Of a DNA stretch of 54,448 nucleotides, positions 1-54,448 are shown one piece after another. The position numbers and the translations under genes are program-made. The stretch is taken from positions 1 to 54,448 of the forward strand of contig JAFTCL010000019.1 in the NCBI GenBank assembly GCA_017454745.1, read 5' to 3'. The notes below the pieces were generated by a model. It did no database searches, had not been told where the DNA came from, and saw nothing but the letters and a program-made list of their open reading frames with translations. How positions within the stretch are numbered: the first letter of the stretch is position 1; the number at the start of each line of letters is the position of its first letter. This DNA comes from Kiritimatiellia bacterium. Lineage in GTDB: Bacteria; Verrucomicrobiota; Kiritimatiellia; RFP12; UBA1067.

Positions 1-20
1 AAGGCTCGTTCTACATTATA

Positions 21-164
21 CCTTTGCGGCCGAAAACAAACGGATCTGTTCGTGACTAACGCCGCTCACGGGAACGTTGCGGGGCAACCGATTGGTGTGG
101 ATTCGTGTCACCTTGCGGTTCACAGCGGACGCGATGGGGTGGTCCCTCCCTTTGCGGCTAAAAC
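21..164. repeat. Two imperfect 17-bp direct repeats (cctttgcggcYRaaaac, at 21-37 and 148-164) in the leader upstream of the fuc genes; possible operator half-sites
   Basis: Direct reading: cctttgcggccgaaaac vs ccctttgcggctaaaac, 15/17 identical, ~127 bp apart. A small palindrome gttgcggggcaac lies at 76-88. Confidence 0.3.
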
Positions 165-454
165 TTTCGCGGGTTGCCGTTTGATTTCTGAACCATGAAT
201 AAACCAAAATGTCTATGTGCCAAACCACTACATGCCTAGCGCAAAATCAACAATAGGACGTTATTGCGCGTGCAAAAAAAGGATGCGCATCGTGGCGAAT
301 GTTTGACCGCCGCTCGCCGACTTGAACATGCGGAAAACCGCAATGAACGCATTTGCGCAAATTTCACCATTTACAAGGCGGGATGTTTTTTGTTATACTA
401 TATTCAGTTTGTGACAATTGTGTGTGTCCGTTCGGGTAGGGGAGAACGGAGGTT

Positions 455-1864
455 TTGGTTGACAGGGAACAGCTTATGAACAATGATAATGCGATTGTGC
501 CGCGCGGGATGCGGTTGATTTTTGCCTTGCTGGTGGCTTGTTTCGCGCTGTGGGGGTTGTTGAACAATATGACAGACAACCTCGTTCCGGCATTCCAGAA
601 AATTTTCCGCACCAGCCAGTCTACGGCTGGTTATGTGCAGGTTTCGTTCTACGGGGCTTACTCGGTCATAGCGATCTTCGCATCGCTGCTGATCCAGAAA
701 AAAGGATACCGCATCGGGGTTTTGGTGGGTCTGGGCGTGTATGTCGTTGGCGCGTTGCTTTATGTCCCCGCCTGCGTTATGCAGAGTTTCTGGACTTACA
801 TCGCTGGGATTTTCATTGTCGCTGGAGGGTGCGCGGTACTGGAGACGACATGCAATCCGTATGTTCTCGCGCTCGGCAACGAATCGACCGCCGTCCGGCG
901 CCTCAACTTCGCGCAGATGTTCAACCCGCTCGGATCGCTGGCCGGAATCCTTCTGGCGCAACAGCTGATTCTGGCGAATCTCAATCCGGCTACCGCCGAG
1001 GAACGCGCTACGATGGATCCTGCCGTGCTCGACAAAATCGTACACAACGAACTGTTTTGGGTTTGCGTTCCCTATGTGGGGCTTTGTGCCGTATGCGCGG
1101 TCATTTGGTTTTTCTTCTTCGCTTCCAAGCGTTCCAGCGTGGACGAGGTGCATAGTGAGAAAACGGATTTCGCGGCGATTTTCGGTATACTTGCCCGTTC
1201 GCCAAAGTGGTATCTCGGTGTTATCGCGCAGATCTTCTACGTGGGGGTTCAGATTGCGGCGTGGACTTGGATGAACGTTTACTGCCAGAAGGAACTCGGG
1301 GTTACGGCGAAGGACGGCGCAACCTACTACCTTATCGCCATTTGCACGTTTATCACGTGCCGTTGGATCGCAACCTTTGTGATGAAGTATCTCGATCCCA
1401 CCATGTTGATGGCAATTTTTGCGGCGTGCGCCGTTGCCTGCTCGTTCGGTGTCATGTACCTTCCCACGGTGGAGCTTTTCAAGGTCGGCGGACTTGCGTT
1501 CTCCTGGAACATCATCTGCCTGATCCTTATGAGCGGATTCATGTCGCTTATGTTCCCGACGATATACGGCATTGCGCTCGGCGGAATCGACAAGCGGGCG
1601 TATAAGATCGGGGCAGCTGGTCTCATCATGGCGATTGTCGGCGGTGCGCTGCTTACCCCGTGGATGGCGAACATCATCGGTGACAAGAATTCGTTCTGGT
1701 GTCGGCTGGTGCCGATGTTCAGCTCCGATTGGGACGCCAATCTGCGTCTGTCGCAAATGTCGCTCCGGGCCAGTTTCATTGTTCCCGCAATCTGTTTTGC
1801 GGTAGTGCTTGCCTATGCGGTTCTGTTCTGCGGTACCGCCAAAAAGGAGGAGAAAGATGCTTAA
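455..1864 (+). CDS. fucP: MFS L-fucose:H+ symporter-like permease; the start may be the TTG at 455 or the ATG at 476
   Basis: Multi-TM hydrophobic protein whose N-terminal region ([22 protein letters not shown]) resembles E. coli FucP. Lies directly upstream of fucU and fucI. Purine-rich gggagaacggagg before the start. Confidence 0.75.
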
Positions 1865-2276
1865 AGGGATATCCCCGGTTGTTTCGCCGGATTTGTTGAA
1901 GACGCTTGCCGAGATGGGGCATGGCGACGAGATCGTTTTTTCCGACGCGCATTTCCCCGCGCATACGTTCGGGATCCGGGTCATGCGGGCGGACGGCGTC
2001 TCGTGCGCGGCATTGCTTAAAGGCGTTGCCCCGTTGTTTGAGTTGGATGCCTACGCCGTGCCGGTGGCGATGATGGCCCCTGTTCCCGGCGATGAGCTGG
2101 ACCCGGAGGTCGAGCGCCGTTATCGCGACGCACTAGGGTATTCGGGCGAGATTGAGCGCATGGAGCGTTTCGCGTTTTACGAGCGGGCAAAAAAGGCTTA
2201 TGCGGTCATCCTTACCGGCGAGACCGCCAAGTACGGCAACATCATTCTTAAGAAGGGCGTCACCCCGGTGGCGTAA
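1857..2276 (+). CDS. fucU: L-fucose mutarotase (RbsD/FucU family)
   Basis: [36 protein letters not shown] is near-identical to the E. coli FucU N-terminus. aaggagg RBS 7 nt upstream of the ATG at 1857. Overlaps the fucP stop by 8 nt. The ORF-track start at 1809 is rejected in favour of the RBS-supported ATG. Confidence 0.85.
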
Positions 2277-2308
2277 CGATTTCACATTCATAACAAAGGA
2301 GTCAAGAA

Positions 2309-4108
2309 ATGGCGCAGACAGTATTCACGATGAACGGATTTCCCAAGGTTGGCATTCGCCCCATTATCGACGGGCGTCGGCGCGGGGTGCGCGAGTCTCT
2401 GGAAGACCAGACGATGAACATGGCGAAAACCGCCGCGAAGCTGATTTCGGATAATCTCAAATATCCGGACGGATCGCCGGTTCAGTGCGTGATTGCCGAC
2501 ACCACGATCGGCGGGCGTTACGAAGCCGCGCAGTGCGCGAACAAATTCCGCGACAATAACGTCGGTGTATCGCTGTCGGTCACGCCGTGCTGGTGCTACG
2601 GAACCGAGACGATGGACATCGACCCGACGATCCCGAAGGCGGTTTGGGGCTTCAACGGCACCGAGCGTCCCGGCGCGGTTTATCTCGCCTGTATGCTCGC
2701 CGGGTATGCGCAGCGTGGTATGCCGGCCTACGGCATTTACGGCCATGAGGTGCAGGACCGAACCGACACCTCCGTGCCGGAAGATGTGAAGGAAAAGATT
2801 CTCCGTTTCGTTAAGGCCGGCCTCGCGGTGGCGATGATGAAGGGCAAGAGCTACCTTTCCGTCGGTTCTTCCGCAATGGGCATTGCCGGTTCGTTCGTGG
2901 ACATCGACTTCTTCCAGGACTACCTAGGTATGGCTCCCGAAAACATGGACGAGTGCGAGATCGAACGCCGCATCGCGGAGGGGATTTACGATCAGGACGA
3001 GTATAAGAAAGCGCTCGCCTGGACAAAGAAATGGTGCAAGGAAGGTAAGGACTACAATCCCAAGGCCATCCAGAAAACTCGCGCCCAGAAAGATGCCGAT
3101 TGGGAGTACATCGTTAAGATGGCGATCATCATGCGCGACATGATGGTGGGCAACCCCAAACTCAAGGAGATGGGCTTTGGCGAAGAGGCGGTGGGGCGTA
3201 ACGCCATAGCGGGTGGTTTTCAGGGTCAGCGCCAGTGGACCGACCACTGGCCGAATGGCGATTTCATGGAGGTTTTGTGCAACACCTCGTTCGACTGGAA
3301 CGGGCCGAAGATGCCGCAGATCGTGGCGACCGAGAACGATTCGCTCAACGGCGTGTGCATGCTCCTGATGTGGCTGCTTACCAACAAGGCGTCGATGTTC
3401 GCTGATGTCCGCACCTACTGGTCGTCCGACGCGGTGAAGCGCGCGACCGGCAAGGGCTTGACGGGCGTAGCTAAAAACGGCATCATCCATCTGCTGAACT
3501 CCGGAAGTTGCTGTCTGGACGCGGCCGGAGAGATGAAAGAGAAAGGAAAGAGTGTTTTCAAAAACTGGTGGGAGGTCTCAAAGGCTGATATGGAAGCGAC
3601 GCTCAAGGCCACGAAGTGGGTGCCGGCAGGCGTTGAGTACTTCCGCGGCGGCGGTTTCTCCAGTTCCTTCCTCACGCCCAAAGGAATGCCGCTTACCATG
3701 ACGCGCATTTCCATCGTCAAGGGCCAAGGCCCGGTGTTGCAGATTGCCGAAGGGTGGTCGGTCACGCTCGACCCGAAACAGCAGGAGACGCTGATGCTCC
3801 GCACCAATCCGGAGTGGCCGTGCACTTGGTTCGTTCCGCGTTTGACCAGCAAGGGCGCGTTCAAGGACGTGTACTCGGTGATGAACGCCTGGGCCGCCAA
3901 CCACGGCGCGATTGCTTACGGACATATCGGCGCGGACATCATTACCCTGTCTTCGATGCTGCGCATCCCGGTGGCGATGCACAACGTGCCGGAGGAGCAG
4001 GTTTACCAGCCTCATTGCTGGGGACTCTTCGGGGCGTCTGACGATCCGACCGGCGCGGACTTCCGCGCCTGCAAGAATTTCGGGCCGTTGTATGCAACCA
4101 ACCGCTGA
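2309..4108 (+). CDS. fucI: L-fucose isomerase
   Basis: 599 aa with strong full-length similarity to E. coli FucI: [24 protein letters not shown]; TPCWCYG.ET.DMDP; [13 protein letters not shown]; GGG.SS.FLT; LQIAEGWSV; MHNV. Confidence 0.95.
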
Positions 4109-4116
4109 GGCGGGAT

Positions 4117-5031
4117 ATGCCAGACAATAACAAGCGCGTTACGGCAGCACGGTTCGCCGTGCTGACGTTTGCGTCGTTGCTGATGGCGCTCGACTACCGG
4201 ACGTTTGTCGAGTGGGGCGGGTTGTATCCTGCCGGGGTAACGGGTGCGTCGATGATTCTGCAGCGGCTCGGACAGCATTTCTCCGATCTGTATGGTTGGG
4301 GTGTGACCGTGCCGTTCCTGCCATTCAACCTCGCGCTTAACTTTGTGCCGGTATGGATCGGCTTCAAGTTCGTCGGGCGCCGTTTCACTATGCAGTCGCT
4401 TTTTGTCATCTTTCTCACGGGACTGTTCGCGGACATCCTGCCGATGGAGGCGATTACCTCGTTCATCCCGCCGCAAGAGTTGGCGCGTTTGCGGGCGGAT
4501 CCGTTCGTCACCAGTCTCTTCGGCGGTATTGTGTTCGGGTTCGGAATGTCGCTCTGTCTCAGATGGAACGCCACGACCGGCGGGACGGACTTTATCGCGA
4601 TCTATCTTTCGGAACAAAAGGGGCGGGAAACCTGGAACATCATCTTCGCCATCAATGCGTTTATACTGCTTTGCGGCGGTTATACGTTCGGTTGGTCGGG
4701 GGCACTCTACTCGATTGTCTTTCAGTTCGTAACGTTACAGGTAGTGCACCTTATGTACCGTGCCTACCAGTATCAGACGCTCCTCATCGTAACGAATCAG
4801 CCGAAACGTATCTGCGAGGCAATCCATCGGTTGAGCCACCACGGCGCGACCGTGATTGAAGCGAAGGGCGGCTATCTCGGGCAAAACACCAATGTGGTCT
4901 ATTCGGTGGTGGCGGCCGACGACACCCCGCACATATACTCAATCTGCAAGCGGATCGATCCCGAAGCGTTCATCAACGCCATCAGTACCTCGCGGGTGAT
5001 CGGTCGGTTCTACTTGCGACCGCGAGACTAG
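4117..5031 (+). CDS. YitT-family (DUF161/DUF2179) integral membrane protein
   Basis: 304 aa with several TM segments and a soluble C-terminal domain, the general architecture of YitT-like proteins. Family assignment from memory. Confidence 0.45.
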   Translation: MPDNNKRVTAARFAVLTFASLLMALDYRTFVEWGGLYPAGVTGASMILQRLGQHFSDLYGWGVTVPFLPFNLALNFVPVWIGFKFVGRRFTMQSLFVIFLTGLFADILPMEAITSFIPPQELARLRADPFVTSLFGGIVFGFGMSLCLRWNATTGGTDFIAIYLSEQKGRETWNIIFAINAFILLCGGYTFGWSGALYSIVFQFVTLQVVHLMYRAYQYQTLLIVTNQPKRICEAIHRLSHHGATVIEAKGGYLGQNTNVVYSVVAADDTPHIYSICKRIDPEAFINAISTSRVIGRFYLRPRD

Positions 5032-5154
5032 TCGGCGCAAGAAACGGGTTCCGTTGATTTTTTCTTCCGCTTGGCTCCTTTATGCGCTTGACCTTAAGGG
5101 CGGCTTATGGTAAATTAATATTTCTTTTTGACCAGAAGAATAGGAGAAGCTACC

Positions 5155-5292
5155 ATGAAAATGACTTGGCAACCTTCCAAGCTGAAGCGTGTTCGTAAAA
5201 TCGGTTTCCGTGCCCGCATGGCCACCGCCGGCGGCCGGGCGGTGCTTCGTGCCCGTCGCCAGAAGGGGCGCCTGCGCCTGACCCAGGTTTAA
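5155..5292 (+). CDS. rpmH: 50S ribosomal protein L34
   Basis: 45-aa ORF not in the supplied track: [45 protein letters not shown], the canonical L34 sequence. ggagaag RBS upstream. Precedes rnpA as in most bacteria. Confidence 0.85.
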
Positions 5293-5310
5293 TCTGGAGC
5301 GCCTGGAGGC

Positions 5311-5706
5311 ATGGACTCCAAGGAAGAAAATGCCGTAAGATCCAGGACCGCCGGTGTGGACGCGCCGCCGGTCCGGTTGTTGCGGTTGCCTTCATCCCGA
5401 TACCAGCCGGTTTTTGATGCCGGGCGCACGTTTCGCGGCAAGACAGTGGTTTCGTGGATGTTACGGGGTGCAGACGCCGGCCCGAAGGTCGGCGTTGTTG
5501 TTTCTAAACGGACGTTTCATGACGCGGTGGACCGCAACCGCGCCAAACGGCTGCTGCGCGAGGCGTTTCGGCGTTCGCAGTTTGGCCTTCCTGTCGATTT
5601 AGAGACCGTGCTGGTGGCAAGGTCGGGTATCGCGGGCAAGCGGTGCGCTGATGTTATGGATGATTTGGCCGCGCTTTTCCGGCGGGCCGGGGTTTGGTCC
5701 GATTGA
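5311..5706 (+). CDS. rnpA: Ribonuclease P protein component
   Basis: Basic ~130-aa protein directly after rpmH. VGVVVSKRTFHDAVDRNRAKRLLREAFR matches the RnpA RNR motif region. Confidence 0.7.
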   Translation: MDSKEENAVRSRTAGVDAPPVRLLRLPSSRYQPVFDAGRTFRGKTVVSWMLRGADAGPKVGVVVSKRTFHDAVDRNRAKRLLREAFRRSQFGLPVDLETVLVARSGIAGKRCADVMDDLAALFRRAGVWSD

Positions 5707-5724
5707 GCCGGGACTAGTCTCGCG

Positions 5725-5997
5725 ATGATCGCAAAACTGCTGATTATGCTGGTGCGGGCTTACCAAATCGTGATATCTCCGCATTTGGGAAATTGTTGCC
5801 GGTTTGAGCCGTCCTGTTCCGCTTTTTGCATAGAGGCGATACAAACCCACGGTTGCTTGAGAGGATGTTACCTTACCTTTCGCCGCTTGTTGCGGTGCCG
5901 TCCGTTCGGTCCGTACGGATATGACCCGGTACCGCCGAAAGGGTCGCTGAAGGGGTTCCAGTGGCGACCGGAGACTAAAGACCCCACCGAAGGGTGA
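5725..5997 (+). CDS. yidD: Membrane protein insertion efficiency factor YidD
   Basis: YQIVISPHLGNCCRFEPSCSAFCIEAIQTHG is the YidD (DUF37) signature. Sits between rnpA and yidC. Confidence 0.8.
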   Translation: MIAKLLIMLVRAYQIVISPHLGNCCRFEPSCSAFCIEAIQTHGCLRGCYLTFRRLLRCRPFGPYGYDPVPPKGSLKGFQWRPETKDPTEG

Positions 5998-6028
5998 TAA
6001 GAGCTTTGGGTTGGTGATTTTGGAGTTA

Positions 6029-7840
6029 ATGATGAACAAACAAGAGAAGCTTTTTGCGTTGCTGCTGGGATTGGCGTTGGCGGGATGGTTGTTTTACACC
6101 GGCCAACAGTCGAAGAAAATCCAAGCTGCGCGCGCCGCCCAGGCTGAAGCCGAGCGCAAGGAAGCGGTCGCCGTTCCAGCGGATACCGGGATCTCGTCCG
6201 CCCCGGCGGAGAATAACCATGACGCCCCCCAGAATTCTCCGGACAACAGCGTGGTGATGGCCGACCCAGCCACACTCGCCAAGGAGGAGAAGGCGAAGAT
6301 AGCTTCTCCCAACGGCGATTTGACGCTGGATCTTTCCAGCCACGGTGCGGTTATCAGCCGCGCGACGCTGACCAGGTTCGCCACCAACGCCGGTAAGCTT
6401 GACCCCGAGAAGAACCCGCCGGTTTGCTTGGATTTTTCTGACGCCCCGGCACTGGAGTTGGGGGGTATCACCGGCTTGCCTGCCAATGCGGCCTACCGGC
6501 TTGACGCCTCGGACAACCGGGTGGAGTTCGTAGCCACGGCCCCGAACGGGCTTCGGGTGCAGCGCGTGATCAGCGTGGAGTCCAATTACATTGTGCGGGT
6601 GCGCGACGTTTTCAAAAACGAGGGTAACCAAGTTTTGCAGTTGGGTGACAACTCGGTCTCCATCGGGGCGATGCCGCGCGGGTCGTCCAAAAACGATATT
6701 CTGTCGATGGATTCGCTGCCGGTCGGCGCGGAGAAGGTGATGTTTTGGGATCAAAACAAAGACACCAAGAAATTGCTGGCAGGTAATTCCGGGGGCGGTT
6801 TCGGTTGCGGCGGTGCCCATTCCGCGGCCGGGATGCCGCCGTCAACTCCGGTTACGGTTGATGCGCCACAGCAGTGGGTGGCGCTTAAAAGCCGGTTCTT
6901 TGTGAACGCGTTTAGTTCCGATGTGCCCAACTCCGGATTCTCTGCCGCGATGGTGCGCGATACCACCCGCCAGACCTATCTGCTCCATGAACTTCGCGCC
7001 CGCGTTTCCTACCGTGGCCAAACGGTGGCGCAGGGCGAGAGCATAGCCCGCGAATACACGTTGTTTATCGGCCCCAAAAAGTTGTCGCTCCTCCGTGCGA
7101 TGGGCAATCGTATGGATGACATCATGGAGTTTGGCTTCTTCTCTTGGTTCTGCAAGTTGCTGGTACCGACCCTGAATTTCTTCTACCGGCTGATTCCTAA
7201 TTACGGGATCGCGATAATCCTGCTAACGTTTTTGGTGCGGCTCATCTTTTGGCCGCTTACGCGGAAAAGCACCGAAAGCATGAAGAAAATGCAGGAGATT
7301 CAGCCCAAGCTTAAAGAGATCCAGAAGCAGTTCAAGGACAATCCCCAAAAACTCCAGCAGGAAACCTGGGCGATTTACCGCGACCATAAGGTCAACCCGC
7401 TTTCCAGCTGCCTGCCGATGCTGATCCAGATTCCGGTGTTTATCGCGCTGTTCACCGTACTCCGCAGTGCGGTGGAATTGCGTTACGCCGATTTCCTTTG
7501 GATTCGTGACCTCAGCGAGGCGGAAAACCTTTTTGCCGGGGTGCTGCCGATCCCGCTGAACATTCTTCCGATTCTGATGGCCGGCACTATGGCGTTGCAG
7601 AGTTATCTCACTCCTTCCACCGGCGACCCTCAGCAGCAGCGTATGATGATGATTCTCATGCCGGTGATGATGCTTTTCATGTTTTACAGTTTCCCCAGTG
7701 CGTTGTCGCTGTATTGGACTGTAAGCCAGGTGTTGTCAATCATCCAGATGGTGATGATTCACCGCGCTGGACAGAAGAAAGACGGAGGAGATTCCCAGCC
7801 GACGCAAAATCTCACCCGTCAGCAACGCCGTCACGCGTAA
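6029..7840 (+). CDS. yidC: Membrane protein insertase YidC
   Basis: ~600 aa with an N-terminal TM, a large periplasmic domain and a C-terminal 5-TM region containing the conserved YidC/Oxa1 stretch (WPLTRKSTESMKKMQEIQPKLKEIQKQFKDNPQKLQQETWAIYRDHKVNP). Start chosen at the ATG after a ggag RBS; the track ORF begins at a TTG at 6011. Confidence 0.85.
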   Translation: MMNKQEKLFALLLGLALAGWLFYTGQQSKKIQAARAAQAEAERKEAVAVPADTGISSAPAENNHDAPQNSPDNSVVMADPATLAKEEKAKIASPNGDLTLDLSSHGAVISRATLTRFATNAGKLDPEKNPPVCLDFSDAPALELGGITGLPANAAYRLDASDNRVEFVATAPNGLRVQRVISVESNYIVRVRDVFKNEGNQVLQLGDNSVSIGAMPRGSSKNDILSMDSLPVGAEKVMFWDQNKDTKKLLAGNSGGGFGCGGAHSAAGMPPSTPVTVDAPQQWVALKSRFFVNAFSSDVPNSGFSAAMVRDTTRQTYLLHELRARVSYRGQTVAQGESIAREYTLFIGPKKLSLLRAMGNRMDDIMEFGFFSWFCKLLVPTLNFFYRLIPNYGIAIILLTFLVRLIFWPLTRKSTESMKKMQEIQPKLKEIQKQFKDNPQKLQQETWAIYRDHKVNPLSSCLPMLIQIPVFIALFTVLRSAVELRYADFLWIRDLSEAENLFAGVLPIPLNILPILMAGTMALQSYLTPSTGDPQQQRMMMILMPVMMLFMFYSFPSALSLYWTVSQVLSIIQMVMIHRAGQKKDGGDSQPTQNLTRQQRRHA

Positions 7841-7859
7841 CCCCTTAGAGAGGTGACCC

Positions 7860-8714
7860 ATGAATGACACGTCCGACACTCGCCGAACCACTGTCCCGCT
7901 GCTTGAAGTGCGCGGGGTAAAAACTTGGTTTCCCATTAAAAAGGGGGTCTTCGCCCGCACCGTAGGGTGGGTGAAGGCGGTGGACGGCGTGGATTTCGTG
8001 TTAAACGCGGGAGAGACGCTGGGCGTGGTGGGCGAGAGCGGTTGCGGTAAGTCCTCTCTCGCTCGCACTATACTCAGATTGGCCAAACCTAGAGCGGGGG
8101 AAATCCTGCTCGACGGCGAGGATGTGCTGAAATTCCGCGGGGCCAGACTTCAGCGCTACCGGCGCGATGTCCAGGTGGTGTTTCAGGATCCCCACGCCTC
8201 GCTCAACCCCCGCCATACGATTTTGGACATCCTTACCGAGGCGGCGGTGGCGCATCGGCTGGTTGAAAAATCCGCCCGCCGTCCGATGGCCGAGCGGTTG
8301 TTGTCGAACGTTGGTTTGGGGCCGGAGCTGCTCGACCGCTATCCCCACGAATTTTCTGGCGGGCAACGCCAGCGGATTTGCATCGCGCGGGCGTTGGCGC
8401 TCCAGCCCCGGCTGTTGATTTGCGACGAGGCGGTGAGCGCATTGGATTTGTCCATTCAGGCGCAGGTGCTGAATTTGTTGGCCGACCTGAAGGAGCAGTT
8501 CGGCCTTTCGTATCTTTTCATCACCCACAACATCAGCGTGGTGGAGCATATCGCCGACCGGGTCCTGGTGATGTACAACGGCAAGGTGGTGGAGACCGGC
8601 CCGACCCGCGAGGTGCTGGCCCATCCGCAGAACGATTACACAAAGTTGCTGATGGACGCCGTGCCGCGGATTGACCGTCCAGAGGATGCCGCCGATGCGG
8701 GTGCTTCTGCATAG
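7860..8714 (+). CDS. ABC transporter ATP-binding protein, oligopeptide/dipeptide DppF/OppF-like, orphan
   Basis: Walker A GESGCGKSS, signature LSGGQRQR, Walker B LLICDEAVSALD, H-loop. Confidence 0.8.
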   Translation: MNDTSDTRRTTVPLLEVRGVKTWFPIKKGVFARTVGWVKAVDGVDFVLNAGETLGVVGESGCGKSSLARTILRLAKPRAGEILLDGEDVLKFRGARLQRYRRDVQVVFQDPHASLNPRHTILDILTEAAVAHRLVEKSARRPMAERLLSNVGLGPELLDRYPHEFSGGQRQRICIARALALQPRLLICDEAVSALDLSIQAQVLNLLADLKEQFGLSYLFITHNISVVEHIADRVLVMYNGKVVETGPTREVLAHPQNDYTKLLMDAVPRIDRPEDAADAGASA

Positions 8715-9234
8715 TTGTTGCGGCCCGTGCGCCAGCCATTGCCTGCTGGCCTTGCGCGAGGCGGGGCACGATCCGGTGCTGTTCTTTTCCAATTCAAACA
8801 TAGCGTCGGCCGAGGAGTTCGAGCGCCGATTGGCCGCGTTGCGACAGCTGGCTGATGCGACCGCCTCCGAGGTGGTGGTGGATCCGCCCGACCATGCCCG
8901 TTGGTTGGAAGAGGTCGCCGCCGGTTACGAGGATTGCCGCGAAGGCGGTACCCGTTGCGCCAGATGCTTCCGTTTTTCCCTCCGTCGGGCCGCCGAGTCG
9001 CTTGACCGGTTGGGGGCGGAGTCGTTCACGACTTCGCTCACCGTCAGCCCGCACAAACGCTCCGCTTCCGTTTTTGAGGCGGGGTGGGATGTCGGTGGCG
9101 ATCGTTTCCTTCCCGTGGATTTTAAAAAGCGCGACGGTTTTCTGCACTCCATAAAACTTGCCGAGCAGTATGGATTGTATCGTCAGAATTATTGCGGTTG
9201 CGAATTCAGCGTCCGAAAGGAGGCGTCCCATTAA
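8671..9234 (+). CDS. queH: Epoxyqueuosine reductase QueH (DUF208)
   Basis: LLHSCCGPCASHC...TSLTVSPHK...YRQNYCGCEFS matches the conserved QueH cysteine motifs. True start may be the internal Met at 8695. Confidence 0.8.
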   Translation: MTVQRMPPMRVLLHSCCGPCASHCLLALREAGHDPVLFFSNSNIASAEEFERRLAALRQLADATASEVVVDPPDHARWLEEVAAGYEDCREGGTRCARCFRFSLRRAAESLDRLGAESFTTSLTVSPHKRSASVFEAGWDVGGDRFLPVDFKKRDGFLHSIKLAEQYGLYRQNYCGCEFSVRKEASH

Positions 9235-10156
9235 ATCCGCCCCGTTTTTGGTTTTGGCCGGAGCCACCGCTACTGGTAAGAGTGCGGTGGCGCAACTGCT
9301 TGCGGAGCGTCGGGGCGCAGCGGTGCTGTCCGCCGATTCGATGCTGGTTTACCGGGGCATGGATATCGGGACTGCGAAGCCGACGCTTGCCGAGCGTGGC
9401 GGGGTGGAATATTTTGGCATTGATTTGGTCAATCCCGACCAGACGTTCAATACCGGCCGCTGGATTGAAGAAGCGCGGTTGGCGTTGCAGACGCAACGCA
9501 ACACGCCGGTGGTGGTGGCAGGTGGCACCGGCCTTTACCTCAAGGCTCTGACCGAAGGTTTGCAGGGGACTCCGTCCGATCCCAGGATTCGTGAAAAATG
9601 GCGTCGGTTTTACGAGGAACGCGGCGCGGCTGCCCTTCGCCATGAATTGGAATCGCGTTGGCCCGACGGTTTTAGCCGTTTGCAGGATGTAGAAAACCCC
9701 CGGCGTTTGCTGCGCGCCGCCGAACAGCTGGAACTGTCCGGTACCCTGCCGGAGCAGTGGCGGAACGGGACGCGGCCGCGGTTGGTCGGGTTGCGTTATC
9801 CTCGCGAAGTGTTGCGCGAACGGGTGGCCCGCCGGGTGGACCAGATGTTCGAGCAAGGCTTGATCGATGAAGTGCGGCATTTGCGGGATCGCTTTCCGGT
9901 GTGGTCTGACACCGCCGCGCAGGCCATCGGTTACGCCGAGACCGTCGAGCTGTTGGACGGACGCTGTACTTTGGCCGAGGCAAAGGATCGGATTGTGGTT
10001 CGCACCAGACAGCTGGCGAAACGTCAAGAAACCTGGTTCCGCCATCAAGCGGAAGTGGATTGGGTCGAACCGGTGCCGGGGATGCCGGTGGCGGAGATCG
10101 CGGACCGAGTGGAAGAAATTTGGGAGAAAAATGGAGCCATCACCAGTGAAATCTAA
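9158..10156 (+). CDS. miaA: tRNA dimethylallyltransferase
   Basis: P-loop LAGATATGKSAVAQLLAER, SADSMLVYRGMDIGTAKPT and the remaining IPP-transferase conservation. The 5' end overlaps queH by 77 nt, so the start is uncertain. Confidence 0.8.
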   Translation: MPSSMDCIVRIIAVANSASERRRPIKSAPFLVLAGATATGKSAVAQLLAERRGAAVLSADSMLVYRGMDIGTAKPTLAERGGVEYFGIDLVNPDQTFNTGRWIEEARLALQTQRNTPVVVAGGTGLYLKALTEGLQGTPSDPRIREKWRRFYEERGAAALRHELESRWPDGFSRLQDVENPRRLLRAAEQLELSGTLPEQWRNGTRPRLVGLRYPREVLRERVARRVDQMFEQGLIDEVRHLRDRFPVWSDTAAQAIGYAETVELLDGRCTLAEAKDRIVVRTRQLAKRQETWFRHQAEVDWVEPVPGMPVAEIADRVEEIWEKNGAITSEI

Positions 10157-10889
10157 AAACGGCGGCAAAGTGGAATACACTTATCCGCCAATTCAGCAGT
10201 TGCCGGAGGATTTGCGCCCCCGGGAACTGTTCAAAGACCGCGGACCTGCGGCTCTCTCCGATGAAATGTTGCTGGCCCTGTTGCTCCGCGCCGGCGGTCC
10301 GGGAGTTAACGCGGTGCGTTTGGCTCGCGATGTGTTGGACCGGTTCGGCGGTTTGGAGGGACTTTCCAAGCTTGACTTGGAGGAACTGCTGGCCGCCAGA
10401 GTCAAGTGGCTGGGCGAGGTTAAGGGCATCGAGCTGTTGGCGGCGGTGGAGTTGGGAAAACGTTGCGCGGCGGCCCGGTCGGCAGGAAACGACGAAGCGG
10501 TCACGCATCCGTCGGCGGTGTGCCGGATTCTTGTCCCGTTGATGGGAGAGAATCGCCAAGAAAAGTTTTGGGCGTTGCTGCTGAACACCAAGAATCGGTT
10601 GATCGGGAAACCGGTGGAGGTTGCCCGCGGTACGCTGAACAACGTGTCGGTGCATCCCCGCGATGTTTTCAACAAAGCGGTACGGGTGAGCGCGGCGCGG
10701 GTGATTCTAGCCCACAACCACCCTTCTGGGGATCCGTCGCCTTCGCGTGAAGACCGCGAACTTACCAGACGTATGACCGAGGCGGGGGTGATGATCGGTA
10801 TTCCGGTGTTGGATCATGTGGTGATTGGCGGCGGCGCGGGGTTCCCCGCTTATGTGAGTTTCCGGGAATCGGGATTGTTAAACGATTAA
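10131..10889 (+). CDS. radC: RadC-like JAB/MPN domain protein
   Basis: C-terminal ILAHNHPSGDPSPSREDRELTRR JAMM motif and an N-terminal HhH-like region. Start at the ATG at 10131 (MEPSPV...) rather than the track start at 9867, which lies inside miaA. Confidence 0.75.
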   Translation: MEPSPVKSKNGGKVEYTYPPIQQLPEDLRPRELFKDRGPAALSDEMLLALLLRAGGPGVNAVRLARDVLDRFGGLEGLSKLDLEELLAARVKWLGEVKGIELLAAVELGKRCAAARSAGNDEAVTHPSAVCRILVPLMGENRQEKFWALLLNTKNRLIGKPVEVARGTLNNVSVHPRDVFNKAVRVSAARVILAHNHPSGDPSPSREDRELTRRMTEAGVMIGIPVLDHVVIGGGAGFPAYVSFRESGLLND

Positions 10890-10930
10890 CGCGCTGCGAT
10901 TGGTGGACGGCGCAGAAACGGAGTCGGACG

Positions 10931-12265
10931 GTGAAAAGAAGGGATTTTCTCAAGCATTCGTTATGGATGGGCGGCGCGGCAATGTTGGGGGGATGTGCCA
11001 CCGGAGGTTTTGATTTTCGGACCCGCGAGGCTTTGGACATGACTGATTTCCGCGCGCCGTCCATGGACACGGTGCGCATCGGTTTGATCGGGGTGGGGCA
11101 CCGCGGTTCGGGCGCGTTGGCGAGGTTGTGCAAGATAGAAAGCGCCCGTATTGTCGCGGTGTCCGACCTTTATGCCGACCGGGCAGAAAAAGGAGCCAAG
11201 ATAATTACGGACGCCGGATGCGCGGCGCCAAAACTTTTCTTCGGTTCCGAGGACAGCTGGCGCGGGCTGTGCGAGAGCGGCGAGGTCGATTTGGTGTACA
11301 TCACCACCCCTTGGCTGTGCCATACGCCGATGGCGGTGTACGCGATGCGTTGCGGTAAACACGCCGTGACCGAGGTGCCGTCCGCGATGACGGTTGAACA
11401 GTGTTGGCAGCTGGTTGACACGGCGGAAGAAACGCGCCGCCATTTCATGATGTTGGAAAACTGCTGTTACGGCGAGAACGAGTTGTTCGCCTACAACCTT
11501 TGCCATCAGGGGGTGCTGGGCGAGCTAGTGCATGGCGAGGCGGCGTATATCCACGACCTTAGGCAAAGCAAGCTGAATCCTGAATCCACCGGCGGCTACC
11601 AAGGCCAATGGCGGCTCGCTTGGACGCAGTCGCATAACGGCAATCCGTATCCGACCCATGGTTTAGGGCCGATTTGCCGCGATATGGACATCAACCGCGG
11701 CGACCGGTTGGTGTCGCTGGTTTCGATGAGCAGCGCCGCGCTGGGGCTGTCACGTTTCGCCGCCCAGCGGTTTGGCAGCGGTTCGCGCGCGGCGAAAACC
11801 GCCTATCGTCAGGGCGATATGAATTGCTCCATAATCCGCACCTATCGTGGCAGGACAATTTTGGTGCAACACGACACCACCAGCCCGCGCCCGTACACAA
11901 GGCTGAACACGATTTCCGGCACCAAGGGTATCTTGCAGGACTATCCGTTGCGTGTGGCGCTGGAGCCGAACGCGCACAGTTGGCTGCCAGATAACGAGTT
12001 GGCGGAGCTGAAGCAGCGTTACGGGCATGAGTTGTGGCGGGAGATGGGCAACATCGCCAAGAAAAACGGCGGCCACGGCGGCATGGATTTCCTGATGGAT
12101 TACCGGCTGATAAAATGTTTGCGCGAGGGGCTGCCGCTTGATATGAGCGTATATGACGCGGCAACGTGGTGTTCGTTGGTGGAGCTTACCGAGACTTCGG
12201 TGGCTAAAGACGGTGCGTCGGTCGAAATTCCCGACTTCACCCGCAGTGGTTGGAAAAGGGATTAA
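10931..12265 (+). CDS. Tat-exported Gfo/Idh/MocA-family NAD-dependent oxidoreductase, glycoside hydrolase family 109-like
   Basis: GTG start; twin-arginine signal MKRRDFLKHSLWMGGAAMLGG; Rossmann GLIGVGHRGSG; ~440 aa as in GH109 alpha-N-acetylgalactosaminidase-like enzymes. Confidence 0.65.
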   Translation: MKRRDFLKHSLWMGGAAMLGGCATGGFDFRTREALDMTDFRAPSMDTVRIGLIGVGHRGSGALARLCKIESARIVAVSDLYADRAEKGAKIITDAGCAAPKLFFGSEDSWRGLCESGEVDLVYITTPWLCHTPMAVYAMRCGKHAVTEVPSAMTVEQCWQLVDTAEETRRHFMMLENCCYGENELFAYNLCHQGVLGELVHGEAAYIHDLRQSKLNPESTGGYQGQWRLAWTQSHNGNPYPTHGLGPICRDMDINRGDRLVSLVSMSSAALGLSRFAAQRFGSGSRAAKTAYRQGDMNCSIIRTYRGRTILVQHDTTSPRPYTRLNTISGTKGILQDYPLRVALEPNAHSWLPDNELAELKQRYGHELWREMGNIAKKNGGHGGMDFLMDYRLIKCLREGLPLDMSVYDAATWCSLVELTETSVAKDGASVEIPDFTRSGWKRD

Positions 12266-12282
12266 CCGGGGGACATTAAGGT

Positions 12283-13653
12283 ATGCGCGGATTTTTCTCT
12301 AGAATCGCCGGCATTGCCACCCTGTCGTTACGTTCGTCGCTTCGGACGCGAACGGTGGCGGCTTTACTGGTTTTGCTGTTGGCTACGGTGCTGTTTCTGC
12401 CACGGTTGATTCACGGCGACGGCACCGCGTCCGGCGAATTGAAAATTCTGCTTTCCTACACCCTCGGTTTCGCCTTCGGGATTCTGGCGTTGTCGTCGCT
12501 TTGGTCGGCGTGTTCGCTTTTTGCCGCGGAAATCGACACCTCCCGCATTCAGCTCACCATTGTCAAGCCGGTGCGCAAGTGGGAGTTATGGCTGGGGCGG
12601 TGGATCGCTTTGCTTTTGTTGAACGCCTTGGCGCTGGCTGCGGTTGACGGCGGGATTTACGCGCAAGTGCGCTGGCGGTTTTCCGGTAACGACGCATTGG
12701 AATATCCTACCAGCCAATACGTGGTCAGACCGGTTCTGCCGACGGTCGCGGAGTCTGCGTTGCAGGCGTACAACATGCTGGCTGCGGAATCTGCGTTGCC
12801 GACCAACCTTACCAAACGCGCCATTCTCAGGGCACTGGAGCAGAAGGAGAGCGAACGCTACGATGTGATTAATCCCGGCGATGCGGTGGGATGGGATTTT
12901 ACGCTTGACCACCCGATCCGTTTCGGCGATTTGTTGACGGTGCGGCTAAAATTCGATACCGAGTTCAGCACCCGTGAGCACATTCAGGGCGAGTGTGTTT
13001 TGAGTAGCCAGGATTGCCCCGGTTTGGCGGTGCAGGTGGAGTTGGACGATTTCACCCAGAACGAGATTCTTTTTTCAGTGGACACCGGGGAGTTGCCTAA
13101 GTTGGAAAGCGGACGGGGTGTCGATGCCACCGCGTTGCCGGAATGGTTGTCCCGTTTCCGTTTGGATTTCCGGAACAAAATGAACGCCAAACGCGGCGGG
13201 GTGATTATGACCCGTTTCCGCAGGGATGTCGCGTTGCTGACCCCAGGCGGAACTTTCGGCGGCAATCTTTTCCGTTCGGCGTTGGTCCACCTGTGCGTGT
13301 TGGGGGTATTGTCGGCTTTCGGTTTAACCTTGAGCGCTTGCCTATCGTTGCCGGTGGCGGCGTTTACTGCAACCGTGCTGCTTTCGCTCTGCATGGTCGG
13401 CAACGCCGTGGTTAAGGTGGTTTCGCAGGAAGACGAGGAGGACTGGCGCAACATGCCCGGAATTTGGATTTCCCGCGCAGTTAATCGCACCACAACCAAT
13501 GTGTTGCCGCAATCGCCGTTGTCCATGCTGACCGCAAACGAAAGGGTCGGCTTGGATTATTTGGCGGCGGTTGCCGGCTGGGATTTGTTGGTTCTTCCCG
13601 GCTTCCTGATGATTTTCGGATGCTATGTCCTGTCACGCCGTGAGATCGGGTAA
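12283..13653 (+). CDS. Polytopic membrane protein, possibly an ABC-2-type permease-like protein
   Basis: 456 aa with multiple hydrophobic helices at both ends and a central soluble loop. No diagnostic motif recognised. Confidence 0.35.
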   Translation: MRGFFSRIAGIATLSLRSSLRTRTVAALLVLLLATVLFLPRLIHGDGTASGELKILLSYTLGFAFGILALSSLWSACSLFAAEIDTSRIQLTIVKPVRKWELWLGRWIALLLLNALALAAVDGGIYAQVRWRFSGNDALEYPTSQYVVRPVLPTVAESALQAYNMLAAESALPTNLTKRAILRALEQKESERYDVINPGDAVGWDFTLDHPIRFGDLLTVRLKFDTEFSTREHIQGECVLSSQDCPGLAVQVELDDFTQNEILFSVDTGELPKLESGRGVDATALPEWLSRFRLDFRNKMNAKRGGVIMTRFRRDVALLTPGGTFGGNLFRSALVHLCVLGVLSAFGLTLSACLSLPVAAFTATVLLSLCMVGNAVVKVVSQEDEEDWRNMPGIWISRAVNRTTTNVLPQSPLSMLTANERVGLDYLAAVAGWDLLVLPGFLMIFGCYVLSRREIG

Positions 13654-14565
13654 CTCGGCCAGATAGCGTTCCGACTCCAACGCCGCCATGCAACCGGAAC
13701 CGGCGGCGGTGATCGCCTGTTTGTAACGGCGGTCCTGAACGTCGCCGGCGGCAAATACGCCGGGAACCGAACAGCGGGTGTTGTCGGTCACCACGTAACC
13801 ATCGGCATCCAGTTCCACCTGTCCCCGGAACACCCCGGTGTTCGGCTGGTGCCCGATGGCGATGAACACGCCATCCATCTCCAGCTGGGAGGTTTCGCCG
13901 GATTTGAGGTTCTTGATCTTCAGCCCGGAAACTTTTCGCTGTTCCACGCCCAGAATCTCTTCCACCGCAGAATTCCAGACAACCGTGATGTTGGGAGTGT
14001 TCAGTACCCGTTCCGCCATGATTTTCGAGGCACGGAAAGCGTCTCGCCGGTGGATTACGGTTACCGATTCCGCCAGCCGCGCCAGATACAAAGCGTCGGC
14101 CATCGCGGTATCGCCGCCGCCGACCACCGCCACGCGTTTGCCTTTAAAAAACGCGCCGTCACAGGTAGCGCAGGCGGACACGCCCCGTCCGCGCAGTTTG
14201 CGTTCCGACTCCAAACCCAGATAACGCGCGCTGGCTCCGGTGGCGATGATTACCGCACGGACGGGTAGCGTTCCGGCAACCGCCAATTTCAGCGATTTTT
14301 CCGCTGCGCTAAATTGGCAGCCGGTAACCTCATCCATCATGAACCGCACTCCCAGCCGTTCAGCCTGCCGACGCATCGCATCGGTAAGCGCCATACCGCC
14401 AATCGGCTGTTCGAAACCGGGGAAGTTTTCGACCTCGGCGGTTTGGGTGAGTTGTCCGCCGGGTTGGATACCTTCCACCACTACCGGGTCGAGGTTCGCC
14501 CGTGCCGCGTAAATCGCGGCGGTAAGCCCTGCCGGACCGCTTCCGATAATCGCTAAATTTTCCAT
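13633..14565 (-). CDS. trxB: Thioredoxin-disulfide reductase
   Basis: FAD GSGPAGLTAA, redox-active CATC motif, NADPH GGGDTAMADALYL, 310 aa. Confidence 0.85.
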   Translation of the reverse strand: MENLAIIGSGPAGLTAAIYAARANLDPVVVEGIQPGGQLTQTAEVENFPGFEQPIGGMALTDAMRRQAERLGVRFMMDEVTGCQFSAAEKSLKLAVAGTLPVRAVIIATGASARYLGLESERKLRGRGVSACATCDGAFFKGKRVAVVGGGDTAMADALYLARLAESVTVIHRRDAFRASKIMAERVLNTPNITVVWNSAVEEILGVEQRKVSGLKIKNLKSGETSQLEMDGVFIAIGHQPNTGVFRGQVELDADGYVVTDNTRCSVPGVFAAGDVQDRRYKQAITAAGSGCMAALESERYLAELPDLTA

Positions 14566-14571
14566 AACAGG

Positions 14572-14988
14572 TCAGGGATCAAGGTTGGTAAGCTCTAGCG
14601 AATCCATGTCGATTCGCCGGTAATAGCAGTTGCGCGGCAGCCCCTGTTGGTTTTTAGTGTGGCAGATGCCGCCACGGCAGGGCCGCACGATATAAAGCAG
14701 AGAATTCTGCTCACAGTTTACTCTGGCTTCCAGCAGGTCGAAAGTCTCGCCGCTGGTTCCGCCCTTGAACCACAGCACGTTGCGGGAGGTGCTCCACAGA
14801 ATCAGTTTGCGTTTCTCGAATGACTGCCGCATCGCGTACTCGTTGGTGTACGCTACGAGAATCACTTCTTTGGTGTCGGCGTTTTGAACCGCCACCGGTA
14901 TGGCGTCTTTGCAGGTCTCGGCGATCTTTGCGATCTTCGCGAAATCCAGAGTCAGCCGGTTGCCTTCTTCAAGTTCTTTGCTCATCAT
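14572..14988 (-). CDS. hisI: Phosphoribosyl-AMP cyclohydrolase
   Basis: LWFKGGTSGETFDL...VRPCRGGICHTKNQ matches the HisI conserved core, including the metal-binding Cys. Confidence 0.75.
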   Translation of the reverse strand: MMSKELEEGNRLTLDFAKIAKIAETCKDAIPVAVQNADTKEVILVAYTNEYAMRQSFEKRKLILWSTSRNVLWFKGGTSGETFDLLEARVNCEQNSLLYIVRPCRGGICHTKNQQGLPRNCYYRRIDMDSLELTNLDP

Positions 14989-15201
14989 ATTCCTCGCTGG
15001 AAAACTTCCGCTTCAAAAAACGTTGGGGATTGTACTATAATCCCGTATCCGTTTAAAGCCAATAATTAGCTGTAAGGGAAAATTGTGCAGGCGGCTTTTT
15101 TACCTGACATTTTTTATTCCGGCACCATATCATTTTTTCCTTTTCTTTTTTTGCGAGAAAAACTATAATAAGCCTTATTCAACCACACAAAAGGAGTTTT
15201 T

Positions 15202-16287
15202 ATGAGTATCAGGATTGGAATCATTGGTGCCGGCGGAATGGCCAACTATCACATTCCCGGTGTCCGGCAGGGAGGTGCGAAGGTGGTGGCGATTGCCGAC
15301 ATCGCGGTCGCCAACGCGCAGAAAGTCGCGGACAAGTTCGGTATCGCGAAGGTTTATTCCGACGCGGCGGAGATGATTGCCAAAGAGCAGCTTGACGCGG
15401 TGTGCGTGATTACCCCTAACAAGTTCCACAAGCAATACACTATGATGGCGTTGGCGGCGGGACTGCACGTGTTCTGCGAGAAACCCCCGGCGTTGAACGC
15501 TAAAGAAATCACTGCGATGGCCAAGGCGGCGGAAAAGGCCGGTAAGATTCTGATGTTCGACTTCAACAACCGCGCGCGTCCGGAGTCGTATAAGATGATG
15601 GACGCGATTAACGGCGGTAAGGTCGGCAAGATCAACTCCGCGCAGGCGATGTGGATTCGCCGCACCGGCATTCCCGGGTTTGGCGGCTGGTTTACGACCA
15701 AAGCGCTTTCCGGCGGCGGACCCGTGATCGACCTGTTGCACATGATTGACCTGGCTCTCTATTTCATGGGTTATCCGGAGCCGAATTATGTGTTGGCGAA
15801 CACCTACAGCGATTTTATCACCGACAAGCGCTTTAAAGGCCCGTGGGGGATTCCCGACAAGAAGGACGGGATTTGCGATGTCGAGGCGGCCGCGCACGGT
15901 TTCATCACCTTCAAGAACGGGTCGGTGCTGTTCATCCGCAACTCTTGGGCCGAGCTTAACCAGCGCGAGGAGGTGTCGGTCACCTTCCAGGGCACCAAAG
16001 CCGGCGGTTGCGTGAAACGTTTGTTCGGGACCGATGGTCTGGATGAAACCGCCATCGACACTTGCGAGCTTTACAGCCAGGACAAGCAAGGCAAGAATGT
16101 CGATAAGACCATCAAGGTCAAGCCAGACGAGGCGATGGGGCGTTTTCGCGCCGCAAAGAACTTTGCCCTCACCATTGCGGGCAAGGAAGCGCCGTTGAAC
16201 ACGCCGGATCAAGCGGTAAAACTGATGAAGATCATCGACGCGATTTATGCTTCGGCCAAGACTGGCAAACCGGTTCAGATAAAGTAA
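15202..16287 (+). CDS. Gfo/Idh/MocA-family oxidoreductase
   Basis: N-terminal Rossmann IRIGIIGAGGMANYH, the EKP motif (CEKPPAL), and a C-terminal alpha/beta domain. Confidence 0.75.
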   Translation: MSIRIGIIGAGGMANYHIPGVRQGGAKVVAIADIAVANAQKVADKFGIAKVYSDAAEMIAKEQLDAVCVITPNKFHKQYTMMALAAGLHVFCEKPPALNAKEITAMAKAAEKAGKILMFDFNNRARPESYKMMDAINGGKVGKINSAQAMWIRRTGIPGFGGWFTTKALSGGGPVIDLLHMIDLALYFMGYPEPNYVLANTYSDFITDKRFKGPWGIPDKKDGICDVEAAAHGFITFKNGSVLFIRNSWAELNQREEVSVTFQGTKAGGCVKRLFGTDGLDETAIDTCELYSQDKQGKNVDKTIKVKPDEAMGRFRAAKNFALTIAGKEAPLNTPDQAVKLMKIIDAIYASAKTGKPVQIK

Positions 16288-16352
16288 TGAAGCCTTCTGC
16301 CGGTTCCGCCAACGGGCGGAACCGGTAGGTTCCATAAGGCGTATGGAGATTC

Positions 16353-17423
16353 ATGATGATTCAAACTAATCGTCCGCCTGTGCGGGTTGGCATTGTCGGC
16401 CTGGGTCGAGCCGGGCTGGAGATGCATGTCCCGGAACTGTTGCAGTATCCCGAATTGTTCAAGATAGTCGCGGTTTGCGATACCATTAAGGAACGCCGCG
16501 ACGCGGTACTGCAATATTACCCCTCCTGCCGCACATACCGCCGTTACGAGGATTTGCTGCTAGACCCGGATGTGGAGCTGGTGGATGTGGCTACGCGATC
16601 GGAAGACCACCGCGAACATATTCTGGCGGGGTTGAAGTCGGGTAAGTGGGTGAACGCGGAACGCCCGTTCTGTAGAGACGAAGATGAGGCCAAAATATTG
16701 CGCGCTGCCGCAGTACGCTATGGCAACAAACTGTTGCTTCGCTACAATTACCGTTATGAGCCGGCTTTTTTGATGACCAAAGAGGTAGCCGAGTCCGGAT
16801 TGCTGGGGGAAGTTTACGAGATCAGGATGTGCCGCGGCACTTATGTCCGCCGGGATGACTGGCAGACTGTAAAACGTTGCTTGGGCGGTGCCTTGCTGTG
16901 TTGGGGTCCGGCGTTTCTCGATCAGGCGCTGGAGCTGCTGAAAACCCCTCCGGTCAAGATTTACTCCGATATGAAACGCATTGCCGCTTATGGCGACGCC
17001 GAGGATTACGTGCGCATTATTCTGCACAATTTCTCCGGCCTTACGGTTGATTTGGAGATTTCCGGCGGCCGCTGCGGGCGTGACCCGCTGTTTCAGGTCT
17101 CCGGAGACCGGGGCGAATTCAGGATTTATCCCGGCGACGATTTCGGCACCGCGCGCTATCTTGATCCCGAGAATAAACTCGAACGGCGCCGTTCCAGTGT
17201 CCGTACGCCGCCGTTGGGTAGCTTCGGTTCCCCCGAGACTCTGGTCTGGGTGGAGCAGCGGATGCCAATCAAACCCAAGGCCGAGTGCGGCATGACCCTG
17301 ATTTGGGAACACGTGTTCAACGCCATCCGGGAGAACAAGCCTTACCCGATTACTCTTGAAAGCGCCAGCGAGTTGATGCGGGTGCTTTCACTGGTCAAGA
17401 AGGAGAGCGGGTATGCCCGATGA
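16353..17423 (+). CDS. Gfo/Idh/MocA-family oxidoreductase, more divergent
   Basis: VRVGIVGLGRAGLEMHVPEL Rossmann start; size matches the family. Confidence 0.6.
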   Translation: MMIQTNRPPVRVGIVGLGRAGLEMHVPELLQYPELFKIVAVCDTIKERRDAVLQYYPSCRTYRRYEDLLLDPDVELVDVATRSEDHREHILAGLKSGKWVNAERPFCRDEDEAKILRAAAVRYGNKLLLRYNYRYEPAFLMTKEVAESGLLGEVYEIRMCRGTYVRRDDWQTVKRCLGGALLCWGPAFLDQALELLKTPPVKIYSDMKRIAAYGDAEDYVRIILHNFSGLTVDLEISGGRCGRDPLFQVSGDRGEFRIYPGDDFGTARYLDPENKLERRRSSVRTPPLGSFGSPETLVWVEQRMPIKPKAECGMTLIWEHVFNAIRENKPYPITLESASELMRVLSLVKKESGYAR

Positions 17424-18159
17424 CAAAATGTGGTCTGACCAAAAGTCAGTCCGCATCTTGGTCTCCGCGTTCATCGCCTTTGCGTCGGTGGCACTGGTCG
17501 CCGGTGCCAGCCGAATGTCCCACTCCGGCTGGCAGATGGCGATTGCGGGTGATGTAATGCGGTGGCGCGAGGCGATGTCGATGTTGCTGTTCGCGCCGTT
17601 GCTCGCGGTTTGCTTCTGGCTGATTGTCAAAGCGGTCGGCCGCGGCCGGGTTAATCCGGCCTGCGCAGCGCTGATGGCGTTGTCTATCTATCTGGTCGGT
17701 TGCGGCATGGGAATGCACGATCCGACGAATCTGGTTCAGGCCGTTTACCGGGAGCCGCAGCTTACCGGCGCGTTGCGGCGGACGATGGTGTTTTTCGATG
17801 ACCAGTTGGGGCATTGGGTGTTCTGGTCCGGTTTTGTGCTGGGATCTTGGACTATCGGTCTGCAACAGGTTTTGGCACCGCTGGACAATAAAGTCCCCTG
17901 GCGTTTTGCGGCGGCGCTGCTGGCGGTGTGCGCGGCCCTGCTGTGGGTGATGCTGACCAACCTGTGGGACGAATACCCGAAGACGGTGGAAGATCTGTGG
18001 GTGATCGGGGCGGCGGCGGCTTTGCCGACGGTCGCGTTGGTTTTCCGCGCTAAGGCGGGACTTCGCCGGATGCCGGTGCTGATGGTGGTTTTGCCGGCCT
18101 ATTGGGGCAGCATTATCGGCACGCTGATTTGCTGGCTTTGCCGCGGTTATTTTAAGTGA
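17413..18159 (+). CDS. Hypothetical polytopic membrane protein
   Basis: 248 aa with ~6 hydrophobic helices. No recognisable motifs. Start overlaps the previous gene by 11 nt. Confidence 0.35.
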   Translation: MPDDKMWSDQKSVRILVSAFIAFASVALVAGASRMSHSGWQMAIAGDVMRWREAMSMLLFAPLLAVCFWLIVKAVGRGRVNPACAALMALSIYLVGCGMGMHDPTNLVQAVYREPQLTGALRRTMVFFDDQLGHWVFWSGFVLGSWTIGLQQVLAPLDNKVPWRFAAALLAVCAALLWVMLTNLWDEYPKTVEDLWVIGAAAALPTVALVFRAKAGLRRMPVLMVVLPAYWGSIIGTLICWLCRGYFK

Positions 18160-18214
18160 TTCGCCCATTTCGACAGTTTTTTTGCAAAAAGCTTGATTTT
18201 TTTGCATTTAGCAC

Positions 18215-18243
18215 TTGAACGCCCGCGGTTGATGTGATAAAAT
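18215..18243 (+). promoter_or_regulatory. Putative sigma70-type promoter for rpsL-rpsG
   Basis: TTGAAC (18215-18220), 17-bp spacer, TAAAAT (18238-18243) with TGTG immediately upstream. ~40 nt upstream of the rpsL RBS. Confidence 0.35.
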
Positions 18244-18282
18244 CAAGTTTCGTTTTGTTTGAGTTAGAAGGATAAGCATTAT

Positions 18283-18663
18283 ATGCCGACAATTAACCAG
18301 TTAGTTCGCAAAGGGCGTACCCCGGTTGCGAAGAAGAGCAAGTCGCCAGCGTTGAAGGCGTGCCCTCAGCGCCGTGGCGTGTGTCTGGTTGTCAAGACCC
18401 AGACCCCCAAAAAGCCGAACTCGGCTTTGCGTAAAGTTGCCCGTGTCCGTTTGACCACGGGTTATGAAGTTACGGCCTACATCCCCGGCGAGGGGCACAA
18501 CCTCCAGGAGCACAGCGTGGTTCTGGTGCGTGGCGGCCGTGTGAAGGATCTTCCTGGTGTGCGTTACCATATTGTCCGCGGTTGTCTCGACAGCCTCGGC
18601 GTGAACGGCCGCAACCGCAGCCGCTCCAAGTATGGCATGAAGCGTCAGAAGAAAGAAAAGTAA
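18283..18663 (+). CDS. rpsL: 30S ribosomal protein S12
   Basis: [12 protein letters not shown]...[40 protein letters not shown] is the canonical S12 sequence. Confidence 0.97.
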
Positions 18664-18675
18664 GAGGCCCCAGAT

Positions 18676-19146
18676 ATGGCAAGACGGCGTAGAGCAGTGA
18701 AACGGGTGCAGCCCGTTGACCCTAAGTACAACAGTGAGTTGGTCGCCCGCGTGGTTCGCGCGTTGATGAAGAGTGGCAAGAAGACAACGGCCGAACGCAT
18801 TGTTTATGGAGCGATTGAAGTGTTGCGCGAGAAGACCGGCAAGGACCCGATTGAGGTCATGGACAAGGCGATCGCCAACATGAAGCCGAAAGTGGAAGTC
18901 AAATCCCGCCGCGTTGGCGGTACGACTTACCCGGTCCCGGTCGAGATCCGTCCGACCCGCCAGTTGTCGTTGGCGCTCCGCTGGATGACCCAGTATGCCA
19001 GCGCCCGCCGTGGCATGCCGATGCCGAATGCGGTTGCCTTGGAGTTGATCGACGCTTTCAACGAGCAGGGCAACGTGATTAAGAAGCGCGACGATACGCA
19101 CAAGATGGCGCAGGCCAACAAGGCGTTCGCGCACTACGCGTGGTAA
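18676..19146 (+). CDS. rpsG: 30S ribosomal protein S7
   Basis: MARRRRAVKR...KKTTAERIVYGA...NMKPKVEVKSRRVGGTTYPVPVEIRP is the canonical S7 sequence. Confidence 0.97.
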   Translation: MARRRRAVKRVQPVDPKYNSELVARVVRALMKSGKKTTAERIVYGAIEVLREKTGKDPIEVMDKAIANMKPKVEVKSRRVGGTTYPVPVEIRPTRQLSLALRWMTQYASARRGMPMPNAVALELIDAFNEQGNVIKKRDDTHKMAQANKAFAHYAW

Positions 19147-19310
19147 TCGGCGGATAATTTTTCGCTTTGGCGACCCGACGGGCGTGAAACCCGCCGGGTT
19201 TGTTGGTAAACAGCGGATAGCAGTTTCGGATAACTTGCCACGGCTTTGCGGTGGCGGAAGATGGTTGGTTCGGCCTGTTGTTCGTTGTTCGTTTTAAGGG
19301 AGCCGCCGAC

Positions 19311-20444
19311 ATGGTGCAACGGGTTGATTTTGTTTCCTGTACCGACTATGCAGAGCGGTTGCCTGTGGCGGTTGACGAGCTTTTCTCGGTGTCGCCATGC
19401 CTTGCCGGGGCCCGTTTCGCGGGTCGCCGCGTTTTGGTGAAGCCGAATATGCTTACCGACCGTCTGCCCGAACAGGCGGTAACCACCCATCCGGAACTCT
19501 TGCGCCAGGTGGTGCGAAAGTTGAAGCGTTTCGGGGCGAAGGTTACGGTGGGTGACAGCCCGCAGAATGTGCTCAAGCTGCAGCAGGTGTGGGATCGGAC
19601 TGGGATTTCCGCGGTTTGTTCCAACGAACAGGTCCCGCTGGTCTCCTTTGAGCAGTCGGCTCGCGCGGTTTTTGAGTTGGCAGGTTCTGATGGCGCAGCT
19701 CACACAGTGGTGATGGCCGGCGAGGCGCTGGATGCCGAACTGGTGGTTAACCTGCCGAAAGTCAAGAGCCATTTTATCACCAGGCTTTCGGCGGCAGTTA
19801 AGAATGTTTACGGCACCGTGCCTGGTCCGGCTAAAACCGAGTTGCACAAGTTCTTTTCCAAGAACCGCGATTTTGCGCGGTTGCTTCAGGAAATTTGGCG
19901 GCGGTTGCCGCCATCGGTGAGTATCGCCGACGGCGTGGTCGGGATGTCCGGCGAAGGCCCGTCTAACGGCTATCCGCTTCCGATGGGCTTTTTGGCGGCG
20001 GCGGAGAGCCCGTTCGCGCTGGATTACGCGTTGTGCCGGGTTTTGGCGGTAGATCCTGCCAGGGTGCCGTATTTGTCCGGATGCGGCGTGGCGGCGGACG
20101 AGGTGGAGCTGATGGGCGAAGTCCCGAAGGTCGGCGGATTTGAGGTGCCGTCCGGGCTTTGCTCCATCGACCGGTTGCCGAATTGGCTGGTGCGTTGGAC
20201 GGGCAATATGGTTTGGGTGCGTCCGGCGTTTGATTATGGCCGGTGCATAGGGTGCGGACGGTGTGTGTCGGCTTGCCCGAAACAGGCGTTGAGCCTGGCG
20301 GGCGGAAAGGCTCGCCGTCCGGTGTTGAAAAAACGCGACTGCATAAGTTGCGCTTGCTGCCACGAGGCGTGTCCGCGTGGCGCGGTTGAGATGAAGCCAT
20401 CCGCTTTGACGCGGATGTTGAGGATTTTTCACGTTAACCAATAG
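19311..20444 (+). CDS. DUF362 domain protein with a C-terminal 2x[4Fe-4S] ferredoxin domain
   Basis: Two CxxCxxCxxxCP motifs (CIGCGRCVSACP, CISCACCHEACP) near the C-terminus. N-terminal region similar to DUF362 proteins (from memory). Start set at the ATG at 19311 after an aaggga RBS. Confidence 0.55.
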   Translation: MVQRVDFVSCTDYAERLPVAVDELFSVSPCLAGARFAGRRVLVKPNMLTDRLPEQAVTTHPELLRQVVRKLKRFGAKVTVGDSPQNVLKLQQVWDRTGISAVCSNEQVPLVSFEQSARAVFELAGSDGAAHTVVMAGEALDAELVVNLPKVKSHFITRLSAAVKNVYGTVPGPAKTELHKFFSKNRDFARLLQEIWRRLPPSVSIADGVVGMSGEGPSNGYPLPMGFLAAAESPFALDYALCRVLAVDPARVPYLSGCGVAADEVELMGEVPKVGGFEVPSGLCSIDRLPNWLVRWTGNMVWVRPAFDYGRCIGCGRCVSACPKQALSLAGGKARRPVLKKRDCISCACCHEACPRGAVEMKPSALTRMLRIFHVNQ

Positions 20445-20457
20445 GAGATGATGATTA

Positions 20458-23133
<2,676 letters not shown>

Positions 23134-23150
23134 AAGGAGCACGGTCAGCG

Positions 23151-23636
23151 ATGATTCGTCACGCAACCCTGAAAGACTCAATCGGTATTTTTGAATTGAT
23201 TCGCGCCCATCGGGACGACCTGATTGGCCGTCCCTTGGGCGATATCATCCAGAATATCGATCGTTTTGTGGTTTGCGAAATGGACGGCAAGCTGGTCGGT
23301 TGCGCGTCATTCCAACTGTGGCCCGAAATCGGTTTCCCCGAGCGGGCCACTGCAGAAATCCAGTCGGTGGCGGTCGCCGAAGAGTACCGCCGCCGCCACA
23401 TCGGTACCGAATTGATTAATGCGGTGATGGCGAAAATCAAGGTTTTCGAGCCCCCGCACGCGATTGTTCTGACCTTCGCCCCGGAGTTTTTCTCCACGCT
23501 GGGCTTTAAGGTTATTCCTAAAACGCAAATCATGCACAAGTTGTACATGGGGTGCATAAATTGCACCAAACATGCCAACCCGTTTACCTGCCCGGAAATC
23601 GCGATGTCGGTGAATTTGCGGCGGGATGCCGATTAA
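23151..23636 (+). CDS. GNAT-family N-acetyltransferase
   Basis: ATG at 23151 preceded by aaggag. Acetyl-CoA motif (AVAEEYRRRHIGTELINAVMAKI). ~160 aa. Confidence 0.6.
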   Translation: MIRHATLKDSIGIFELIRAHRDDLIGRPLGDIIQNIDRFVVCEMDGKLVGCASFQLWPEIGFPERATAEIQSVAVAEEYRRRHIGTELINAVMAKIKVFEPPHAIVLTFAPEFFSTLGFKVIPKTQIMHKLYMGCINCTKHANPFTCPEIAMSVNLRRDAD

Positions 23637-23682
23637 GTCGTTTAGGAAACTTCCGCTTCCCGCTCCTGATACTTTACCGCGG

Positions 23683-24327
23683 TCAAAACTCCAGCGACCC
23701 GAAACATTCGGGAAGATGGAAGTTCAATGCCGTCACCGGAGACCAGCTTAACCAGTGCGGATGCGAGGTTTTGTCGCCGCATTTGTAGAAATTCGCCCGC
23801 CACGGATGGTCGAAATCCACTTCACCGATGTGCTGTTCGAAAATCGCAAGCGGGATGCGGTAACATACCGACCACTGGATCGGATCGGTAATTTCCGGAT
23901 CAACCGTTCGGGGCAGGGTTGAAATTATTTCCACCGTTCGGCACTCATCCGGCGTTAGGGCGGTGAATTTCGCAAGACCGTTCGGGGTCCGGGTCGGGTC
24001 CTCGATGTGAGAGCAGAGAAGCGTCCCCCCGGCGTTGATCTCGAAATTAAAATACCCCCGTCCGGGTTTGGGTTCAACAAAAAATTCCACACAGCTGTCG
24101 GTGCAAACCGGACTGTTGAATTCCGTCTGCACCGAGCGCACGTAACGGTCGTTGACGTCGAATCGCACGTATAGGAATTTCTGTCCGCGCAAAACCCGGA
24201 ACTTTACGGTTGGCGTGTGGTTGGACGATTCCGGCCGCCGGTTGGCCACATTGCCAGTTTCGGCGGCTTCGAAATCGACCTTTGCCAAGTCGGTGTCGGC
24301 AATCGAGTTTACACGGTATGTCGGCAT
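23683..24327 (-). CDS. Hypothetical protein, possibly a CBM9/DOMON-like carbohydrate-binding fold
   Basis: Start placed at the internal Met (MPTYRV) so that it does not overlap sppA. Aromatic- and Cys-rich ~210-aa protein. Fold assignment from memory. Confidence 0.3.
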   Translation of the reverse strand: MPTYRVNSIADTDLAKVDFEAAETGNVANRRPESSNHTPTVKFRVLRGQKFLYVRFDVNDRYVRSVQTEFNSPVCTDSCVEFFVEPKPGRGYFNFEINAGGTLLCSHIEDPTRTPNGLAKFTALTPDECRTVEIISTLPRTVDPEITDPIQWSVCYRIPLAIFEQHIGEVDFDHPWRANFYKCGDKTSHPHWLSWSPVTALNFHLPECFGSLEF

Positions 24328-24332
24328 TTGGG

Positions 24333-25418
24333 TTACAGTCCCGGATTCCAACGGTACTGGAGTTGCGGCCCGCGCTCTTTTAACAGATTTTGCAATTCGG
24401 TGCTTAAACCGTATTTCGGTCGCTTGAAAAAACTTAAAAAATTTTCGCGCTCCTTGTAACGGTAGATGCAAACCGATTTTTCGTCGAGCAGTTCGGCCAG
24501 CTTGCTGTAGGCATCCTCGATATACCCGATTTCATCGATAAGTCCGTTGGCTTTGGCCTGCTCGCTGGTGAAGATCCGTCCGTCCGCAATCTGTTTAACT
24601 TTGCTTAACGGCAGTTTGCGGTTCTCCGCCACCAGCCCGGCGAAACGCTCGTACATCGCGTTGACGGTCTCTTGGATGATTTCTTTATGCGCGTTTGAAA
24701 CCGGTTGGAAGGCGTTCAACAAATCCTTGTTGTTTCCGGATTTTACGGTTACATCGGACACTCCAAGTTTTTCCGCGAGTTGTGACACGTTGTAACTCTG
24801 CATAATCACGCCGATCGACCCCGTGATGGTGGTGGGGTGGGCGATGATGTAATCCGCCGCCAAAGAGATGTAGTAGGCCCCCGAAGCTGCGGTGTCGCCC
24901 ATAATGGCCACAACCACCCGCCCCTCTTTCGCTGCCTTGAATTGTTTCAGTGCGTGGTAGATGATGTCACTGGCGGTGACGCCTCCTCCTCCGCTGTCAA
25001 CTTCCAACAGGATACCGGAGATGTCTTCGTCTAAAGTGGCGCGGCGGATGGCGCGAAGCGCGAATTCGGTGGTGTTTTCTATCCAAGGGGAACTTTCACC
25101 CAGCATAATCATTCCTGTTATCGGAATGCGCACCACGTTGACGTCACCTTCGCCGGCCGACCATACTTCCTCAAAGTCGGGGAACTCGTCTTCTCCAGCC
25201 GAACTTTGCGGATCAGATTCGAAGATGTCCGGGAAACGCTCTTTAAGTTGCTTGGAAAATGCCCCTAATATCACCAACCCCGCAAGAATGATTAAAAACG
25301 TAATAAGGCATCCAAATCCGCAACCATGCTTTTTTTTATTCGGCGGTGGGGTGTTCACCCTAACTGTAGTTTCTTCAACAACAGCATCTTCCACCATAGC
25401 TTCGTCCGTTGATTCCAT
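24333..25418 (-). CDS. sppA: Signal peptide peptidase SppA (S49), 36K type
   Basis: N-terminal TM (LITFLIILAGLVILG). S49 core: GDTAASGAYYISLAADYIIAHPTTITGSIGV with Ser nucleophile and Lys dyad context. Confidence 0.8.
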   Translation of the reverse strand: MESTDEAMVEDAVVEETTVRVNTPPPNKKKHGCGFGCLITFLIILAGLVILGAFSKQLKERFPDIFESDPQSSAGEDEFPDFEEVWSAGEGDVNVVRIPITGMIMLGESSPWIENTTEFALRAIRRATLDEDISGILLEVDSGGGGVTASDIIYHALKQFKAAKEGRVVVAIMGDTAASGAYYISLAADYIIAHPTTITGSIGVIMQSYNVSQLAEKLGVSDVTVKSGNNKDLLNAFQPVSNAHKEIIQETVNAMYERFAGLVAENRKLPLSKVKQIADGRIFTSEQAKANGLIDEIGYIEDAYSKLAELLDEKSVCIYRYKERENFLSFFKRPKYGLSTELQNLLKERGPQLQYRWNPGL

Positions 25419-25697
25419 TGGCTATTCTCCTCTAATTGAAAAAACGATGTAATTTTACCATATCCCGCAAAAAAAAGTCAATGAATGTAGTGAGTTTTTT
25501 ATTGTTGATCGCGGATGGCCATATTGCGAAAGTAACGGAATAAAATCGGCCCGCTATTGTCTCGCATATTTGCTTTACTTTGCCTGCATGAAAATGATAC
25601 CATTCTTTTTGTTCCTGCGGAGGAGGTTTTGGGGATTATCGCATAGCATATAGGTGACATGCTCGTCCTTTGTAGGATACAGAATGGAGGCGAATTC

Positions 25698-27350
25698 ATG
25701 GGGATTTTTTCCGACAGATGTTGGGCGTTGATCGATAGAACAACCGGCAGGGCTTTGACTGGTGAAGCGTTGAAGGAGGCTCAAAAAGACCCGCGTTGGC
25801 CGCGCTGCGGCACCGCAGTAAGCAAGCAGGCCCGGTTTTGCCGTTCATGCGGGGCACCGGCTCCTGGCGGATGGTGGAAATGCCCGGCGTGCAACAAGTG
25901 GATCGGTAACGACGCGCGTCACTGTCCTCATTGCAATGAGCCGCTTTATCCGGAAGACCGAGTGGCTATTGCCGGTGGTGTGTGGCGCAAAGAGCCACGC
26001 CTGTTTGCCCAACGTTTTGAGATTGGAGATGTCAAACGGCTTTTAACTCAAGAACTGCTCATCCAAGAGGGGACTCTTGCGATTGTCATGGACGGTGGAC
26101 GCGTTTGCGGGTTGATTGAATCCGGTAGGCACAACCCAGATTCTCTTGCCCGTAAGATTAACTGGTTCGGTAATCCTCCTCCTCGTAGCGTGGTGTTGGT
26201 GGATGTAGGCGAGGTCATTGCTCCTTTGCATATCGAGGGGCTTAGGACCGCAGAGCATTTTCCAATAGAGTTTTACGGTGAAGCGATCCTGCGTTTCAAG
26301 GGTGACATCAACGCTGCCAGGTCTTTTACGGCAAATGTCCTCAAGGAACAGCGTTCCTGCGAATTTTCTGACCTAACCATGCGTCTTGAACCCGCTATTC
26401 GTGGTGTGGTCGATGAAATGTGCACCACTTCAACTCTGGACGATTTGGTGCGCGACCCTGACCGTCGGATTCGCTTGCACGAAATTATCACTTCGCGAAT
26501 CAAGGCAGACCTTGCCGCTTGCGGATTGGAGGCAGAGCGTGTTTCTTCGGCCGAGTTTACCGGTGATAAGTATGAGGAGTACGCCGAGAATCTTGGGCAG
26601 GTTGACGAGGAGCGCCGGGAGATAGAATACCGTGCCGCACTCCGCAAACTGGCCGATCAGGAGGCGATGGATCAGTACAAGGATGCCGACGCGTTGCGAA
26701 GCTACAAGGAGATAATCGACCATGAGTTTCGCGTGTCTCACGAAACCCGCGAACGCGAGTTTGCCTTATTGAAACGAGAGTGGGAACATGACGACATCAA
26801 GTACAGGTGGTTACTTGAACTTGAGAAGCAAGAACATGATCATGTGATTGATACGAATGGCCATGTGCATGTAAATGAGATTAATCTCCTTGATGCTAAC
26901 GGTCGACTTGATGTAACCAAGGTTCAAGCCGAAATTGACAGAGTTGTCAATGACGAGAAGATTGACGAGTCGAAGAAATGGCTTGAGGTGCGTCGACTGA
27001 AGATGCTTTTGGAACAGGAGAACAAACGACTTGACGCTGAACGTCGCAAGAATATGACGATCGAGCAGATGATTGCCGATGTCGAGGATCCCGAGGTTCG
27101 TTCGCAGTTGCTGGAGGTGTTTAAACTTAAGATTGAGCAGCAACGGATCGAGCGAAACGTCAATATGTCCCCAGAGCAGTTACTTGCCGAATTGGGGCAG
27201 GATCCAGTTAACGCAAGACTCGTTGCCAAGATGGAAGAGTTGTTCCATCATGCCGCTGACCGTGAGGACAAAAATCTCGGAAAGATGCTTGAACCGGCTG
27301 TTGAGGCAGCAAAGCATCCGTCTATCCAAAACGGGCCGATTATCAAATGA
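25698..27350 (+). CDS. Zinc-ribbon protein with a putative SPFH/band-7-like domain and a long C-terminal coiled coil
   Basis: N-terminal double zinc ribbon (CGTAVSKQARFCRSCG; CPACNKWIGNDARHCPHCN). Central region (GTLAIVMDGGRV...SVVLVDVGEVIAPL...TMRLEPAIRGVVDEMC...RIKADLAACGLE) has the SPFH-like alternating pattern, then an ~250-aa charged coiled coil. ggagg RBS before the ATG at 25698. Confidence 0.5.
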   Translation: MGIFSDRCWALIDRTTGRALTGEALKEAQKDPRWPRCGTAVSKQARFCRSCGAPAPGGWWKCPACNKWIGNDARHCPHCNEPLYPEDRVAIAGGVWRKEPRLFAQRFEIGDVKRLLTQELLIQEGTLAIVMDGGRVCGLIESGRHNPDSLARKINWFGNPPPRSVVLVDVGEVIAPLHIEGLRTAEHFPIEFYGEAILRFKGDINAARSFTANVLKEQRSCEFSDLTMRLEPAIRGVVDEMCTTSTLDDLVRDPDRRIRLHEIITSRIKADLAACGLEAERVSSAEFTGDKYEEYAENLGQVDEERREIEYRAALRKLADQEAMDQYKDADALRSYKEIIDHEFRVSHETREREFALLKREWEHDDIKYRWLLELEKQEHDHVIDTNGHVHVNEINLLDANGRLDVTKVQAEIDRVVNDEKIDESKKWLEVRRLKMLLEQENKRLDAERRKNMTIEQMIADVEDPEVRSQLLEVFKLKIEQQRIERNVNMSPEQLLAELGQDPVNARLVAKMEELFHHAADREDKNLGKMLEPAVEAAKHPSIQNGPIIK

Positions 27351-28765
27351 GCATAACCTGTCCAAAATGTGGGCGGCGTACTTCCGAGGGTGCGTTTTGT
27401 GAAAGATGCGGTGCGGATATTTCAAATGCTGCGTCGCCCATAACGGTGCCATCTCCACCTTTGCCCCAAGAGGACATTTTCCCTATGAAAGGGTCGATTG
27501 AAAAGGAACCCTTTTCAGTTGATGATTGTGCTCCCACCGTGCCAGAGGCGGTTCCGTCTGTTATAAAATCGGTTGAGACCCCGGTGTCATCGACCATCAT
27601 TCCCTCGTTTCCGCCCCTGTATTCCCAGCCGTTCGCAGGGACAAGACCTGATCTGGAGGTGGAGTTCGACTCCTTATGTTTTCTTGTTGAGGGATGTCCG
27701 GGGATGTTGCGTTTTAGGCTGACCCCGCGTAATGTTTCCGGAGCAGGGTTCGATGAAATATGTCTTGTTTTGGCAAAGCAAGACTCTGCAGGACAAGTTC
27801 ACTCGCGTACGATTAGCCGGTTGACCCGTGTGCGGGAGATACTTATCCAATTACCGGAACAATCTGCTGGTGTGCATGTTTTTTCATTGGAGTTGGATTG
27901 TCGTGTAGGCAATACCAGATATCAATTTGAGACCGAGACTTCAGTGATGTCCATACGCCCCAATGAGGCGAAGCAATGCGCAGAAAGCATCGTGATGAAC
28001 ATCACTAACAATATTTCAAACGGCAATGCTTCAGACATTAGACTTTCACAAAACGCCTCACGGGATTTGGAGCGACTGGCTGAATCTAGAGACCCATTGT
28101 CTGAACTTCGAAAGTTGGTAAACGGCTATTCTCGGGCTTATCAAAAACTTGAAGTTTTCGAAATCGGGCAATCCGTTACAACGCCTCCGGAGAATGCCGC
28201 CCGTGAAACAGCGGCCATTGAATTCTTTGGCCGCCAAATCACGTTGTTTGTCAAAAGCGAAGTGACCTTTGGTCGAAAAAGCGAATGTGACATTTCGCTC
28301 CGTCCGTTGGCAGGGGTTTCTCAAGAGATCGTTGACCGATACCGTCGCATCAGCCGTCATCATTGCCGATTTGAATTTTCGGACAGAGGCGTAACCGTAA
28401 GAGATGAGTCAACTGGCGGAACATTTTGGAATGGGCAGCGGATTAACGGCACCTTGACATTGCCCAAGTCGGTCCAGGGAACCTTTTCGTTCGGTAGATG
28501 CGGCGTAGATGCGGTTACGCTGGCCGTAAAATCCTTTAATAATGCTTTTATACTGTCCAGGACGGACGGGAAGCCTGATAAGTTCGTGATTTTCAAAGGT
28601 GCGTTGGATATGGGTTGCGTGGACACTGCTTTGGCCGGTATTTCCGTTTCCTTAACCCGTGGCGCGTTAGAATGGTGTAAAGACGTTCGCCGAGGGTGGT
28701 TCATACCCGGTGCTTTATTATGCGACGGTCCTGCGCGAGTTAAACCCGAATTGAAAGGAGAATGA
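27347..28765 (+). CDS. Zinc-ribbon plus FHA-domain protein
   Basis: N-terminal CPKCGRRTSEGAFCERCG. C-terminal FHA signature VTFGRKSECDISL....ISRHHCRFEF.DRGVTVRDESTGGTFWNGQRI (G-R...S-xx-H...N). Start overlaps the upstream stop (ATGA). Confidence 0.7.
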   Translation: MSITCPKCGRRTSEGAFCERCGADISNAASPITVPSPPLPQEDIFPMKGSIEKEPFSVDDCAPTVPEAVPSVIKSVETPVSSTIIPSFPPLYSQPFAGTRPDLEVEFDSLCFLVEGCPGMLRFRLTPRNVSGAGFDEICLVLAKQDSAGQVHSRTISRLTRVREILIQLPEQSAGVHVFSLELDCRVGNTRYQFETETSVMSIRPNEAKQCAESIVMNITNNISNGNASDIRLSQNASRDLERLAESRDPLSELRKLVNGYSRAYQKLEVFEIGQSVTTPPENAARETAAIEFFGRQITLFVKSEVTFGRKSECDISLRPLAGVSQEIVDRYRRISRHHCRFEFSDRGVTVRDESTGGTFWNGQRINGTLTLPKSVQGTFSFGRCGVDAVTLAVKSFNNAFILSRTDGKPDKFVIFKGALDMGCVDTALAGISVSLTRGALEWCKDVRRGWFIPGALLCDGPARVKPELKGE

Positions 28766-29352
28766 CAATGGGATTTCTGTTTTTTAAAACCGGCAAAGAA
28801 AAAGAGCGCGCCGAGCGTAGGGAACACCGGCATGCGTTGCGCCGCGCGGAAAGCGCTGTAGATGAGGTTGATGAGCGCATCAAACGCATGGAGAAGGATG
28901 CTGAAGTGGAATGGGAAAAAGCCAAAGAGGCGACACGCGAGGGCAAGTCAGCAGCCGCGCAGCGTGCTTTGACTTCTTATCGTGCCGCTCAGGTGTTGGC
29001 CACCAAGCTTGAGCAAAAGAAGTGGGTGTTTAAGCAAGTGTTGATGAAACTCGAAACCGCTGGCACTGACTCAGAATTTGCCAAAGCGCTCGAAATGGTT
29101 AATCGCGTCACCAACATCAACCCTGAGTTAGTTGAGGATGTGTTTGACGAGGCAGGTGACCTGCTTGCTGAGGCGGGAGATGCCGACAAGTTCTGGGCGC
29201 AACTTTATGGGAAGGAGATTGAGGGATCGAAATCCGCACTCCAAGACCACATTCCTTCGATGGAAGAATTGGAGAAAAACCTTCAGGAGGAGGTGGCCGG
29301 AAAAATCGCCAGCGCCGCCGTTTCGCCGGAATCACTGGAGAAAGAACTGTAG
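28762..29352 (+). CDS. ESCRT-III/Snf7-family (CHMP-like) protein
   Basis: ~195 aa. N-terminus MGFLFFKTGKEKERAERR resembles the CHMP N-terminus MGLFGK. Basic helical hairpin followed by an acidic helical C-terminus (ELVEDVFDEAGDLLAEAGDAD...MEELEKNL). ATGA overlap with the FHA gene. Confidence 0.6.
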   Translation: MTMGFLFFKTGKEKERAERREHRHALRRAESAVDEVDERIKRMEKDAEVEWEKAKEATREGKSAAAQRALTSYRAAQVLATKLEQKKWVFKQVLMKLETAGTDSEFAKALEMVNRVTNINPELVEDVFDEAGDLLAEAGDADKFWAQLYGKEIEGSKSALQDHIPSMEELEKNLQEEVAGKIASAAVSPESLEKEL

Positions 29353-29368
29353 GCCGGGGTCATAATTT

Positions 29369-29998
29369 ATGAGAAAGTTGTTGTTTGCGTTGTTTTGCCT
29401 TTTGTACGCGTCCGTTCTTGCCAAGACTTGTCCGAATTGCAACTGCAAGGTACTTGATTCGGATGCGTTCTGCCCCAATTGCGGGAGAGGTCTCGCGGAG
29501 TCTCCGAAGCCGGTCCCTGCCGCGCCAAAAGCCAACCCGTCGGCCCAAAGCGAGTCCCGTTCCGTCCAGGAGCCAAAGGCTGCGGAAACGCCTTACGGTT
29601 CGCGTTCCGACCGGTCGGTTGGTAGCAGCAGCATAATACCGCTCAAGCTTTCGATTTTAGATCCGCTGGCTCTTCCGGTCGAGAAGGATTGCACTGTGTG
29701 CGGACTACACATTTCCGCCATTTACGGCGAATGTGGAGTCTTGTACGGTATACAGATTGCTGGCCTGGGGGAGAAATGCCGCAAAATGTACGGTGCCGCC
29801 GTGGCCGGCATCGTAAACGATGCGACAGATGCCTACGGCATACAGATTGGACTGTTCAACGTCGCCGAACATATGCGTGGCATTCAGATTGGCTTCGCCA
29901 ACTACAGCAAGCGGATGTCAGGTGTGCAGATTGGCGTGCTTAACACCATAGACCGGTCTTCAGTCCAGTTCATGCCAGTATTGAACATGCATTTTTAG
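29369..29998 (+). CDS. Secreted zinc-ribbon protein with 14-residue G[IV]QIG repeats
   Basis: Signal peptide, then CPNCNCKV...CPNCG, a Pro/Ala/Ser linker, and 4-5 tandem ~14-aa repeats (YGIQIAGLGE / YGIQIGLFNV / RGIQIGFANY / SGVQIGVLNT). Confidence 0.45.
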   Translation: MRKLLFALFCLLYASVLAKTCPNCNCKVLDSDAFCPNCGRGLAESPKPVPAAPKANPSAQSESRSVQEPKAAETPYGSRSDRSVGSSSIIPLKLSILDPLALPVEKDCTVCGLHISAIYGECGVLYGIQIAGLGEKCRKMYGAAVAGIVNDATDAYGIQIGLFNVAEHMRGIQIGFANYSKRMSGVQIGVLNTIDRSSVQFMPVLNMHF

Positions 29999-30044
29999 AT
30001 GCGCAGGTAAATTCTAGACCAGCCAAACGGGAAAACTTGTCGCC

Positions 30045-31151
30045 ATGCAATCGATGACAGAAAAGATGAAGGGTTTCGCGGAAACTTGTTCGGCGGCGGT
30101 GAAGTCAAGAGATTTTGCGACGGCGGCAAAGGCCGCGACTGCTGCCGCCGACTGCGCTGACATTCTGGCTTCGCGCACAGTCGGCATTGTTGCCGAGGCT
30201 TACGCCAAAGATTCTGCGTCGTGGCGCGAACTGGCGAAGAAGCTGATATCTGCGGTCGGCAAGCTTCCGCAAAGTGGGGACCGGCCGGCTGTCGACTCAT
30301 CGGGCGATGTCGGGAAAGAGTGGCTGCTGGCTGAAAAGCCCGACGTGACTTTCGACGACATCGCCGGGATGGAGGAGGCGAAGCGGGTTATCAACGAAAT
30401 GGTTCTCTACCCGATGAGATCGCCGGAGAAGGCACGGGCGCTGGGGCTTAACCCCGGTGGCGGGGTATTGCTGTTCGGCCCCCCCGGCACCGGCAAGACC
30501 ATGCTGGGTAAGGCCATTGCCGGGGCTTTGGAATCGCCCTTTTATTATGCTTCTGGGGCGGATTTGCGTTCAAAATGGTACGGTGAATCAGAACAACGGC
30601 TCTCGCAACTGTTGAATGCCGCCAAAGCGCAACCAATAGCGGTGGTGTTTTTGGATGAAATCGAATCGTTATTACCCAAGCGGAATGAAGAGTCTCATGC
30701 GGCGGACAATCGTGTGGTAACGCAGTTTTTGGCCGACTTGGGCGGTTTTCGAGACTCCAAAAATCTCCTGTTGGTTTTGGGTGCTACTAACAAACCTTGG
30801 GATATAGATGAAGCGGTGTTCCGCACTGGCCGCTTTGATGAAAAGGTTTACATTGGTCCTCCTGATTTGGCCGCGCGGAGGAAAATTCTGGAATTGAACG
30901 TAAAAGGCGCATCGCTTGCTAAAGATATGGATTTGGGGACGTTGGCAATTGAAACCGCAGGTTTTTCCGGGTCTGATTGTGCGGCTGTAGTGGCGGCTGC
31001 GAAACGTTGCGCACTTGGTCGCGCCATACGAGACAATGCAGACCCAATATTGACAACAGAGGATTTCGCAGAGGCTATGCGTCGTATCCCGTCCAGCATT
31101 AATGATGCTATTCTTGCTCCTTACCGCAAATTCTTGGAGGAACGGTTTTGA
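30045..31151 (+). CDS. Vps4/katanin/spastin-clade AAA+ ATPase with an N-terminal helical (MIT-like) domain
   Basis: PDVTFDDIAGMEEAKRVINE...LLFGPPGTGKTMLGKAIAG...SKWYGESEQ...VFLDEIESLL...LVLGATNKPWDIDEAVFRTGRFDEKVYIGPPDLAARRKILELNV aligns closely, motif by motif, with yeast/human Vps4. Single AAA cassette, 368 aa, no protease or second ring domain. Confidence 0.85.
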   Translation: MQSMTEKMKGFAETCSAAVKSRDFATAAKAATAAADCADILASRTVGIVAEAYAKDSASWRELAKKLISAVGKLPQSGDRPAVDSSGDVGKEWLLAEKPDVTFDDIAGMEEAKRVINEMVLYPMRSPEKARALGLNPGGGVLLFGPPGTGKTMLGKAIAGALESPFYYASGADLRSKWYGESEQRLSQLLNAAKAQPIAVVFLDEIESLLPKRNEESHAADNRVVTQFLADLGGFRDSKNLLLVLGATNKPWDIDEAVFRTGRFDEKVYIGPPDLAARRKILELNVKGASLAKDMDLGTLAIETAGFSGSDCAAVVAAAKRCALGRAIRDNADPILTTEDFAEAMRRIPSSINDAILAPYRKFLEERF

Positions 31152-32014
31152 AGATTACCTGCTTTATTTGCGGTATCGAACTGCCTAACCGCTGGGCGGT
31201 GGCTAAGCGCGAGACGGTGGATGGCGTGGAGCGGTGTTATTGTCGTTTGCACGCGAATTCATTTGACGGTAATAAAACAACCGATGTGAAAGGAGATAAC
31301 ATGGAAGAAAAACAAGAACGCGAAATCATCCAAGCGGCGACACCTGCCTTGACACGCAGGGCCTGGGCGGAATGTTCTGCCTTGGCTGTGAAGATTGGCG
31401 GCGGGGTAAAGACGCTGTGGGGGAAGGTGCATCCTGATCGTTCCCCTGAAGCGATGCTTGCTGTGCTTAACGCTGATCGAGATGCAAATCGGAAACAGCT
31501 TAACGCAATGAAGCCAGAACTGGATTCGGTGTATCGTGAAATTGTCGAAAAAAAACGGTTGTATCAAACTGCTGCGCCAGCGAGGCAACGGTTACTGAAA
31601 ATTGAATTGCAGACGTTACTGACGCGTTACAAAGGGCTTGAGCGCGAGTTCGCCATTTTGAACGAGAATGAGCGATCAATTGAAACCGTCAAAGGCAGGT
31701 TTTTGGAGGTGCTGGCCCACGGATTACGCGGAAAACTTGATGCCAATATGGTGGACCGGTTGGCCGACACCGTCGATGACAAGGTTGATGAGGCCGAGGA
31801 CGTTCAAGATGCATTGAACGATTTGGAACGCGCAGGTAAGCGACGTGAACGACTTGGCGATGACTTTGATGCTGAGCTGGCCGGGTTTGATGGGGAACTC
31901 GGCATGGCAGATAACGTTAACGATGAGTTGAAAATCCCAACCGAAGAGGAACACAACCATGAAATGCACACTGAAGACACTGGCGCTGTCGCTGCTGACG
32001 GCGTTATCGCTTAA
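31148..32014 (+). CDS. Zinc-ribbon plus Snf7/ESCRT-III-like helical protein with an acidic C-terminal tail
   Basis: N-terminal CFICG...CYCRLH ribbon, helical core (LNAMKPELDSVYREIVEKKRLYQ...LKIELQTLLTRYKGLEREFAILNENERSIETVKGRFLEVL) and an acidic tail (DDFDAELAGFDGELGMADNVNDELKIPTEEE) that resembles MIM-like motifs. TTG start overlapping the Vps4 stop is uncertain. Confidence 0.4.
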   Translation: MKITCFICGIELPNRWAVAKRETVDGVERCYCRLHANSFDGNKTTDVKGDNMEEKQEREIIQAATPALTRRAWAECSALAVKIGGGVKTLWGKVHPDRSPEAMLAVLNADRDANRKQLNAMKPELDSVYREIVEKKRLYQTAAPARQRLLKIELQTLLTRYKGLEREFAILNENERSIETVKGRFLEVLAHGLRGKLDANMVDRLADTVDDKVDEAEDVQDALNDLERAGKRRERLGDDFDAELAGFDGELGMADNVNDELKIPTEEEHNHEMHTEDTGAVAADGVIA

Positions 32015-33179
32015 CGTCTCCGCTGGCGAGACTGAATTATCATATGCTATTGAAGATGCCGCATTCCAGACTGTAACGCGGCTTTCCGCTGACCAACGGC
32101 TTAAAGAATTAAAAAACATCGCGTTTGTGCGGCTTTCCGCACCCAACGGCGCGGCGGCATTGAAACTTGAGAGTAACGTTTCGCAAGTTTACGAAAGTGC
32201 GTTGGTATCGGTGCCATGCGACCTGCGTTTTGTGGTCCATTCTTCTCACGATCCCGAGTGGACGTTAATCGACGAAGTGTTCGATCAGGCTGCGGATTTC
32301 GATAGCTACAACCCAGCGACCAACCCGAAATTGAAACAACTTAAACTCGCCGATGCCTTGTTGTACGGGCAGGCGGTGGATGCGAAGGAAGCCAAAGACG
32401 GTAGTCGAACCACAATTCGTATCTCGATGCGGCTGATTAAGGTCGCGACGGCGGAAATGTTATGGGGTGGCGTGATTGAAGGTAGCTACGATGATGTTGG
32501 TCCTGATAACGAGCAATTGAACCTCTTTGGCCGCAAAGCCATAGAGGCGGCGGCTCGGGACGCGGTTGCGAAACTTCCTGCCAACCTTGACGGCTATGGC
32601 GTGTTTTTGCTTCCGTTTGACGGTCCGGCGGGTCGAGCCATGACACAAACCTTTCTCAATGAGTTGGTCGCGGCGGGCCGCCATGAAAAAATCCGTGTTT
32701 ATGATTTGCCCAATGGTGGTGTGGCCGACCGTATGTTGGCCAGATTCTTGCGCGAACGTGCCGGAGCTGAAACGGGCCTTAACGAGTCGTTGCTCAAAAA
32801 AGTTGAGGCTAAGGCTGTCGGAAAAACTGCAGAAGGTAAGATGGCGATTCTTACCGGCATGGTCACTTCCGTTAGAGTTTTCCCCGAAACTGCAGTCGAT
32901 CCCACTGGGCAGCCTGTGAACCGTCTGACTGGTTCTTTCACCGCAGCCAGACCAAACGCCACGCGCTTTGAGGTGGTTGCCGATCTCAAGATCCGCGACA
33001 TTAACGACAAATTCCGTGTGGTGGCGGCCGTTGGGGCACACGGAACTTACGAGCGCGAGATTGGCAACGATATCTCCGATCAACTTCGCTCGTTCGTTAC
33101 AGTGCGTAACTGCGTTGTTGCGTTACTGATTGTGCTGTTGGTTTGGTTTGTCAGCCGTTTTATGCTGCGTGTACGTTAA
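31959..33179 (+). CDS. Secreted hypothetical protein with a C-terminal membrane anchor
   Basis: Signal peptide LALSLLTALSLNVSAGE. C-terminal hydrophobic helix VVALLIVLLVWFVSRF. No recognised motifs. Confidence 0.4.
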   Translation: MKCTLKTLALSLLTALSLNVSAGETELSYAIEDAAFQTVTRLSADQRLKELKNIAFVRLSAPNGAAALKLESNVSQVYESALVSVPCDLRFVVHSSHDPEWTLIDEVFDQAADFDSYNPATNPKLKQLKLADALLYGQAVDAKEAKDGSRTTIRISMRLIKVATAEMLWGGVIEGSYDDVGPDNEQLNLFGRKAIEAAARDAVAKLPANLDGYGVFLLPFDGPAGRAMTQTFLNELVAAGRHEKIRVYDLPNGGVADRMLARFLRERAGAETGLNESLLKKVEAKAVGKTAEGKMAILTGMVTSVRVFPETAVDPTGQPVNRLTGSFTAARPNATRFEVVADLKIRDINDKFRVVAAVGAHGTYEREIGNDISDQLRSFVTVRNCVVALLIVLLVWFVSRFMLRVR

Positions 33180-33203
33180 CCCCAATAATCGAAAGGGCAG
33201 ATA

Positions 33204-34022
33204 ATGAAAAAAATGTTATGTTTGGCCTTCCTGGCGGTCATGTTCTCCGGATGTGTGAGTTATGTTGAACAGCCGGCGGTCACTCCGTACGAGCCGCAAA
33301 ACAATTCAGGAGAAACCCCGGTCGCGCAAATCACCGCCCATCCCTATGTTGAAGGGGCAACCGTTCGACCGTTACGGGTGTTGGTTTCCATTGACGGTGG
33401 CAAAGAAGGTGGTGACGCTTATCAGTTCAGCAGTTATGTGCAATCTAATTTGGAGGGAGCCCTGGCGGCACGAGGGTACCGGGTGGTTTACGAGGCTCCT
33501 GCCGAGATTTTGCTTTCTACTCTAGGGTCGGTAACATGCAGCGTTTTAAATCGACGTGGCACTCGATTGGTTTACCGTGGCGATGCCGACGTGCAGGTAA
33601 CCCGCGCGGCGTTTGAAAACAAAATGCGCAATGAAACCATGAAAGACGTGGTGGCGAGACGCCGGTTTGATGTCAAAAGTGCAGAATCGCGGGATCGCGA
33701 GTTTGGTATAAAGTCGTTGGCGGATACGCTAAACACTGATCTTTCCGTATGGGCAGCGGAAAGCGTAACGCGAATTGCCGGGGCGTTGGAACGTTGCGAA
33801 TTCACCATCCGCAACGCATGGAACTACCGCGGCGAGGAGGACTACCCTTCCCGTTTTACGGCCACCGTCAACCGGATGCCTGGCGTTTATCGCTGTACTG
33901 TCCTGTCCACGGATAACGTTTCGCGTTCCATCCGGGCGGAAGTCGTTTACGAGCGCGATATGTTCCCTGAAGGATTCGTAAACGCGCTCTACACCGTGCG
34001 CAGTCTCAATCTGTATCGTTAA
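33204..34022 (+). CDS. Lipoprotein, hypothetical
   Basis: Lipobox MKKMLCLAFLAVMFSGC. Confidence 0.5.
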   Translation: MKKMLCLAFLAVMFSGCVSYVEQPAVTPYEPQNNSGETPVAQITAHPYVEGATVRPLRVLVSIDGGKEGGDAYQFSSYVQSNLEGALAARGYRVVYEAPAEILLSTLGSVTCSVLNRRGTRLVYRGDADVQVTRAAFENKMRNETMKDVVARRRFDVKSAESRDREFGIKSLADTLNTDLSVWAAESVTRIAGALERCEFTIRNAWNYRGEEDYPSRFTATVNRMPGVYRCTVLSTDNVSRSIRAEVVYERDMFPEGFVNALYTVRSLNLYR

Positions 34023-34045
34023 ACTCATTTGACAAAGGAAGTGCT

Positions 34046-34708
34046 ATGAAAAAAACGCCAATCTTTCTAACCGTTGTAACCGCAGTTGGCATCTCGTTCG
34101 CCCAAGGACCTGGTCGGCAGGTTTACAAACCCGGTTTTTCGACTCCGCCTCCCCAGGGCGAAGTTCGCTATCAGGATTACAACCGCAATGTGGATGTCTC
34201 TCGGGACGTTTATGACCGCACTCCAGGCGGCGGGCACGTGTCGATGACTCCAATTGCGTTCGGATTCGGCACCTTCGGGATGCCGCATGGACGCAATTGG
34301 GCTGTCTGCGGGCTTCGCGTCAACTTTGGGCTTCCCGAGTTCACTACCGTTTATGAGGCAGTTTACGGTGTGGACGTGGGGCTGTCCGGCGAAACCAATG
34401 GTGAGAGTGGCGGCGTTCTGGTGAACCTTCTGAATAACACCACCCGTGATATGTACGGCATTGGCGTGGCGGGATTGTGGAACCGTTCGACCGGTATGGA
34501 CAGCCATGCTCTGCAGGTTGCAGTAGGGTTAAACAGCGCGGAAAAGATTGACGGGATCCAGATCGCCTTGGTCAACCGGGCGCAAGAGCTGCACGGGGTG
34601 CAGATTGGCATTTACAATCAGGCGATGCATGGCGGCGGTCTGCAGATTGGATTGTGGAATGACAACGGCCGAGGTTGCGGTACGCCAATCATTGGCATTG
34701 CTTACTAA
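34046..34708 (+). CDS. Secreted G[IV]QIG 14-residue-repeat protein, paralogous repeat module to 29369-29998
   Basis: Signal peptide. Repeats DGIQIALVNR / HGVQIGIYNQ / GGLQIGLWND with the same 14-aa period. Confidence 0.45.
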   Translation: MKKTPIFLTVVTAVGISFAQGPGRQVYKPGFSTPPPQGEVRYQDYNRNVDVSRDVYDRTPGGGHVSMTPIAFGFGTFGMPHGRNWAVCGLRVNFGLPEFTTVYEAVYGVDVGLSGETNGESGGVLVNLLNNTTRDMYGIGVAGLWNRSTGMDSHALQVAVGLNSAEKIDGIQIALVNRAQELHGVQIGIYNQAMHGGGLQIGLWNDNGRGCGTPIIGIAY

Positions 34709-34722
34709 AATTGGAGAGTATC

Positions 34723-35802
34723 ATGAACCGCAAAGAATTGCTGAAGAAACAGTATGAGGAGCGTGTCGCAAGCCCAGAGGGAGGGTCGCGGCCGATGCCA
34801 GTCGCAAAAGGTCGCCCCCCCCGTCCCTATCGGAGAAGCGCATTCTGGCGTTGGTTTTGGCTGTTGTTTCTGATAACTTTACTGGGCGGTTTCTTCCATT
34901 GGCGGGAAGATGTCTTCGCGGTGTGGAACCGGATGTTCGACAAGGACGGCGGCAACCGGTTGTTCGGCTCCGTTCCGGAGAACAATGCCATCGGCGACCC
35001 GTATCCGACCACCCAACTCGGCCATTCGGCCGGCAGCTTGCCGGAAACGGTGGTTCGCCAGTATTTTGTGCCGAGCGAGGCGGAACTGGAGCAGTTGTTC
35101 GAATACGTCCGTTCGTCGCCGCACGTCAAGGAGAACCTTCAATACGCCAACACGATGAAATCCGTGCGTTTCTTCTACCTCGGGGACGATTCCACCGTCA
35201 ATGCATTTGCGTCACTCCGCAAGCTTGACGAGCGGAGTGACGAACTTACCCGCGTGATCTGTTTCTTTGGCGGCGCGGCGAGGTTCTCCCGGGTCGCGTC
35301 GCTGGCAGTCGCTGCGGAGCTGGACGGTGACAAGGGTGCCACCGCTAGGCTGATTAATGCGCTTACGCCTGCCGATTGCGGTAAAATGGATGACGAAGCC
35401 GTGGTCAGGATCGCGAACGCGGCGGGATTAGGCGCGGCTTTAGCTACTGATGCGACCAGAACCAAAGCTAAGTCCGTATCCGCCGGGATGATTCTCGGCA
35501 TCTTGGCTCATGAGTCTGGACACCAATCGTTGGGGCACGTTCTCAATACTGGTCGTAGTGAAAATCTTGAAATCTCCCGTAACCAGGAACGCGAAGCAGA
35601 TTTGTTTGCTTCGAGTGTCATTTCCGCCAGCCCATTTGGTGAGTATATGTTTGCCGGGACGCTTTTCTGGTATTATGCGCTGGCTACTCAAGAGGGCGGT
35701 AAGCAGGAAAACACACATCCCCTCTCAAAAGAACGGTTTGAAAATCTCGTTCGCTCCAACCCCGAGAAGGCTGCTGCAATGGGTGTTTCGCTCAAGGAAT
35801 AG
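34723..35802 (+). CDS. Membrane-anchored HExxH zinc metalloprotease, M48/HtpX-like
   Basis: N-terminal TM (FWRWFWLLFLITLLGGFF). HESGHQSLGH with a downstream ...EREAD... glutamate, as in the M48/M56 arrangement. Start at the ATG at 34723 after a ggagag RBS. Confidence 0.5.
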   Translation: MNRKELLKKQYEERVASPEGGSRPMPVAKGRPPRPYRRSAFWRWFWLLFLITLLGGFFHWREDVFAVWNRMFDKDGGNRLFGSVPENNAIGDPYPTTQLGHSAGSLPETVVRQYFVPSEAELEQLFEYVRSSPHVKENLQYANTMKSVRFFYLGDDSTVNAFASLRKLDERSDELTRVICFFGGAARFSRVASLAVAAELDGDKGATARLINALTPADCGKMDDEAVVRIANAAGLGAALATDATRTKAKSVSAGMILGILAHESGHQSLGHVLNTGRSENLEISRNQEREADLFASSVISASPFGEYMFAGTLFWYYALATQEGGKQENTHPLSKERFENLVRSNPEKAAAMGVSLKE

Positions 35803-35897
35803 AAATCAGGAATAGTAGATGCGGACGGCGCTTTTGTTTGTTGTCCGCATCTATCAAACAACTGTCGAACAGTAGTACACTATCAGGATGACGATTT

Positions 35898-38800
35898 ATG
35901 AGTGATTTTGACAATGACAAGACGCTTATAAACAATGCAATCAATGTTGAGTCTTTAGACAAAGGCAGAACAATTCCCGTCAAAGAGGTAGAATCGTCAG
36001 TTCTGGGGCGTATCGATCAGTATGAGCTGCATAAGGAACTCGGCGGCGGCGGGTTCGGCACGGTATATTTGGCTCGTGACACCGTGGGGCACCGCGAGGT
36101 TGCGGTGAAGGGGTTGCCGCCTTTAGTCCAAAGCAATCGCGAGGAACTTGAAAATATCCGCACCAACTTCGCGCTGGTGCAGGGGCTTCACCACCCGAAC
36201 ATTGCCGCCGCACTCGTGCTGCATCCAGCCAAGGATGTCATCTACAACTCCGAGGACACGCGGCGAAAACTGCGGGTACTCTCCGGGGAGACCCTGTTGG
36301 TGATGGAGTACGCGCCGGGAGTCACACTTTCCAAATGGCGCAAGCAGTTCCACGGCAGCAAAGTCCCGCTGGAAATGGCTTTGGAAATCGTGCGCCAAGT
36401 CGCGGAGGCGCTTGATTATGCGCATTCCCAAAACATTATCCACCGCGATGTCAAGCCGTCAAACGTTGTTGTGGAAACCAAGCCTGACGGATCGGTCGCG
36501 GCGCGGGTGCTGGACTTCGGGCTGGCGGCGGAGATCCGCTCTTCAATGGGGCGGTTCTCAAAGGAGGTCCGCGACACCTCCGGCACCCGCCCCTACATGG
36601 CGCCTGAGCAATGGCGGGGCGAAAAGCAGGGCCCCGCTACCGACCAGTACGCGCTGGCGGCGATGTTTTTCGAGTTGCTGACGGGTGAAGTCCCATTCTC
36701 TTCGGTTTTCGATTGCGGCGACCCTATGGTGATGATGGTGACGGTAACCGCGAGCCCGGTGAACATCCCGGACGATCTCCCCAAGCCCATCCGGAGCGCG
36801 TTAGCCAAAGCGCTGGCAAAGAAGCAGGAGGAGCGTTTTCCCTCCTGCGGAGAGTTCGCGGCCGCATTGGGCGCGAGGGCGGCTATTCATGCGGCATCGA
36901 AACCGCGTCTGGGAAAGGCCGGAGTTTCGCCCCGCAAAAAGTCTGTCTGGCTGGTAATTCCCGCTGTTCTTGCTTTGCTGGGCGGCGGTTATATTGTCTT
37001 TGCCAGACGTCAGGCGGAAAAGGCTAAACTAGAGATCGAGAAAAGCAGTGCGTTTGCGCTGGAGAGCGAGATGTCGCTCGCGCTGAAGGTCGTTAAAGAT
37101 AAGAGGCACGACCCGGGGCAGGGTTTCAGGGATCGGATAAAGGCTTTGGAAAAATATTATCTCGCCGGCAAAGCCGCGCTTGACGCCAGAGAGTATCCGG
37201 TCGCCCTTAATAACCTGAGCCTGGCCCGCACGGCCGCCGAATGGATTAAAAGCAACGCTGTGTTCCGCGCCGACGCGCTTAGCGAACGGGAGTCGGCTGA
37301 GGCCGGAGCCAGAAATGCGGCTGCTGCCAAAGCCGATGAGTTGGACGCTGCCGGTTACGCAACGGCCACGAATCTTTTTGTAAACGCCTTGCAACAGTTC
37401 GAGTCCGGGAAGTTTATGGTGGCAAAGGCGGAATTCTCCAAATCTTTGGCCGCATTCAAAACGAGCGTCGTGTCGGCAAATAAAGAAGCCGAACGGCGGA
37501 GGCTTGAGAAACGTAAAGCCGATACCGCCGCTGCTATCGCCGCATTTGAGGCTGAACCGCCGAATTGGAACGATGGGGTGCGTTTGGCTCAGACCGCTGA
37601 TCGTAATGACGCGTCCATCCAGTTTTATCTTGGGGTTTGTTGCGATTTCGGTTACGGCGGAGTATCCAATGATCCTTCTGAAGCGGTTAAGTGGTATCTT
37701 AAAGCGGCAGAGCAGGGGCACAAGGTCGCGCAATTCAATCTAGGCGTCTGTTATTCCAAAGGCAGCGGGGTTCAGGAAGACCAGACCGAAGCGACAAAAT
37801 GGTATTGCAAAGCGGCTATGCAGGGATACCGCGAGGCGCAATTCATTTTGGGTAAAAGATATTTCAATGGTATCGGTGTGGATAAGGATGAAGCCGAGGC
37901 GGTCAAGTGGTATCGAATGGCGGCGGATCATGCACATCGGGAGGCGCAGTTTAACCTTGGTGTATGTTACGACAACGGGTCTGGGGTGGAGAAAGACGAG
38001 GCTCAAGCGGTCGAGTGGTACCTTAAAGCCGCTGAGCAAGGCGAGGCTGCGGCACAGTACAATCTTGGCGTTAGCTATGCCAACGGGCTGGGTGTGGAGA
38101 AGAATTTGTCTGAGGCTGCAAAATGGTATCTGAAGGCGGCTGAACAGGGCCACCGTACAGCGCAGTTCAACATTGGCGTCTATTACGACAAGGGTTATGG
38201 GGTGGCAAAAGACGAGGTTGAGGCGGTCAAATGGTACCGCAAGGCTGCCGAGCAGGGGGATGCGTCGGCGCAGTTCAACCTGGGTGTATGCTATGCCAAT
38301 GGACAGGGGATAAAAAAAGACGAGGTTGAGGCGGTAAGATGGTACCTCAGCGCCGCCGGGCAGGGGGATGCGTCGGCGCAGTTCAACCTTGGCGTTAGCT
38401 ATGCCAACGGTCAAGGGGTAGCTAAAGACGATGCGGCGGCGGCCAATTGGTACCGGAAAGCTGCTGTGCAGGGCCACCGGGCCGCACAGTTCAATCTTGG
38501 CGTATGTTACGATAACGGTGAAGGCGTGGTGAAAGACGAGGCCGAGGCGGTAAAGTGGTATCGCAAAGCGGCTGAGCAGGGAGACGTGTCGGCGCAGTTC
38601 AACCTTGGCGTGAGTTATGACAACGGTCAGGGAGTTCAGAAGGACGAGGCCGAAGCGGTAAAATGGTACCGTAAAGCGGCAGAGCAGAATTACCGGGCTG
38701 CGCAGTTCAGTATGGGGCTGTGTTATGCCAATGGACGCGGGGTGGCGAAAGACGATGTGGCCGCGGCGAATTGGTTCCGCAAGGCTGCCGAGCAGGGGCA

Positions 38801-40823
38801 TTACGGCGCGCAGTTTTATTTGGGTGAAAGTTGTGCCAAAGGGCGGGGTGTGCCCAAGGATGAGGCTATGGCGGTTGAGTGGTATCGCAAGGCCGCCGAG
38901 CATGGGCACCGGGACGCGCAATCCAATTTGGGTTTATGTTATGCCAATGGGTTGGGAGTGGAAAAAAACGAAACCGAGGCGGTTAATTGGTTCCTTAAAG
39001 CTGCGGATCAGAATGATACGGTGGCATTGTTCAATTTGGGCGAATGTTACTCCCACGCCAAAGGGGTTCAAAAAGACGATTTCGAGGCTGCAAAGTACTA
39101 CCGCAAAGCCGCCAATCACGGACACCGTGAGGCTCAGTATAATTTGGCCGTATGTTACGCTAACGGACAAGGTGTTCAGAAGAGCGATTCCGAGGCTGCT
39201 GTTTGGTATCGCAAAGCGGCAGAACAGAGGCATAGGGAAGCCCAGTTGAATTTGGGCATTTGCTACGACAATGGCCTTGGTGTCCGCAGGGACGAGTCCG
39301 AGGCGGTCAAGTGGTACCGCTTGGCGGCGGAAAAGGGCAGCGATACGGCGGAGTTCAATCTGGGCGTGTGTTATGCAAACGGCCTTGGTTTGCAAAAGGA
39401 TGAAAACAAGGCGTTTGAGTGGTATCGCAAAGCGGCTGAACAGGGGAACCGGACTGCGCAGTTCAATCTTGGCGTTTGTTACGATAACGGTCGCGGAGTG
39501 GTTAAGGATGAAGCCGAGGCGGTCAAGTGGTACCGCAAGGCTGCCGAGCAGGGCCATTTGATGGCGCAGTTCAATCTCGGCCTGTGTTACGCCAACGGGT
39601 TGGGGGTGCCGAAAGACGAAGCCGAGGCGGTTAAATGGTACAGCAAGGCGGCTGAAAAAGGGAACGTGGTCGCCCAAAGAAATTTGGGGGGTTGTTATGC
39701 CGGCGGGAAAGGCGTTCCTAAGAATGAAGCCGAGGCGGTGAAGTGGTACCGCATGGCGGCGGAAAACGGTGACGCTCAAGGACAGTTTCTGTTAGGCGAT
39801 GCTTACGAGTCAGGCAAAGGGGTTGAAAAGGATTCCGCTGCCGCGAACCTGTGGTACGACAAATCCGCCGCTCAGGGAAACCGGTTGGCAAGAAAAGCTT
39901 TGGTGCGAATCAGCGGGGCCTCCGGTGTTACTTATGAGTCGGCACTGTCTATGTTAAACATCAATCTGGATGCCGTGTTCACTGCCGATAAGGTCGTCGA
40001 TGTCCCGGCCGGCGCGGATTTGGAGAAAACGGTAGAAGACTGCCCGGACGGGGCCACGTTGCGTCTGGCTGCCGGAACTTATGCGATTTCCGGCGCCAAA
40101 CAGCTTAGTTTCTCTAAGAACCTTAAAATCACCGGTGTTTCTCCGGAAAGTACCCATATCTATGGTAAGTTTTGTTCTTATAATCCATCGGATAAAAGCG
40201 GTACGGTTCTGGTTGTCGAGAATCTCGCGTTTGAGTTCGAGAAAACCGGTGACAATAGCGATTATGGCGTCTGGGGCGCAGATGGCGGGGCCCTCGCGGT
40301 CAACCACTGCCGTTTCGCCAATTGCGGTATAAGGGTCTCCGCTAAATCAAGAGCCGTTCTTGCCGACATTGCGGTTGACAATGCCAAATGGGAGATTGAT
40401 GTTTCAGAAGCGGCCAAGGCGGTTGTCCTCAACGCGCAACTTACAAACACAACTGGACATTTCATTATTGGATTCAAGAATTCGCGTGTCTTTTGCGAGG
40501 ATGTTGTGATGTCAGGAGGAGTTGATGCCGGAATGTTTGCGCGATATGGTGGCAGCCAATGGTTTCTGCGCTGCTGTTACGTCCGGAATCTTATGCCGCC
40601 AAAATATGCTTCGTCCGGGATTGGCGTTACAGCCGGCTCGAAAGTAAAAGTCTATCTGGATAGCGTTACCTTTGAGAATTTGACTGGCGCGCCGGTTGAC
40701 AATTCTGGCACATGCGTTTACCGCAATCTGACCGTAAGACAGTGCGGAGAAGACTTGAAAGGAAACGGCAGTTACCTGAAGCAGGACGCCCCGATTCCCT
40801 TGCCGGAGGGTTTCTTCCGTTAA
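35898..40823 (+). CDS. Receptor-type Ser/Thr protein kinase (kinase 1): N-terminal Hanks kinase, one TM helix, ~22 Sel1 repeats, C-terminal right-handed beta-helix-like domain
   Basis: LGGGGFGTVYLARD...VAVK (Gly loop and Lys), HRDVKPSNVVV catalytic loop, DFGLA, TRPYMAPE. TM SVWLVIPAVLALLGGGYIVFA. Long array of AxQFNLGVCYxNGxGVxKDxxEAVKWYRKAAEQG Sel1 repeats. C-terminal NxxG/parallel-beta-like segment. Confidence 0.8.
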   Translation: MSDFDNDKTLINNAINVESLDKGRTIPVKEVESSVLGRIDQYELHKELGGGGFGTVYLARDTVGHREVAVKGLPPLVQSNREELENIRTNFALVQGLHHPNIAAALVLHPAKDVIYNSEDTRRKLRVLSGETLLVMEYAPGVTLSKWRKQFHGSKVPLEMALEIVRQVAEALDYAHSQNIIHRDVKPSNVVVETKPDGSVAARVLDFGLAAEIRSSMGRFSKEVRDTSGTRPYMAPEQWRGEKQGPATDQYALAAMFFELLTGEVPFSSVFDCGDPMVMMVTVTASPVNIPDDLPKPIRSALAKALAKKQEERFPSCGEFAAALGARAAIHAASKPRLGKAGVSPRKKSVWLVIPAVLALLGGGYIVFARRQAEKAKLEIEKSSAFALESEMSLALKVVKDKRHDPGQGFRDRIKALEKYYLAGKAALDAREYPVALNNLSLARTAAEWIKSNAVFRADALSERESAEAGARNAAAAKADELDAAGYATATNLFVNALQQFESGKFMVAKAEFSKSLAAFKTSVVSANKEAERRRLEKRKADTAAAIAAFEAEPPNWNDGVRLAQTADRNDASIQFYLGVCCDFGYGGVSNDPSEAVKWYLKAAEQGHKVAQFNLGVCYSKGSGVQEDQTEATKWYCKAAMQGYREAQFILGKRYFNGIGVDKDEAEAVKWYRMAADHAHREAQFNLGVCYDNGSGVEKDEAQAVEWYLKAAEQGEAAAQYNLGVSYANGLGVEKNLSEAAKWYLKAAEQGHRTAQFNIGVYYDKGYGVAKDEVEAVKWYRKAAEQGDASAQFNLGVCYANGQGIKKDEVEAVRWYLSAAGQGDASAQFNLGVSYANGQGVAKDDAAAANWYRKAAVQGHRAAQFNLGVCYDNGEGVVKDEAEAVKWYRKAAEQGDVSAQFNLGVSYDNGQGVQKDEAEAVKWYRKAAEQNYRAAQFSMGLCYANGRGVAKDDVAAANWFRKAAEQGHYGAQFYLGESCAKGRGVPKDEAMAVEWYRKAAEHGHRDAQSNLGLCYANGLGVEKNETEAVNWFLKAADQNDTVALFNLGECYSHAKGVQKDDFEAAKYYRKAANHGHREAQYNLAVCYANGQGVQKSDSEAAVWYRKAAEQRHREAQLNLGICYDNGLGVRRDESEAVKWYRLAAEKGSDTAEFNLGVCYANGLGLQKDENKAFEWYRKAAEQGNRTAQFNLGVCYDNGRGVVKDEAEAVKWYRKAAEQGHLMAQFNLGLCYANGLGVPKDEAEAVKWYSKAAEKGNVVAQRNLGGCYAGGKGVPKNEAEAVKWYRMAAENGDAQGQFLLGDAYESGKGVEKDSAAANLWYDKSAAQGNRLARKALVRISGASGVTYESALSMLNINLDAVFTADKVVDVPAGADLEKTVEDCPDGATLRLAAGTYAISGAKQLSFSKNLKITGVSPESTHIYGKFCSYNPSDKSGTVLVVENLAFEFEKTGDNSDYGVWGADGGALAVNHCRFANCGIRVSAKSRAVLADIAVDNAKWEIDVSEAAKAVVLNAQLTNTTGHFIIGFKNSRVFCEDVVMSGGVDAGMFARYGGSQWFLRCCYVRNLMPPKYASSGIGVTAGSKVKVYLDSVTFENLTGAPVDNSGTCVYRNLTVRQCGEDLKGNGSYLKQDAPIPLPEGFFR

Positions 40824-40880
40824 TTACTTGAGCGGTTGCGTTAGGGTTGACAGTTAACAAAACTTTTGGCGAACAAAACC

Positions 40881-43800
40881 ATGGACGATTTTTACGACGA
40901 CAGGTCTTTGAGGGAGAATGCGGCGGAGCCGGAAAAGTCATTCGGCAGCGAAAATACGCTGGTTGAACGGCAGATTTTGGGCCGCATCGACCAGTACGAG
41001 CTGATCCGCGAGCTGGGCGGCGGCGGGTTTGGCACGGTCTATCTGGCTCGGGACACCGTTTCCGGGGTGGAGGTGGCGGTGAAGGGGTTGCCGCCGGCGA
41101 TCAAGAACAATCTGGAGGAGTTGGAGAACATCCGGGCCAACTTCGCGCTGGTGCAGCGGTTGCACCACCCGAACATAGCGGCGGCTCTGGTTCTGCACCA
41201 GGCGGCCGCCGTCGATTACTCCGACGCCGGCACCCGCGACAAACTCCGGGTCTTGCCCGGCGAGACGCTGCTGGTGATGCAGTACGCGCCGGGCGTGACG
41301 CTCTCGCAGTGGCGCAAGCAGTTCCCCGGACGCAAGGTGCCGCTCGAAAAGGCGCTGGACATCGTGAGCCAGATCGCGTCAGCGCTGGATTACGCCCATT
41401 CGCAGAAGATCATCCACCGCGACATCAAGCCGTCAAACGTGGTGGTGGAGACCCGCGCCGACGGCTCGGCGGTGGCGCGGATACTGGACTTTGGGCTGGC
41501 GGCCGAGGTGCATTCATCGATGTCCCGCATCTCCAAAGAGGTTTGCGATGTCTCCGGCACCCGGCCCTACATGGCCCCGGAGCAGTGGCTGGGGCGCCGG
41601 CAGGGGCCGGCCACCGACCAGTACGCGCTGGCGGCGCTGTTCCACGAGTTGGTCACCGGCGAGGTTCCGTTCTCATCCGTGTTCGACACCGGCGACCCGG
41701 TGGTCATGATGAACGTCGTGGGGCGCGAAGTTTTCGCGGCGGCCCCGGAATTGCCCAAACCAGTGCGTCTGGCTTTGTGCAGGGCGCTGGCCAAAAACCC
41801 GGAGGAACGTTTCGCCGCCTGCGGCGACTTTGCCGCAGCGTTGGGCGGAGCAAAGGCCAAACCCGCCGGCGGACACCGTCTGCTTAAGGGCGTGGCGGCG
41901 CTCTGGGCGGCGGCGGCGGTTGCCGCCGCCGGCGTTACGGCTTGGCAATGGCACGCCCGGCGCGATGCCGCCCGTAGGGAGGCGGAGAATCTTGCTCGCG
42001 CTGAATACGCGGCAGAGACGAACCGGCTGGCCGAAGCGGTTTCGAAAGCCGCGGCGACGGCCGCCGCCGCGTGGAACGGGACCGAGCCTTACCGCCTTGA
42101 CCCGGAGGGACTGGAAACGCAGCTCTCGGAACTGAGCAACCTGTGGGCCGGAGTCTCGGCGGAGTGGCGGCCCGACCCAGACAACGCCGCCGTTTCGCTG
42201 TCCAACCGCTTGGCGGAGGTTTCCGCCGCCGCCGAAGCCATTGCCTCAGTTTCGGCGAAAATGAAGCCGCTGAGCGAGGCAAGGGAAAGGGTACGGCTTG
42301 AACGCCGGCGCGAGCTTGACGCACGGGCGAAGGAAGAGGCCGCCAAGGATGCCGCAAAGCGAGCCAAAGAGGCACAGGAACGCGCCGCCGAGCTGGTGCG
42401 GCTCAAGACACGGCTCAACATCAAACGATCGGACGCGGAGGCCAAGATGAGGGAATTGGACGGCTACCGCGCCGCCCCGGAGGGCCTGGAGGGGCGCATC
42501 GCGTCCGCCGACGGCCAGTGGAAGACGCTGAAGGCGCTCCCGGAGCCGGAGTCGCTCGAACAGGCAGAGACGGCGCTGGACATGGCGGACAAGGCGGAGA
42601 CCCAAATCTCTCTTGACCTCGCGTGGCTCCGGGAAAACAAGGCCGGGCGCGACGCCGCCAAGGCCGCAGTCGGCGAGATTTCCGCCATTTTGCGCGGTGA
42701 CGCGGCCGACTTCAATGCGGAGAAATACGCCGCCGGGCGGTACGGCGAGGCGGCTCGGCTGCGCGAGGCCGGCGACGCCGCCTTCAAACGCGGCGATTTC
42801 GCGGCGGCCGGCAAGTCGCTCGCGGCGGCGCGGGAGAAGTTCGCTGATGCCGCGCGGGAGGCAAGGGATTTTTGCGTCAAGACCAGGGTGGAGGCCGCCC
42901 GCGAGTATTTCAAGGCCGGAAAGTGGAAGGAGTGCATAGCGGAGGCGGATAAGGCTCTGGAGTGGGCGCCGGGAAATGATGCCGCGGCACGCCTGAAGAA
43001 GGATGCTGAAGACCACCTTGTGCCGACGGCGGAGCTGGCCGCTACGGTTGACGGGCGCGAAGTGCAGGCGGAGGTGACGGAGGCTGGCCGCGGGCCCCGC
43101 CGCACGCCGGCGGAACTTGGGCGGCTAACGCCGAACGGCAGGATCGGGCCGTTCAAATTCACCCATGCCGAGAACGGCAGGCGTTACGAGGGGACGATTG
43201 ATGAGCTAACGGTCGACTGGCGCGGCCCTAAACGGCTTGAGTGCAGGCTTCAGGAACGTAAAGAACCCAGAGCCGGCGACGTTAAGACCGTCATCATGCC
43301 GGGCGGCGCGGCAATGGAGATGGTGTGGTGCCCTGCGGGCAGCTTTATGATGGGGAGCGACAATGGCGGCAGCGACGAAAAGCCGGCTCACCGGGTGACG
43401 ATATCCAAGGGGTTCTGGATCGGGAAGTACCCGGTGACGCAGGCCCAGTGGGCGTCGATGTACAATAAGCTGGGGCCGATAACCGGATCAAGCGCCGAAC
43501 CGTCATGCTTCAGCGCATCGGGCGGCGGGAAATCCGCAGTGTCCGGCATGGACACCTCGCGGTTCCCGGTGGAAAGGGTTTCCTGGGATGACTGCGACCA
43601 AATGGTCGAGTTGCTTAACCGCGCCCAAAGCGAGTGCGTCTTTGCGCTGCCGACGGAGGCGCAGTGGGAGTACGCGGCCCGCGGCGGCCCGCTGTCCAGA
43701 GGCTACACCTACAGCGGAGGCAACTACTTAGACCGGTTGGGCTGGTACTACGAAAATTCCGGCAGGGGGCGGCTTGACGAATCGGACTGGGATGTAAAAA

Positions 43801-44111
43801 AACTCGATTCTAACGGTTGCCGTACCCACCGGGTGGACGAGAAAGACGTTGGCAACGAGCTGGGCATTGTAGGAATGAGCGGCAACGTCTGGGAGTGGTG
43901 CCGGGACTGGTACGATGGAGACTATTACTCGCGTTCGCCGGAAACCGATCCCTGCAACACGGCATCGGGCGGTAACCGGGTGTTGCGCGGCGGCGGCTGG
44001 AGCGCCCATGCGGGGGGCTGCCGCTCCGCGTACCGCTACAGGTACGGGCCCGGCCTCCGCGTCTACGACTTCGGCTTCCGCCTCGTCTGCTCCGCAGGAC
44101 CGCGCGAGTGA
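40881..44111 (+). CDS. Receptor-type Ser/Thr protein kinase (kinase 2), the DGR variable protein: kinase, TM, Ala/Glu/Arg-rich coiled coil, C-terminal FGE-sulfatase (C-type lectin fold) domain carrying the VR
   Basis: Kinase motifs as in kinase 1 (HRDIKPSNVVV, DFGLA, TRPYMAPE). TM LWAAAAVAAAGVTAW. FGE domain MVWCPAGSFMMGS...KPAHRVTISKGFWIGKYPVTQAQW...NVWEWCRDWY...RVLRGGGWS...GFRLVCS. The last ~49 codons are the VR. Confidence 0.85.
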   Translation: MDDFYDDRSLRENAAEPEKSFGSENTLVERQILGRIDQYELIRELGGGGFGTVYLARDTVSGVEVAVKGLPPAIKNNLEELENIRANFALVQRLHHPNIAAALVLHQAAAVDYSDAGTRDKLRVLPGETLLVMQYAPGVTLSQWRKQFPGRKVPLEKALDIVSQIASALDYAHSQKIIHRDIKPSNVVVETRADGSAVARILDFGLAAEVHSSMSRISKEVCDVSGTRPYMAPEQWLGRRQGPATDQYALAALFHELVTGEVPFSSVFDTGDPVVMMNVVGREVFAAAPELPKPVRLALCRALAKNPEERFAACGDFAAALGGAKAKPAGGHRLLKGVAALWAAAAVAAAGVTAWQWHARRDAARREAENLARAEYAAETNRLAEAVSKAAATAAAAWNGTEPYRLDPEGLETQLSELSNLWAGVSAEWRPDPDNAAVSLSNRLAEVSAAAEAIASVSAKMKPLSEARERVRLERRRELDARAKEEAAKDAAKRAKEAQERAAELVRLKTRLNIKRSDAEAKMRELDGYRAAPEGLEGRIASADGQWKTLKALPEPESLEQAETALDMADKAETQISLDLAWLRENKAGRDAAKAAVGEISAILRGDAADFNAEKYAAGRYGEAARLREAGDAAFKRGDFAAAGKSLAAAREKFADAAREARDFCVKTRVEAAREYFKAGKWKECIAEADKALEWAPGNDAAARLKKDAEDHLVPTAELAATVDGREVQAEVTEAGRGPRRTPAELGRLTPNGRIGPFKFTHAENGRRYEGTIDELTVDWRGPKRLECRLQERKEPRAGDVKTVIMPGGAAMEMVWCPAGSFMMGSDNGGSDEKPAHRVTISKGFWIGKYPVTQAQWASMYNKLGPITGSSAEPSCFSASGGGKSAVSGMDTSRFPVERVSWDDCDQMVELLNRAQSECVFALPTEAQWEYAARGGPLSRGYTYSGGNYLDRLGWYYENSGRGRLDESDWDVKKLDSNGCRTHRVDEKDVGNELGIVGMSGNVWEWCRDWYDGDYYSRSPETDPCNTASGGNRVLRGGGWSAHAGGCRSAYRYRYGPGLRVYDFGFRLVCSAGPRE
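43960..44106 (+). repeat. DGR variable repeat (VR), 147 bp, at the 3' end of kinase 2
   Basis: Aligns gap-free with 45254-45400. All ~21 internal mismatches fall at positions where the TR has adenine. Confidence 0.85.
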
Positions 44112-44146
44112 AGGGGCGGAGCGAAGATGGGGCTGCGGGCCAGGCG

Positions 44147-44163
44147 GCCCCCGCGGAGCGGGG
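44147..44163 (+). other. GC hairpin downstream of the VR (7-bp stem cccccgc/gcggggg, 3-nt loop), candidate DGR homing hairpin
   Basis: Perfect inverted repeat read directly, ~40 bp 3' of the VR end. Position and GC-rich stem resemble the hairpin required for efficient homing in the Bordetella phage DGR. Confidence 0.5.
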
Positions 44164-44268
44164 GTGCGCGGAGCGCAAGCGGGCCGCAGCTAAGGCACCT
44201 GGGACATTGGCGGGACGCGCGACCATTGGCGGGGGTTTTCAACGGGAGTTGGCATTGGGTTTTGCAAC

Positions 44269-45540
44269 ATGAAAAGAATCGGATGGGTATTGGGGCGGAT
44301 TCTGGATCCGGACAACCTGCGGCTCGCCTTCTGGAAGGCGAGCCGGGGCAAGCGCCACCGCGCCGACCAGCGCGAATGGCAGGATTCCCTTGAAGAGCGG
44401 ATCGAGGAATTGCGCATGGGTATCGAGAACCTAACGTACCCGGTTGGAGAATACCGGCGGTTCACAATTTACGAGCCGAAGGAGCGGGAAATCTGCGCGG
44501 CGGCGTTCGGCGAGCGGGTGCTTCACCACGCGATCATGAACATCTGCGAGCCGTATTTCGACCGCTGGCTGGTTGCCGACACTTTCGCGTGCCGCAAGGG
44601 AAAGGGGCAGTCCGCTGCGGTGGACCGGGCGGCGCACTTTGCTCGGCACCACGAATGGTTCATGAAGTGCGACTTCAGGAAGTATTTCGACTCCATCCCG
44701 CACGATGGGGTACGGCGGATGCTGGAACGCCGTTTCAAGGATCCCGGACTTTTGGAGTGGTTCTGGCGGATAGTCGGCGCTTACGAGAAGACACCGGGGC
44801 GCGGGGTACCAATCGGGAACCTGACCAGCCAGCATCTGGCAAACCTGTATCTGGACCCGCTTGACAGGATGCCGCGGTTTGGCTGTGGCTACGTGCGCTA
44901 CATGGACGATTTCGTGTTTTGGGCAGACCGCAAGGAGACGCTGCTAGAGTTGCGGAGGCGTGTCTCCGATTTTTCGGGGGAGACGCTTGGCTTGGAGCTG
45001 AAGCGCGAACCGTTTATAAACCGTACCGCCGCCGGAATGGAGTTTTTGGGCATGCGTATCTACCGCAGCGCCGTGTACCTGTCGCGCCGAAGCCGCGTCC
45101 GCTATGGGCGTAAAGTCCGGGCCTGCGAGAGGCTTTTTGAGAAAGGGGAGCTGTGCGAGGCGGAGCTGCAGCGCCGGGTCACGTCGCTCACGGCGTTTGT
45201 CTCGGGCGCGGATTCCCTGGTATGGCGAAGACACAATTTGGCAGTCCGCGAGGGGCATCGGGCGATAACCGGGTGTTGCGCGGCGGCAGCTGGAACAACC
45301 ATGCGGAGAACTGCCGCTCCGCGAACCGCAACAGGAACAAGCCCGGCAACCGCAACAACAACAACGGCTTCCGCCTCGTCTGCTCCGCAGCACCGCAGGA
45401 CAGAACTCCGCGCGGTCCCCGCGGGCGGCCGGATCCCGTGCTATGGGACAAATTCATCCCTCCGCCCGGACGCAAGTAGCGGCGCCGAAAGTTTCCGGGC
45501 GGAATCCATTTCCGTTGGAGGGGCGGGACAATGCAGATAA
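44269..45540 (+). CDS. DGR reverse transcriptase
   Basis: RT motifs ICAAAFGERVLHHAIMN, FACRKGKGQSAA, KCDFRKYFDSIPH, YVRYMDDFVFWAD (YxDD), as in DGR RTs such as Bordetella phage Brt. The RT-like portion is ~330 aa. The ORF then continues in another frame across the TR to 45540 without a stop, so the true C-terminus is uncertain. Confidence 0.85.
   Translation: MKRIGWVLGRILDPDNLRLAFWKASRGKRHRADQREWQDSLEERIEELRMGIENLTYPVGEYRRFTIYEPKEREICAAAFGERVLHHAIMNICEPYFDRWLVADTFACRKGKGQSAAVDRAAHFARHHEWFMKCDFRKYFDSIPHDGVRRMLERRFKDPGLLEWFWRIVGAYEKTPGRGVPIGNLTSQHLANLYLDPLDRMPRFGCGYVRYMDDFVFWADRKETLLELRRRVSDFSGETLGLELKREPFINRTAAGMEFLGMRIYRSAVYLSRRSRVRYGRKVRACERLFEKGELCEAELQRRVTSLTAFVSGADSLVWRRHNLAVREGHRAITGCCAAAAGTTMRRTAAPRTATGTSPATATTTTASASSAPQHRRTELRAVPAGGRIPCYGTNSSLRPDASSGAESFRAESISVGGAGQCR
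45254..45400 (+). repeat. DGR template repeat (TR), 147 bp
   Basis: Adenine-rich (about 33 A). Read in the target frame it has many AAC codons (NRNRNKPGNRNNNNGFRLV). Identical to the VR at all non-A positions. The 3' ends diverge (TR ...ctccgcagcaccgcaggac vs VR ...ctccgcaggaccgcgcgag), as expected for IMH*/IMH. Confidence 0.85.
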
Positions 45541-45950
45541 GCACGTTTTTCGTTCCTTTGGCGGATGACGGGCGGGCGCAAGACGATTTAAACTCGTTCC
45601 TGCGCGGGCGGAGAGTCCTGAAGGTCGGCGAGGCGTTTGCCGGCAACGGCTGGGCGTTTTGCGTGGAGTGGCTTGAGGAAGGCGCGTACGTCCGGGACGG
45701 GCGACAGTCGCAACGGCGGGTGGATTACCGCGAGGTGCTGGAGCCGGCGGTTTTCGAACGGTTTGCGAAGCTGCGGGAGCGGCGCAAGGCGATTGCCGCA
45801 GAGGACGGGGTGCCGCCGTATATGGTGATGACCGACGCGCAGATGGCCGAGGCCGCCAAGCCTGAAAGGCTGACGGCTGAAGTGCTTAAGGCAATCGAGG
45901 GATTCGGTGAGGCAAGGCTAAAAAAATACGGCGAACGGATCATGGCGTGA
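45531..45950 (+). CDS. DGR accessory protein with a C-terminal HRDC domain
   Basis: VFERFAKLRERRKAIAAEDGVPPYMVMTDAQMAEAAKPERLTAEVLKAIEGFGEARLKKYGERI is a textbook HRDC sequence. Start overlaps the end of the RT ORF. Confidence 0.7.
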   Translation: MQISTFFVPLADDGRAQDDLNSFLRGRRVLKVGEAFAGNGWAFCVEWLEEGAYVRDGRQSQRRVDYREVLEPAVFERFAKLRERRKAIAAEDGVPPYMVMTDAQMAEAAKPERLTAEVLKAIEGFGEARLKKYGERIMA

Positions 45951-45994
45951 TTCGCCGTGCGGGAAAATATGCGGCAAGGTATGGGGGCGATGCG

Positions 45995-48900
45995 ATGGAC
46001 GACTTTGGCGATGACAGGACTTTGAGGAATAATGCGGCGGAGCCGGAAAAGTCATTCGGCAGCGAGAAGACGCTGGCCGGACGGCAATTTCTGGGCCGCA
46101 TCGACCAGTACGAGCTGATTCGCGAGCTGGGAGGCGGCGGGTTCGGCACGGTCTATCTGGCTCGGGACACCGTTTCCGGGGTGGAGGTGGCGGTCAAAGG
46201 GTTACCCCCAGTAATCAAAAACAGCGCGGAGGATCTTGAGAACATCCGCGCCAACTTTTTGCTGGTGCAACGTTTGCACCATCCTAACATTGCCGCCGCG
46301 CTTACGCTGCATCCGGCGAGTCGCGTAGAATACTCTGACAACGCTACGCGGGAGAAACTGCGCGTTCTGTCCGGCGAGACGCTGCTGGTTATGCAGTATG
46401 CGCCGGGTGTGACGCTTTCGCAGTGGCGCAAACAGTTCCCGGACCGCAAGGTGCCGTTGGAAAAGGCGCTGGATATCACCAGTCAGGTTGCCTCGGCACT
46501 GGATTACGCGCACAGGCAGAAAATCATCCACCGCGACATCAAGCCGTCAAACGTGATGGTGGAGACCCAACCTGACGGTTCGATAGTAGCACGGGTGTTG
46601 GATTTTGGTTTGGCGGCGGAGATACGCTCATCGATGGGGCGTATTAGTCGTGAAGTCCGCGACACTTCCGGTACTCGCCCCTACATGGCACCAGAACAGT
46701 GGCAGGGCGAAAAGCAAGGCCCGGCCACCGACCAGTACGCGCTGGCGGCGATGTTTTACGAACTGGTCACCGGTGAGGTCCCCTTTTCCTCGGCTTTCGA
46801 TTGCGGCGACCCTATGGTAATGATGGTGACGGTAACCACCCGCCAGGCAAAAATCCCCGGTAGTTTGCCCAAGCCGGTTTGCGTCGCGTTGGCGAGAGCG
46901 CTGGCGAAAAAGCCGGAGGAGCGTTTTGCGTCCTGCGGCGATTTTGCCGATGCATTGGATGGGAAAAGGGTAAAGCCTATTTCCTCCTGCCGTCGCAAAC
47001 GCCCCTTGCTGAAATGGCTTGCCGCGCTTTATGCCGCTGCGGCGGTGGCCGCTGGTGTTATAACGGTTTGGCAATGGAACATCAAGCGTGAGGCAGCCAA
47101 AGCCGCCGCGGAAATGATGGTGCGGGAGGCAGAGGAAAATATAAAGCATCATGTATACGAGCTTAAGGGCAAAGCAGGCAAATGCCGTGACGCTAGCAAT
47201 CGTGAGGAGTGGCAGTCATGGGAATTGTTCAAAGACAAGGCAAATGATTTGGATATTGCGTTTAGGGCGGGAGAATCGGCTTTTGAAAAAAATGATTTCC
47301 CGGCGGCAAAAGATCAGTTCACTAAAGTAAGTGATATATGGGAATGGTTAGTTTCAAACAAAACCGCCAGAACTAAAGCGGTTGACGCTCGTGATGCGGC
47401 AGACGCGGCTCGAAAATCCGCCGCTGCCGCCAATGCTAGCAAATTTTCTGTCAATGAGAATGCTCAAGCGGACGAGATTTTTAAACGTGCAGAGAAATCA
47501 TTCACACAAGGGTTATTCGGGGACGCAGAAATTACTTTTGGCAACGCAAGAACTGCTTATGACAGGGCGACGGAACTTGCAAATGTGGAAATTGCGCGGC
47601 GTGCGGAGGCCGAACGTGTCGCTGAGGCGGAAAGACTAGCAGAAATAGAAGCTGCCAATAAGGCCAGAGCGGAAAAGGAACGAAAAATTCGTGAAGAGAA
47701 CGAACGTATTGCCGCAGAAAAAAAAGCAGAGGAGGAACGTAAAGAAAGAAAAATCGTAGAGGGTAGGAAGGCCAACCGTAAAATCATTGATCTTTTCAAA
47801 GCGGATAAATGGGACGAGGGGTTTGCGTGTATTGCGAATGCCTTTGAAGACGATCCCGAACTTGATTATCAGCTTGGTAGAGCTTATTCAACGGATTATA
47901 AACGCCGTAACTATTTGACAGCGCGGGAATACTTCCGGAAAGCGTCAAAAAGAATGCAAATTCGGCAGGAAGAAATCGAAAAGGTGGAGGAAGAGGCGCT
48001 TTTTGAATTAGTTAGCAAATGTCGTTTGGAAGAGGTTAAAGCGGAAATCAACGTTTCAACGCCATATCTTTCTTTGTCGCATGACGGGTACACATTGATG
48101 CACCATGCCGCCCATAAACGCGACCATGTGTTTTTGGAGTATCTAAATTCACTCGGACATTCTGTGAATGCATCGTCTGGTACAACCGGGAAGACTCCGC
48201 TTTTTTACGCATGCGCAAATACCAATCGAGCCGATTCCCTTGATTGCATTGATTGGCTTTTGTCACACGGATCAGACTGTAATGTTCGCGTTAAATCAGG
48301 ATCTGAAGTAGGCAAATCGCCAATTTTCCATGCTAGGGATGTTAATGCCTTCAAACGTCTTTTGCAAGCGGGGGCAAGTGTCGATGTAGTGGATGGCTTG
48401 GGTAGAACCATATTGCACGAGTTGGCACAATATTCAGATGATGCCGAACTGATAAGTTACGCTGTGGATAAGTGTCGCGGAAAAATCAATTCCCTTTCCA
48501 ATATTGGGGAAAGTGTAGTACATAGCGCGATAGGCATCTCTCATTTCAATCCTGATGTGCTCGATGTTCTACTTAAACATGGGGCAAAAGCCGATGCGGT
48601 TATTGGCGGAAACGGTTCGGATGCAGGTTTTGCGCCAATCCACAAAGCAATATATTGGATGTATCCCAAAGCCGTGGAAAGGCTGGCAGATTACGGCGTG
48701 GATGTCAATCAGCGTGTTGGAGACAGTAATAAGTTTTTTCATGGGTTTAGTTCAATACAACTTTTGGCAAGAAAAGGATGGCATCGTGACAATGATCAAG
48801 AGGTCAATGCAGTGGTGAAGACACTGGTTAAACATGGCGCAGACATAAACGAACATTGCAAAGGGTTTTATTCTGGCGAATATTTGATGTTTGAGGGATA

Positions 48901-49705
48901 TACCCCTTTACACATTGCAAGCGAATCTAGCAATGCTGAACTCGTGTCCGCTTTGATAGACAATGGAGCAAATTTAGAGGCAACTGATGCAAACGGGGCA
49001 ACAGCACTCTATCTTGCATGCACAGAGTATGGTATTGACGAAAGAACTATGAACATAATAAAAATTCTACTCCGGCGCGGCGCAAACCCGAACGTGGCCG
49101 ACAAGACTGGTAAAAAGCTTTTGGATGCCGTAAAGAATGCCGATGTGAAGAAACTGCTTCTGGACGCGGCAGGGCTGCGCGGCAACGTTGCGCTTGGCAA
49201 TGTACAACGGGAAAACGGAATACAGAACCAAACCGACAAGACTCGGCAGGTAACGGAAATTGCGTTAAAAGCATTCGCGGCAGGTAATTGGGATGATGGT
49301 ATAAAGCTGTCGAAGCAAGGCGATGAAACTGACCCTCGGTTGCAATACTGGCGCGGCTATTGCGCTGAGAAGGGAATCGGAGAAGCAACCGACGAGAAAA
49401 AAGCGGCGCAGCTCTACCTTCAGTCTGCGAACGGCGGTTGTGCAGAGGCGCAGCATCGTTACGGGCTGATGTGTTTCATAGGTCGGGTCGTGGAGAGAAA
49501 TTTAGGTGAAGCGATGCGCTGGAATGAGAAAGCAGCTGAACATGGGAATGTCAAAGCGCAAAAGTTTCTCGCAATACAGTGGGATGGCGGGCATTCAGTC
49601 CCGCGCAATGAAGAAAAGGCTGTCAAATGGTACCGTCTAGCCGCCAAGAATGGGGATGAGGAAGCAAAAAAATGGTTGCAAAACAAAACAATCGGTTTGA
49701 ACTAG
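45995..49705 (+). CDS. Receptor-type Ser/Thr protein kinase (kinase 3): kinase, TM, coiled coil, ankyrin repeats, C-terminal Sel1 repeats
   Basis: N-terminal ~330 aa nearly identical to kinase 2 (MDDFGDDRTLRNNAAEPEKSFGSE...GRIDQYELIRELGGGGFGTVYLARDTVSGVEVAVKGLPP). TM LAALYAAAAVAAGVITVW. Ankyrin-like TPLHIA / GATALYLAC units. Three or more Sel1-like units at the end. Start at the ATG at 45995 by analogy with kinase 2. Confidence 0.8.
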   Translation: MDDFGDDRTLRNNAAEPEKSFGSEKTLAGRQFLGRIDQYELIRELGGGGFGTVYLARDTVSGVEVAVKGLPPVIKNSAEDLENIRANFLLVQRLHHPNIAAALTLHPASRVEYSDNATREKLRVLSGETLLVMQYAPGVTLSQWRKQFPDRKVPLEKALDITSQVASALDYAHRQKIIHRDIKPSNVMVETQPDGSIVARVLDFGLAAEIRSSMGRISREVRDTSGTRPYMAPEQWQGEKQGPATDQYALAAMFYELVTGEVPFSSAFDCGDPMVMMVTVTTRQAKIPGSLPKPVCVALARALAKKPEERFASCGDFADALDGKRVKPISSCRRKRPLLKWLAALYAAAAVAAGVITVWQWNIKREAAKAAAEMMVREAEENIKHHVYELKGKAGKCRDASNREEWQSWELFKDKANDLDIAFRAGESAFEKNDFPAAKDQFTKVSDIWEWLVSNKTARTKAVDARDAADAARKSAAAANASKFSVNENAQADEIFKRAEKSFTQGLFGDAEITFGNARTAYDRATELANVEIARRAEAERVAEAERLAEIEAANKARAEKERKIREENERIAAEKKAEEERKERKIVEGRKANRKIIDLFKADKWDEGFACIANAFEDDPELDYQLGRAYSTDYKRRNYLTAREYFRKASKRMQIRQEEIEKVEEEALFELVSKCRLEEVKAEINVSTPYLSLSHDGYTLMHHAAHKRDHVFLEYLNSLGHSVNASSGTTGKTPLFYACANTNRADSLDCIDWLLSHGSDCNVRVKSGSEVGKSPIFHARDVNAFKRLLQAGASVDVVDGLGRTILHELAQYSDDAELISYAVDKCRGKINSLSNIGESVVHSAIGISHFNPDVLDVLLKHGAKADAVIGGNGSDAGFAPIHKAIYWMYPKAVERLADYGVDVNQRVGDSNKFFHGFSSIQLLARKGWHRDNDQEVNAVVKTLVKHGADINEHCKGFYSGEYLMFEGYTPLHIASESSNAELVSALIDNGANLEATDANGATALYLACTEYGIDERTMNIIKILLRRGANPNVADKTGKKLLDAVKNADVKKLLLDAAGLRGNVALGNVQRENGIQNQTDKTRQVTEIALKAFAAGNWDDGIKLSKQGDETDPRLQYWRGYCAEKGIGEATDEKKAAQLYLQSANGGCAEAQHRYGLMCFIGRVVERNLGEAMRWNEKAAEHGNVKAQKFLAIQWDGGHSVPRNEEKAVKWYRLAAKNGDEEAKKWLQNKTIGLN

Positions 49706-49777
49706 CAGGATTCTGTTTGCCGTCTGCAGGCGAATCGAGGATAATAACGGAAGAAGAATACCAAAGGAAAATCAAGC

Positions 49778-50449
49778 GTGAAAATACGAAATAATCCCAT
49801 GGCAATGTTGTCAATCCTCCAGATGGTGCTAGCCGCGATTTTATGGAATGGTTGCTGCTCTTATCTGTTCGAAGGGTATCCTTTGACCGAAGTGAATAAC
49901 ATCCCTGCATTGAGGTATCGCGTAGATAAGGTTATGTTGCGGTATGGTGCAAGTTTTCCCTGCCAGACGGCATTTGCCGACCACAATATCACACTTGATG
50001 ATTTCATCAGACTGCGTCCGGACGTGTTTGGCAAAGACGGCTCATGCGTACCGATTACCGTTCGTCTGCGGGTGCTTGATGCCAAAGAATCAAATCCAGC
50101 AGTTCCTATACTATGTTCTATTTTTTCACTTACCCTAGTGCCGTTATGGTACGAATGGAATGATGTCCATGAAGTTACGGTGGCACTCGCGGGTGACGAG
50201 AAATTGTCACATAAGGGTCAACTGAAAAATATGTACAGTATTAGAATGTCTTGCTATTTTCCCACGGGTTTTATTCGCCGGTCTCACCATAATGAATGCG
50301 TTTTTTATGATGGCGGGAGAGTGTTTTCTGTTTACGGCACATATTTTGACCAGAGTGCCAACGAGAAAAACCTAGATGTGATTCGAAGGACATTGGTCGA
50401 AGAAGTGGTAAGAATACTTGGAGACATGGAAAGGAGTCGTATTAAATGA
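49778..50449 (+). CDS. Hypothetical secreted/lipoprotein
   Basis: N-terminal hydrophobic signal with Cys (ILWNGCC). Shares a motif series (FEGY..RY...VFGKDG..IPI) with the next gene. Confidence 0.4.
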   Translation: MKIRNNPMAMLSILQMVLAAILWNGCCSYLFEGYPLTEVNNIPALRYRVDKVMLRYGASFPCQTAFADHNITLDDFIRLRPDVFGKDGSCVPITVRLRVLDAKESNPAVPILCSIFSLTLVPLWYEWNDVHEVTVALAGDEKLSHKGQLKNMYSIRMSCYFPTGFIRRSHHNECVFYDGGRVFSVYGTYFDQSANEKNLDVIRRTLVEEVVRILGDMERSRIK

Positions 50450-51342
50450 AGTCAGCGAAAAGAATTCTGTTTTTTTCGATATTAGTCAATTCGCTGTGTG
50501 GGTGCATGACCGTTCGTTTTGAAGGATATTCACAATTTCGCAATATAAGTGACGAAACAGTAAATCGTTACCGTATCATGCTATTGGAGATTAATATGGC
50601 GCCACTAGAAAAAAATTTTACGCCGGCAACTCCCATACCCCGGTTAGTCGGAGCGTTGCCAGAAGAGGATATAAACGCTTGGGCGGTTCGACTTATGCCC
50701 AAAGTTTTCTCTACCGACGGCAATGCCATTCCCATACGAATCACAGTGGACAATCCGGTCAATAATCATGATCTTGACCATATTTCCAAGGTTATCCTTT
50801 CCGGGTTGCTTCCGCACTCATATTATTCTGAGTCTACATGTAAGGTAGATGTTGAAGCTTTTGGCGTATGCAAAGAGACAGAAATTTCTTTGATATCTGC
50901 AATTGATCAATTCAGTATAATCTCGTCCGGTCGCCCAATCTTTAAGGAATCGATTGCAACTTTCGAAAAGACGGGATTCGCAATGAAAGCGAATGCCGTT
51001 ACAGAAAATGCAGTAGAAGTGTTTGCGAGAACTATAGTTCCTGCCGTCGCTGCGATCCTCAAACAAAACGAGCAGTCGGGTATTTACTTTAAGGCGAGAA
51101 ACGACCTTAAGCCGGATGTCAACAAAGCGGAGGAGTTCAGGTTGCTTTTGGAAAAAGGTTTAATCGATAAACCGGAATACGAGCGTTCCATAATTCGTTA
51201 TGCAGAATTGTACGATCCATCGCGAGTTGCTGTCGAATTTAAGATGCTCTGCGAAAATGGGGTAATATCTTTTGACGAATACAAAAACGAGGTCATTAAA
51301 TGTTTTAACGCTGAATTAGAAAAATCCCATGTCTATGAGTAA
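50446..51342 (+). CDS. Hypothetical lipoprotein, paralog of 49778-50449
   Basis: Lipobox SLCGC. Paralogous N-domain (VRFEGY...RYRI...KVFSTDGNAIPIRI). ATGA overlap with the upstream gene. Confidence 0.45.
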   Translation: MKSAKRILFFSILVNSLCGCMTVRFEGYSQFRNISDETVNRYRIMLLEINMAPLEKNFTPATPIPRLVGALPEEDINAWAVRLMPKVFSTDGNAIPIRITVDNPVNNHDLDHISKVILSGLLPHSYYSESTCKVDVEAFGVCKETEISLISAIDQFSIISSGRPIFKESIATFEKTGFAMKANAVTENAVEVFARTIVPAVAAILKQNEQSGIYFKARNDLKPDVNKAEEFRLLLEKGLIDKPEYERSIIRYAELYDPSRVAVEFKMLCENGVISFDEYKNEVIKCFNAELEKSHVYE

Positions 51343-51408
51343 TAGTGTGCTGACAAAGGTTTTTGCGTTTGGTTTGCTGATTGCAAAACCACAAGGAAAG
51401 GTACGGTT

Positions 51409-52530
51409 ATGGAAAACAATCAATTGGACGATCCTATTTCAACCCGTTTGAATGCTTATCGTGTAAATTCTGGCGGCCAGGAGGTGGCAAAGCGCGTTAA
51501 TCCTCCATCCTCGTCGATGAATTATTCAGACGAAACGGCATCAGAAAACAATGCCGGTTCTATGGCTCGCAAGCTGGGCGGGAAGATTTCCGACATTGCC
51601 GGGGTGGAGAAACTGGAAAGGTTCAATTTGGGCGAGTTCGTGTCAGACATCTTCCGAAGCCATTCCACGGATGAAGTTGAGAACTACTTTACGGTCGGCA
51701 CACCGGCCACTATTCCCGACATTTCACTGGTTGACACGGGATGGCCGCGGCCTTGGCTTTTTACGCGCTCGCTTATCGGGGCCGGCTTAATCTATTTCCT
51801 TTTCAGTTGCGCCATCGGCTGGTTCAAGAATCCCAATCTCCTGCCCGGGCTGATCGCCATGGGCACAATTGCGATTCCCTGCTCTACGCTCATATTTTTC
51901 ATTGAGGTAAACGCAAGGCGCAACGTTTCGCTTTACCAAGTGTTGCGGTTCGTACTGTTTGGCGGCATCCTGTCGCTAATCTTTTCGTTGGTTCTTTTTG
52001 CGTTGCCGGTAACGGGTGCTTTTTCGTGGCTAGGGGCGTCCATCGCCGGGATTGTCGAGGAAACCGGTAAGCTTGCCGCCGTTATCGTGATGGGCGGTTC
52101 CATAAAGTACCGTTATAAATTGAACGGCTTGCTGTTGGGCGCGGCGGTTGGAACCGGGTTTGCCGTGTTTGAGTCCATGGGTTACGCGCTGCGCATTCTT
52201 TTGTCCGGCGGCCTTGACGCCATGACGTCAAATATCCTGCTTCGCGGTGTGCTTTCGCCGTTTGGGCACATCGTTTGGACGGCCATTACTGCCGCAGCGC
52301 TGTGGCGTGTGAAAGGGGCAGCGAAATTCTCTTTCCAGATGCTCAAGGATATAAAATTTCTTCGGCTTTTCTTCGTGCCGGTGGTGTTGCACATGATTTG
52401 GAATTCCGGTTTTGAACTGCCATTTTGCGCGGTACAGTTCGCCGTTGGGGCTGTCGCGTGGTTAATCGTTTTTGCCCTCATACAGGAAGGTCTTAAGGAA
52501 CTGCGGGAAGAAAAACGCGGATTGCGTTAA
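51409..52530 (+). CDS. PrsW-family intramembrane metalloprotease
   Basis: Multi-TM protein with the family motifs EExxK (IVEETGKLA), FxxxE (FAVFESMG), HxxxN (HMIWNSGF) and a second His (FGHIVW). Confidence 0.55.
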   Translation: MENNQLDDPISTRLNAYRVNSGGQEVAKRVNPPSSSMNYSDETASENNAGSMARKLGGKISDIAGVEKLERFNLGEFVSDIFRSHSTDEVENYFTVGTPATIPDISLVDTGWPRPWLFTRSLIGAGLIYFLFSCAIGWFKNPNLLPGLIAMGTIAIPCSTLIFFIEVNARRNVSLYQVLRFVLFGGILSLIFSLVLFALPVTGAFSWLGASIAGIVEETGKLAAVIVMGGSIKYRYKLNGLLLGAAVGTGFAVFESMGYALRILLSGGLDAMTSNILLRGVLSPFGHIVWTAITAAALWRVKGAAKFSFQMLKDIKFLRLFFVPVVLHMIWNSGFELPFCAVQFAVGAVAWLIVFALIQEGLKELREEKRGLR

Positions 52531-52565
52531 TCGTCGGATGTCCGGACCTGTCTATGCAAAGCAAC

Positions 52566-52651
52566 AAGTCTTAAAAATATGCATTTATTGCGGAATTAAG
52601 TCTTAAAAATATGCATTTTATTCCTTTTTGTCCTCTAAAAATATGCTAATT
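52566..52651. repeat. AT-rich tandem direct repeats (about 2.5 copies, ~32-bp period; core aagtcttaaaaatatgcattt), upstream of the DUF4143 ATPase gene
   Basis: Read directly: 52566-52586 and 52598-52618 are identical over 21 bp; a degenerate third copy lies at 52632-52651 (tctaaaaatatgctaatt). Confidence 0.5.
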
Positions 52652-52708
52652 GACCTAAACTTCGGAAAATGTTAAAATAATAGCGTTGTATTTTAGGACT
52701 TAAAAGGC

Positions 52709-54031
52709 ATGATAGAACTTAAGCGACAGTTTTACGATTTTCTTGTCGGCTGGAAAGCCGAGAAGGGGCGGGAGTGTCTTCTCGTCAAAGGGGCGCGTCA
52801 GATCGGTAAGACGTTCATAATTGAGAAATTCGGGCGAGAGAATTATGATAGTTTCATTGAGATCAACTTCATTGAGGAGCCGGACTTCTGTGCGGTCTTC
52901 AATGGGAGCCTTGATGCTGATACAATCTGTGCCGGCATTTCAGCGATACGACCGGATGTGCGTTTCGTCCCGGACGGGACGTTGATTTTCTTGGACGAGA
53001 TACAGGAATGCCCAAACGCTAGGACGGCTTTAAAATTCCTTGCTCAGGATGGCCGTTATGATGTTGTGGCATCAGGATCGCTCCTTGGCATCAAATATAA
53101 GCGCAAGGATCGGGAACCGAAATCCATTCCGGTGGGCTTTGAACGCCAGATTACAATGCATTCGCTGTCATTTGAGGAATTTCTTTGGGCAAAAGGATAT
53201 GACCGCGGACAGATCTGGCGGCTTCGCGAATATTTTCTTCGGCGCGATCCGGTGCCAGAGGTTGCCAACGGAAAGTTCCATGACCTGATGCGTGAGTATG
53301 CCGTAGTTGGCGGTATGCCCGAGGTGGTAAGCGGTTACATCGAGAATCGCCATTTCGGTGACGTGCAGCGGGTGCAGGAAAAAATCCTTTCCTCCTATAT
53401 TGATGACATTCACAAATACGCCTCCACCGTTGACATCCCCAAAATTGAACGGTGTTTTCGCGCGATGCCGTTAATTCTCGCCAAGGAAAACCGCAAGTTT
53501 AAGTATTCCGAAGTCGAGAAGGGGGCATCGGCGCGCAAATATCTCTCCAGCGTTGACTGGTTGAAGGATTCCAGCCTTGCTTCTCTTGCCGAATGTGTCA
53601 ACGTAGCATTGACGGGGCTATCCGGGTATATTAAGGAGGATTGGTTCAAGCTCTATCTTTCCGATGTCGGACTCCTTTGCGCGTCATACGGGATGTTGAC
53701 GAAGCGTCAAGTGTTGGACGGATCGCTCAAGGGGAGTGTCAAAGGCGGTATATACGAAAATCTTGTCGCTGGGATTCTGGCGCGAAACGGAATTCCGTTG
53801 ATCTATTACCGGAAAGACGAAGTTGAAATGGAGTTTGTTGTTGAGACAGGCGACGGAGTCGTTCCCGTAGAGGTGAAGGCACAGTCGGGAAGGACGCTTT
53901 CTCTCGATAAAATGCTTCAGGAAGGTCATATCCCATACGGTTACAAACTGACTGGCGGGAACATTGGAGTAAGCGGCAAGAAAATCACCATGCCGCACTA
54001 TATGGCGATGTTCATCACCTCTGCGACATGA
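52709..54031 (+). CDS. AAA-family ATPase with a DUF4143-type C-terminal domain (predicted ATP-binding protein)
   Basis: Walker A GARQIGKT, Walker B LIFLDEIQ, ~440 aa, typical architecture of the widespread 'ATPase, AAA+ superfamily' / DUF4143 proteins. Confidence 0.65.
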   Translation: MIELKRQFYDFLVGWKAEKGRECLLVKGARQIGKTFIIEKFGRENYDSFIEINFIEEPDFCAVFNGSLDADTICAGISAIRPDVRFVPDGTLIFLDEIQECPNARTALKFLAQDGRYDVVASGSLLGIKYKRKDREPKSIPVGFERQITMHSLSFEEFLWAKGYDRGQIWRLREYFLRRDPVPEVANGKFHDLMREYAVVGGMPEVVSGYIENRHFGDVQRVQEKILSSYIDDIHKYASTVDIPKIERCFRAMPLILAKENRKFKYSEVEKGASARKYLSSVDWLKDSSLASLAECVNVALTGLSGYIKEDWFKLYLSDVGLLCASYGMLTKRQVLDGSLKGSVKGGIYENLVAGILARNGIPLIYYRKDEVEMEFVVETGDGVVPVEVKAQSGRTLSLDKMLQEGHIPYGYKLTGGNIGVSGKKITMPHYMAMFITSAT

Positions 54032-54047
54032 AAAGGGCTTTTGAGCT

Positions 54048-54167
54048 ATGACGACATACGATACCATTAACGACGAGAAGCCAATTCGGAGTGGCTCTTG
54101 TTCCGGTTTGGGTCATATTGACCAGTACGTTCTGTTGAGGGAACTCGGCGGTGGCGGTGAAAGGTAA
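54048..54167 (+). pseudogene. 5' remnant of a Ser/Thr kinase paralog (39 codons then stop)
   Basis: MTTYDTINDEKPIRSGSCSGLGHIDQYVLLRELGGGG-ER* reproduces the kinase N-terminus up to the glycine loop, then diverges into a stop. Confidence 0.45.
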
Positions 54168-54200
54168 AAATGCCGTAATTGCGAGATGACAGGTGGGCGT

Positions 54201-54448
54201 ATGAATGAGAACACGATCAACGATGATGTGACGATGGGTGGCGGCGCCCAAGGGACGTTGCTGGCGGGGCGGTACCGCGCGGTGCGGCAGCTGGGCCAGG
54301 GCGGGATGGGGTCGGTGTGGCTGGCGGAGGACACCCAGCTCGACAACCGTCCCGTGGCTTTGAAGCTGTTACCGAGTATCCTGGTCTCGAACAAGCGGGC
54401 GTACGCGCAACTGAAGGCGGAGGCGCTGGTCTCGCTGAAGCTCTCGCA
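54201..54448 (+). CDS. Ser/Thr protein kinase, N-terminal part (runs off the window)
   Basis: [34 protein letters not shown]: Gly loop plus the VAxK Lys of a Hanks kinase. Confidence 0.6.

Follow-up and report, generated by a model that had tools for sequence, protein, structure and literature searches.

Results

The window analysed here is a 54,448-nucleotide stretch of a Kiritimatiellae MAG contig; its host is a PVC-group gut bacterium. All open reading frames of a preliminary description were recovered on the + strand at the coordinates given there, and we refer to eleven genes of the locus as g1 to g11. The first, g1 (25698–27350), has GGAGG 7 nt before its ATG; its product combines two zinc ribbons with an SPFH/Band_7 domain and has a long coiled coil as its tail. 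It is followed by g2 (27347–28765) with a zinc ribbon and an FHA domain (residues 306–369). The ATGA overlap joining these two genes at 27347 was confirmed in the sequence. A similar overlap had been described at 28762, and ATGA does occur there, but we prefer the ATG at 28768 as the start of g3 (28768–29352) since AGGAG lies 8 nt upstream and all orthologues open with MGFLFF; 28762 could also serve as the start of this ORF. The genes for the ATPase g5 (30045–31151) and for g6 (31148–32014; 288 aa) overlap, with the g5 stop running into the TTG start of g6 at 31148 (TTGA). Two Snf7-like proteins were thought to flank the ATPase. Only g6 adjoins it, whereas g3 is separated from it by g4 (29369–29998), a 209-aa protein with a signal peptide, a zinc ribbon and LA_2272-type surface repeats (NCBIfam LA_2272_repeat, E 1e-14). 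The g4 gene is a variable insert, and its slot holds a Ser/Thr kinase in other genomes.

Downstream of g6 lie genes for g7 (31959–33179), a secreted protein whose C-terminal part holds a TM segment and which weakly matches LpoB in one region, and g8 (33204–34022), a lipoprotein of unknown family with a lipobox-like N-terminus. Both are found in the related loci L005, L006, L008, L009 and L011, where g7 likewise follows g6 and g8 is 38–59% identical. They are followed by g9 (34046–34708), a secreted LA_2272-repeat protein (NCBIfam LA_2272_repeat, E 1e-9) whose position is conserved among loci, and g10 (34720–35802), a membrane M48-like metallopeptidase (Pfam Peptidase_M48, E 5e-5) also present in L006, L009, L010 and L015. 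An S49 peptidase is encoded near the operon as well. The adjacent kinases mentioned earlier are three Ser/Thr kinases, all on the + strand: g11 (35898–40823) with 21 Sel1 repeats (Pkinase E 3.5e-40, Sel1 E 7e-232), a second (40866–44111) with a C-terminal FGE-sulfatase/C-type-lectin-fold domain (Pkinase 2e-39, FGE-sulfatase 3.5e-47) and a third (45947–49705) with ankyrin and Sel1 repeats (Pkinase 6e-40). The FGE-sulfatase/C-type-lectin-fold domain of the second kinase is the target of a diversity-generating retroelement (VR/TR pair).

The SPFH and FHA assignments were borne out by matches above the Pfam cut-offs. Band_7 was matched by g1 with E 1e-8 (35.8 bits, cut-off 23.6; residues 135–327, numbered on the longer ORF read from 25659), together with Zn_ribbon_3 and DZR, and g2 matched FHA with E 4.7e-12 (46.6 bits against 20.7). 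Among 15 related genomes, g1 was present in 14 (28–58% identity), g2 orthologues in 12 (25–33% identity) and a kinase at or within the operon in all 15 (L001–L015).

The g3 protein carries the N-terminal hydrophobic motif MGFLFFK and a basic α1 helix. Its own Pfam Snf7 match (E 4.3e-5, 23.7 bits) falls slightly below the 27.3-bit cut-off, but Snf7 was matched by 11/11 g3 orthologues and by 68 of the 104 aligned distant representatives of the family, with a best E of 2e-31. The family numbers 141 representatives at E≤1e-3 in a search of 1.8 billion, and an MxxxLF N-terminus is conserved in it. When its profile was compared with the PDB, yeast Snf7 (9e-13) and Heimdall (Asgard) ESCRT-IIIB (4e-9, full-length) were retrieved, with CHMP3, CHMP2A and CHMP1B at weaker scores; PspA/Vipp1 was absent from these matches, and PspA_IM30 gave no Pfam match on g3. 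Thus the ESCRT-III identity proposed for g3, the 196-aa protein, is upheld, and the comparison points to the Snf7/CHMP type and not to a generic coiled coil. Judged by sequence, g3 is a true Snf7-type ESCRT-III protein.

The g5 protein is a single-cassette classical AAA ATPase that matches Pfam AAA (E 5e-37, 127.7 bits), AAA_lid_3 and, weakly, Vps4_C (E 0.014). Its ATPase motifs are intact: Walker A is GPPGTGKT, Walker B has DE at 204–205, the pore loop reads SKWYGESE, and R260 and R263 of the SRH are the arginine fingers. In the AF2 model, helices at 4–20, 24–44 and 48–71 are followed by a disordered linker (73–94), and a C-terminal helix spans 354–367; there is neither a β-domain nor a Cdc48 N-domain. 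This three-helix N-domain, linker, single AAA cassette, KW pore loop and C-terminal helix are the layout of Vps4. Over 238 residues of the AAA core, g5 is 42% identical to yeast Vps4.

The preliminary description also claimed a bona fide Vps4-clade ATPase. Its Vps4/CdvC layout stands, but the clade assignment is weakly resolved by the sequence comparisons. The NCBIfam CdvC model aligned with residues 39–365 at 199 bits against a cut-off of 650, CDC48 was the top-scoring NCBIfam model (216 bits), and raw similarity was highest to p97/Cdc48 D2, p97/Cdc48 being the top match in both PDB sequence and Foldseek searches; p97 was likewise the next-best PDB match of a genuine CdvC. In NJ trees the g5 family groups with Vps4, CdvC, katanin and spastin, outside Cdc48 D1, PAN and FtsH. 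Bootstrap support for this group fell from 100% to 39% once more distant bacterial members were added, whereas a wider group that includes Cdc48 D2 was robust (93%). With PDB-validated sequences only, g5 joined CdvC and not either Cdc48 domain in 70–95% of bootstraps.

The g6 protein has an N-terminal Cys/His zinc-ribbon-like module, a divergent helical core resembling ESCRT-III and a conserved DFDAELAGF helix. No direct Pfam match was obtained. Structure prediction gave a hairpin followed by α4/α5, and hhalign comparison with the Snf7 family gave E 2e-4, exceeding all 22 controls; six distant loci have a g6 homologue of ~200 aa close to the Snf7-like gene. On the other side, fold matches do not separate g6 from generic helical hairpins. 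Of the proposal of a second ESCRT-III protein, the hairpin and the remote Snf7 similarity remain, and we consider g6 a probable, very divergent second ESCRT-III, with moderate support. The motif DDFDAELAGFDGEL is conserved, with F240, L244 and F247 invariant. It had been taken for the C-terminus, but is followed by ~35 predicted-disordered residues (250–288) and so is not the end of the protein.

Two further proposals were not established. The three-helix N-domain of g5 had been suggested to be an MIT domain; its signal of MIT homology was not above controls. The Snf7-like proteins had been described as MIM-bearing, and neither C-terminal motif, in g3 or g6, fits the MIM1 or MIM2 consensus. 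The wider Snf7-like family has a MIM1-like RLxxL terminus, which this g3 lacks.

The operon genes are conserved and syntenic in 15 species-level genomes, far beyond what would be expected of chance ORFs. Twelve of these 15 close loci extend far enough to show the AAA gene, and it is present in all 12. In distant loci, one of them from a Planctomycetia MAG, the AAA gene lies directly 3′ of the Snf7-like gene or of its second tandem copy (10/10), often with a 4-nt overlap, and the encoded AAA proteins align with g5 over their full length, N-domain included. The locus L020 holds three tandem Snf7+AAA pairs, and a named protein of the same family comes from a phage-like locus of an Omnitrophota MAG. 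The adjacency was kept in every locus examined, even where identity has fallen to 23% (Snf7-like protein) and 31% (AAA protein). Conservation of the neighbourhood, with the two genes linked in 12 close and 10 distant informative loci, is the strongest evidence for a Snf7/AAA system. The distant loci lack SPFH, FHA and Ser/Thr kinase genes and have caspase-like and papain-like peptidases instead. The SPFH, FHA and kinase genes are thus additions specific to Kiritimatiellia and Lentisphaerae, outside the conserved core, and any regulatory model built on them is limited to that one lineage.

Discussion

Together these results lead us to propose that the operon probably encodes the ESCRT-III/Vps4 machine in a bacterial (PVC-group) version. 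In this model, g3 would bind the inner membrane from the cytoplasmic side, using MGFLFFK and its basic first helix, and would polymerise there, probably together with g6. The AAA ATPase g5 would form a single hexameric ring on the plan of archaeal Vps4/CdvC and recognise the polymer through its three-helix N-domain, the probable contacts being the acidic-hydrophobic C-terminal helices of g3 (IPSMEEL...EEV) and g6 (DFDAELAGF). Using ATP, it would pull subunits through the KW pore loop, and the resulting filament turnover would remodel the membrane. In Kiritimatiellia and Lentisphaerae, the zinc-ribbon SPFH protein g1 may act as a membrane-microdomain scaffold and the zinc-ribbon FHA protein g2 may read phospho-threonine marks; with Ser/Thr kinases bearing sensor-like repeats, they could allow for signal-triggered assembly at particular membrane sites. 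Co-transcription of the lipoproteins and of the M48 protease points to the cell envelope as the trigger or the target. We infer that the role is most likely phospho-regulated local membrane repair or remodelling, and not cell division.

Several observations could also be read as a conflict or programmed-cell-death system, and not as a housekeeping machine for remodelling; kinases here and caspase-like proteases in other lineages would sense attack through their variable sensor domains and recruit Snf7/AAA as a protective or executing arm that seals or sheds damaged membrane, much as eukaryotic ESCRT-III repairs gasdermin or MLKL pores. Distant loci repeatedly encode Peptidase_C14 fused to FGE-sulfatase, LRR or Sel1 domains, along with DUF4384 and Peptidase_C1; the kinases here carry Sel1, FGE-sulfatase and Ank domains, one of them diversified by a DGR; and the three tandem Snf7+AAA pairs, the locus among phage-like genes and the AbiE genes adjoining L025 fit the same picture. 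We nevertheless regard it as unlikely, given that the operon keeps a stable place and its synteny across 15 species, that PADLOC returned only generic AAA matches (IetA, TRIP13) and weak peptidase matches on the M48-like g10 (Lit, CapP, peptidase_U41), that no pore-forming effector was identified, that a scan of viral contigs gave no relative and that Snf7 goes unmentioned in the two Aravind-lab conflict-system papers compared.

We give still less weight to a Cdv-like scission machine by which PVC bacteria would divide, bud or form vesicles or internal membranes. The component logic is shared with archaeal ESCRT systems, CdvB/CdvC among them, g3 aligns full-length with Asgard ESCRT-IIIB, and the module reaches Planctomycetia, a class not known to carry FtsZ. 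However, Kiritimatiellia and Lentisphaerae are reported to retain FtsZ, Pfam and NCBIfam scans detected no homologue of CdvA, ESCRT-I or ESCRT-II, and a gene set that differs among lineages, with copy number rising to three pairs in L020, is unlike a core division machine. With only 141 representative clusters in 1.8 billion, the family is also rare and not PVC-universal. Similarly improbable, in our judgement, is a superficial likeness to ESCRT; g5 would then be a general Cdc48-like unfoldase or protease partner and each helical protein a generic coiled-coil scaffold. The top p97/Cdc48 matches in the PDB and Foldseek, the highest-scoring NCBIfam CDC48 model, the negative MIT and MIM comparisons, the generic fold matches of g6 and the nearby M48 and S49 peptidases would all suit such a partner, but a significantly Snf7-like g3, adjacency that persists at 23%/31% identity and a one-cassette g5 without a Cdc48 N-domain would not. 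Furthermore, p97 comes next-best in the PDB for a genuine CdvC too, and the trees exclude Cdc48 D1, PAN and FtsH.

An ESCRT-III/Vps4 machine thus remains our preferred reading. The locus had been called an uncharacterised system, and our literature search likewise found no published description. Recent reviews call the pairing of a Snf7/ESCRT-III protein with its own ATP-driven motor absent from bacteria, one from 2025 stating that bacteria appear to lack a Vps4-like ATPase (PMC7619361). On our reading, the present operon places such a pair in a bacterium.

The SPFH/FHA/kinase set echoes euryarchaeal ESCRT loci. Proteins of the FHA, STK and Znr-SPFH-CC kinds occur in archaeal ESCRT loci (Makarova et al. 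2024, PMC10936438), and in the euryarchaeal Halo_FHA, Meth_adaptin and ‘Main’ clades, as here, a Vps4-like ATPase adjoins ESCRT-III genes and the locus includes an FHA protein and Ser/Thr kinases; the g1 architecture fits the description of their SPFH protein with coiled coil and zinc ribbon. In contrast, the hosts here are bacterial (Kiritimatiellia and Lentisphaerae, with the core also in Planctomycetia), adaptin-appendage, winged-helix (ESCRT-II-like) and CdvA-like parts were not detected, MIT is unrecognisable, the second ESCRT-III-like subunit has a zinc ribbon, and co-transcription extends to periplasmic lipoproteins and an M48 protease.

The crenarchaeal Cdv system (CdvB and CdvC/Vps4; PDB 4lcb, 4d80, 4lgm) offers a parallel in layout for g5. 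CdvC, at ~370 aa, is nearly equal in length and shares the three-helix N-domain, linker, single cassette, C-terminal helix, KW pore loop and NKPW motif, as well as the missing β-domain, and each ATPase adjoins a Snf7-family gene. However, g5 is only 33–34% identical to CdvC and scores 199 against the 650-bit NCBIfam cut-off, its SRH keeps RxGRFD, as is typical of Cdc48, PAN and FtsH, and not the RRF form, and this locus lacks CdvA and a winged-helix tail on the ESCRT-III protein. From the eukaryotic and Asgard systems the operon recalls the Snf7, CHMP and ESCRT-IIIB profiles matched by g3, the CHMP-like N-terminal membrane motif and, with its two different ESCRT-III-like subunits, the A-type/B-type pair. 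Unlike them, it has no ESCRT-0, -I or -II, ubiquitin link, MIM1/MIM2 consensus, Vps4 β-domain or Vta1, and no demonstrable MIT.

Among bacterial systems, PspA/Vipp1 proteins are ESCRT-III-superfamily polymers of the inner membrane involved in envelope stress and repair, and they work with PspF or, in Bacillus, with the SPFH protein YdjI; PMC10936438 cites an SPFH partner of one PspA. Those proteins are of the PspA type and g3 of the Snf7 type, and PspF, a transcription-activator AAA+ protein, is no Vps4-like unfoldase. Bacterial Vps4-like ATPases have been reported in Verrucomicrobia, Planctomycetes and other phyla, and ATP-dependent remodelling has been proposed for bacterial PspA/Snf7-AAA pairs (2024, PMC11237479). 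In the Vps4-like operons of that study a TPR-6TM protein replaces snf7, and its Snf7 contexts combine a two-cassette AAA with a membrane-anchored Snf7. By these descriptions, the present operon is set apart by a soluble Snf7 of ~200 aa paired with a one-cassette AAA and linked to FHA, SPFH and STK genes.

Organization of the operon

Between 25698 and about 49.7 kb, all genes discussed here lie on the forward strand, as do the other long ORFs examined. The operon opens with g1 (25698-27350), which encodes two zinc ribbons, a Band_7/SPFH domain and a long coiled coil, and g2 (27347-28765), which encodes a zinc ribbon and an FHA domain. Both domains exceed their Pfam gathering scores (Band_7, 35.8 bits against 23.6, residues 135-327; FHA, 46.6 bits against 20.7, residues 306-369), which bears out the preliminary description, where SPFH and FHA proteins had been placed beside a Snf7-like gene. 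That gene, g3 (28762 or 28768 to 29352; Pfam Snf7, E 4.3e-5), is followed by g4 (29369-29998; a signal peptide, a zinc ribbon and LA_2272 repeats), the AAA ATPase gene g5 (30045-31151; AAA, 127.7 bits) and g6 (31148-32014), which is without a family match. Three genes for secreted proteins or lipoproteins and one for an M48-like peptidase (g7-g10) come after g6, and three Ser/Thr kinase genes start at 35898, 40866 and 45947.

The operon as originally observed is confirmed with small corrections. The reported ATGA overlap of g1 and g2 at 27347 is present in the sequence. The ATGA at 28762 is present as well, but the likelier start of g3 is the ATG at 28768, because AGGAG lies 8 nt upstream and this start agrees with that of all orthologues. 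The g5/g6 junction at 31148 is a TTGA overlap. Two Snf7-like genes had been described as flanking the ATPase gene; both are in the operon, but g4 separates g3 from g5.

Several further features of the window were recorded. A CxxC...CxxC zinc-ribbon-like module opens four of the six proteins that the operon's first half encodes (g1, g2, g4 and g6; 25698-32014), and these N-terminal ribbons may constitute a shared docking, interaction or recruitment element. The divergent gene beside g1 (24333-25418, reverse strand) encodes a peptidase of the S49/SppA type that matches NfeD1b_N weakly; SPFH proteins classically pair with NfeD-type proteases. Downstream lie the parts of a diversity-generating retroelement (DGR), with the VR at 43961-44112, the TR at 45254-45405 and, between and over these copies, a reverse-transcriptase ORF at 44269-45540 (RVT_1, E 4e-17). 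The STK-FGE-sulfatase gene ends in ~150 nt that recur 1.3 kb downstream at 83% identity, and nearly all mismatches in the repeat core are A in the downstream copy. Because the DGR targets the end of this gene, one operon-adjacent kinase would be hypervariable in its sensor domain. Base composition is a mosaic: G+C is 0.50-0.54 across the operon (24000-36000) versus 0.54-0.61 in the upstream 22 kb, peaks at 0.63-0.65 over the DGR at 42-46 kb, and then falls to 0.45-0.46 at 48-52 kb.

g3 is a Snf7-type protein by sequence

The g3 protein just misses the gathering score of Pfam Snf7 (PF03357; 23.7 bits against 27.3), and all 11 of its orthologues match the same family (best E 4.7e-7). Run exhaustively over 1.84 billion cluster representatives, phmmer returned 141 relatives, most of them ~210 aa long and aligned end to end, and 68 of 104 full-length distant representatives match Pfam Snf7 (best E 2.3e-31). 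PDB searches with single sequences or shallow profiles had no significant match to g3, to g6 or to the g5 N-domain, and the deep profile of 104 members was needed to resolve g3 there. That profile matched the yeast Snf7 core (9e-13), full-length Snf7 (5e-11) and, from end to end, Heimdallarchaeal ESCRT-IIIB (4e-9), and more weakly CHMP3 (5e-4) and CHMP2A and CHMP1B (both ~5e-3). PspA/Vipp1 was absent among these matches, and PspA_IM30 (PF04012) was not matched in any Pfam scan of the g3 and g6 proteins and their relatives. Profile positions 17-213 align with residues 10-216 of Heimdall ESCRT-IIIB, and the match to the yeast Snf7 core covers alpha1-alpha4. The alignments thus predict in g3 the ESCRT-III core of helices alpha1-alpha5, its hairpin basic and its C-terminal half acidic, and together with the Pfam matches they sustain its earlier assignment: judged by sequence, g3 is a Snf7-type ESCRT-III protein.

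The two ends of the protein were also compared across the family. The N terminus, MGFLFFK followed by a Lys/Arg-rich stretch, is conserved; in the 104 representatives both M1 and a Phe (residue 6 of the 194-aa form, numbered F5 in the alignment of 11 orthologues) are nearly invariant. This segment resembles the motif by which CHMPs and Snf7 insert into membranes, and g3 accordingly carries a putative N-terminal motif of this kind. At the C terminus the wider family has two conserved motifs, IPSxDELMxxLExEVA and a terminal, MIM1-like IGEGRxRLKxLL. The latter is missing in g3 and its Kiritimatiellia orthologues, which keep only the internal IPSMEEL...EEV. The g3 protein has neither MIM1, (D/E)xxLxxRLxxL(K/R), nor the proline-rich MIM2, and stops before the MIM1-like end of its family.

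The gene neighbourhood is conserved

Conservation of the neighbourhood, named at the outset as a test of the operon, was observed. Scanning a single genome for each GTDB species gave 15 related loci in Kiritimatiellia, Lentisphaerae and rumen or gut MAGs. In tblastn comparisons the recurring order is SPFH, FHA, Snf7-like, a kinase or LA_2272 gene, AAA, and then g6, g7, g8, g9, M48 and kinase, partly rearranged in L002, L010, L011, L014 and L015. The AAA gene is found in 12 of the 12 close loci with enough flank, in every case with a Snf7-family gene in the same operon; some g3 orthologues are named 'Snf7 family protein' by NCBI. Across the 15 loci a kinase is always present, g1 occurs in 14, g2 in 12 and g6 in 10, with identities as low as 47% for the AAA protein and 31% for g6.

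More distant relatives of g3, on contigs that include a Planctomycetia MAG and metagenome contigs, define a smaller core. A gene for a 350-400-aa AAA protein directly follows the Snf7-like gene, or the second of two tandem copies, in all ten distant loci with enough flank, frequently with a 4-nt overlap. The core comprises up to four genes, encoding a g6-like protein (six loci), the Snf7-like protein, the AAA protein and an N-terminally anchored TM protein of ~300 aa (seven loci); the last has no homologue in the window. On the 11-kb contig L020 three Snf7-like and AAA pairs stand in tandem (1864-7873), and a fourth Snf7-like gene follows at 9066-9647. In L022 (160-11438), the pair lies amid phage-like genes (Lar restriction alleviation, NADAR, dUTPase, HD and many small ORFs), and NCBI names its protein from a 'Candidatus Omnitrophota' MAG. 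A phage or mobile element may be its carrier; a viral-contig scan with a single protein found no relative.

g6 is probably a divergent ESCRT-III member

The g6 protein (288 aa) has no Pfam match of its own, and some of its relatives match Snf7 weakly (4 of 11 in one set and 3 of 14 in another). In an AlphaFold2 model from 38 sequences (pLDDT 77), residues 1-36 are predicted to form a small zinc-ribbon-like beta module, in which C5, C8, C32 and H35 are invariant. Short helices follow, then a hairpin of 42 and 52 residues (100-141/144-195) and two more helices, one at 199-230 and a short one at 238-247 bearing DFDAELAGF. The motif DDFDAELAGFDGEL, described as MIM-like, had been taken for the end of the protein, but a tail of ~35 residues (250-288), disordered in the prediction, comes after it. 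A Foldseek search of the PDB with this model returned nothing at E<1e-3; Asgard ESCRT-IIIB ranked fourth (E 0.2).

In six distant loci the g6 HMM matches a ~200-aa gene close to the Snf7-like gene (E 7e-11 to 4e-3), directly upstream of it in L016, L022 and L024, and at a distance of one to three genes in L018, L019 and L020. Most of these distant proteins open with an amphipathic motif, e.g. MGIVKFITKLFF. Comparison by hhalign gave no signal between shallow g3 and shallow g6 alignments, and a probability of 1% between the deeper g3 family and the close g6 family. A signal appeared only once the distant g6-like genes were included: the broadened g6 family then aligned with the Snf7-like family at E 2.2e-4 (probability 45%, 97 columns), spanning alpha2/3, alpha4 and the C-terminal motifs, with a score of 34.1 against 20.6 for the best of 22 controls (two reversed and 20 column-shuffled). 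The proposal that g6 is a second ESCRT-III protein has the hhalign score and the predicted hairpin on its side, and the missing Pfam match and the lack of a Foldseek match at E<1e-3 against it. We conclude that g6 is probably a very divergent second protein within the ESCRT-III superfamily.

The ATPase has a Vps4-like architecture

The g5 protein (368 aa) is predicted to be a classical AAA ATPase with one cassette and a helical N-domain. Its motifs are intact (Walker A GPPGTGKT, Walker B D204/E205, pore loop SKWYGESE, sensor-1 N249 and SRH R260/R263) and are all invariant or nearly so in 13 orthologues. Pfam reports AAA and AAA_lid_3, and Vps4_C weakly, under its cut-off (E 0.014). In the AlphaFold2 model the N-domain helices (4-20, 24-44 and 48-71; pLDDT 82-91) are MIT-like in length and are followed by a disordered linker (73-94), the AAA cassette and a helix at 354-367, which would correspond to the Vps4_C helix after the lid. 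This layout is common to archaeal CdvC/Vps4, where CdvC likewise is without the eukaryotic beta-domain and has the same size (367 aa in 4lcb). It had been suggested that the N-domain could be an MIT domain. In four approaches no MIT signal rose above controls: Pfam and PDB profile searches of the N-domain gave no MIT match, and hhalign against a small MIT alignment scored 15.8 where controls reached 16.5.

The distant AAA proteins align with g5 over their full length, N-domain included, at 31-36% identity. They carry KY pore loops and RYHKWN endings, which resemble the CdvC ending AYEAW and presumably also the endings of spastin and katanin. One of them (L018:8973-10094) has a two-residue SRH deletion (VIR--RLGKQIYV) where g5 retains RTGRFD; such a deletion is typical of Vps4, katanin and spastin.

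Placement among AAA families was approached in several ways. Lists of homologous proteins gave close relatives only (54-100% identity) and were no help for deep classification. p97/Cdc48 ranks top for g5 by raw sequence similarity and by Foldseek, but a genuine CdvC query also places p97 right behind the CdvC entries in the PDB, because two-cassette proteins sum two domain scores; clade assignment from PDB or Foldseek rank was therefore dropped. Per-domain phmmer scores are nearly flat across references: 193 bits for p97 D2, 187 for Cdc48 D2, 176 for Cdc48 D1, 175.5 for yeast Vps4, 148-164 for CdvC, 157 for katanin, 154 for PAN and 151 for FtsH. Cdc48, p97 and VAT have two tandem cassettes and a double-psi-barrel N-domain, in contrast to the single cassette and helical N-domain of g5, which scores 216 bits on TIGR01243 against a cut-off of 803. 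The g5 protein is not an orthologue of crenarchaeal CdvC, since it scores 199.4 bits on the CdvC equivalog NF041006 (NCBIfam) against a cut-off of 650.

Neighbour-joining trees that combined provisional yeast, human, PAN and FtsH references with CdvC and p97/Cdc48 sequences from PDB alignments placed six PVC sequences of the g5 family in one group with CdvC, Vps4, katanin and spastin (100% bootstrap). When the references were limited to PDB-validated ones, PVC and CdvC split from D1 and D2 in 70-95% of replicates. After six distant bacterial members were added, support for the Vps4 group fell to 39%, and a wider group that includes Cdc48 D2 received 93%, leaving D1, PAN and FtsH outside. By the second criterion of Makarova et al. 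2024, ESCRT component genes nearby (PMC10936438), g5 qualifies as Vps4 because ESCRT genes are in its neighbourhood. Clade support declines as distant members enter; g5 has a Vps4-like architecture, and its membership of the Vps4 clade is plausible.

Discussion

The operon combines a Snf7-type subunit with a catalytically intact, one-ring AAA ATPase of Vps4 layout, and the linkage of their genes is tight and ancient. By analogy with the established ESCRT-III/Vps4 mechanism, g3, probably with g6, would polymerise on the inner membrane. A g5 hexamer, docked by its N-domain onto the conserved C-terminal helices, would extract subunits through its pore, leading to filament turnover. In the Kiritimatiellia lineage the SPFH protein could serve as a membrane platform, and the FHA protein and kinases as a phospho-switch. 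We favor signal-triggered membrane repair or remodelling over division, because both the M48 peptidase and the secreted proteins suggest a link to the envelope.

Three other roles were weighed against such membrane repair or remodelling. A generic unfoldase served by coiled-coil scaffolds has in its favor that the MIT scores of the N-domain stay within the controls, and against it the Pfam and PDB profile matches of g3. A role in conflict or cell-death signalling would suit the distant loci: across L016, L018, L019, L020 and L024-L027, caspase-like Peptidase_C14 proteins fused to FGE-sulfatase, LRR, Sel1 or S1 recur beside the core, together with DUF4384 and Peptidase_C1 (papain-like), and seven of these eight loci carry the ~300-aa TM protein as well. 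All eight lack SPFH, FHA and STK, and g7-g10 are likewise absent from the distant loci. PADLOC found no defence-system match past generic AAA and peptidase matches.

Cdv-like scission draws on the layout that g5 shares with CdvC, and Planctomycetia reportedly divide without FtsZ; the envelope genes beside g6 weigh on the other side. In its strongest form, PVC bacteria, Planctomycetia included, would hold a working archaeal/eukaryotic-type ESCRT-III/Vps4 scission machine that cuts or reshapes membranes in budding or division, in the release of vesicles or in the making of internal membranes, which we regard as improbable. Were it true, in other lineages the machine would be coupled to kinase or caspase signalling. 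Either Snf7-type ESCRT-III with a dedicated unfoldase would not be an archaeal/eukaryotic invention, or the whole machine would have been transferred and kept functional in bacteria.

If bacteria conserve a module in which Snf7 and a second ESCRT-III-like protein are joined by a Vps4-like one-ring AAA, it would give a simple bacterial system for ATP-driven ESCRT-III turnover, and it bears on the long argument over eukaryote-like membrane biology in PVC bacteria. Such a module would also connect remodelling of the ESCRT type with Ser/Thr-kinase/FHA signalling in this operon and with caspase-like signalling in the related loci.

A targeted full-text literature search found no published description of this operon. 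A 2025 review describes a Vps4-like ATPase as apparently absent in bacteria (PMC7619361; see also PMC8281802), a picture that the module would change, and Liu et al. assigned Snf7-type proteins to archaea and eukaryotes. Ravi et al. (PMC11237479) reported Vps4-like ATPases transferred to bacteria with a TPR-6TM gene in place of snf7, as well as a two-cassette AAA partnered by PspA or TM-Snf7. A close likeness is to euryarchaeal ESCRT loci, where FHA proteins and kinases occur alongside a Znr-SPFH-CC protein, in a study that covered archaea and eukaryotes and stated that homologues were not identifiable in bacteria (PMC10936438). With the present operon, transfer versus convergence of the FHA/STK/SPFH wiring seen in those euryarchaeal loci becomes testable.

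Follow-up and report, generated by a model that had tools for sequence, protein, structure and literature searches.

A retroelement-diversified lectin domain on a predicted single-pass Ser/Thr kinase of a Kiritimatiellia bacterium

Which protein is rewritten by the diversity-generating retroelement (DGR) of this locus, on which side of the membrane would the rewritten domain lie, and what might its variation serve? The DNA analysed (the window) is a contig of 54,448 nucleotides, and all the features located below lie on its forward (+) strand. The best explanation, which is considered probable, is an active chromosomal DGR of the HRDC type with a single local target, a Hanks-type Ser/Thr kinase that passes once through the membrane.

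The target gene (40881..44111) was delimited using the ORF list, Pfam, public gene calls, and a full-length AF2 model. [quoted passage not shown] The kinase domain (residues 39-313, 40995..41819) matches Pfam Pkinase at 2e-39 (136 bits, for a cut-off of 31.7), and the GxGxxG, VAVK, HRDxKxxN, DFG, and APE motifs can all be read in its sequence. Residues K68, HRD 179-181, N186, DFG 203-205, and APE 232-234 are invariant across 28 homologues. The closest solved relatives in the PDB are the receptor kinases PknA, PknB, and StkP, and the motifs align to those of PknA and PknB. With this full motif set, the kinase looks catalytically competent, and the N-terminal Hanks kinase of a 1076-residue protein, proposed in an earlier note on this DNA, is borne out.

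The same note described a coiled coil of ~500 residues after the membrane helix. The Ala/Glu/Arg-rich composition stands (A 24%, E 12%, and R 10% in the helical linker), but the length does not: about 360 residues of helices (357-715) are followed by a beta-sandwich of ~85 residues (716-800). According to AF2 secondary structure and pLDDT, the all-helical linker (residues 358-715, 41952..43025) begins with long helices of low confidence (358-500) and continues as a confidently predicted helical bundle (500-715), while the beta-sandwich (43026..43280), made entirely of strands with a pLDDT of ~90, is conserved among homologues.

The C-terminal domain (residues 812-1069, 43314..44087) matches Pfam FGE-sulfatase (PF03781, 3e-47), and its top fold match is the DGR variable protein TvpA (2Y3C, E 7e-15, TM 0.70). 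The variable repeat (VR) constitutes the C-terminal strands and loops of this TvpA-like domain and aligns in register, without gaps, with the VR of TvpA, which upholds the FGE-sulfatase/CLec domain bearing the VR that had been recognized before. AF2 confidence is low over part of the VR (residues 1040-1049). Because of the in-register alignment, and since variable residues are solvent-exposed in all solved CLec variable proteins (PMC6328139), we infer that the 18 variable residues are exposed to solvent and make up the ligand-binding face, as they do in TvpA, Mtd, and TaqVP. A functional FGE enzyme was considered and rejected: in the alignment to Streptomyces coelicolor FGE, the first of the paired catalytic copper-binding cysteines is lost, being replaced by A1042, a DGR-variable codon, while the second, C1047, is retained. 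As judged from its sequence, the domain has the fold of FGE and is not an FGE enzyme.

The VR (43961..44097, or up to 44103) does lie at the C-terminus of the target, as first reported, although it covers ~46 codons (1028-1072 of 1076) and not ~49. The template repeat (TR; 45254..45390, or up to 45396) is located 1293 nt further on. All 21 mismatches within 43961-44097 fall at TR adenines, mostly in AAC codons (21 of 22 over the 143 nt covered by the detection script), and the first difference at another base, C/G at 44098, comes after the GC-rich 3' end. The variable bases extend from 43972 to 44071, and the mismatched adenines hit 18 codons (1031-1064), giving ~1.3e18 possible proteins. The invariant G+C-rich 3' end of the VR (44072..44103), defined by the VR/TR alignment, is IMH-like; a 23-mer at this end of the VR and TR also closes both repeats of an unrelated DGR (L090). 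Further downstream, a GC hairpin, CCCCCGC-GGA-GCGGGGG (44148..44164, DNA fold z = -2.4), may serve as a target-recognition hairpin. Similar hairpins are found in loci L017 and L009, and not in L083 and L085.

The cassette is arranged in the order target-RT-TR-HRDC, directly downstream of the target. The reverse transcriptase (RT; 44269..45540, Pfam RVT_1 4e-17) is encoded by an intact ORF with all motifs, the conserved part of which stops near 45258 while the frame continues through the TR. Its IGNLTSQ and YMDD motifs match the DGR-clade patterns [I/L/V]GxxxSQ and YxDD, and G183, L185, S187, Q188, and Y211-D214 are invariant in 35 relatives. The RT has 6306 homologues, and adenine-specific TR/VR pairs were found in 62 of 87 sequences, a set that includes the window and its two near-identical assemblies. 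A 139-residue HRDC accessory protein (45531..45950, PF00570 8e-16) follows; HRDC is present in 73 of 80 related DGR loci. No Avd was found among the small ORFs around the cassette. The search for further VRs of the same TR gave none within the window, and no intrinsic terminators or promoters around the cassette rose above the shuffled background. Overall, the RT motifs, the adenine-confined TR/VR differences, the 3' VR in a CLec fold, and the HRDC accessory gene identify a DGR.

In the proposed mechanism, TR RNA would be converted to adenine-mutagenised cDNA that replaces the VR (mutagenic retrohoming), so that a population could hold up to ~1e18 receptor specificities while the signalling chassis stays constant. 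The kinase would reside in the cytoplasm, with the helix at ~334-357 crossing the inner membrane, and the stalk, beta-sandwich, and lectin domain would be periplasmic. As in PknB-type receptors, ligand binding may then change the way in which the kinase oligomerises or its state of activation, and the resulting phospho-threonine signal could be read by the FHA-domain protein of the conserved neighbouring locus, a link suggested by gene neighbourhood. In the paralogues of the target, the same chassis bears sensor domains that are fixed (Sel1, ankyrin).

These paralogues flank the target on both sides, in agreement with the previously described array of kinases with differing sensor domains. Based on Pfam and hydropathy, the upstream one (35898..40823) combines a kinase, a transmembrane helix, 21 Sel1 repeats, and a beta-helix, and the downstream one (45947..49705), which shares 86% identity with the target over its first 300 nt, a kinase, a transmembrane helix, ankyrin, and Sel1. 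A conserved companion module (25659..35802; Pfam, PADLOC, and NCBIfam) precedes the array and encodes a Zn-ribbon-SPFH protein, an FHA protein, a Snf7-like protein, a Zn-ribbon protein, a classical AAA ATPase, a Lit/U49-like peptidase, and four unassigned, mostly exported proteins. Homologous modules adjoin kinase arrays in L013, L083, L086, L087, L171, and L172. The idea that every kinase-FGE gene is a DGR target was rejected, as neither an RT nor a TR lies nearby in four of the seven loci sampled (L086-L089).

The Snf7-like protein of the window scores 23.7 bits against a cut-off of 27.3, and 18 of 18 homologues match Snf7, the best at 5e-8; a PDB sequence search with the family profile returned no meaningful match. 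The AAA ATPase covers positions 43-366 of the 370 of the CdvC model at 199 bits, a score far under the equivalog cut-off and similar to those obtained with the Cdc48 and PAN models. The locus to which the kinase array belongs resembles archaeal ESCRT loci (Makarova et al. 2024, PMC11188069), with which it shares a Snf7-family protein, a classical AAA ATPase that is near-full-length to the CdvC/Vps4 model, FHA and Zn-ribbon-SPFH proteins, and membrane Ser/Thr kinases; unlike these, it has a bacterial host, and its ATPase scores similarly against the Cdc48/PAN models. This resemblance is a lead and not a claim of membership, and it suggests that archaeal ESCRT-type loci have a counterpart in bacteria. 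According to a 2025 review (PMC7619361), bacteria appear to have no Vps4-like partners of ESCRT-III. The gene content also suggests a signalling route from receptor kinase to phospho-threonine, FHA protein, and membrane-remodelling machinery. A bolder version, in which the DGR kinase is one of several swappable sensor inputs (Sel1, ankyrin, Lcl_C, or FGE/CLec ectodomains on a shared kinase-TM chassis) feeding a conserved Snf7(ESCRT-III)-AAA-FHA-SPFH envelope module of Kiritimatiellae, is put forward tentatively and judged unlikely as it stands. If true, a retroelement would set the trigger of an ESCRT-like membrane-remodelling or envelope-defence response, in a bacterial parallel to archaeal ESCRT loci, likewise equipped with membrane Ser/Thr kinases and FHA proteins.

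The same neighbourhood bears on whether the receptor is a dedicated anti-phage sensor, whose hypervariable periplasmic lectin domain detects components of an invader and whose kinase triggers an abortive or containment response via the Lit-like peptidase, the AAA ATPase, and the Snf7-like protein. This reading departs from the best explanation in function (immunity versus general sensing) and not in architecture, and it is a possibility of some weight, even if a minority one. PADLOC matches in the cluster comprise an IetA-like AAA (9e-28), Lit/peptidase_U41 (weak), and PDC-S01 (6e-135), the homologous locus L172 has acquired a GmrSD gene by insertion, DGR-diversified CLec sensors of conflict systems have been proposed (PMC7159879; PMC10907252), and a periplasmic immune role for DGR proteins has been discussed (PMC10053308). 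Nevertheless, the matches to defence models correspond to generic AAA and peptidase folds, far under curated cut-offs, and the Snf7-like protein is 82-89% identical over hundreds of Kiritimatiellae clusters, as would fit a core function of the cell better than a defence gene that evolves fast. Moreover, the DGR-linked kinase-FGE gene of L085 stands amid housekeeping genes.

The side of the membrane on which the lectin domain is exposed can be approached from hydropathy. A single transmembrane helix is predicted at residues ~334-357 (41880..41951; Kyte-Doolittle hydropathy, and an AF2 helix of low confidence), with a 19-residue mean of 1.82, the sole peak above 1.6 in the target. An equivalent segment (mean hydropathy 2.08) is present in 103 of 115 homologues, in which the N-flank carries a net charge of +2.4 versus +0.3 for the C-flank; the N-flank is the more basic one in 76 homologues, versus 14 showing the reverse. 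No signal peptide was detected in the target protein. Because both flanks are basic in the target itself, its orientation relies mainly on the family charge trend and the missing signal peptide. Hydropathy, the positive-inside rule over ~100 homologues, and the lack of a signal peptide thus place the kinase, by prediction, in the cytoplasm and the lectin tip in the periplasm, 'outside' being here the predicted periplasm of a diderm and not the cell surface. The predicted topology is that of PknB, with one transmembrane helix after the kinase and an N-in/C-out orientation, and it agrees with the cytoplasmic kinase and extracytoplasmic CLec tip announced by the earlier note.

Alternatively, the segment may not span the membrane, or may be a mere tether, and the lectin domain would sense a cytoplasmic ligand or pick kinase substrates. 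Such an arrangement has precedents: a cytosolic location is predicted for most STK-CLec variable proteins of cyanobacteria (PMC7517822), and cytoplasmic sensing has been proposed for most of them, as well as for the STAND/kinase 'antigen sensors' that multicellular bacteria possess (PMC7517822; PMC10907252). In the target, the helix is rich in Ala and its insertion energy is marginal (a summed Hessa-scale value of +2.9 kcal/mol), the flank charges are ambiguous, and 12-16 of ~115 homologues have no clear hydrophobic segment. A cytoplasmic sensor is nonetheless improbable, as a hydrophobic segment occurs at the same place after the kinase in the target and both flanking paralogues and in ~90% of homologues, with a clear positive-inside asymmetry, and the nearest solved kinases are single-pass receptor kinases. 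In addition, the adjoining module genes encode exported proteins and lipoproteins, and the paralogues bear Sel1 repeats beyond the helix. Repeats of this kind are generally characteristic of bacterial proteins that are exported.

Whether the periplasmic sensor of the preferred reading is actually diversified can be addressed using natural VR alleles, the comparison across genomes that the earlier reading had suggested. Three near-identical public assemblies show 23, 16, and 16 pairwise base differences in the VR, every one at a TR-adenine site, and just 1-3 differences in the other 23,231 bp, with identical TRs; as they may come from the same or related samples, these counts are evidence for VR heterogeneity and not for a rate. 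TR-adenine positions make up 33 of the 137 VR positions, and the chance of finding 23 of 23 differences there is ~6e-15. Since the assemblies differ at these sites and barely elsewhere, VR diversity exists in nature, and adenine-site polymorphism of this kind points to mutagenic retrohoming that is probably ongoing. Searched for further alleles, JGI metagenomes gave no exact match to a 32-mer from upstream of the VR, and the 23-mer shared by the VR and TR 3' ends matched only the unrelated DGR L090. An inactive relic whose VR differences arose as artefacts of assembly or sequencing is very improbable: the assemblies may stem from overlapping read sets, and a consensus can be chimeric in heterogeneous regions, but even a chimeric consensus needs several VR variants in the reads, all 55 pairwise differences fall on TR-adenine positions against an unchanged TR and surrounding ~23 kb, and the RT is intact. 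Kinase motifs, the membrane-like helix, the TvpA-type VR, and adenine-site alleles together favour the predicted receptor kinase with a DGR-reprogrammed sensor, as initially proposed.

A phage-borne DGR diversifying a receptor-binding protein, like that of Bordetella phage BPP-1, recalls that DGRs were first discovered in phages and that the lectin fold is common to the phage protein Mtd, but it is scarcely credible for a kinase within a paralogue array, with cellular genes as neighbours, no phage genes in the ~30 kb annotated around it (about 20-54 kb) and RT relatives at up to 64% identity in PVC genomes versus at most 45% in viral contigs, so that the initial rejection of a phage tail fibre holds.

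Kinase-CLec DGR targets are known from cyanobacteria (Vallota-Eastman et al. 2020, PMC7517822), constitute class b12 of Wu et al. (2018, PMC5758913), and are listed as 'Pkn1/PknD with CLec' in MAG surveys (PMC11661182). The earlier note rightly stated that kinase targets appear in surveys but overstated their novelty, as STK-CLec targets had already been described (PMC7517822, PMC5758913, PMC11661182, PMC10907252). Here, the VR occurs in nature in different versions, and the gene cluster is an unusual one. The target shares with cyanobacterial STK-CLec proteins an N-terminal Hanks kinase, a C-terminal FGE-type CLec domain with the VR, and paralogue families both linked and unlinked to DGRs, for which a role in tuning signalling pathways has been proposed. 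It differs by its Kiritimatiellae (PVC) host, by a transmembrane helix, long stalk, and beta-sandwich that predict a periplasmic sensor, by an HRDC-type cassette without Avd in the order given above, and by directly observed VR alleles. The range of kinase-CLec targets thereby grows from cyanobacteria to gut/rumen PVC bacteria, and it comes to include a topology predicted to be periplasmic.

Treponema denticola TvpA, from an HRDC-type DGR (Architecture C, Wu et al. 2018), is similar in variable-domain fold, VR register, and HRDC accessory gene, and a Treponema locus (L082) is among the RT neighbours; TvpA is, however, a stand-alone lipoprotein-type variable protein, whereas the domain is here a kinase ectodomain. 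PknB, PknA, and StkP have the nearest kinase domain and the same predicted topology (N-terminal cytoplasmic kinase, one transmembrane helix, extracytoplasmic sensor), with PASTA repeats in place of the DGR-diversified lectin domain. The 'antigen sensors' (Kaur et al. 2020, PMC7159879; Dore et al. 2024, PMC10907252) also fuse hypervariable CLec domains to signalling or NTPase modules, include some targets with kinase domains and transmembrane segments, and have defence-like genes nearby, as here. Unlike them, the present locus has no MoxR-vWA, STAND NTPase, caspase, or TIR partners, its partner module being SPFH-FHA-Snf7-AAA, and its host is not known as multicellular.

The locus offers a clean natural case in which a DGR diversifies the predicted sensor face of a receptor kinase, and not an adhesin or a tail fibre. 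With three VR alleles in hand and a well-defined receptor architecture, it is suited to expression and ligand screens. The weightier lead is its context, namely kinase arrays within a highly conserved SPFH-FHA-Snf7-AAA locus. The host itself is a rumen-type bacterium (Kiritimatiellae).

The ORF at 40866/40881-44111 on the plus strand, present in the ORF listing of the window, encodes a protein of 1076 aa from the ATG at 40881, the start used by public gene callers. An identical protein (MBQ9430732.1, from a Kiritimatiellae metagenome-assembled genome, MAG) is annotated by NCBI as a 'SUMF1/EgtB/PvdO family nonheme iron enzyme' and nothing more. Two domains are recognised by Pfam, a protein kinase at residues 39-313 (2e-39) and an FGE-sulfatase at residues 812-1069 (3e-47). 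The Gly-rich loop and the VAVK, HRDIKPSN, DFG, and APE motifs are all present, with no variation at these positions across 28 aligned homologues; together with the Pfam match, this bears out the Hanks kinase that an earlier note had placed at the N-terminus. The closest relatives of known structure are receptor kinases, namely PknA, PknB, and StkP.

In an AlphaFold model of the whole protein (built from 28 sequences; mean pLDDT 76), the kinase (residues 34-321) is followed by a long helix from residue 339 that contains a hydrophobic segment, low-confidence helices up to about 500, a helical bundle modelled with confidence (500-715, pLDDT 82-94), a beta-sandwich (716-790), and finally the lectin domain. 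The linker is thus more complex than the coiled coil of about 500 aa described in the earlier note. When residues 716-1076 were modelled separately (pLDDT 75.5), the best PDB match was the variable protein TvpA (2Y3C; E 7e-15, TM 0.70), with true FGEs ranking behind, and the variable region (VR) aligns in sequence, gap-free and in register, with the 45-residue VR of TvpA, as delimited in PMC6328139. A TvpA-like variable domain is thus joined, via a hydrophobic helix, to an intact kinase. Within the VR, homologues preserve the scaffold positions and are hypervariable at those corresponding to adenines of the template repeat (TR); by analogy with TvpA, the variable residues would form an exposed binding face. 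A functional FGE enzyme is ruled out: at the position of the first catalytic cysteine, the target has the variable residue A1042.

Diversification of this domain can be traced to an intact HRDC-type diversity-generating retroelement (DGR) with adenine-restricted TR/VR differences. A direct repeat of 143-152 nt pairs the ORF end (43961-44103) with 45254-45396, and each of the 21 mismatches in 43961-44097 coincides with an adenine in the downstream copy, in most cases within an AAC codon, which is the signature of a template repeat. The 18 variable codons (1031-1064) allow about 1.3e18 possible proteins. VR and TR are identical over their final 26 nt, and the first non-adenine difference, C/G at 44098, lies where an IMH-like boundary would be expected. 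The exact 23-mer GGCTTCCGCCTCGTCTGCTCCGC ends both VR and TR in L090, an unrelated DGR from a JGI metagenome (686-708 and 2336-2358); in the window, the shared 3' sequence occupies 44073-44097 (VR) and 45366-45390 (TR), and in both cassettes it is directly followed by the same G (VR) versus C (TR) difference (44098 in the window). The putative IMH-like element is thus conserved between different cassettes of the clade.

The reverse transcriptase (RT) ORF (44269-45540; RVT_1, 4e-17), located between VR and TR, carries the DGR-typical motifs IGNLTSQ and YMDD, unchanged in 35 relatives. Having no stop ahead of the TR (45254-45396), it crosses this repeat in a different frame. The RT ORFs of relatives encode 405-450 aa, and some of them match Pfam FGE, which indicates that the TR is there in the lectin frame, fused to the RT ORF; the TR, thus, overlaps the RT ORF 3' end throughout the clade. 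After RT and TR comes a 139-aa HRDC protein (45531-45950, 8e-16), while the small ORFs around the cassette revealed no Avd, the alternative accessory gene. The cassette fits the HRDC 'Architecture C' of Wu et al. (PMC5758913). HRDC is present in 73 of the 80 related loci, the closest of which share the gene order target-RT-TR-HRDC, with target-HRDC-RT-TR found in farther relatives. Relatives from genomes, at up to 64% identity, belong mainly to PVC bacteria, with many rumen Kiritimatiellae MAGs among them, and one Treponema locus also falls among the relatives; viral contigs reach at most 45% identity. The clade is, therefore, cellular.

Comparison of VR alleles across related genomes, a check proposed in the earlier note, provides direct evidence of diversification in nature. 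The 90% cluster of the target comprises three sequences from three assemblies, identical over residues 1-1030 and differing only within the VR. Pairwise DNA differences over 23,231 aligned bases number 24, 19, and 18, of which 23, 16, and 16 lie within 43972-44071. Every difference between VR alleles occurs at a TR-adenine position, although such positions make up only 33 of the 137 in the VR; by our own arithmetic, the chance of 23 out of 23 differences falling at adenine sites is about 6e-15. The TR is identical in all three assemblies. These may share reads rather than be independent samples, in which case several VR haplotypes in the population would still be required. A search of JGI metagenomes yielded no additional VR alleles. 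The natural VR polymorphism is adenine-restricted.

The topology was predicted from hydropathy and flank charge. In all three kinase paralogues of the window, a single segment exceeds the classical hydropathy threshold, and it immediately follows the kinase domain (about residues 334-357 in the target, mean 1.82). Such a segment is found in 103 of 115 homologues with a complete kinase (mean 2.08), with a net charge of +2.4 in the 15 residues before it versus +0.3 in the 15 after, the N-flank being the more basic in 76 homologues and the C-flank in 14. The target has no signal peptide. With an N-terminal kinase that depends on ATP, these features predict the orientation proposed earlier, kinase in and lectin out, 'out' being the periplasm in a diderm. 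The weak points are the Ala-rich target helix, with a summed Hessa-scale value of +2.9 kcal/mol, for a membrane span, and the basic character of both flanks in the target itself, for the orientation. The lectin domain is probably periplasmic.

More than 3000 proteins combine a kinase with an FGE domain, the named ones originating from Kiritimatiellae and Lentisphaeria. Seven such loci offered enough context, and three of these hold a local DGR whose TR/VR pair was verified: the window, L083 (= P0002), and L085 (= P0012); none was found in the other four (L086-L089). Kinase-fused targets are a minority among the 80 loci found through the RT (L004, L023, and L047), and a further related locus, L003, is syntenic with the window. 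As noted earlier, the target lies among kinase paralogues with other sensor domains; two flank it, their ectodomains being of Sel1/beta-helix and ankyrin/Sel1 type. The 5' ends of the target (40881-41180) and of the downstream paralogue (45995-46294) are 86% identical at the DNA level, yet the sensor-encoding 3' parts diverge strongly in G+C content, at about 65% in the target versus 46% in that paralogue (about 63-65% in 42001-46000 versus 45-53% in 46001-52000). The kinase genes are mosaics that combine a common chassis with interchangeable sensor domains, which suggests recombination or gene conversion of the chassis with imported sensor domains.

Upstream of the array, on the same strand, lies a conserved module (25659-35802) encoding a Zn-ribbon-SPFH/Band_7 protein, an FHA protein (27347-28765), a Snf7-like protein, a Zn-ribbon protein, a classical AAA ATPase with a single domain, four uncharacterised proteins that mostly bear export signals, and a Lit/U49-like peptidase. 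Homologues of the module (30-80% identity) accompany the kinase arrays of L083, L086, and L087. In L171 and L172, found via Snf7-like homologues, SPFH-FHA-Snf7 genes are followed by kinase paralogues (Sel1, Lcl_C, or FGE) and then the AAA ATPase. In L013 (3-4800), from another Kiritimatiellae MAG, a DGR cassette (RT-TR-HRDC) directly precedes the AAA ATPase and unknown genes 1-3, an arrangement that differs from that of the window and supports a functional link between DGR and module. In all of these loci, kinase arrays lie inside or adjoin the module. The Snf7-like protein recurs in hundreds of Kiritimatiellae clusters at 82-89% identity, and all 18 members tested match Pfam Snf7. The AAA ATPase shows a near-full-length match to the CdvC (archaeal Vps4) model, with a score that falls well short of the curated cut-off and is close to those obtained with Cdc48 and PAN. 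In its layout, the locus is similar to archaeal ESCRT loci in which membrane Ser/Thr kinases occur together with FHA and SPFH proteins (PMC11188069). According to a recent review, Vps4-like partners appear to be absent in bacteria (PMC7619361); another study describes some archaea-to-bacteria transfers of Vps4-like ATPases (PMC11237479). The ESCRT-like resemblance is a lead on the downstream pathway rather than a settled classification.

In the proposed mechanism, a ligand would contact the exposed variable face of the periplasmic lectin domain and activate the kinase in the manner of PknB-type receptors, and the FHA protein of the locus would read the kinase output. For general sensing, candidate ligands are rumen glycans or envelope fragments. 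The receptor could also serve immunity, with invader components as candidate ligands, as the defence-like neighbour genes would suit; the very high conservation of the module speaks against this.

That kinase-domain DGR targets already figure in surveys, as the earlier note stated, was confirmed. Wu et al. [quoted passage not shown] Membrane-anchored targets dominate among cellular DGRs (PMC8144416), and sensors of conflict systems with kinase or TM parts have been described (PMC10907252, PMC7159879). The target is, therefore, a well-supported further case of an already described type. It stands out by its predicted topology as a single-pass receptor, by the direct evidence that its VR is diverse in nature, and by its location within a conserved Snf7-AAA-FHA-SPFH locus. 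The literature search found no paper connecting DGRs with Kiritimatiellae.

The kinase array is immediately followed, at 49778-52530, by two lipoprotein-like ORFs that match no family and then by a PrsW-family intramembrane protease. Further on, an AAA_14/DUF4143 ATPase (52709-54031) very strongly matches the PADLOC candidate defence family PDC-S01 (6e-135), and a homologue of this gene occurs within the kinase array of L086. In L172, an inserted GmrSD-type (type IV restriction) gene (17191-19488) separates the kinase array from the AAA ATPase, which suggests that the site tolerates or attracts defence genes.

Follow-up and report, generated by a model that had tools for sequence, protein, structure and literature searches.

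An apparently active HRDC-type diversity-generating retroelement with a receptor-like kinase target in an uncultured Kiritimatiellae gut bacterium

To our knowledge, mechanistic work on diversity-generating retroelements (DGRs), including cDNA priming, RNA structure and cryo-EM, has all been carried out on Avd-type elements, and we know of no experiment on any HRDC-type DGR. Both HRDC-type DGRs and kinase-fused DGR targets have already been catalogued (Wu 2018, PMC5758913); in that survey the HRDC DGRs numbered only 14, with 11 gene orders. A published survey of RNA elements was restricted to Avd-bearing DGRs (preprint 10.1101/2023.10.23.563531). In phage DGRs, a hairpin with a G+C-rich stem of 7-10 bp and a 4-nt GRNA loop lies 4-34 nt from the variable repeat (VR) (PMC3240598). 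As for structured RNAs found near reverse transcriptase (RT) genes, the accessible part of Weinberg 2017 (PMC5737381) assigns RT-10 alone to DGRs, and not RT-17 or RT-18.

The stretch of DNA analysed here (the window) comprises positions 1-54,448 of contig JAFTCL010000019.1, forward strand, from Kiritimatiellia bacterium assembly GCA_017454745.1; all features described below are on the + strand. We are highly confident that the region 43961-45950, together with its target gene, is a genuine chromosomal DGR of the HRDC-accessory class in a Kiritimatiellae host. The host is an uncultured Kiritimatiellae gut bacterium. Genes are arranged in the order target-RT-TR-HRDC, where TR is the template repeat, and the HRDC-domain gene lies within the cassette, as in Architecture C of Wu 2018 (PMC5758913). 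The element is thus a further member of a catalogued class, in which an HRDC protein takes the place of Avd and which is known but mechanistically unstudied. As a DGR it is ordinary, and a preliminary description of the locus overrated it, given that HRDC-type DGRs and kinase-fused targets were both on record. Its identification of a DGR was sound: each part that it named (adenine-specific TR/VR pair, DGR-type RT, HRDC gene, hairpin and kinase-FGE target) was found, and independent tests bore out all of them, the hairpin in general form.

The VR (43961-44097) corresponds to the last 46 codons of the target gene and aligns without gaps over 137 nt to the TR (45254-45390), at an offset of 1293, with 85% identity and a spacing of 1.3 kb. 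All 21 mismatches fall at TR adenines (21 of 33 adenines versus 0 of 104 other positions; Fisher p=1.2e-16), as expected of a DGR. The preliminary description had reported an ungapped alignment of 43960-44106 with 45254-45400 and about 21 mismatches, all at adenines. The ungapped repeat is real and the mismatch count is exact for the 137-nt core; however, the VR start was misplaced by 1 nt (in the register 43960 to 45254 just 46 of 191 positions are identical), and the 147-nt span exceeds the core by 10 nt that include two non-A mismatches (44098 G/C and 44105 C/G). The TR was rightly described as A-rich and full of AAC codons: it contains 33 A and, in the target frame, reads ...ANRNRNKPGNRNNNNGFRL, with 12 AAC codons. 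In this frame 31 of the 33 adenines occupy codon positions 1 or 2, and a single codon is stop-capable. Template adenines at codon positions 1-2 and a VR that ends a gene of variation-tolerant fold, of the C-type lectin/FGE or Ig kind, are both features by which DGRs are recognized.

Within the VR, a variable part (43972-44071) is followed by an invariant, G+C-rich 3′ part (44072-44097). The latter begins a putative IMH-like boundary (44072-44111) that consists of 26 nt identical to the TR and then 14 nt with five differences, ending with the stop codon. Three of these five differences are at non-A positions (44098, 44105 and 44108), consistent with a difference of the IMH/IMH* type, which in DGRs makes the transfer one-way; the proposed role of this segment is modelled on IMH/IMH* of BPP-1. 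The IMH-like 25-mer occurs twice in the window and nowhere else in it, and an A-tolerant scan of both window strands for a second VR or remote targets returned the known pair alone.

The RT domain (44269-45252, 328 aa) is most similar, among solved structures in PDB, to Bordetella bRT (8ub7; E=3e-36, 128 bits, residues 8-315), which is ahead of group II and retron-type RT structures (62 bits or less, E=3.5e-16 or weaker) by 66 bits. Motifs IGNLTSQ (IGxxxSQ) and YMDD, the former conforming to the [LIV]GxxxSQ pattern of motif 4 and the latter to the YxDD pattern that together mark the DGR lineage, are invariant in 26 relatives. These data bear out the reported YMDD box and DGR-type motifs. The RT ORF remains open to 45540 and so runs across the TR, and the preliminary description accordingly placed the TR inside the RT ORF. 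While this is mechanically true, the tail is not a conserved part of the protein, because RT homology stops at about residue 320 and relatives differ in frame: their TR is read in all three frames, or the ORF stops ahead of it. For this reason we rejected the idea that residues 329-423, the C-terminal tail, form a functional extension of the RT. Judged from these sequences, the overlap of the RT ORF with the TR is incidental.

The target gene (40881-44111, 1076 aa; NCBI MBQ9430732.1, from a Kiritimatiellae MAG), whose ORF can also begin at TTG 40866, encodes an N-terminal protein kinase domain (~40995-41819; Pfam Pkinase, E=2e-39) with VAVK, HRD, DFG and APE motifs. A hydrophobic segment follows (~41880-41950), which gives the only hydropathy peak, at aa 334; beyond it lie an Ala-rich/coiled region and then an FGE-sulfatase domain of C-type-lectin fold (~43314-44087; Pfam FGE-sulfatase, E=3.5e-47). 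Over its last 230 aa the protein is similar to TvpA (2y3c, E=2.6e-19) and to FGEs. The predicted product is therefore a single-pass, receptor-like Ser/Thr kinase that carries the VR in its C-terminal FGE/C-type-lectin domain, in agreement with the earlier placement of the VR at the 3′ end of a kinase gene. Two paralogues that do not vary flank the gene, one with a Sel1/beta-helix and the other with an ankyrin/Sel1 ectodomain, and an FHA/SPFH/AAA+ cluster lies next to it. Defence-associated genes, i.e., an IetA-like AAA+, PDC-S01 and a Lit/M48-like peptidase, were also observed in the neighbourhood. A promoter and terminator scan of 43800-46200 gave counts no better than chance.

As reported in the preliminary description, an HRDC accessory gene follows the TR (45531-45950, 139 aa; Pfam PF00570, E=8e-16). 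The RT ORF and this gene share 10 nt at their junction, and the product of the latter is composed of an N-terminal beta-alpha-beta-beta domain (aa 1-50), a linker and the HRDC domain (aa 66-139). In a set of 80 related loci the HRDC gene was nearly universal, and approximately 55 of these loci had TR/VR pairs with A-biased mismatches. This RT clade is large and orderly, with hosts in Kiritimatiellae, Verrucomicrobiota, Planctomycetota, Bacteroidota and Desulfobacterota. The order target-RT-TR-HRDC had been considered unusual. It is indeed confined to the closest relatives of the window, but the norm of the clade is target-HRDC-RT-TR.

A structured RNA domain, which was absent from the preliminary description, lies directly 3′ of the TR (45391-45503), as indicated by covariation in relatives. 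Such an RNA adjoins the 3′ end of every TR, even where the TR is apart from the RT, and consists of a hairpin, a CAAA sequence and a long stem that is interrupted by an xGUA/GAA internal loop. In the window, the hairpin is P2 (45434-45438/45444-45448), followed by CAAA (45449-45452); the long stem is P3 (45461-45470/45494-45503, plus 45472-45473/45491-45492), the internal loop places AAGUA (45474-45478) opposite GAAA (45487-45490), and P4 (45479-45486) is vestigial. An additional helix, P1 (45392-45396/45412-45416), comes from the window's own constrained fold alone and lies outside the pairs tested for covariation. In alignments of 56 and 73 relatives, 90% of cells were paired compared to 58-63% in shuffles, and covariation scores were 0.69-0.85 compared to 0.24. 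Evidence for this RNA rests on covariation because single-sequence folding was uninformative: the window sequence folded no better than its shuffles (z=-1.1). A covariance model also matched the window (45382-45508, 67 bits), as expected by construction since the window is in the seed alignment. Pairing of the GUAG region with the TR 3′ end was sought by eye and was not consistent among relatives. Sites available for mutation include the invariant GUAG residues U and A (45476-45477), the GAA strand (45487-45489) and the GGA loops.

Neither the window nor any of 35 relatives gave an Rfam match at gathering score, and window matches with E up to 10 were no better than chance. Nevertheless, the RNA of one relative (L074) aligned over its full length to the RT-17 and RT-18 models, with 18 and 14 bits compared to gathering scores of 41 and 40 (18.2 versus 41.3 bits for the best relative), whereas the window itself gave no match. 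The shared architecture suggests a class related to RT-17/RT-18 rather than membership in either.

The hairpin that had been noted after the VR belongs to a larger structure (44132-44190), in which an outer stem surrounds two GGA-loop hairpins, one of 8 bp (44147-44154, loop GGA, 44158-44165) and one shorter (44166-44169, GGA, 44173-44176). As DNA this structure folds with z=-3.1, and none of 200 shuffles was as stable; the significance applies only to the trimmed 67-nt VR-flank structure, as the longer 199-nt stretch downstream of the VR folded with z=-0.9. The 8-bp G+C stem lies 49 nt from the VR and has a GGA/GGAT rather than a GRNA loop. The sequence CGGAGCG is repeated at 44117, 44153 and 44168. 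All eight closest relatives have a G+C-rich GGA(T)-loop hairpin, of differing stem sequence, 40-110 nt after the VR when inspected by eye (an automated scan recovered only some of them), and CGGAG[CT] was 10-fold enriched after the VRs of relatives, on the sense strand only. GGA-loop hairpins were 3.7-fold enriched in both donor RNA and target flank, although a strict definition placed them in only 11-15 of 53 loci. That a single protein reads these hairpins in donor RNA and target is offered only as a lead.

Evidence for activity came from two other assemblies (L001 and L002), which match the window over approximately 18.9 kb except for 1-3 SNPs outside the VR. Their VRs differ from that of the window at 23 and 16 positions, respectively, all of which correspond to TR adenines, and the TR is unchanged. 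Among the three assemblies, 25 of the 33 TR-A positions of the VR are polymorphic versus 0 of 104 non-A positions, the pattern expected of ongoing diversification. With 16-23 differences in the VR compared to 1-3 SNPs per ~19 kb, the VR has changed while almost nothing else did. In addition, a Logan contig breaks exactly at 44072, at the end of the variable part, and none of the ORFs for RT, HRDC and target is disrupted, with the catalytic motifs retained. The DGR thus appears, from these sequences, to be active. Since the three assemblies may share their source samples in whole or in part (L002 carries the name of SAMN15829944), the three VRs may represent co-existing haplotypes or consensus mosaics instead of three clonal alleles. 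JGI metagenome contigs, scanned with a degenerate pattern, yielded no more VR alleles, and the 90% protein cluster contained the three known alleles and no further ones.

If the element were instead a relic, the VR differences would reflect old strain divergence and not ongoing mutagenic homing. The small number of assembled alleles at hand, just three, leaves some room for this reading, but we consider it very unlikely: old divergence does not fit an identical TR in three assemblies and 1-3 SNPs in ~19 kb next to 16-23 differences in a 100-nt VR, and both the intact genes with their catalytic motifs and the break of a short-read contig at the VR edge argue against it. It is also highly improbable that the VR differences are assembly artefacts, with no bearing on activity, caused by collapse or mixing of the two repeats. 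Such errors are conceivable for sequences 85% identical and 1.3 kb apart, and several short contigs do end in or near the repeats; however, mixing of TR and VR reads would put only A into the VR, and combinations such as G/T/T, G/C/A and T/G/T were observed at the same sites, with all non-A sites unaffected and the TR clean in three assemblies.

The chance that the locus is not a DGR at all, and that the second copy is an FGE-domain pseudogene fragment beside an unrelated RT of retron, group II or defence type, is vanishingly small. This reading draws on the source annotation of the relatives (“retron-type reverse transcriptase”), on generic RT/DRT matches in PADLOC and on weak NCBIfam matches, but the latter score far below their family cut-offs (group II, 96.5 bits against 300; retron, 46.9 against 235), and an Rfam search of the window detected neither a group II intron RNA nor a retron ncRNA family. 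Ordinary divergence would not place all 21 mismatches at adenines of one copy (p=1e-16), and this pattern, together with the similarity of the RT to bRT, refutes the non-DGR reading. None of the findings named beforehand as fatal to the DGR assignment was made, namely indels, a similar rate of substitutions at non-A positions or, as judged by structure matches and family scores, an RT that groups with those of group II introns or retrons.

For this apparently active DGR, we propose that the RT, probably joined by the HRDC protein, would bind a transcript containing the RT ORF, the TR and the 3′ structured RNA and would copy the TR into cDNA, placing random bases opposite adenines. The cDNA would then replace the VR, with the invariant IMH-like segment as its 3′ limit and with assistance from the GGA-loop hairpins past the stop codon. 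The outcome could be a repertoire of up to ~1e18 variants, generated at 20 codons for the ligand-binding face of the C-type-lectin/FGE ectodomain, so that a cell population would sample many ligand specificities coupled to phospho-signalling via the single-pass receptor Ser/Thr kinase. Analogy with phage BPP-1 is the basis for self-priming on the 3′ RNA, for what the HRDC protein, IMH-like segment and hairpins are proposed to do, and for the biological ligand. CGGAG-type hairpin loops occur both in the 3′ RNA of many relatives and in the repeats just past the VR. A tentative idea, which we regard as possible but doubtful, is that HRDC-type DGRs form their own Avd-independent ribonucleoprotein, in which the 3′ RNA would be a platform that binds RT and HRDC protein and primes cDNA, and CGGAG-type loops would enable the same protein to link donor and target.

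The locus is a natural DGR caught varying, being identical in three assemblies but for 1-3 SNPs and the programmed positions of 33 TR adenines, and it belongs to the least-known DGR class. From the comparison emerges a compact system amenable to reconstitution: the RT, an HRDC protein of 139 aa and a TR with a structured tail of ~110 nt. The results also hint at what RT-17/RT-18 of Rfam may do biologically, an orphan RNA class that may have found a home. A receptor kinase with a hypervariable ectodomain and two fixed paralogues provides a tractable case of programmed receptor diversification and phospho-signalling in a gut anaerobe.

Among known systems, the TvpA DGR of Treponema denticola and other HRDC DGRs (PMC5758913, PMC4891356) resemble the window in that an HRDC gene replaces or accompanies Avd. 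The TvpA element is likewise chromosomal rather than phage-borne and has an FGE-type C-type-lectin target with a C-terminal VR; however, its order is TR-HRDC-RT and its target is a lipoprotein, compared to target-RT-TR-HRDC and a receptor kinase here. In contrast to the 14 HRDC DGRs of Wu 2018, the present scan revealed a large, orderly clade in several phyla. Described DGR kinases and conflict-system sensors (Wu 2018 b12; PMC7159879; PMC10907252) share the N-terminal protein kinase, the C-terminal hypervariable CLec/FGE domain and defence-associated neighbour genes, although these publications deal mainly with multicellular cyanobacteria and Thiohalocapsa and with STAND/vWA systems, and not with a single-pass receptor kinase of gut Kiritimatiellae.

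With BPP-1 (mtd-avd-TR-brt), the window has in common adenine-specific transfer from TR to VR, and the catalytic and template-contacting RT residues (YMDD, IGxxxSQ). In both, the VR has a G+C-rich 3′ end that does not vary and whose counterpart in the TR has diverged, and a structured RNA lies immediately past the TR; a G+C-rich hairpin following the VR is shared in general form. It differs in the absence of Avd, in having the TR after rather than before the RT, and in targeting a cellular kinase instead of a phage tail fibre. Its hairpin departs from those of phage DGRs (PMC3240598) in both loop (GGA(T) versus GRNA) and distance from the VR (49 versus 4-34 nt), and its 3′ RNA has a loop-E-like xGUA/GAA architecture with no match to Rfam RT-10. 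The closest architectural counterparts of this RNA are RT-17 (RF03020) and RT-18 (RF03021), which show the same hairpin, A-rich linker, long stem, UAGUA/GAAA loop and inner hairpin and which likewise adjoin RT genes (PMC5737381).

The window contains a complete diversity-generating retroelement (DGR), as the preliminary description had proposed, and that proposal was correct in substance; the element is apparently active. A repeat search and direct comparison identified a single long direct repeat in this region, 43961-44112 against 45254-45405 with an offset of 1293; the first copy contains the variable repeat (VR) at the 3′ end of the target gene and the second the template repeat (TR). The VR start originally given, 43960, was one base off, and only 46 of 191 positions match at that offset. 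In the 137-nt core (43961-44097 and 45254-45390), the two copies align with no gaps and 21 mismatches, and the expected confinement of mismatches to TR adenines was borne out: 21 of 33 adenines were changed and none of the 104 non-adenine positions (Fisher p=1.2e-16). The core ends in 26 G+C-rich nucleotides that are the same in VR and TR (VR 44072-44097). Beyond 44097, the 14 nt up to the stop codon contain 5 differences, 3 of them at non-A positions. This combination of an identical 26-nt segment and a diverged 14-nt segment has the form expected of IMH (in the VR) and IMH* (in the TR). Read in the target frame, the TR contains 12 AAC codons, and 31 of its 33 adenines occupy codon position 1 or 2. 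There are 20 variable codons, only one of which could become a stop codon, giving approximately 1.3e18 possible protein variants. In an A-tolerant scan, neither strand of the window revealed a further VR.

Evidence of current variation came from other assemblies, several of which have contigs encoding the exact HRDC protein, the 139-aa accessory gene product that stands in place of Avd. Two contigs representing the same locus, L001 (ERZ27256819) and L002 (ERZ28653690), span the window from 35531 to their own ends. Outside the VR, L001 differs from the window at one position and L002 at three, and the only sites involved are 42831 (C/A), 49714 (T/G) and 50636 (T/G). Within 43972-44071, L001 shows 23 differences and L002 shows 16, every one of them at a TR adenine. 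Taken together, the three assemblies are polymorphic at 25 of 33 TR-adenine positions and at none of the 104 non-adenine positions, and their TRs are the same. Mis-assembly between TR and VR was considered as a source of these differences and was ruled out, since the VR alternatives are non-A bases that differ from one assembly to another. A Logan contig (SRR12529377) begins exactly at 44072, the first base past the variable part, as expected when a heterogeneous VR breaks up a short-read assembly graph. Because the assemblies possibly derive from the same or related samples, their VR versions may be co-existing haplotypes or mosaics.

The RT domain (44269-45252, plus strand, 328 aa) is of the DGR type, in agreement with its earlier assignment. 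Its best match among solved structures was the Bordetella bRT (8ub7, E=3e-36; residues 8-315 aligned to 9-311 of 328), followed by group II and retron-type RTs at no more than 62 bits, and scores against the NCBIfam group II and retron RT models were far under cut-offs. IGNLTSQ and YMDD motifs were present and were unchanged across 26 relatives. The RT ORF remains open to 45540 and does pass through the TR, as had been noted. Relatives translate the TR in one or another of the three frames, or else their ORF ends just past the RT domain; the tail is therefore incidental, arising because the TR lies directly against the RT gene. The HRDC gene begins inside the read-through ORF, sharing its last 10 nt (45531-45540, ATGCAGATAA).

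The protein tails of relatives shared short motifs regardless of TR frame, a sign that the sequence past the TR is conserved as nucleic acid. We aligned the region 3′ of the TR from 56 loci with MAFFT; the alignment was not fitted to any structure. The common layout starts with a hairpin where the TR ends and continues with GAACCGG, hairpin P2, CAAA, a long stem P3 and an inner hairpin P4. P3 contains an internal loop with 5′-(A/U)(G/A)GUA-3′ opposite 5′-GAA-3′, and neither the U nor the A of GUAG varies. P2, P3 and the base of P4 were predicted by RNAalifold, with double-sided changes at 15 of 15 pairs. Paired cells amounted to 90.3%, compared with 63% in shuffles and 36-54% when partners were slid, and the covariation score was 0.69, compared with 0.24 in shuffles. 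A covariance model built from 42 sequences gave 77 matches in 81 sources, with 90.6% of cells paired and a covariation score of 0.85. The matches were mostly on the RT strand, one per RT copy, and most lay directly 3′ of a TR. Exceptions included a minus-strand match in L039, a second match in L022 (6660-6791) and a match in L052, the latter two without a recognisable TR upstream. In five relatives (L011, L031, L039, L041 and L045) the TR is apart from the RT, either preceding the HRDC gene or several kilobases distant and once on the opposite strand, yet the RNA directly follows this AAC-rich TR, for which a matching VR exists. The element is therefore a part of the TR rather than of the RT gene. 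Its position in the window is 45391-45503 (plus strand), and P4 is vestigial. Relatives with the usual gene order have a terminator-like T-run after the RNA element, and the window does not.

Judged by its sequence signature, the xGUA/GAA loop would be a loop E / sarcin-ricin (bulged-G) module. Neither the window nor 35 relatives gave an Rfam match at threshold. One relative aligned full-length to Rfam RT-18 and RT-17, below threshold, and the RT-18/RT-17 consensus has the same layout as the 3′ RNA of this clade, including UAGUA/GAAA. In Weinberg et al. 2017 (PMC5737381), RT-1 to RT-19 are motifs near RT genes, RT-10 is tied to the BPP-1 spacer, and other motifs are guessed to serve other DGRs. 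Handa et al., in surveying the RNA elements of DGRs, included only those with Avd. By analogy with the BPP-1 spacer RNA, we infer that the 3′ RNA domain may provide a platform for the RT, probably together with the HRDC protein, and for priming.

The hairpin reported after the VR was also present. Past the stop codon, 44132-44190 (plus strand) forms an outer stem around two GGA-loop hairpins, GCCCCCGC-GGA-GCGGGGGT and GCGC-GGA-GCGC; the fold has z=-3.1 and was as stable in 0 of 200 shuffles. When the flanks of the eight closest relatives were read by eye, each had, 40-110 nt past the VR, a G+C-rich hairpin whose loop is GGA or GGAT and whose stem differs in sequence; an automated scan listed only some of these. 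More distant relatives have the hairpin loop GAGGGACGA. CGGAGCG occurs three times within 60 nt past the target stop codon (44117, 44153 and 44168). In the 150 nt past relatives' VRs (flanks of loci L007-L086), CGGAG[CT], a motif picked post hoc, occurs 59 times, whereas shuffles gave 8.5 on average and 17 at most, and is enriched approximately 10-fold on the sense strand only. In phage DGRs, efficient homing depends on a hairpin located 4-34 bp from the VR, with a stem of 7-10 bp and a GRNA tetraloop (PMC3240598), and the window hairpin would be a variant of it.

The target ORF (40881-44111, plus strand) encodes a 1076-aa protein with an N-terminal protein kinase, whose VAVK, HRD, DFG and APE motifs are all intact, and a C-terminal FGE-sulfatase domain, the terminal part of which is the VR. 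This domain matches not only true formylglycine-generating enzymes but also TvpA (2y3c, E=2.6e-19), a DGR variable protein of Treponema denticola. Residues 334-352 form the sole hydrophobic segment and are followed by a long Ala-rich region that leads to the FGE-sulfatase domain. This predicted layout implies a kinase in the cytoplasm and a hypervariable lectin-fold domain outside the cytoplasm.

The target (kinase 2) lies between two paralogues, likewise single-pass kinases, and their kinase domains share 74-76% DNA identity with its own. Kinase 1 (35898-40823) and kinase 3 (45947-49705) each have one transmembrane segment near residue 340. The ectodomain of kinase 1 has 21 Sel1 repeats and a beta-helix, and that of kinase 3 has ankyrin and Sel1 repeats; no VR was found in either gene. 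L004, a 1114-bp contig (ERZ28018698), tracks the window through the HRDC gene and from 46192 is nearer to the N-terminus of kinase 2 (95%) than to that of kinase 3 (compared segments 46192-46383 and 40881-41269); the contig reflects either recombination in another strain or chimeric assembly of the paralogues. G+C content is 63-67% at 41000-46000 and 44-55% in the surroundings, and GC3 is 0.80 in kinase 2, 0.77 in the RT and 0.74 in the HRDC gene compared with 0.51 in kinase 3. The DGR cassette and its target may have a history different from that of their neighbours. Upstream, a co-oriented cluster (25659-35802) encodes an SPFH/Band 7 protein with zinc ribbons, an FHA-domain protein, a Snf7/ESCRT-III-like protein scoring below the Pfam cut-off, a zinc-ribbon protein, an AAA+ ATPase with IetA-like PADLOC matches, an M48/U49(Lit)-like peptidase and four ORFs without family. 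As an FHA domain adjoins Ser/Thr kinases, this cluster and the three kinases are suggestive of one signalling module. Downstream are a PrsW protease gene and an AAA_14 + DUF4143 ATPase gene (52709-54031) matching the PADLOC candidate defence family PDC-S01 (448 bits). This setting would be consistent with the published view that DGRs diversify sensors of conflict or signalling systems (PMC7159879, PMC10907252).

More than 560 RT relatives were detected when one genome of each species was scanned, and 80 loci were read. The closest (57-64% identity) were from Kiritimatiellae and Lentisphaerae MAGs of animal guts, and others were from Verrucomicrobiota (including Akkermansia), Planctomycetota, Bacteroidota and Desulfobacterota. 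Going by names, the contig label 'XIEF21' and the nearest relatives, which come from the rumen, hint at a ruminant gut as the source of the window host. In nearly all 80 loci the RT has beside it a full-length homologue of the HRDC protein (139 aa). Approximately 55 loci had a TR/VR pair in which mismatches are biased towards A, with the TR beginning 0-30 nt past the RT domain. The usual gene order is target-HRDC-RT-TR; the window order, target-RT-TR-HRDC, is common to its eight closest relatives, and a third, target-TR-HRDC-RT, was seen in locus L011 and is the same as that in Treponema. Kinase-FGE fusions recurred in several phyla. Duplicated RT-HRDC-TR cassettes were observed at two loci, L053 and L070.

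Beyond the preliminary description, our analysis adds evidence of current variation, an orderly and widespread HRDC clade, and a covarying RNA tail of the TR with a loop-E-like core, which bring an unstudied Avd-independent mechanism within reach. HRDC accessory genes, FGE-type targets and kinase fusions have already been catalogued, so this DGR should not surprise a specialist. The clade to which it belongs is 'Architecture C' of Wu et al. 2018 (PMC5758913), described there from 14 examples, and a kinase-containing target was also listed in that study.
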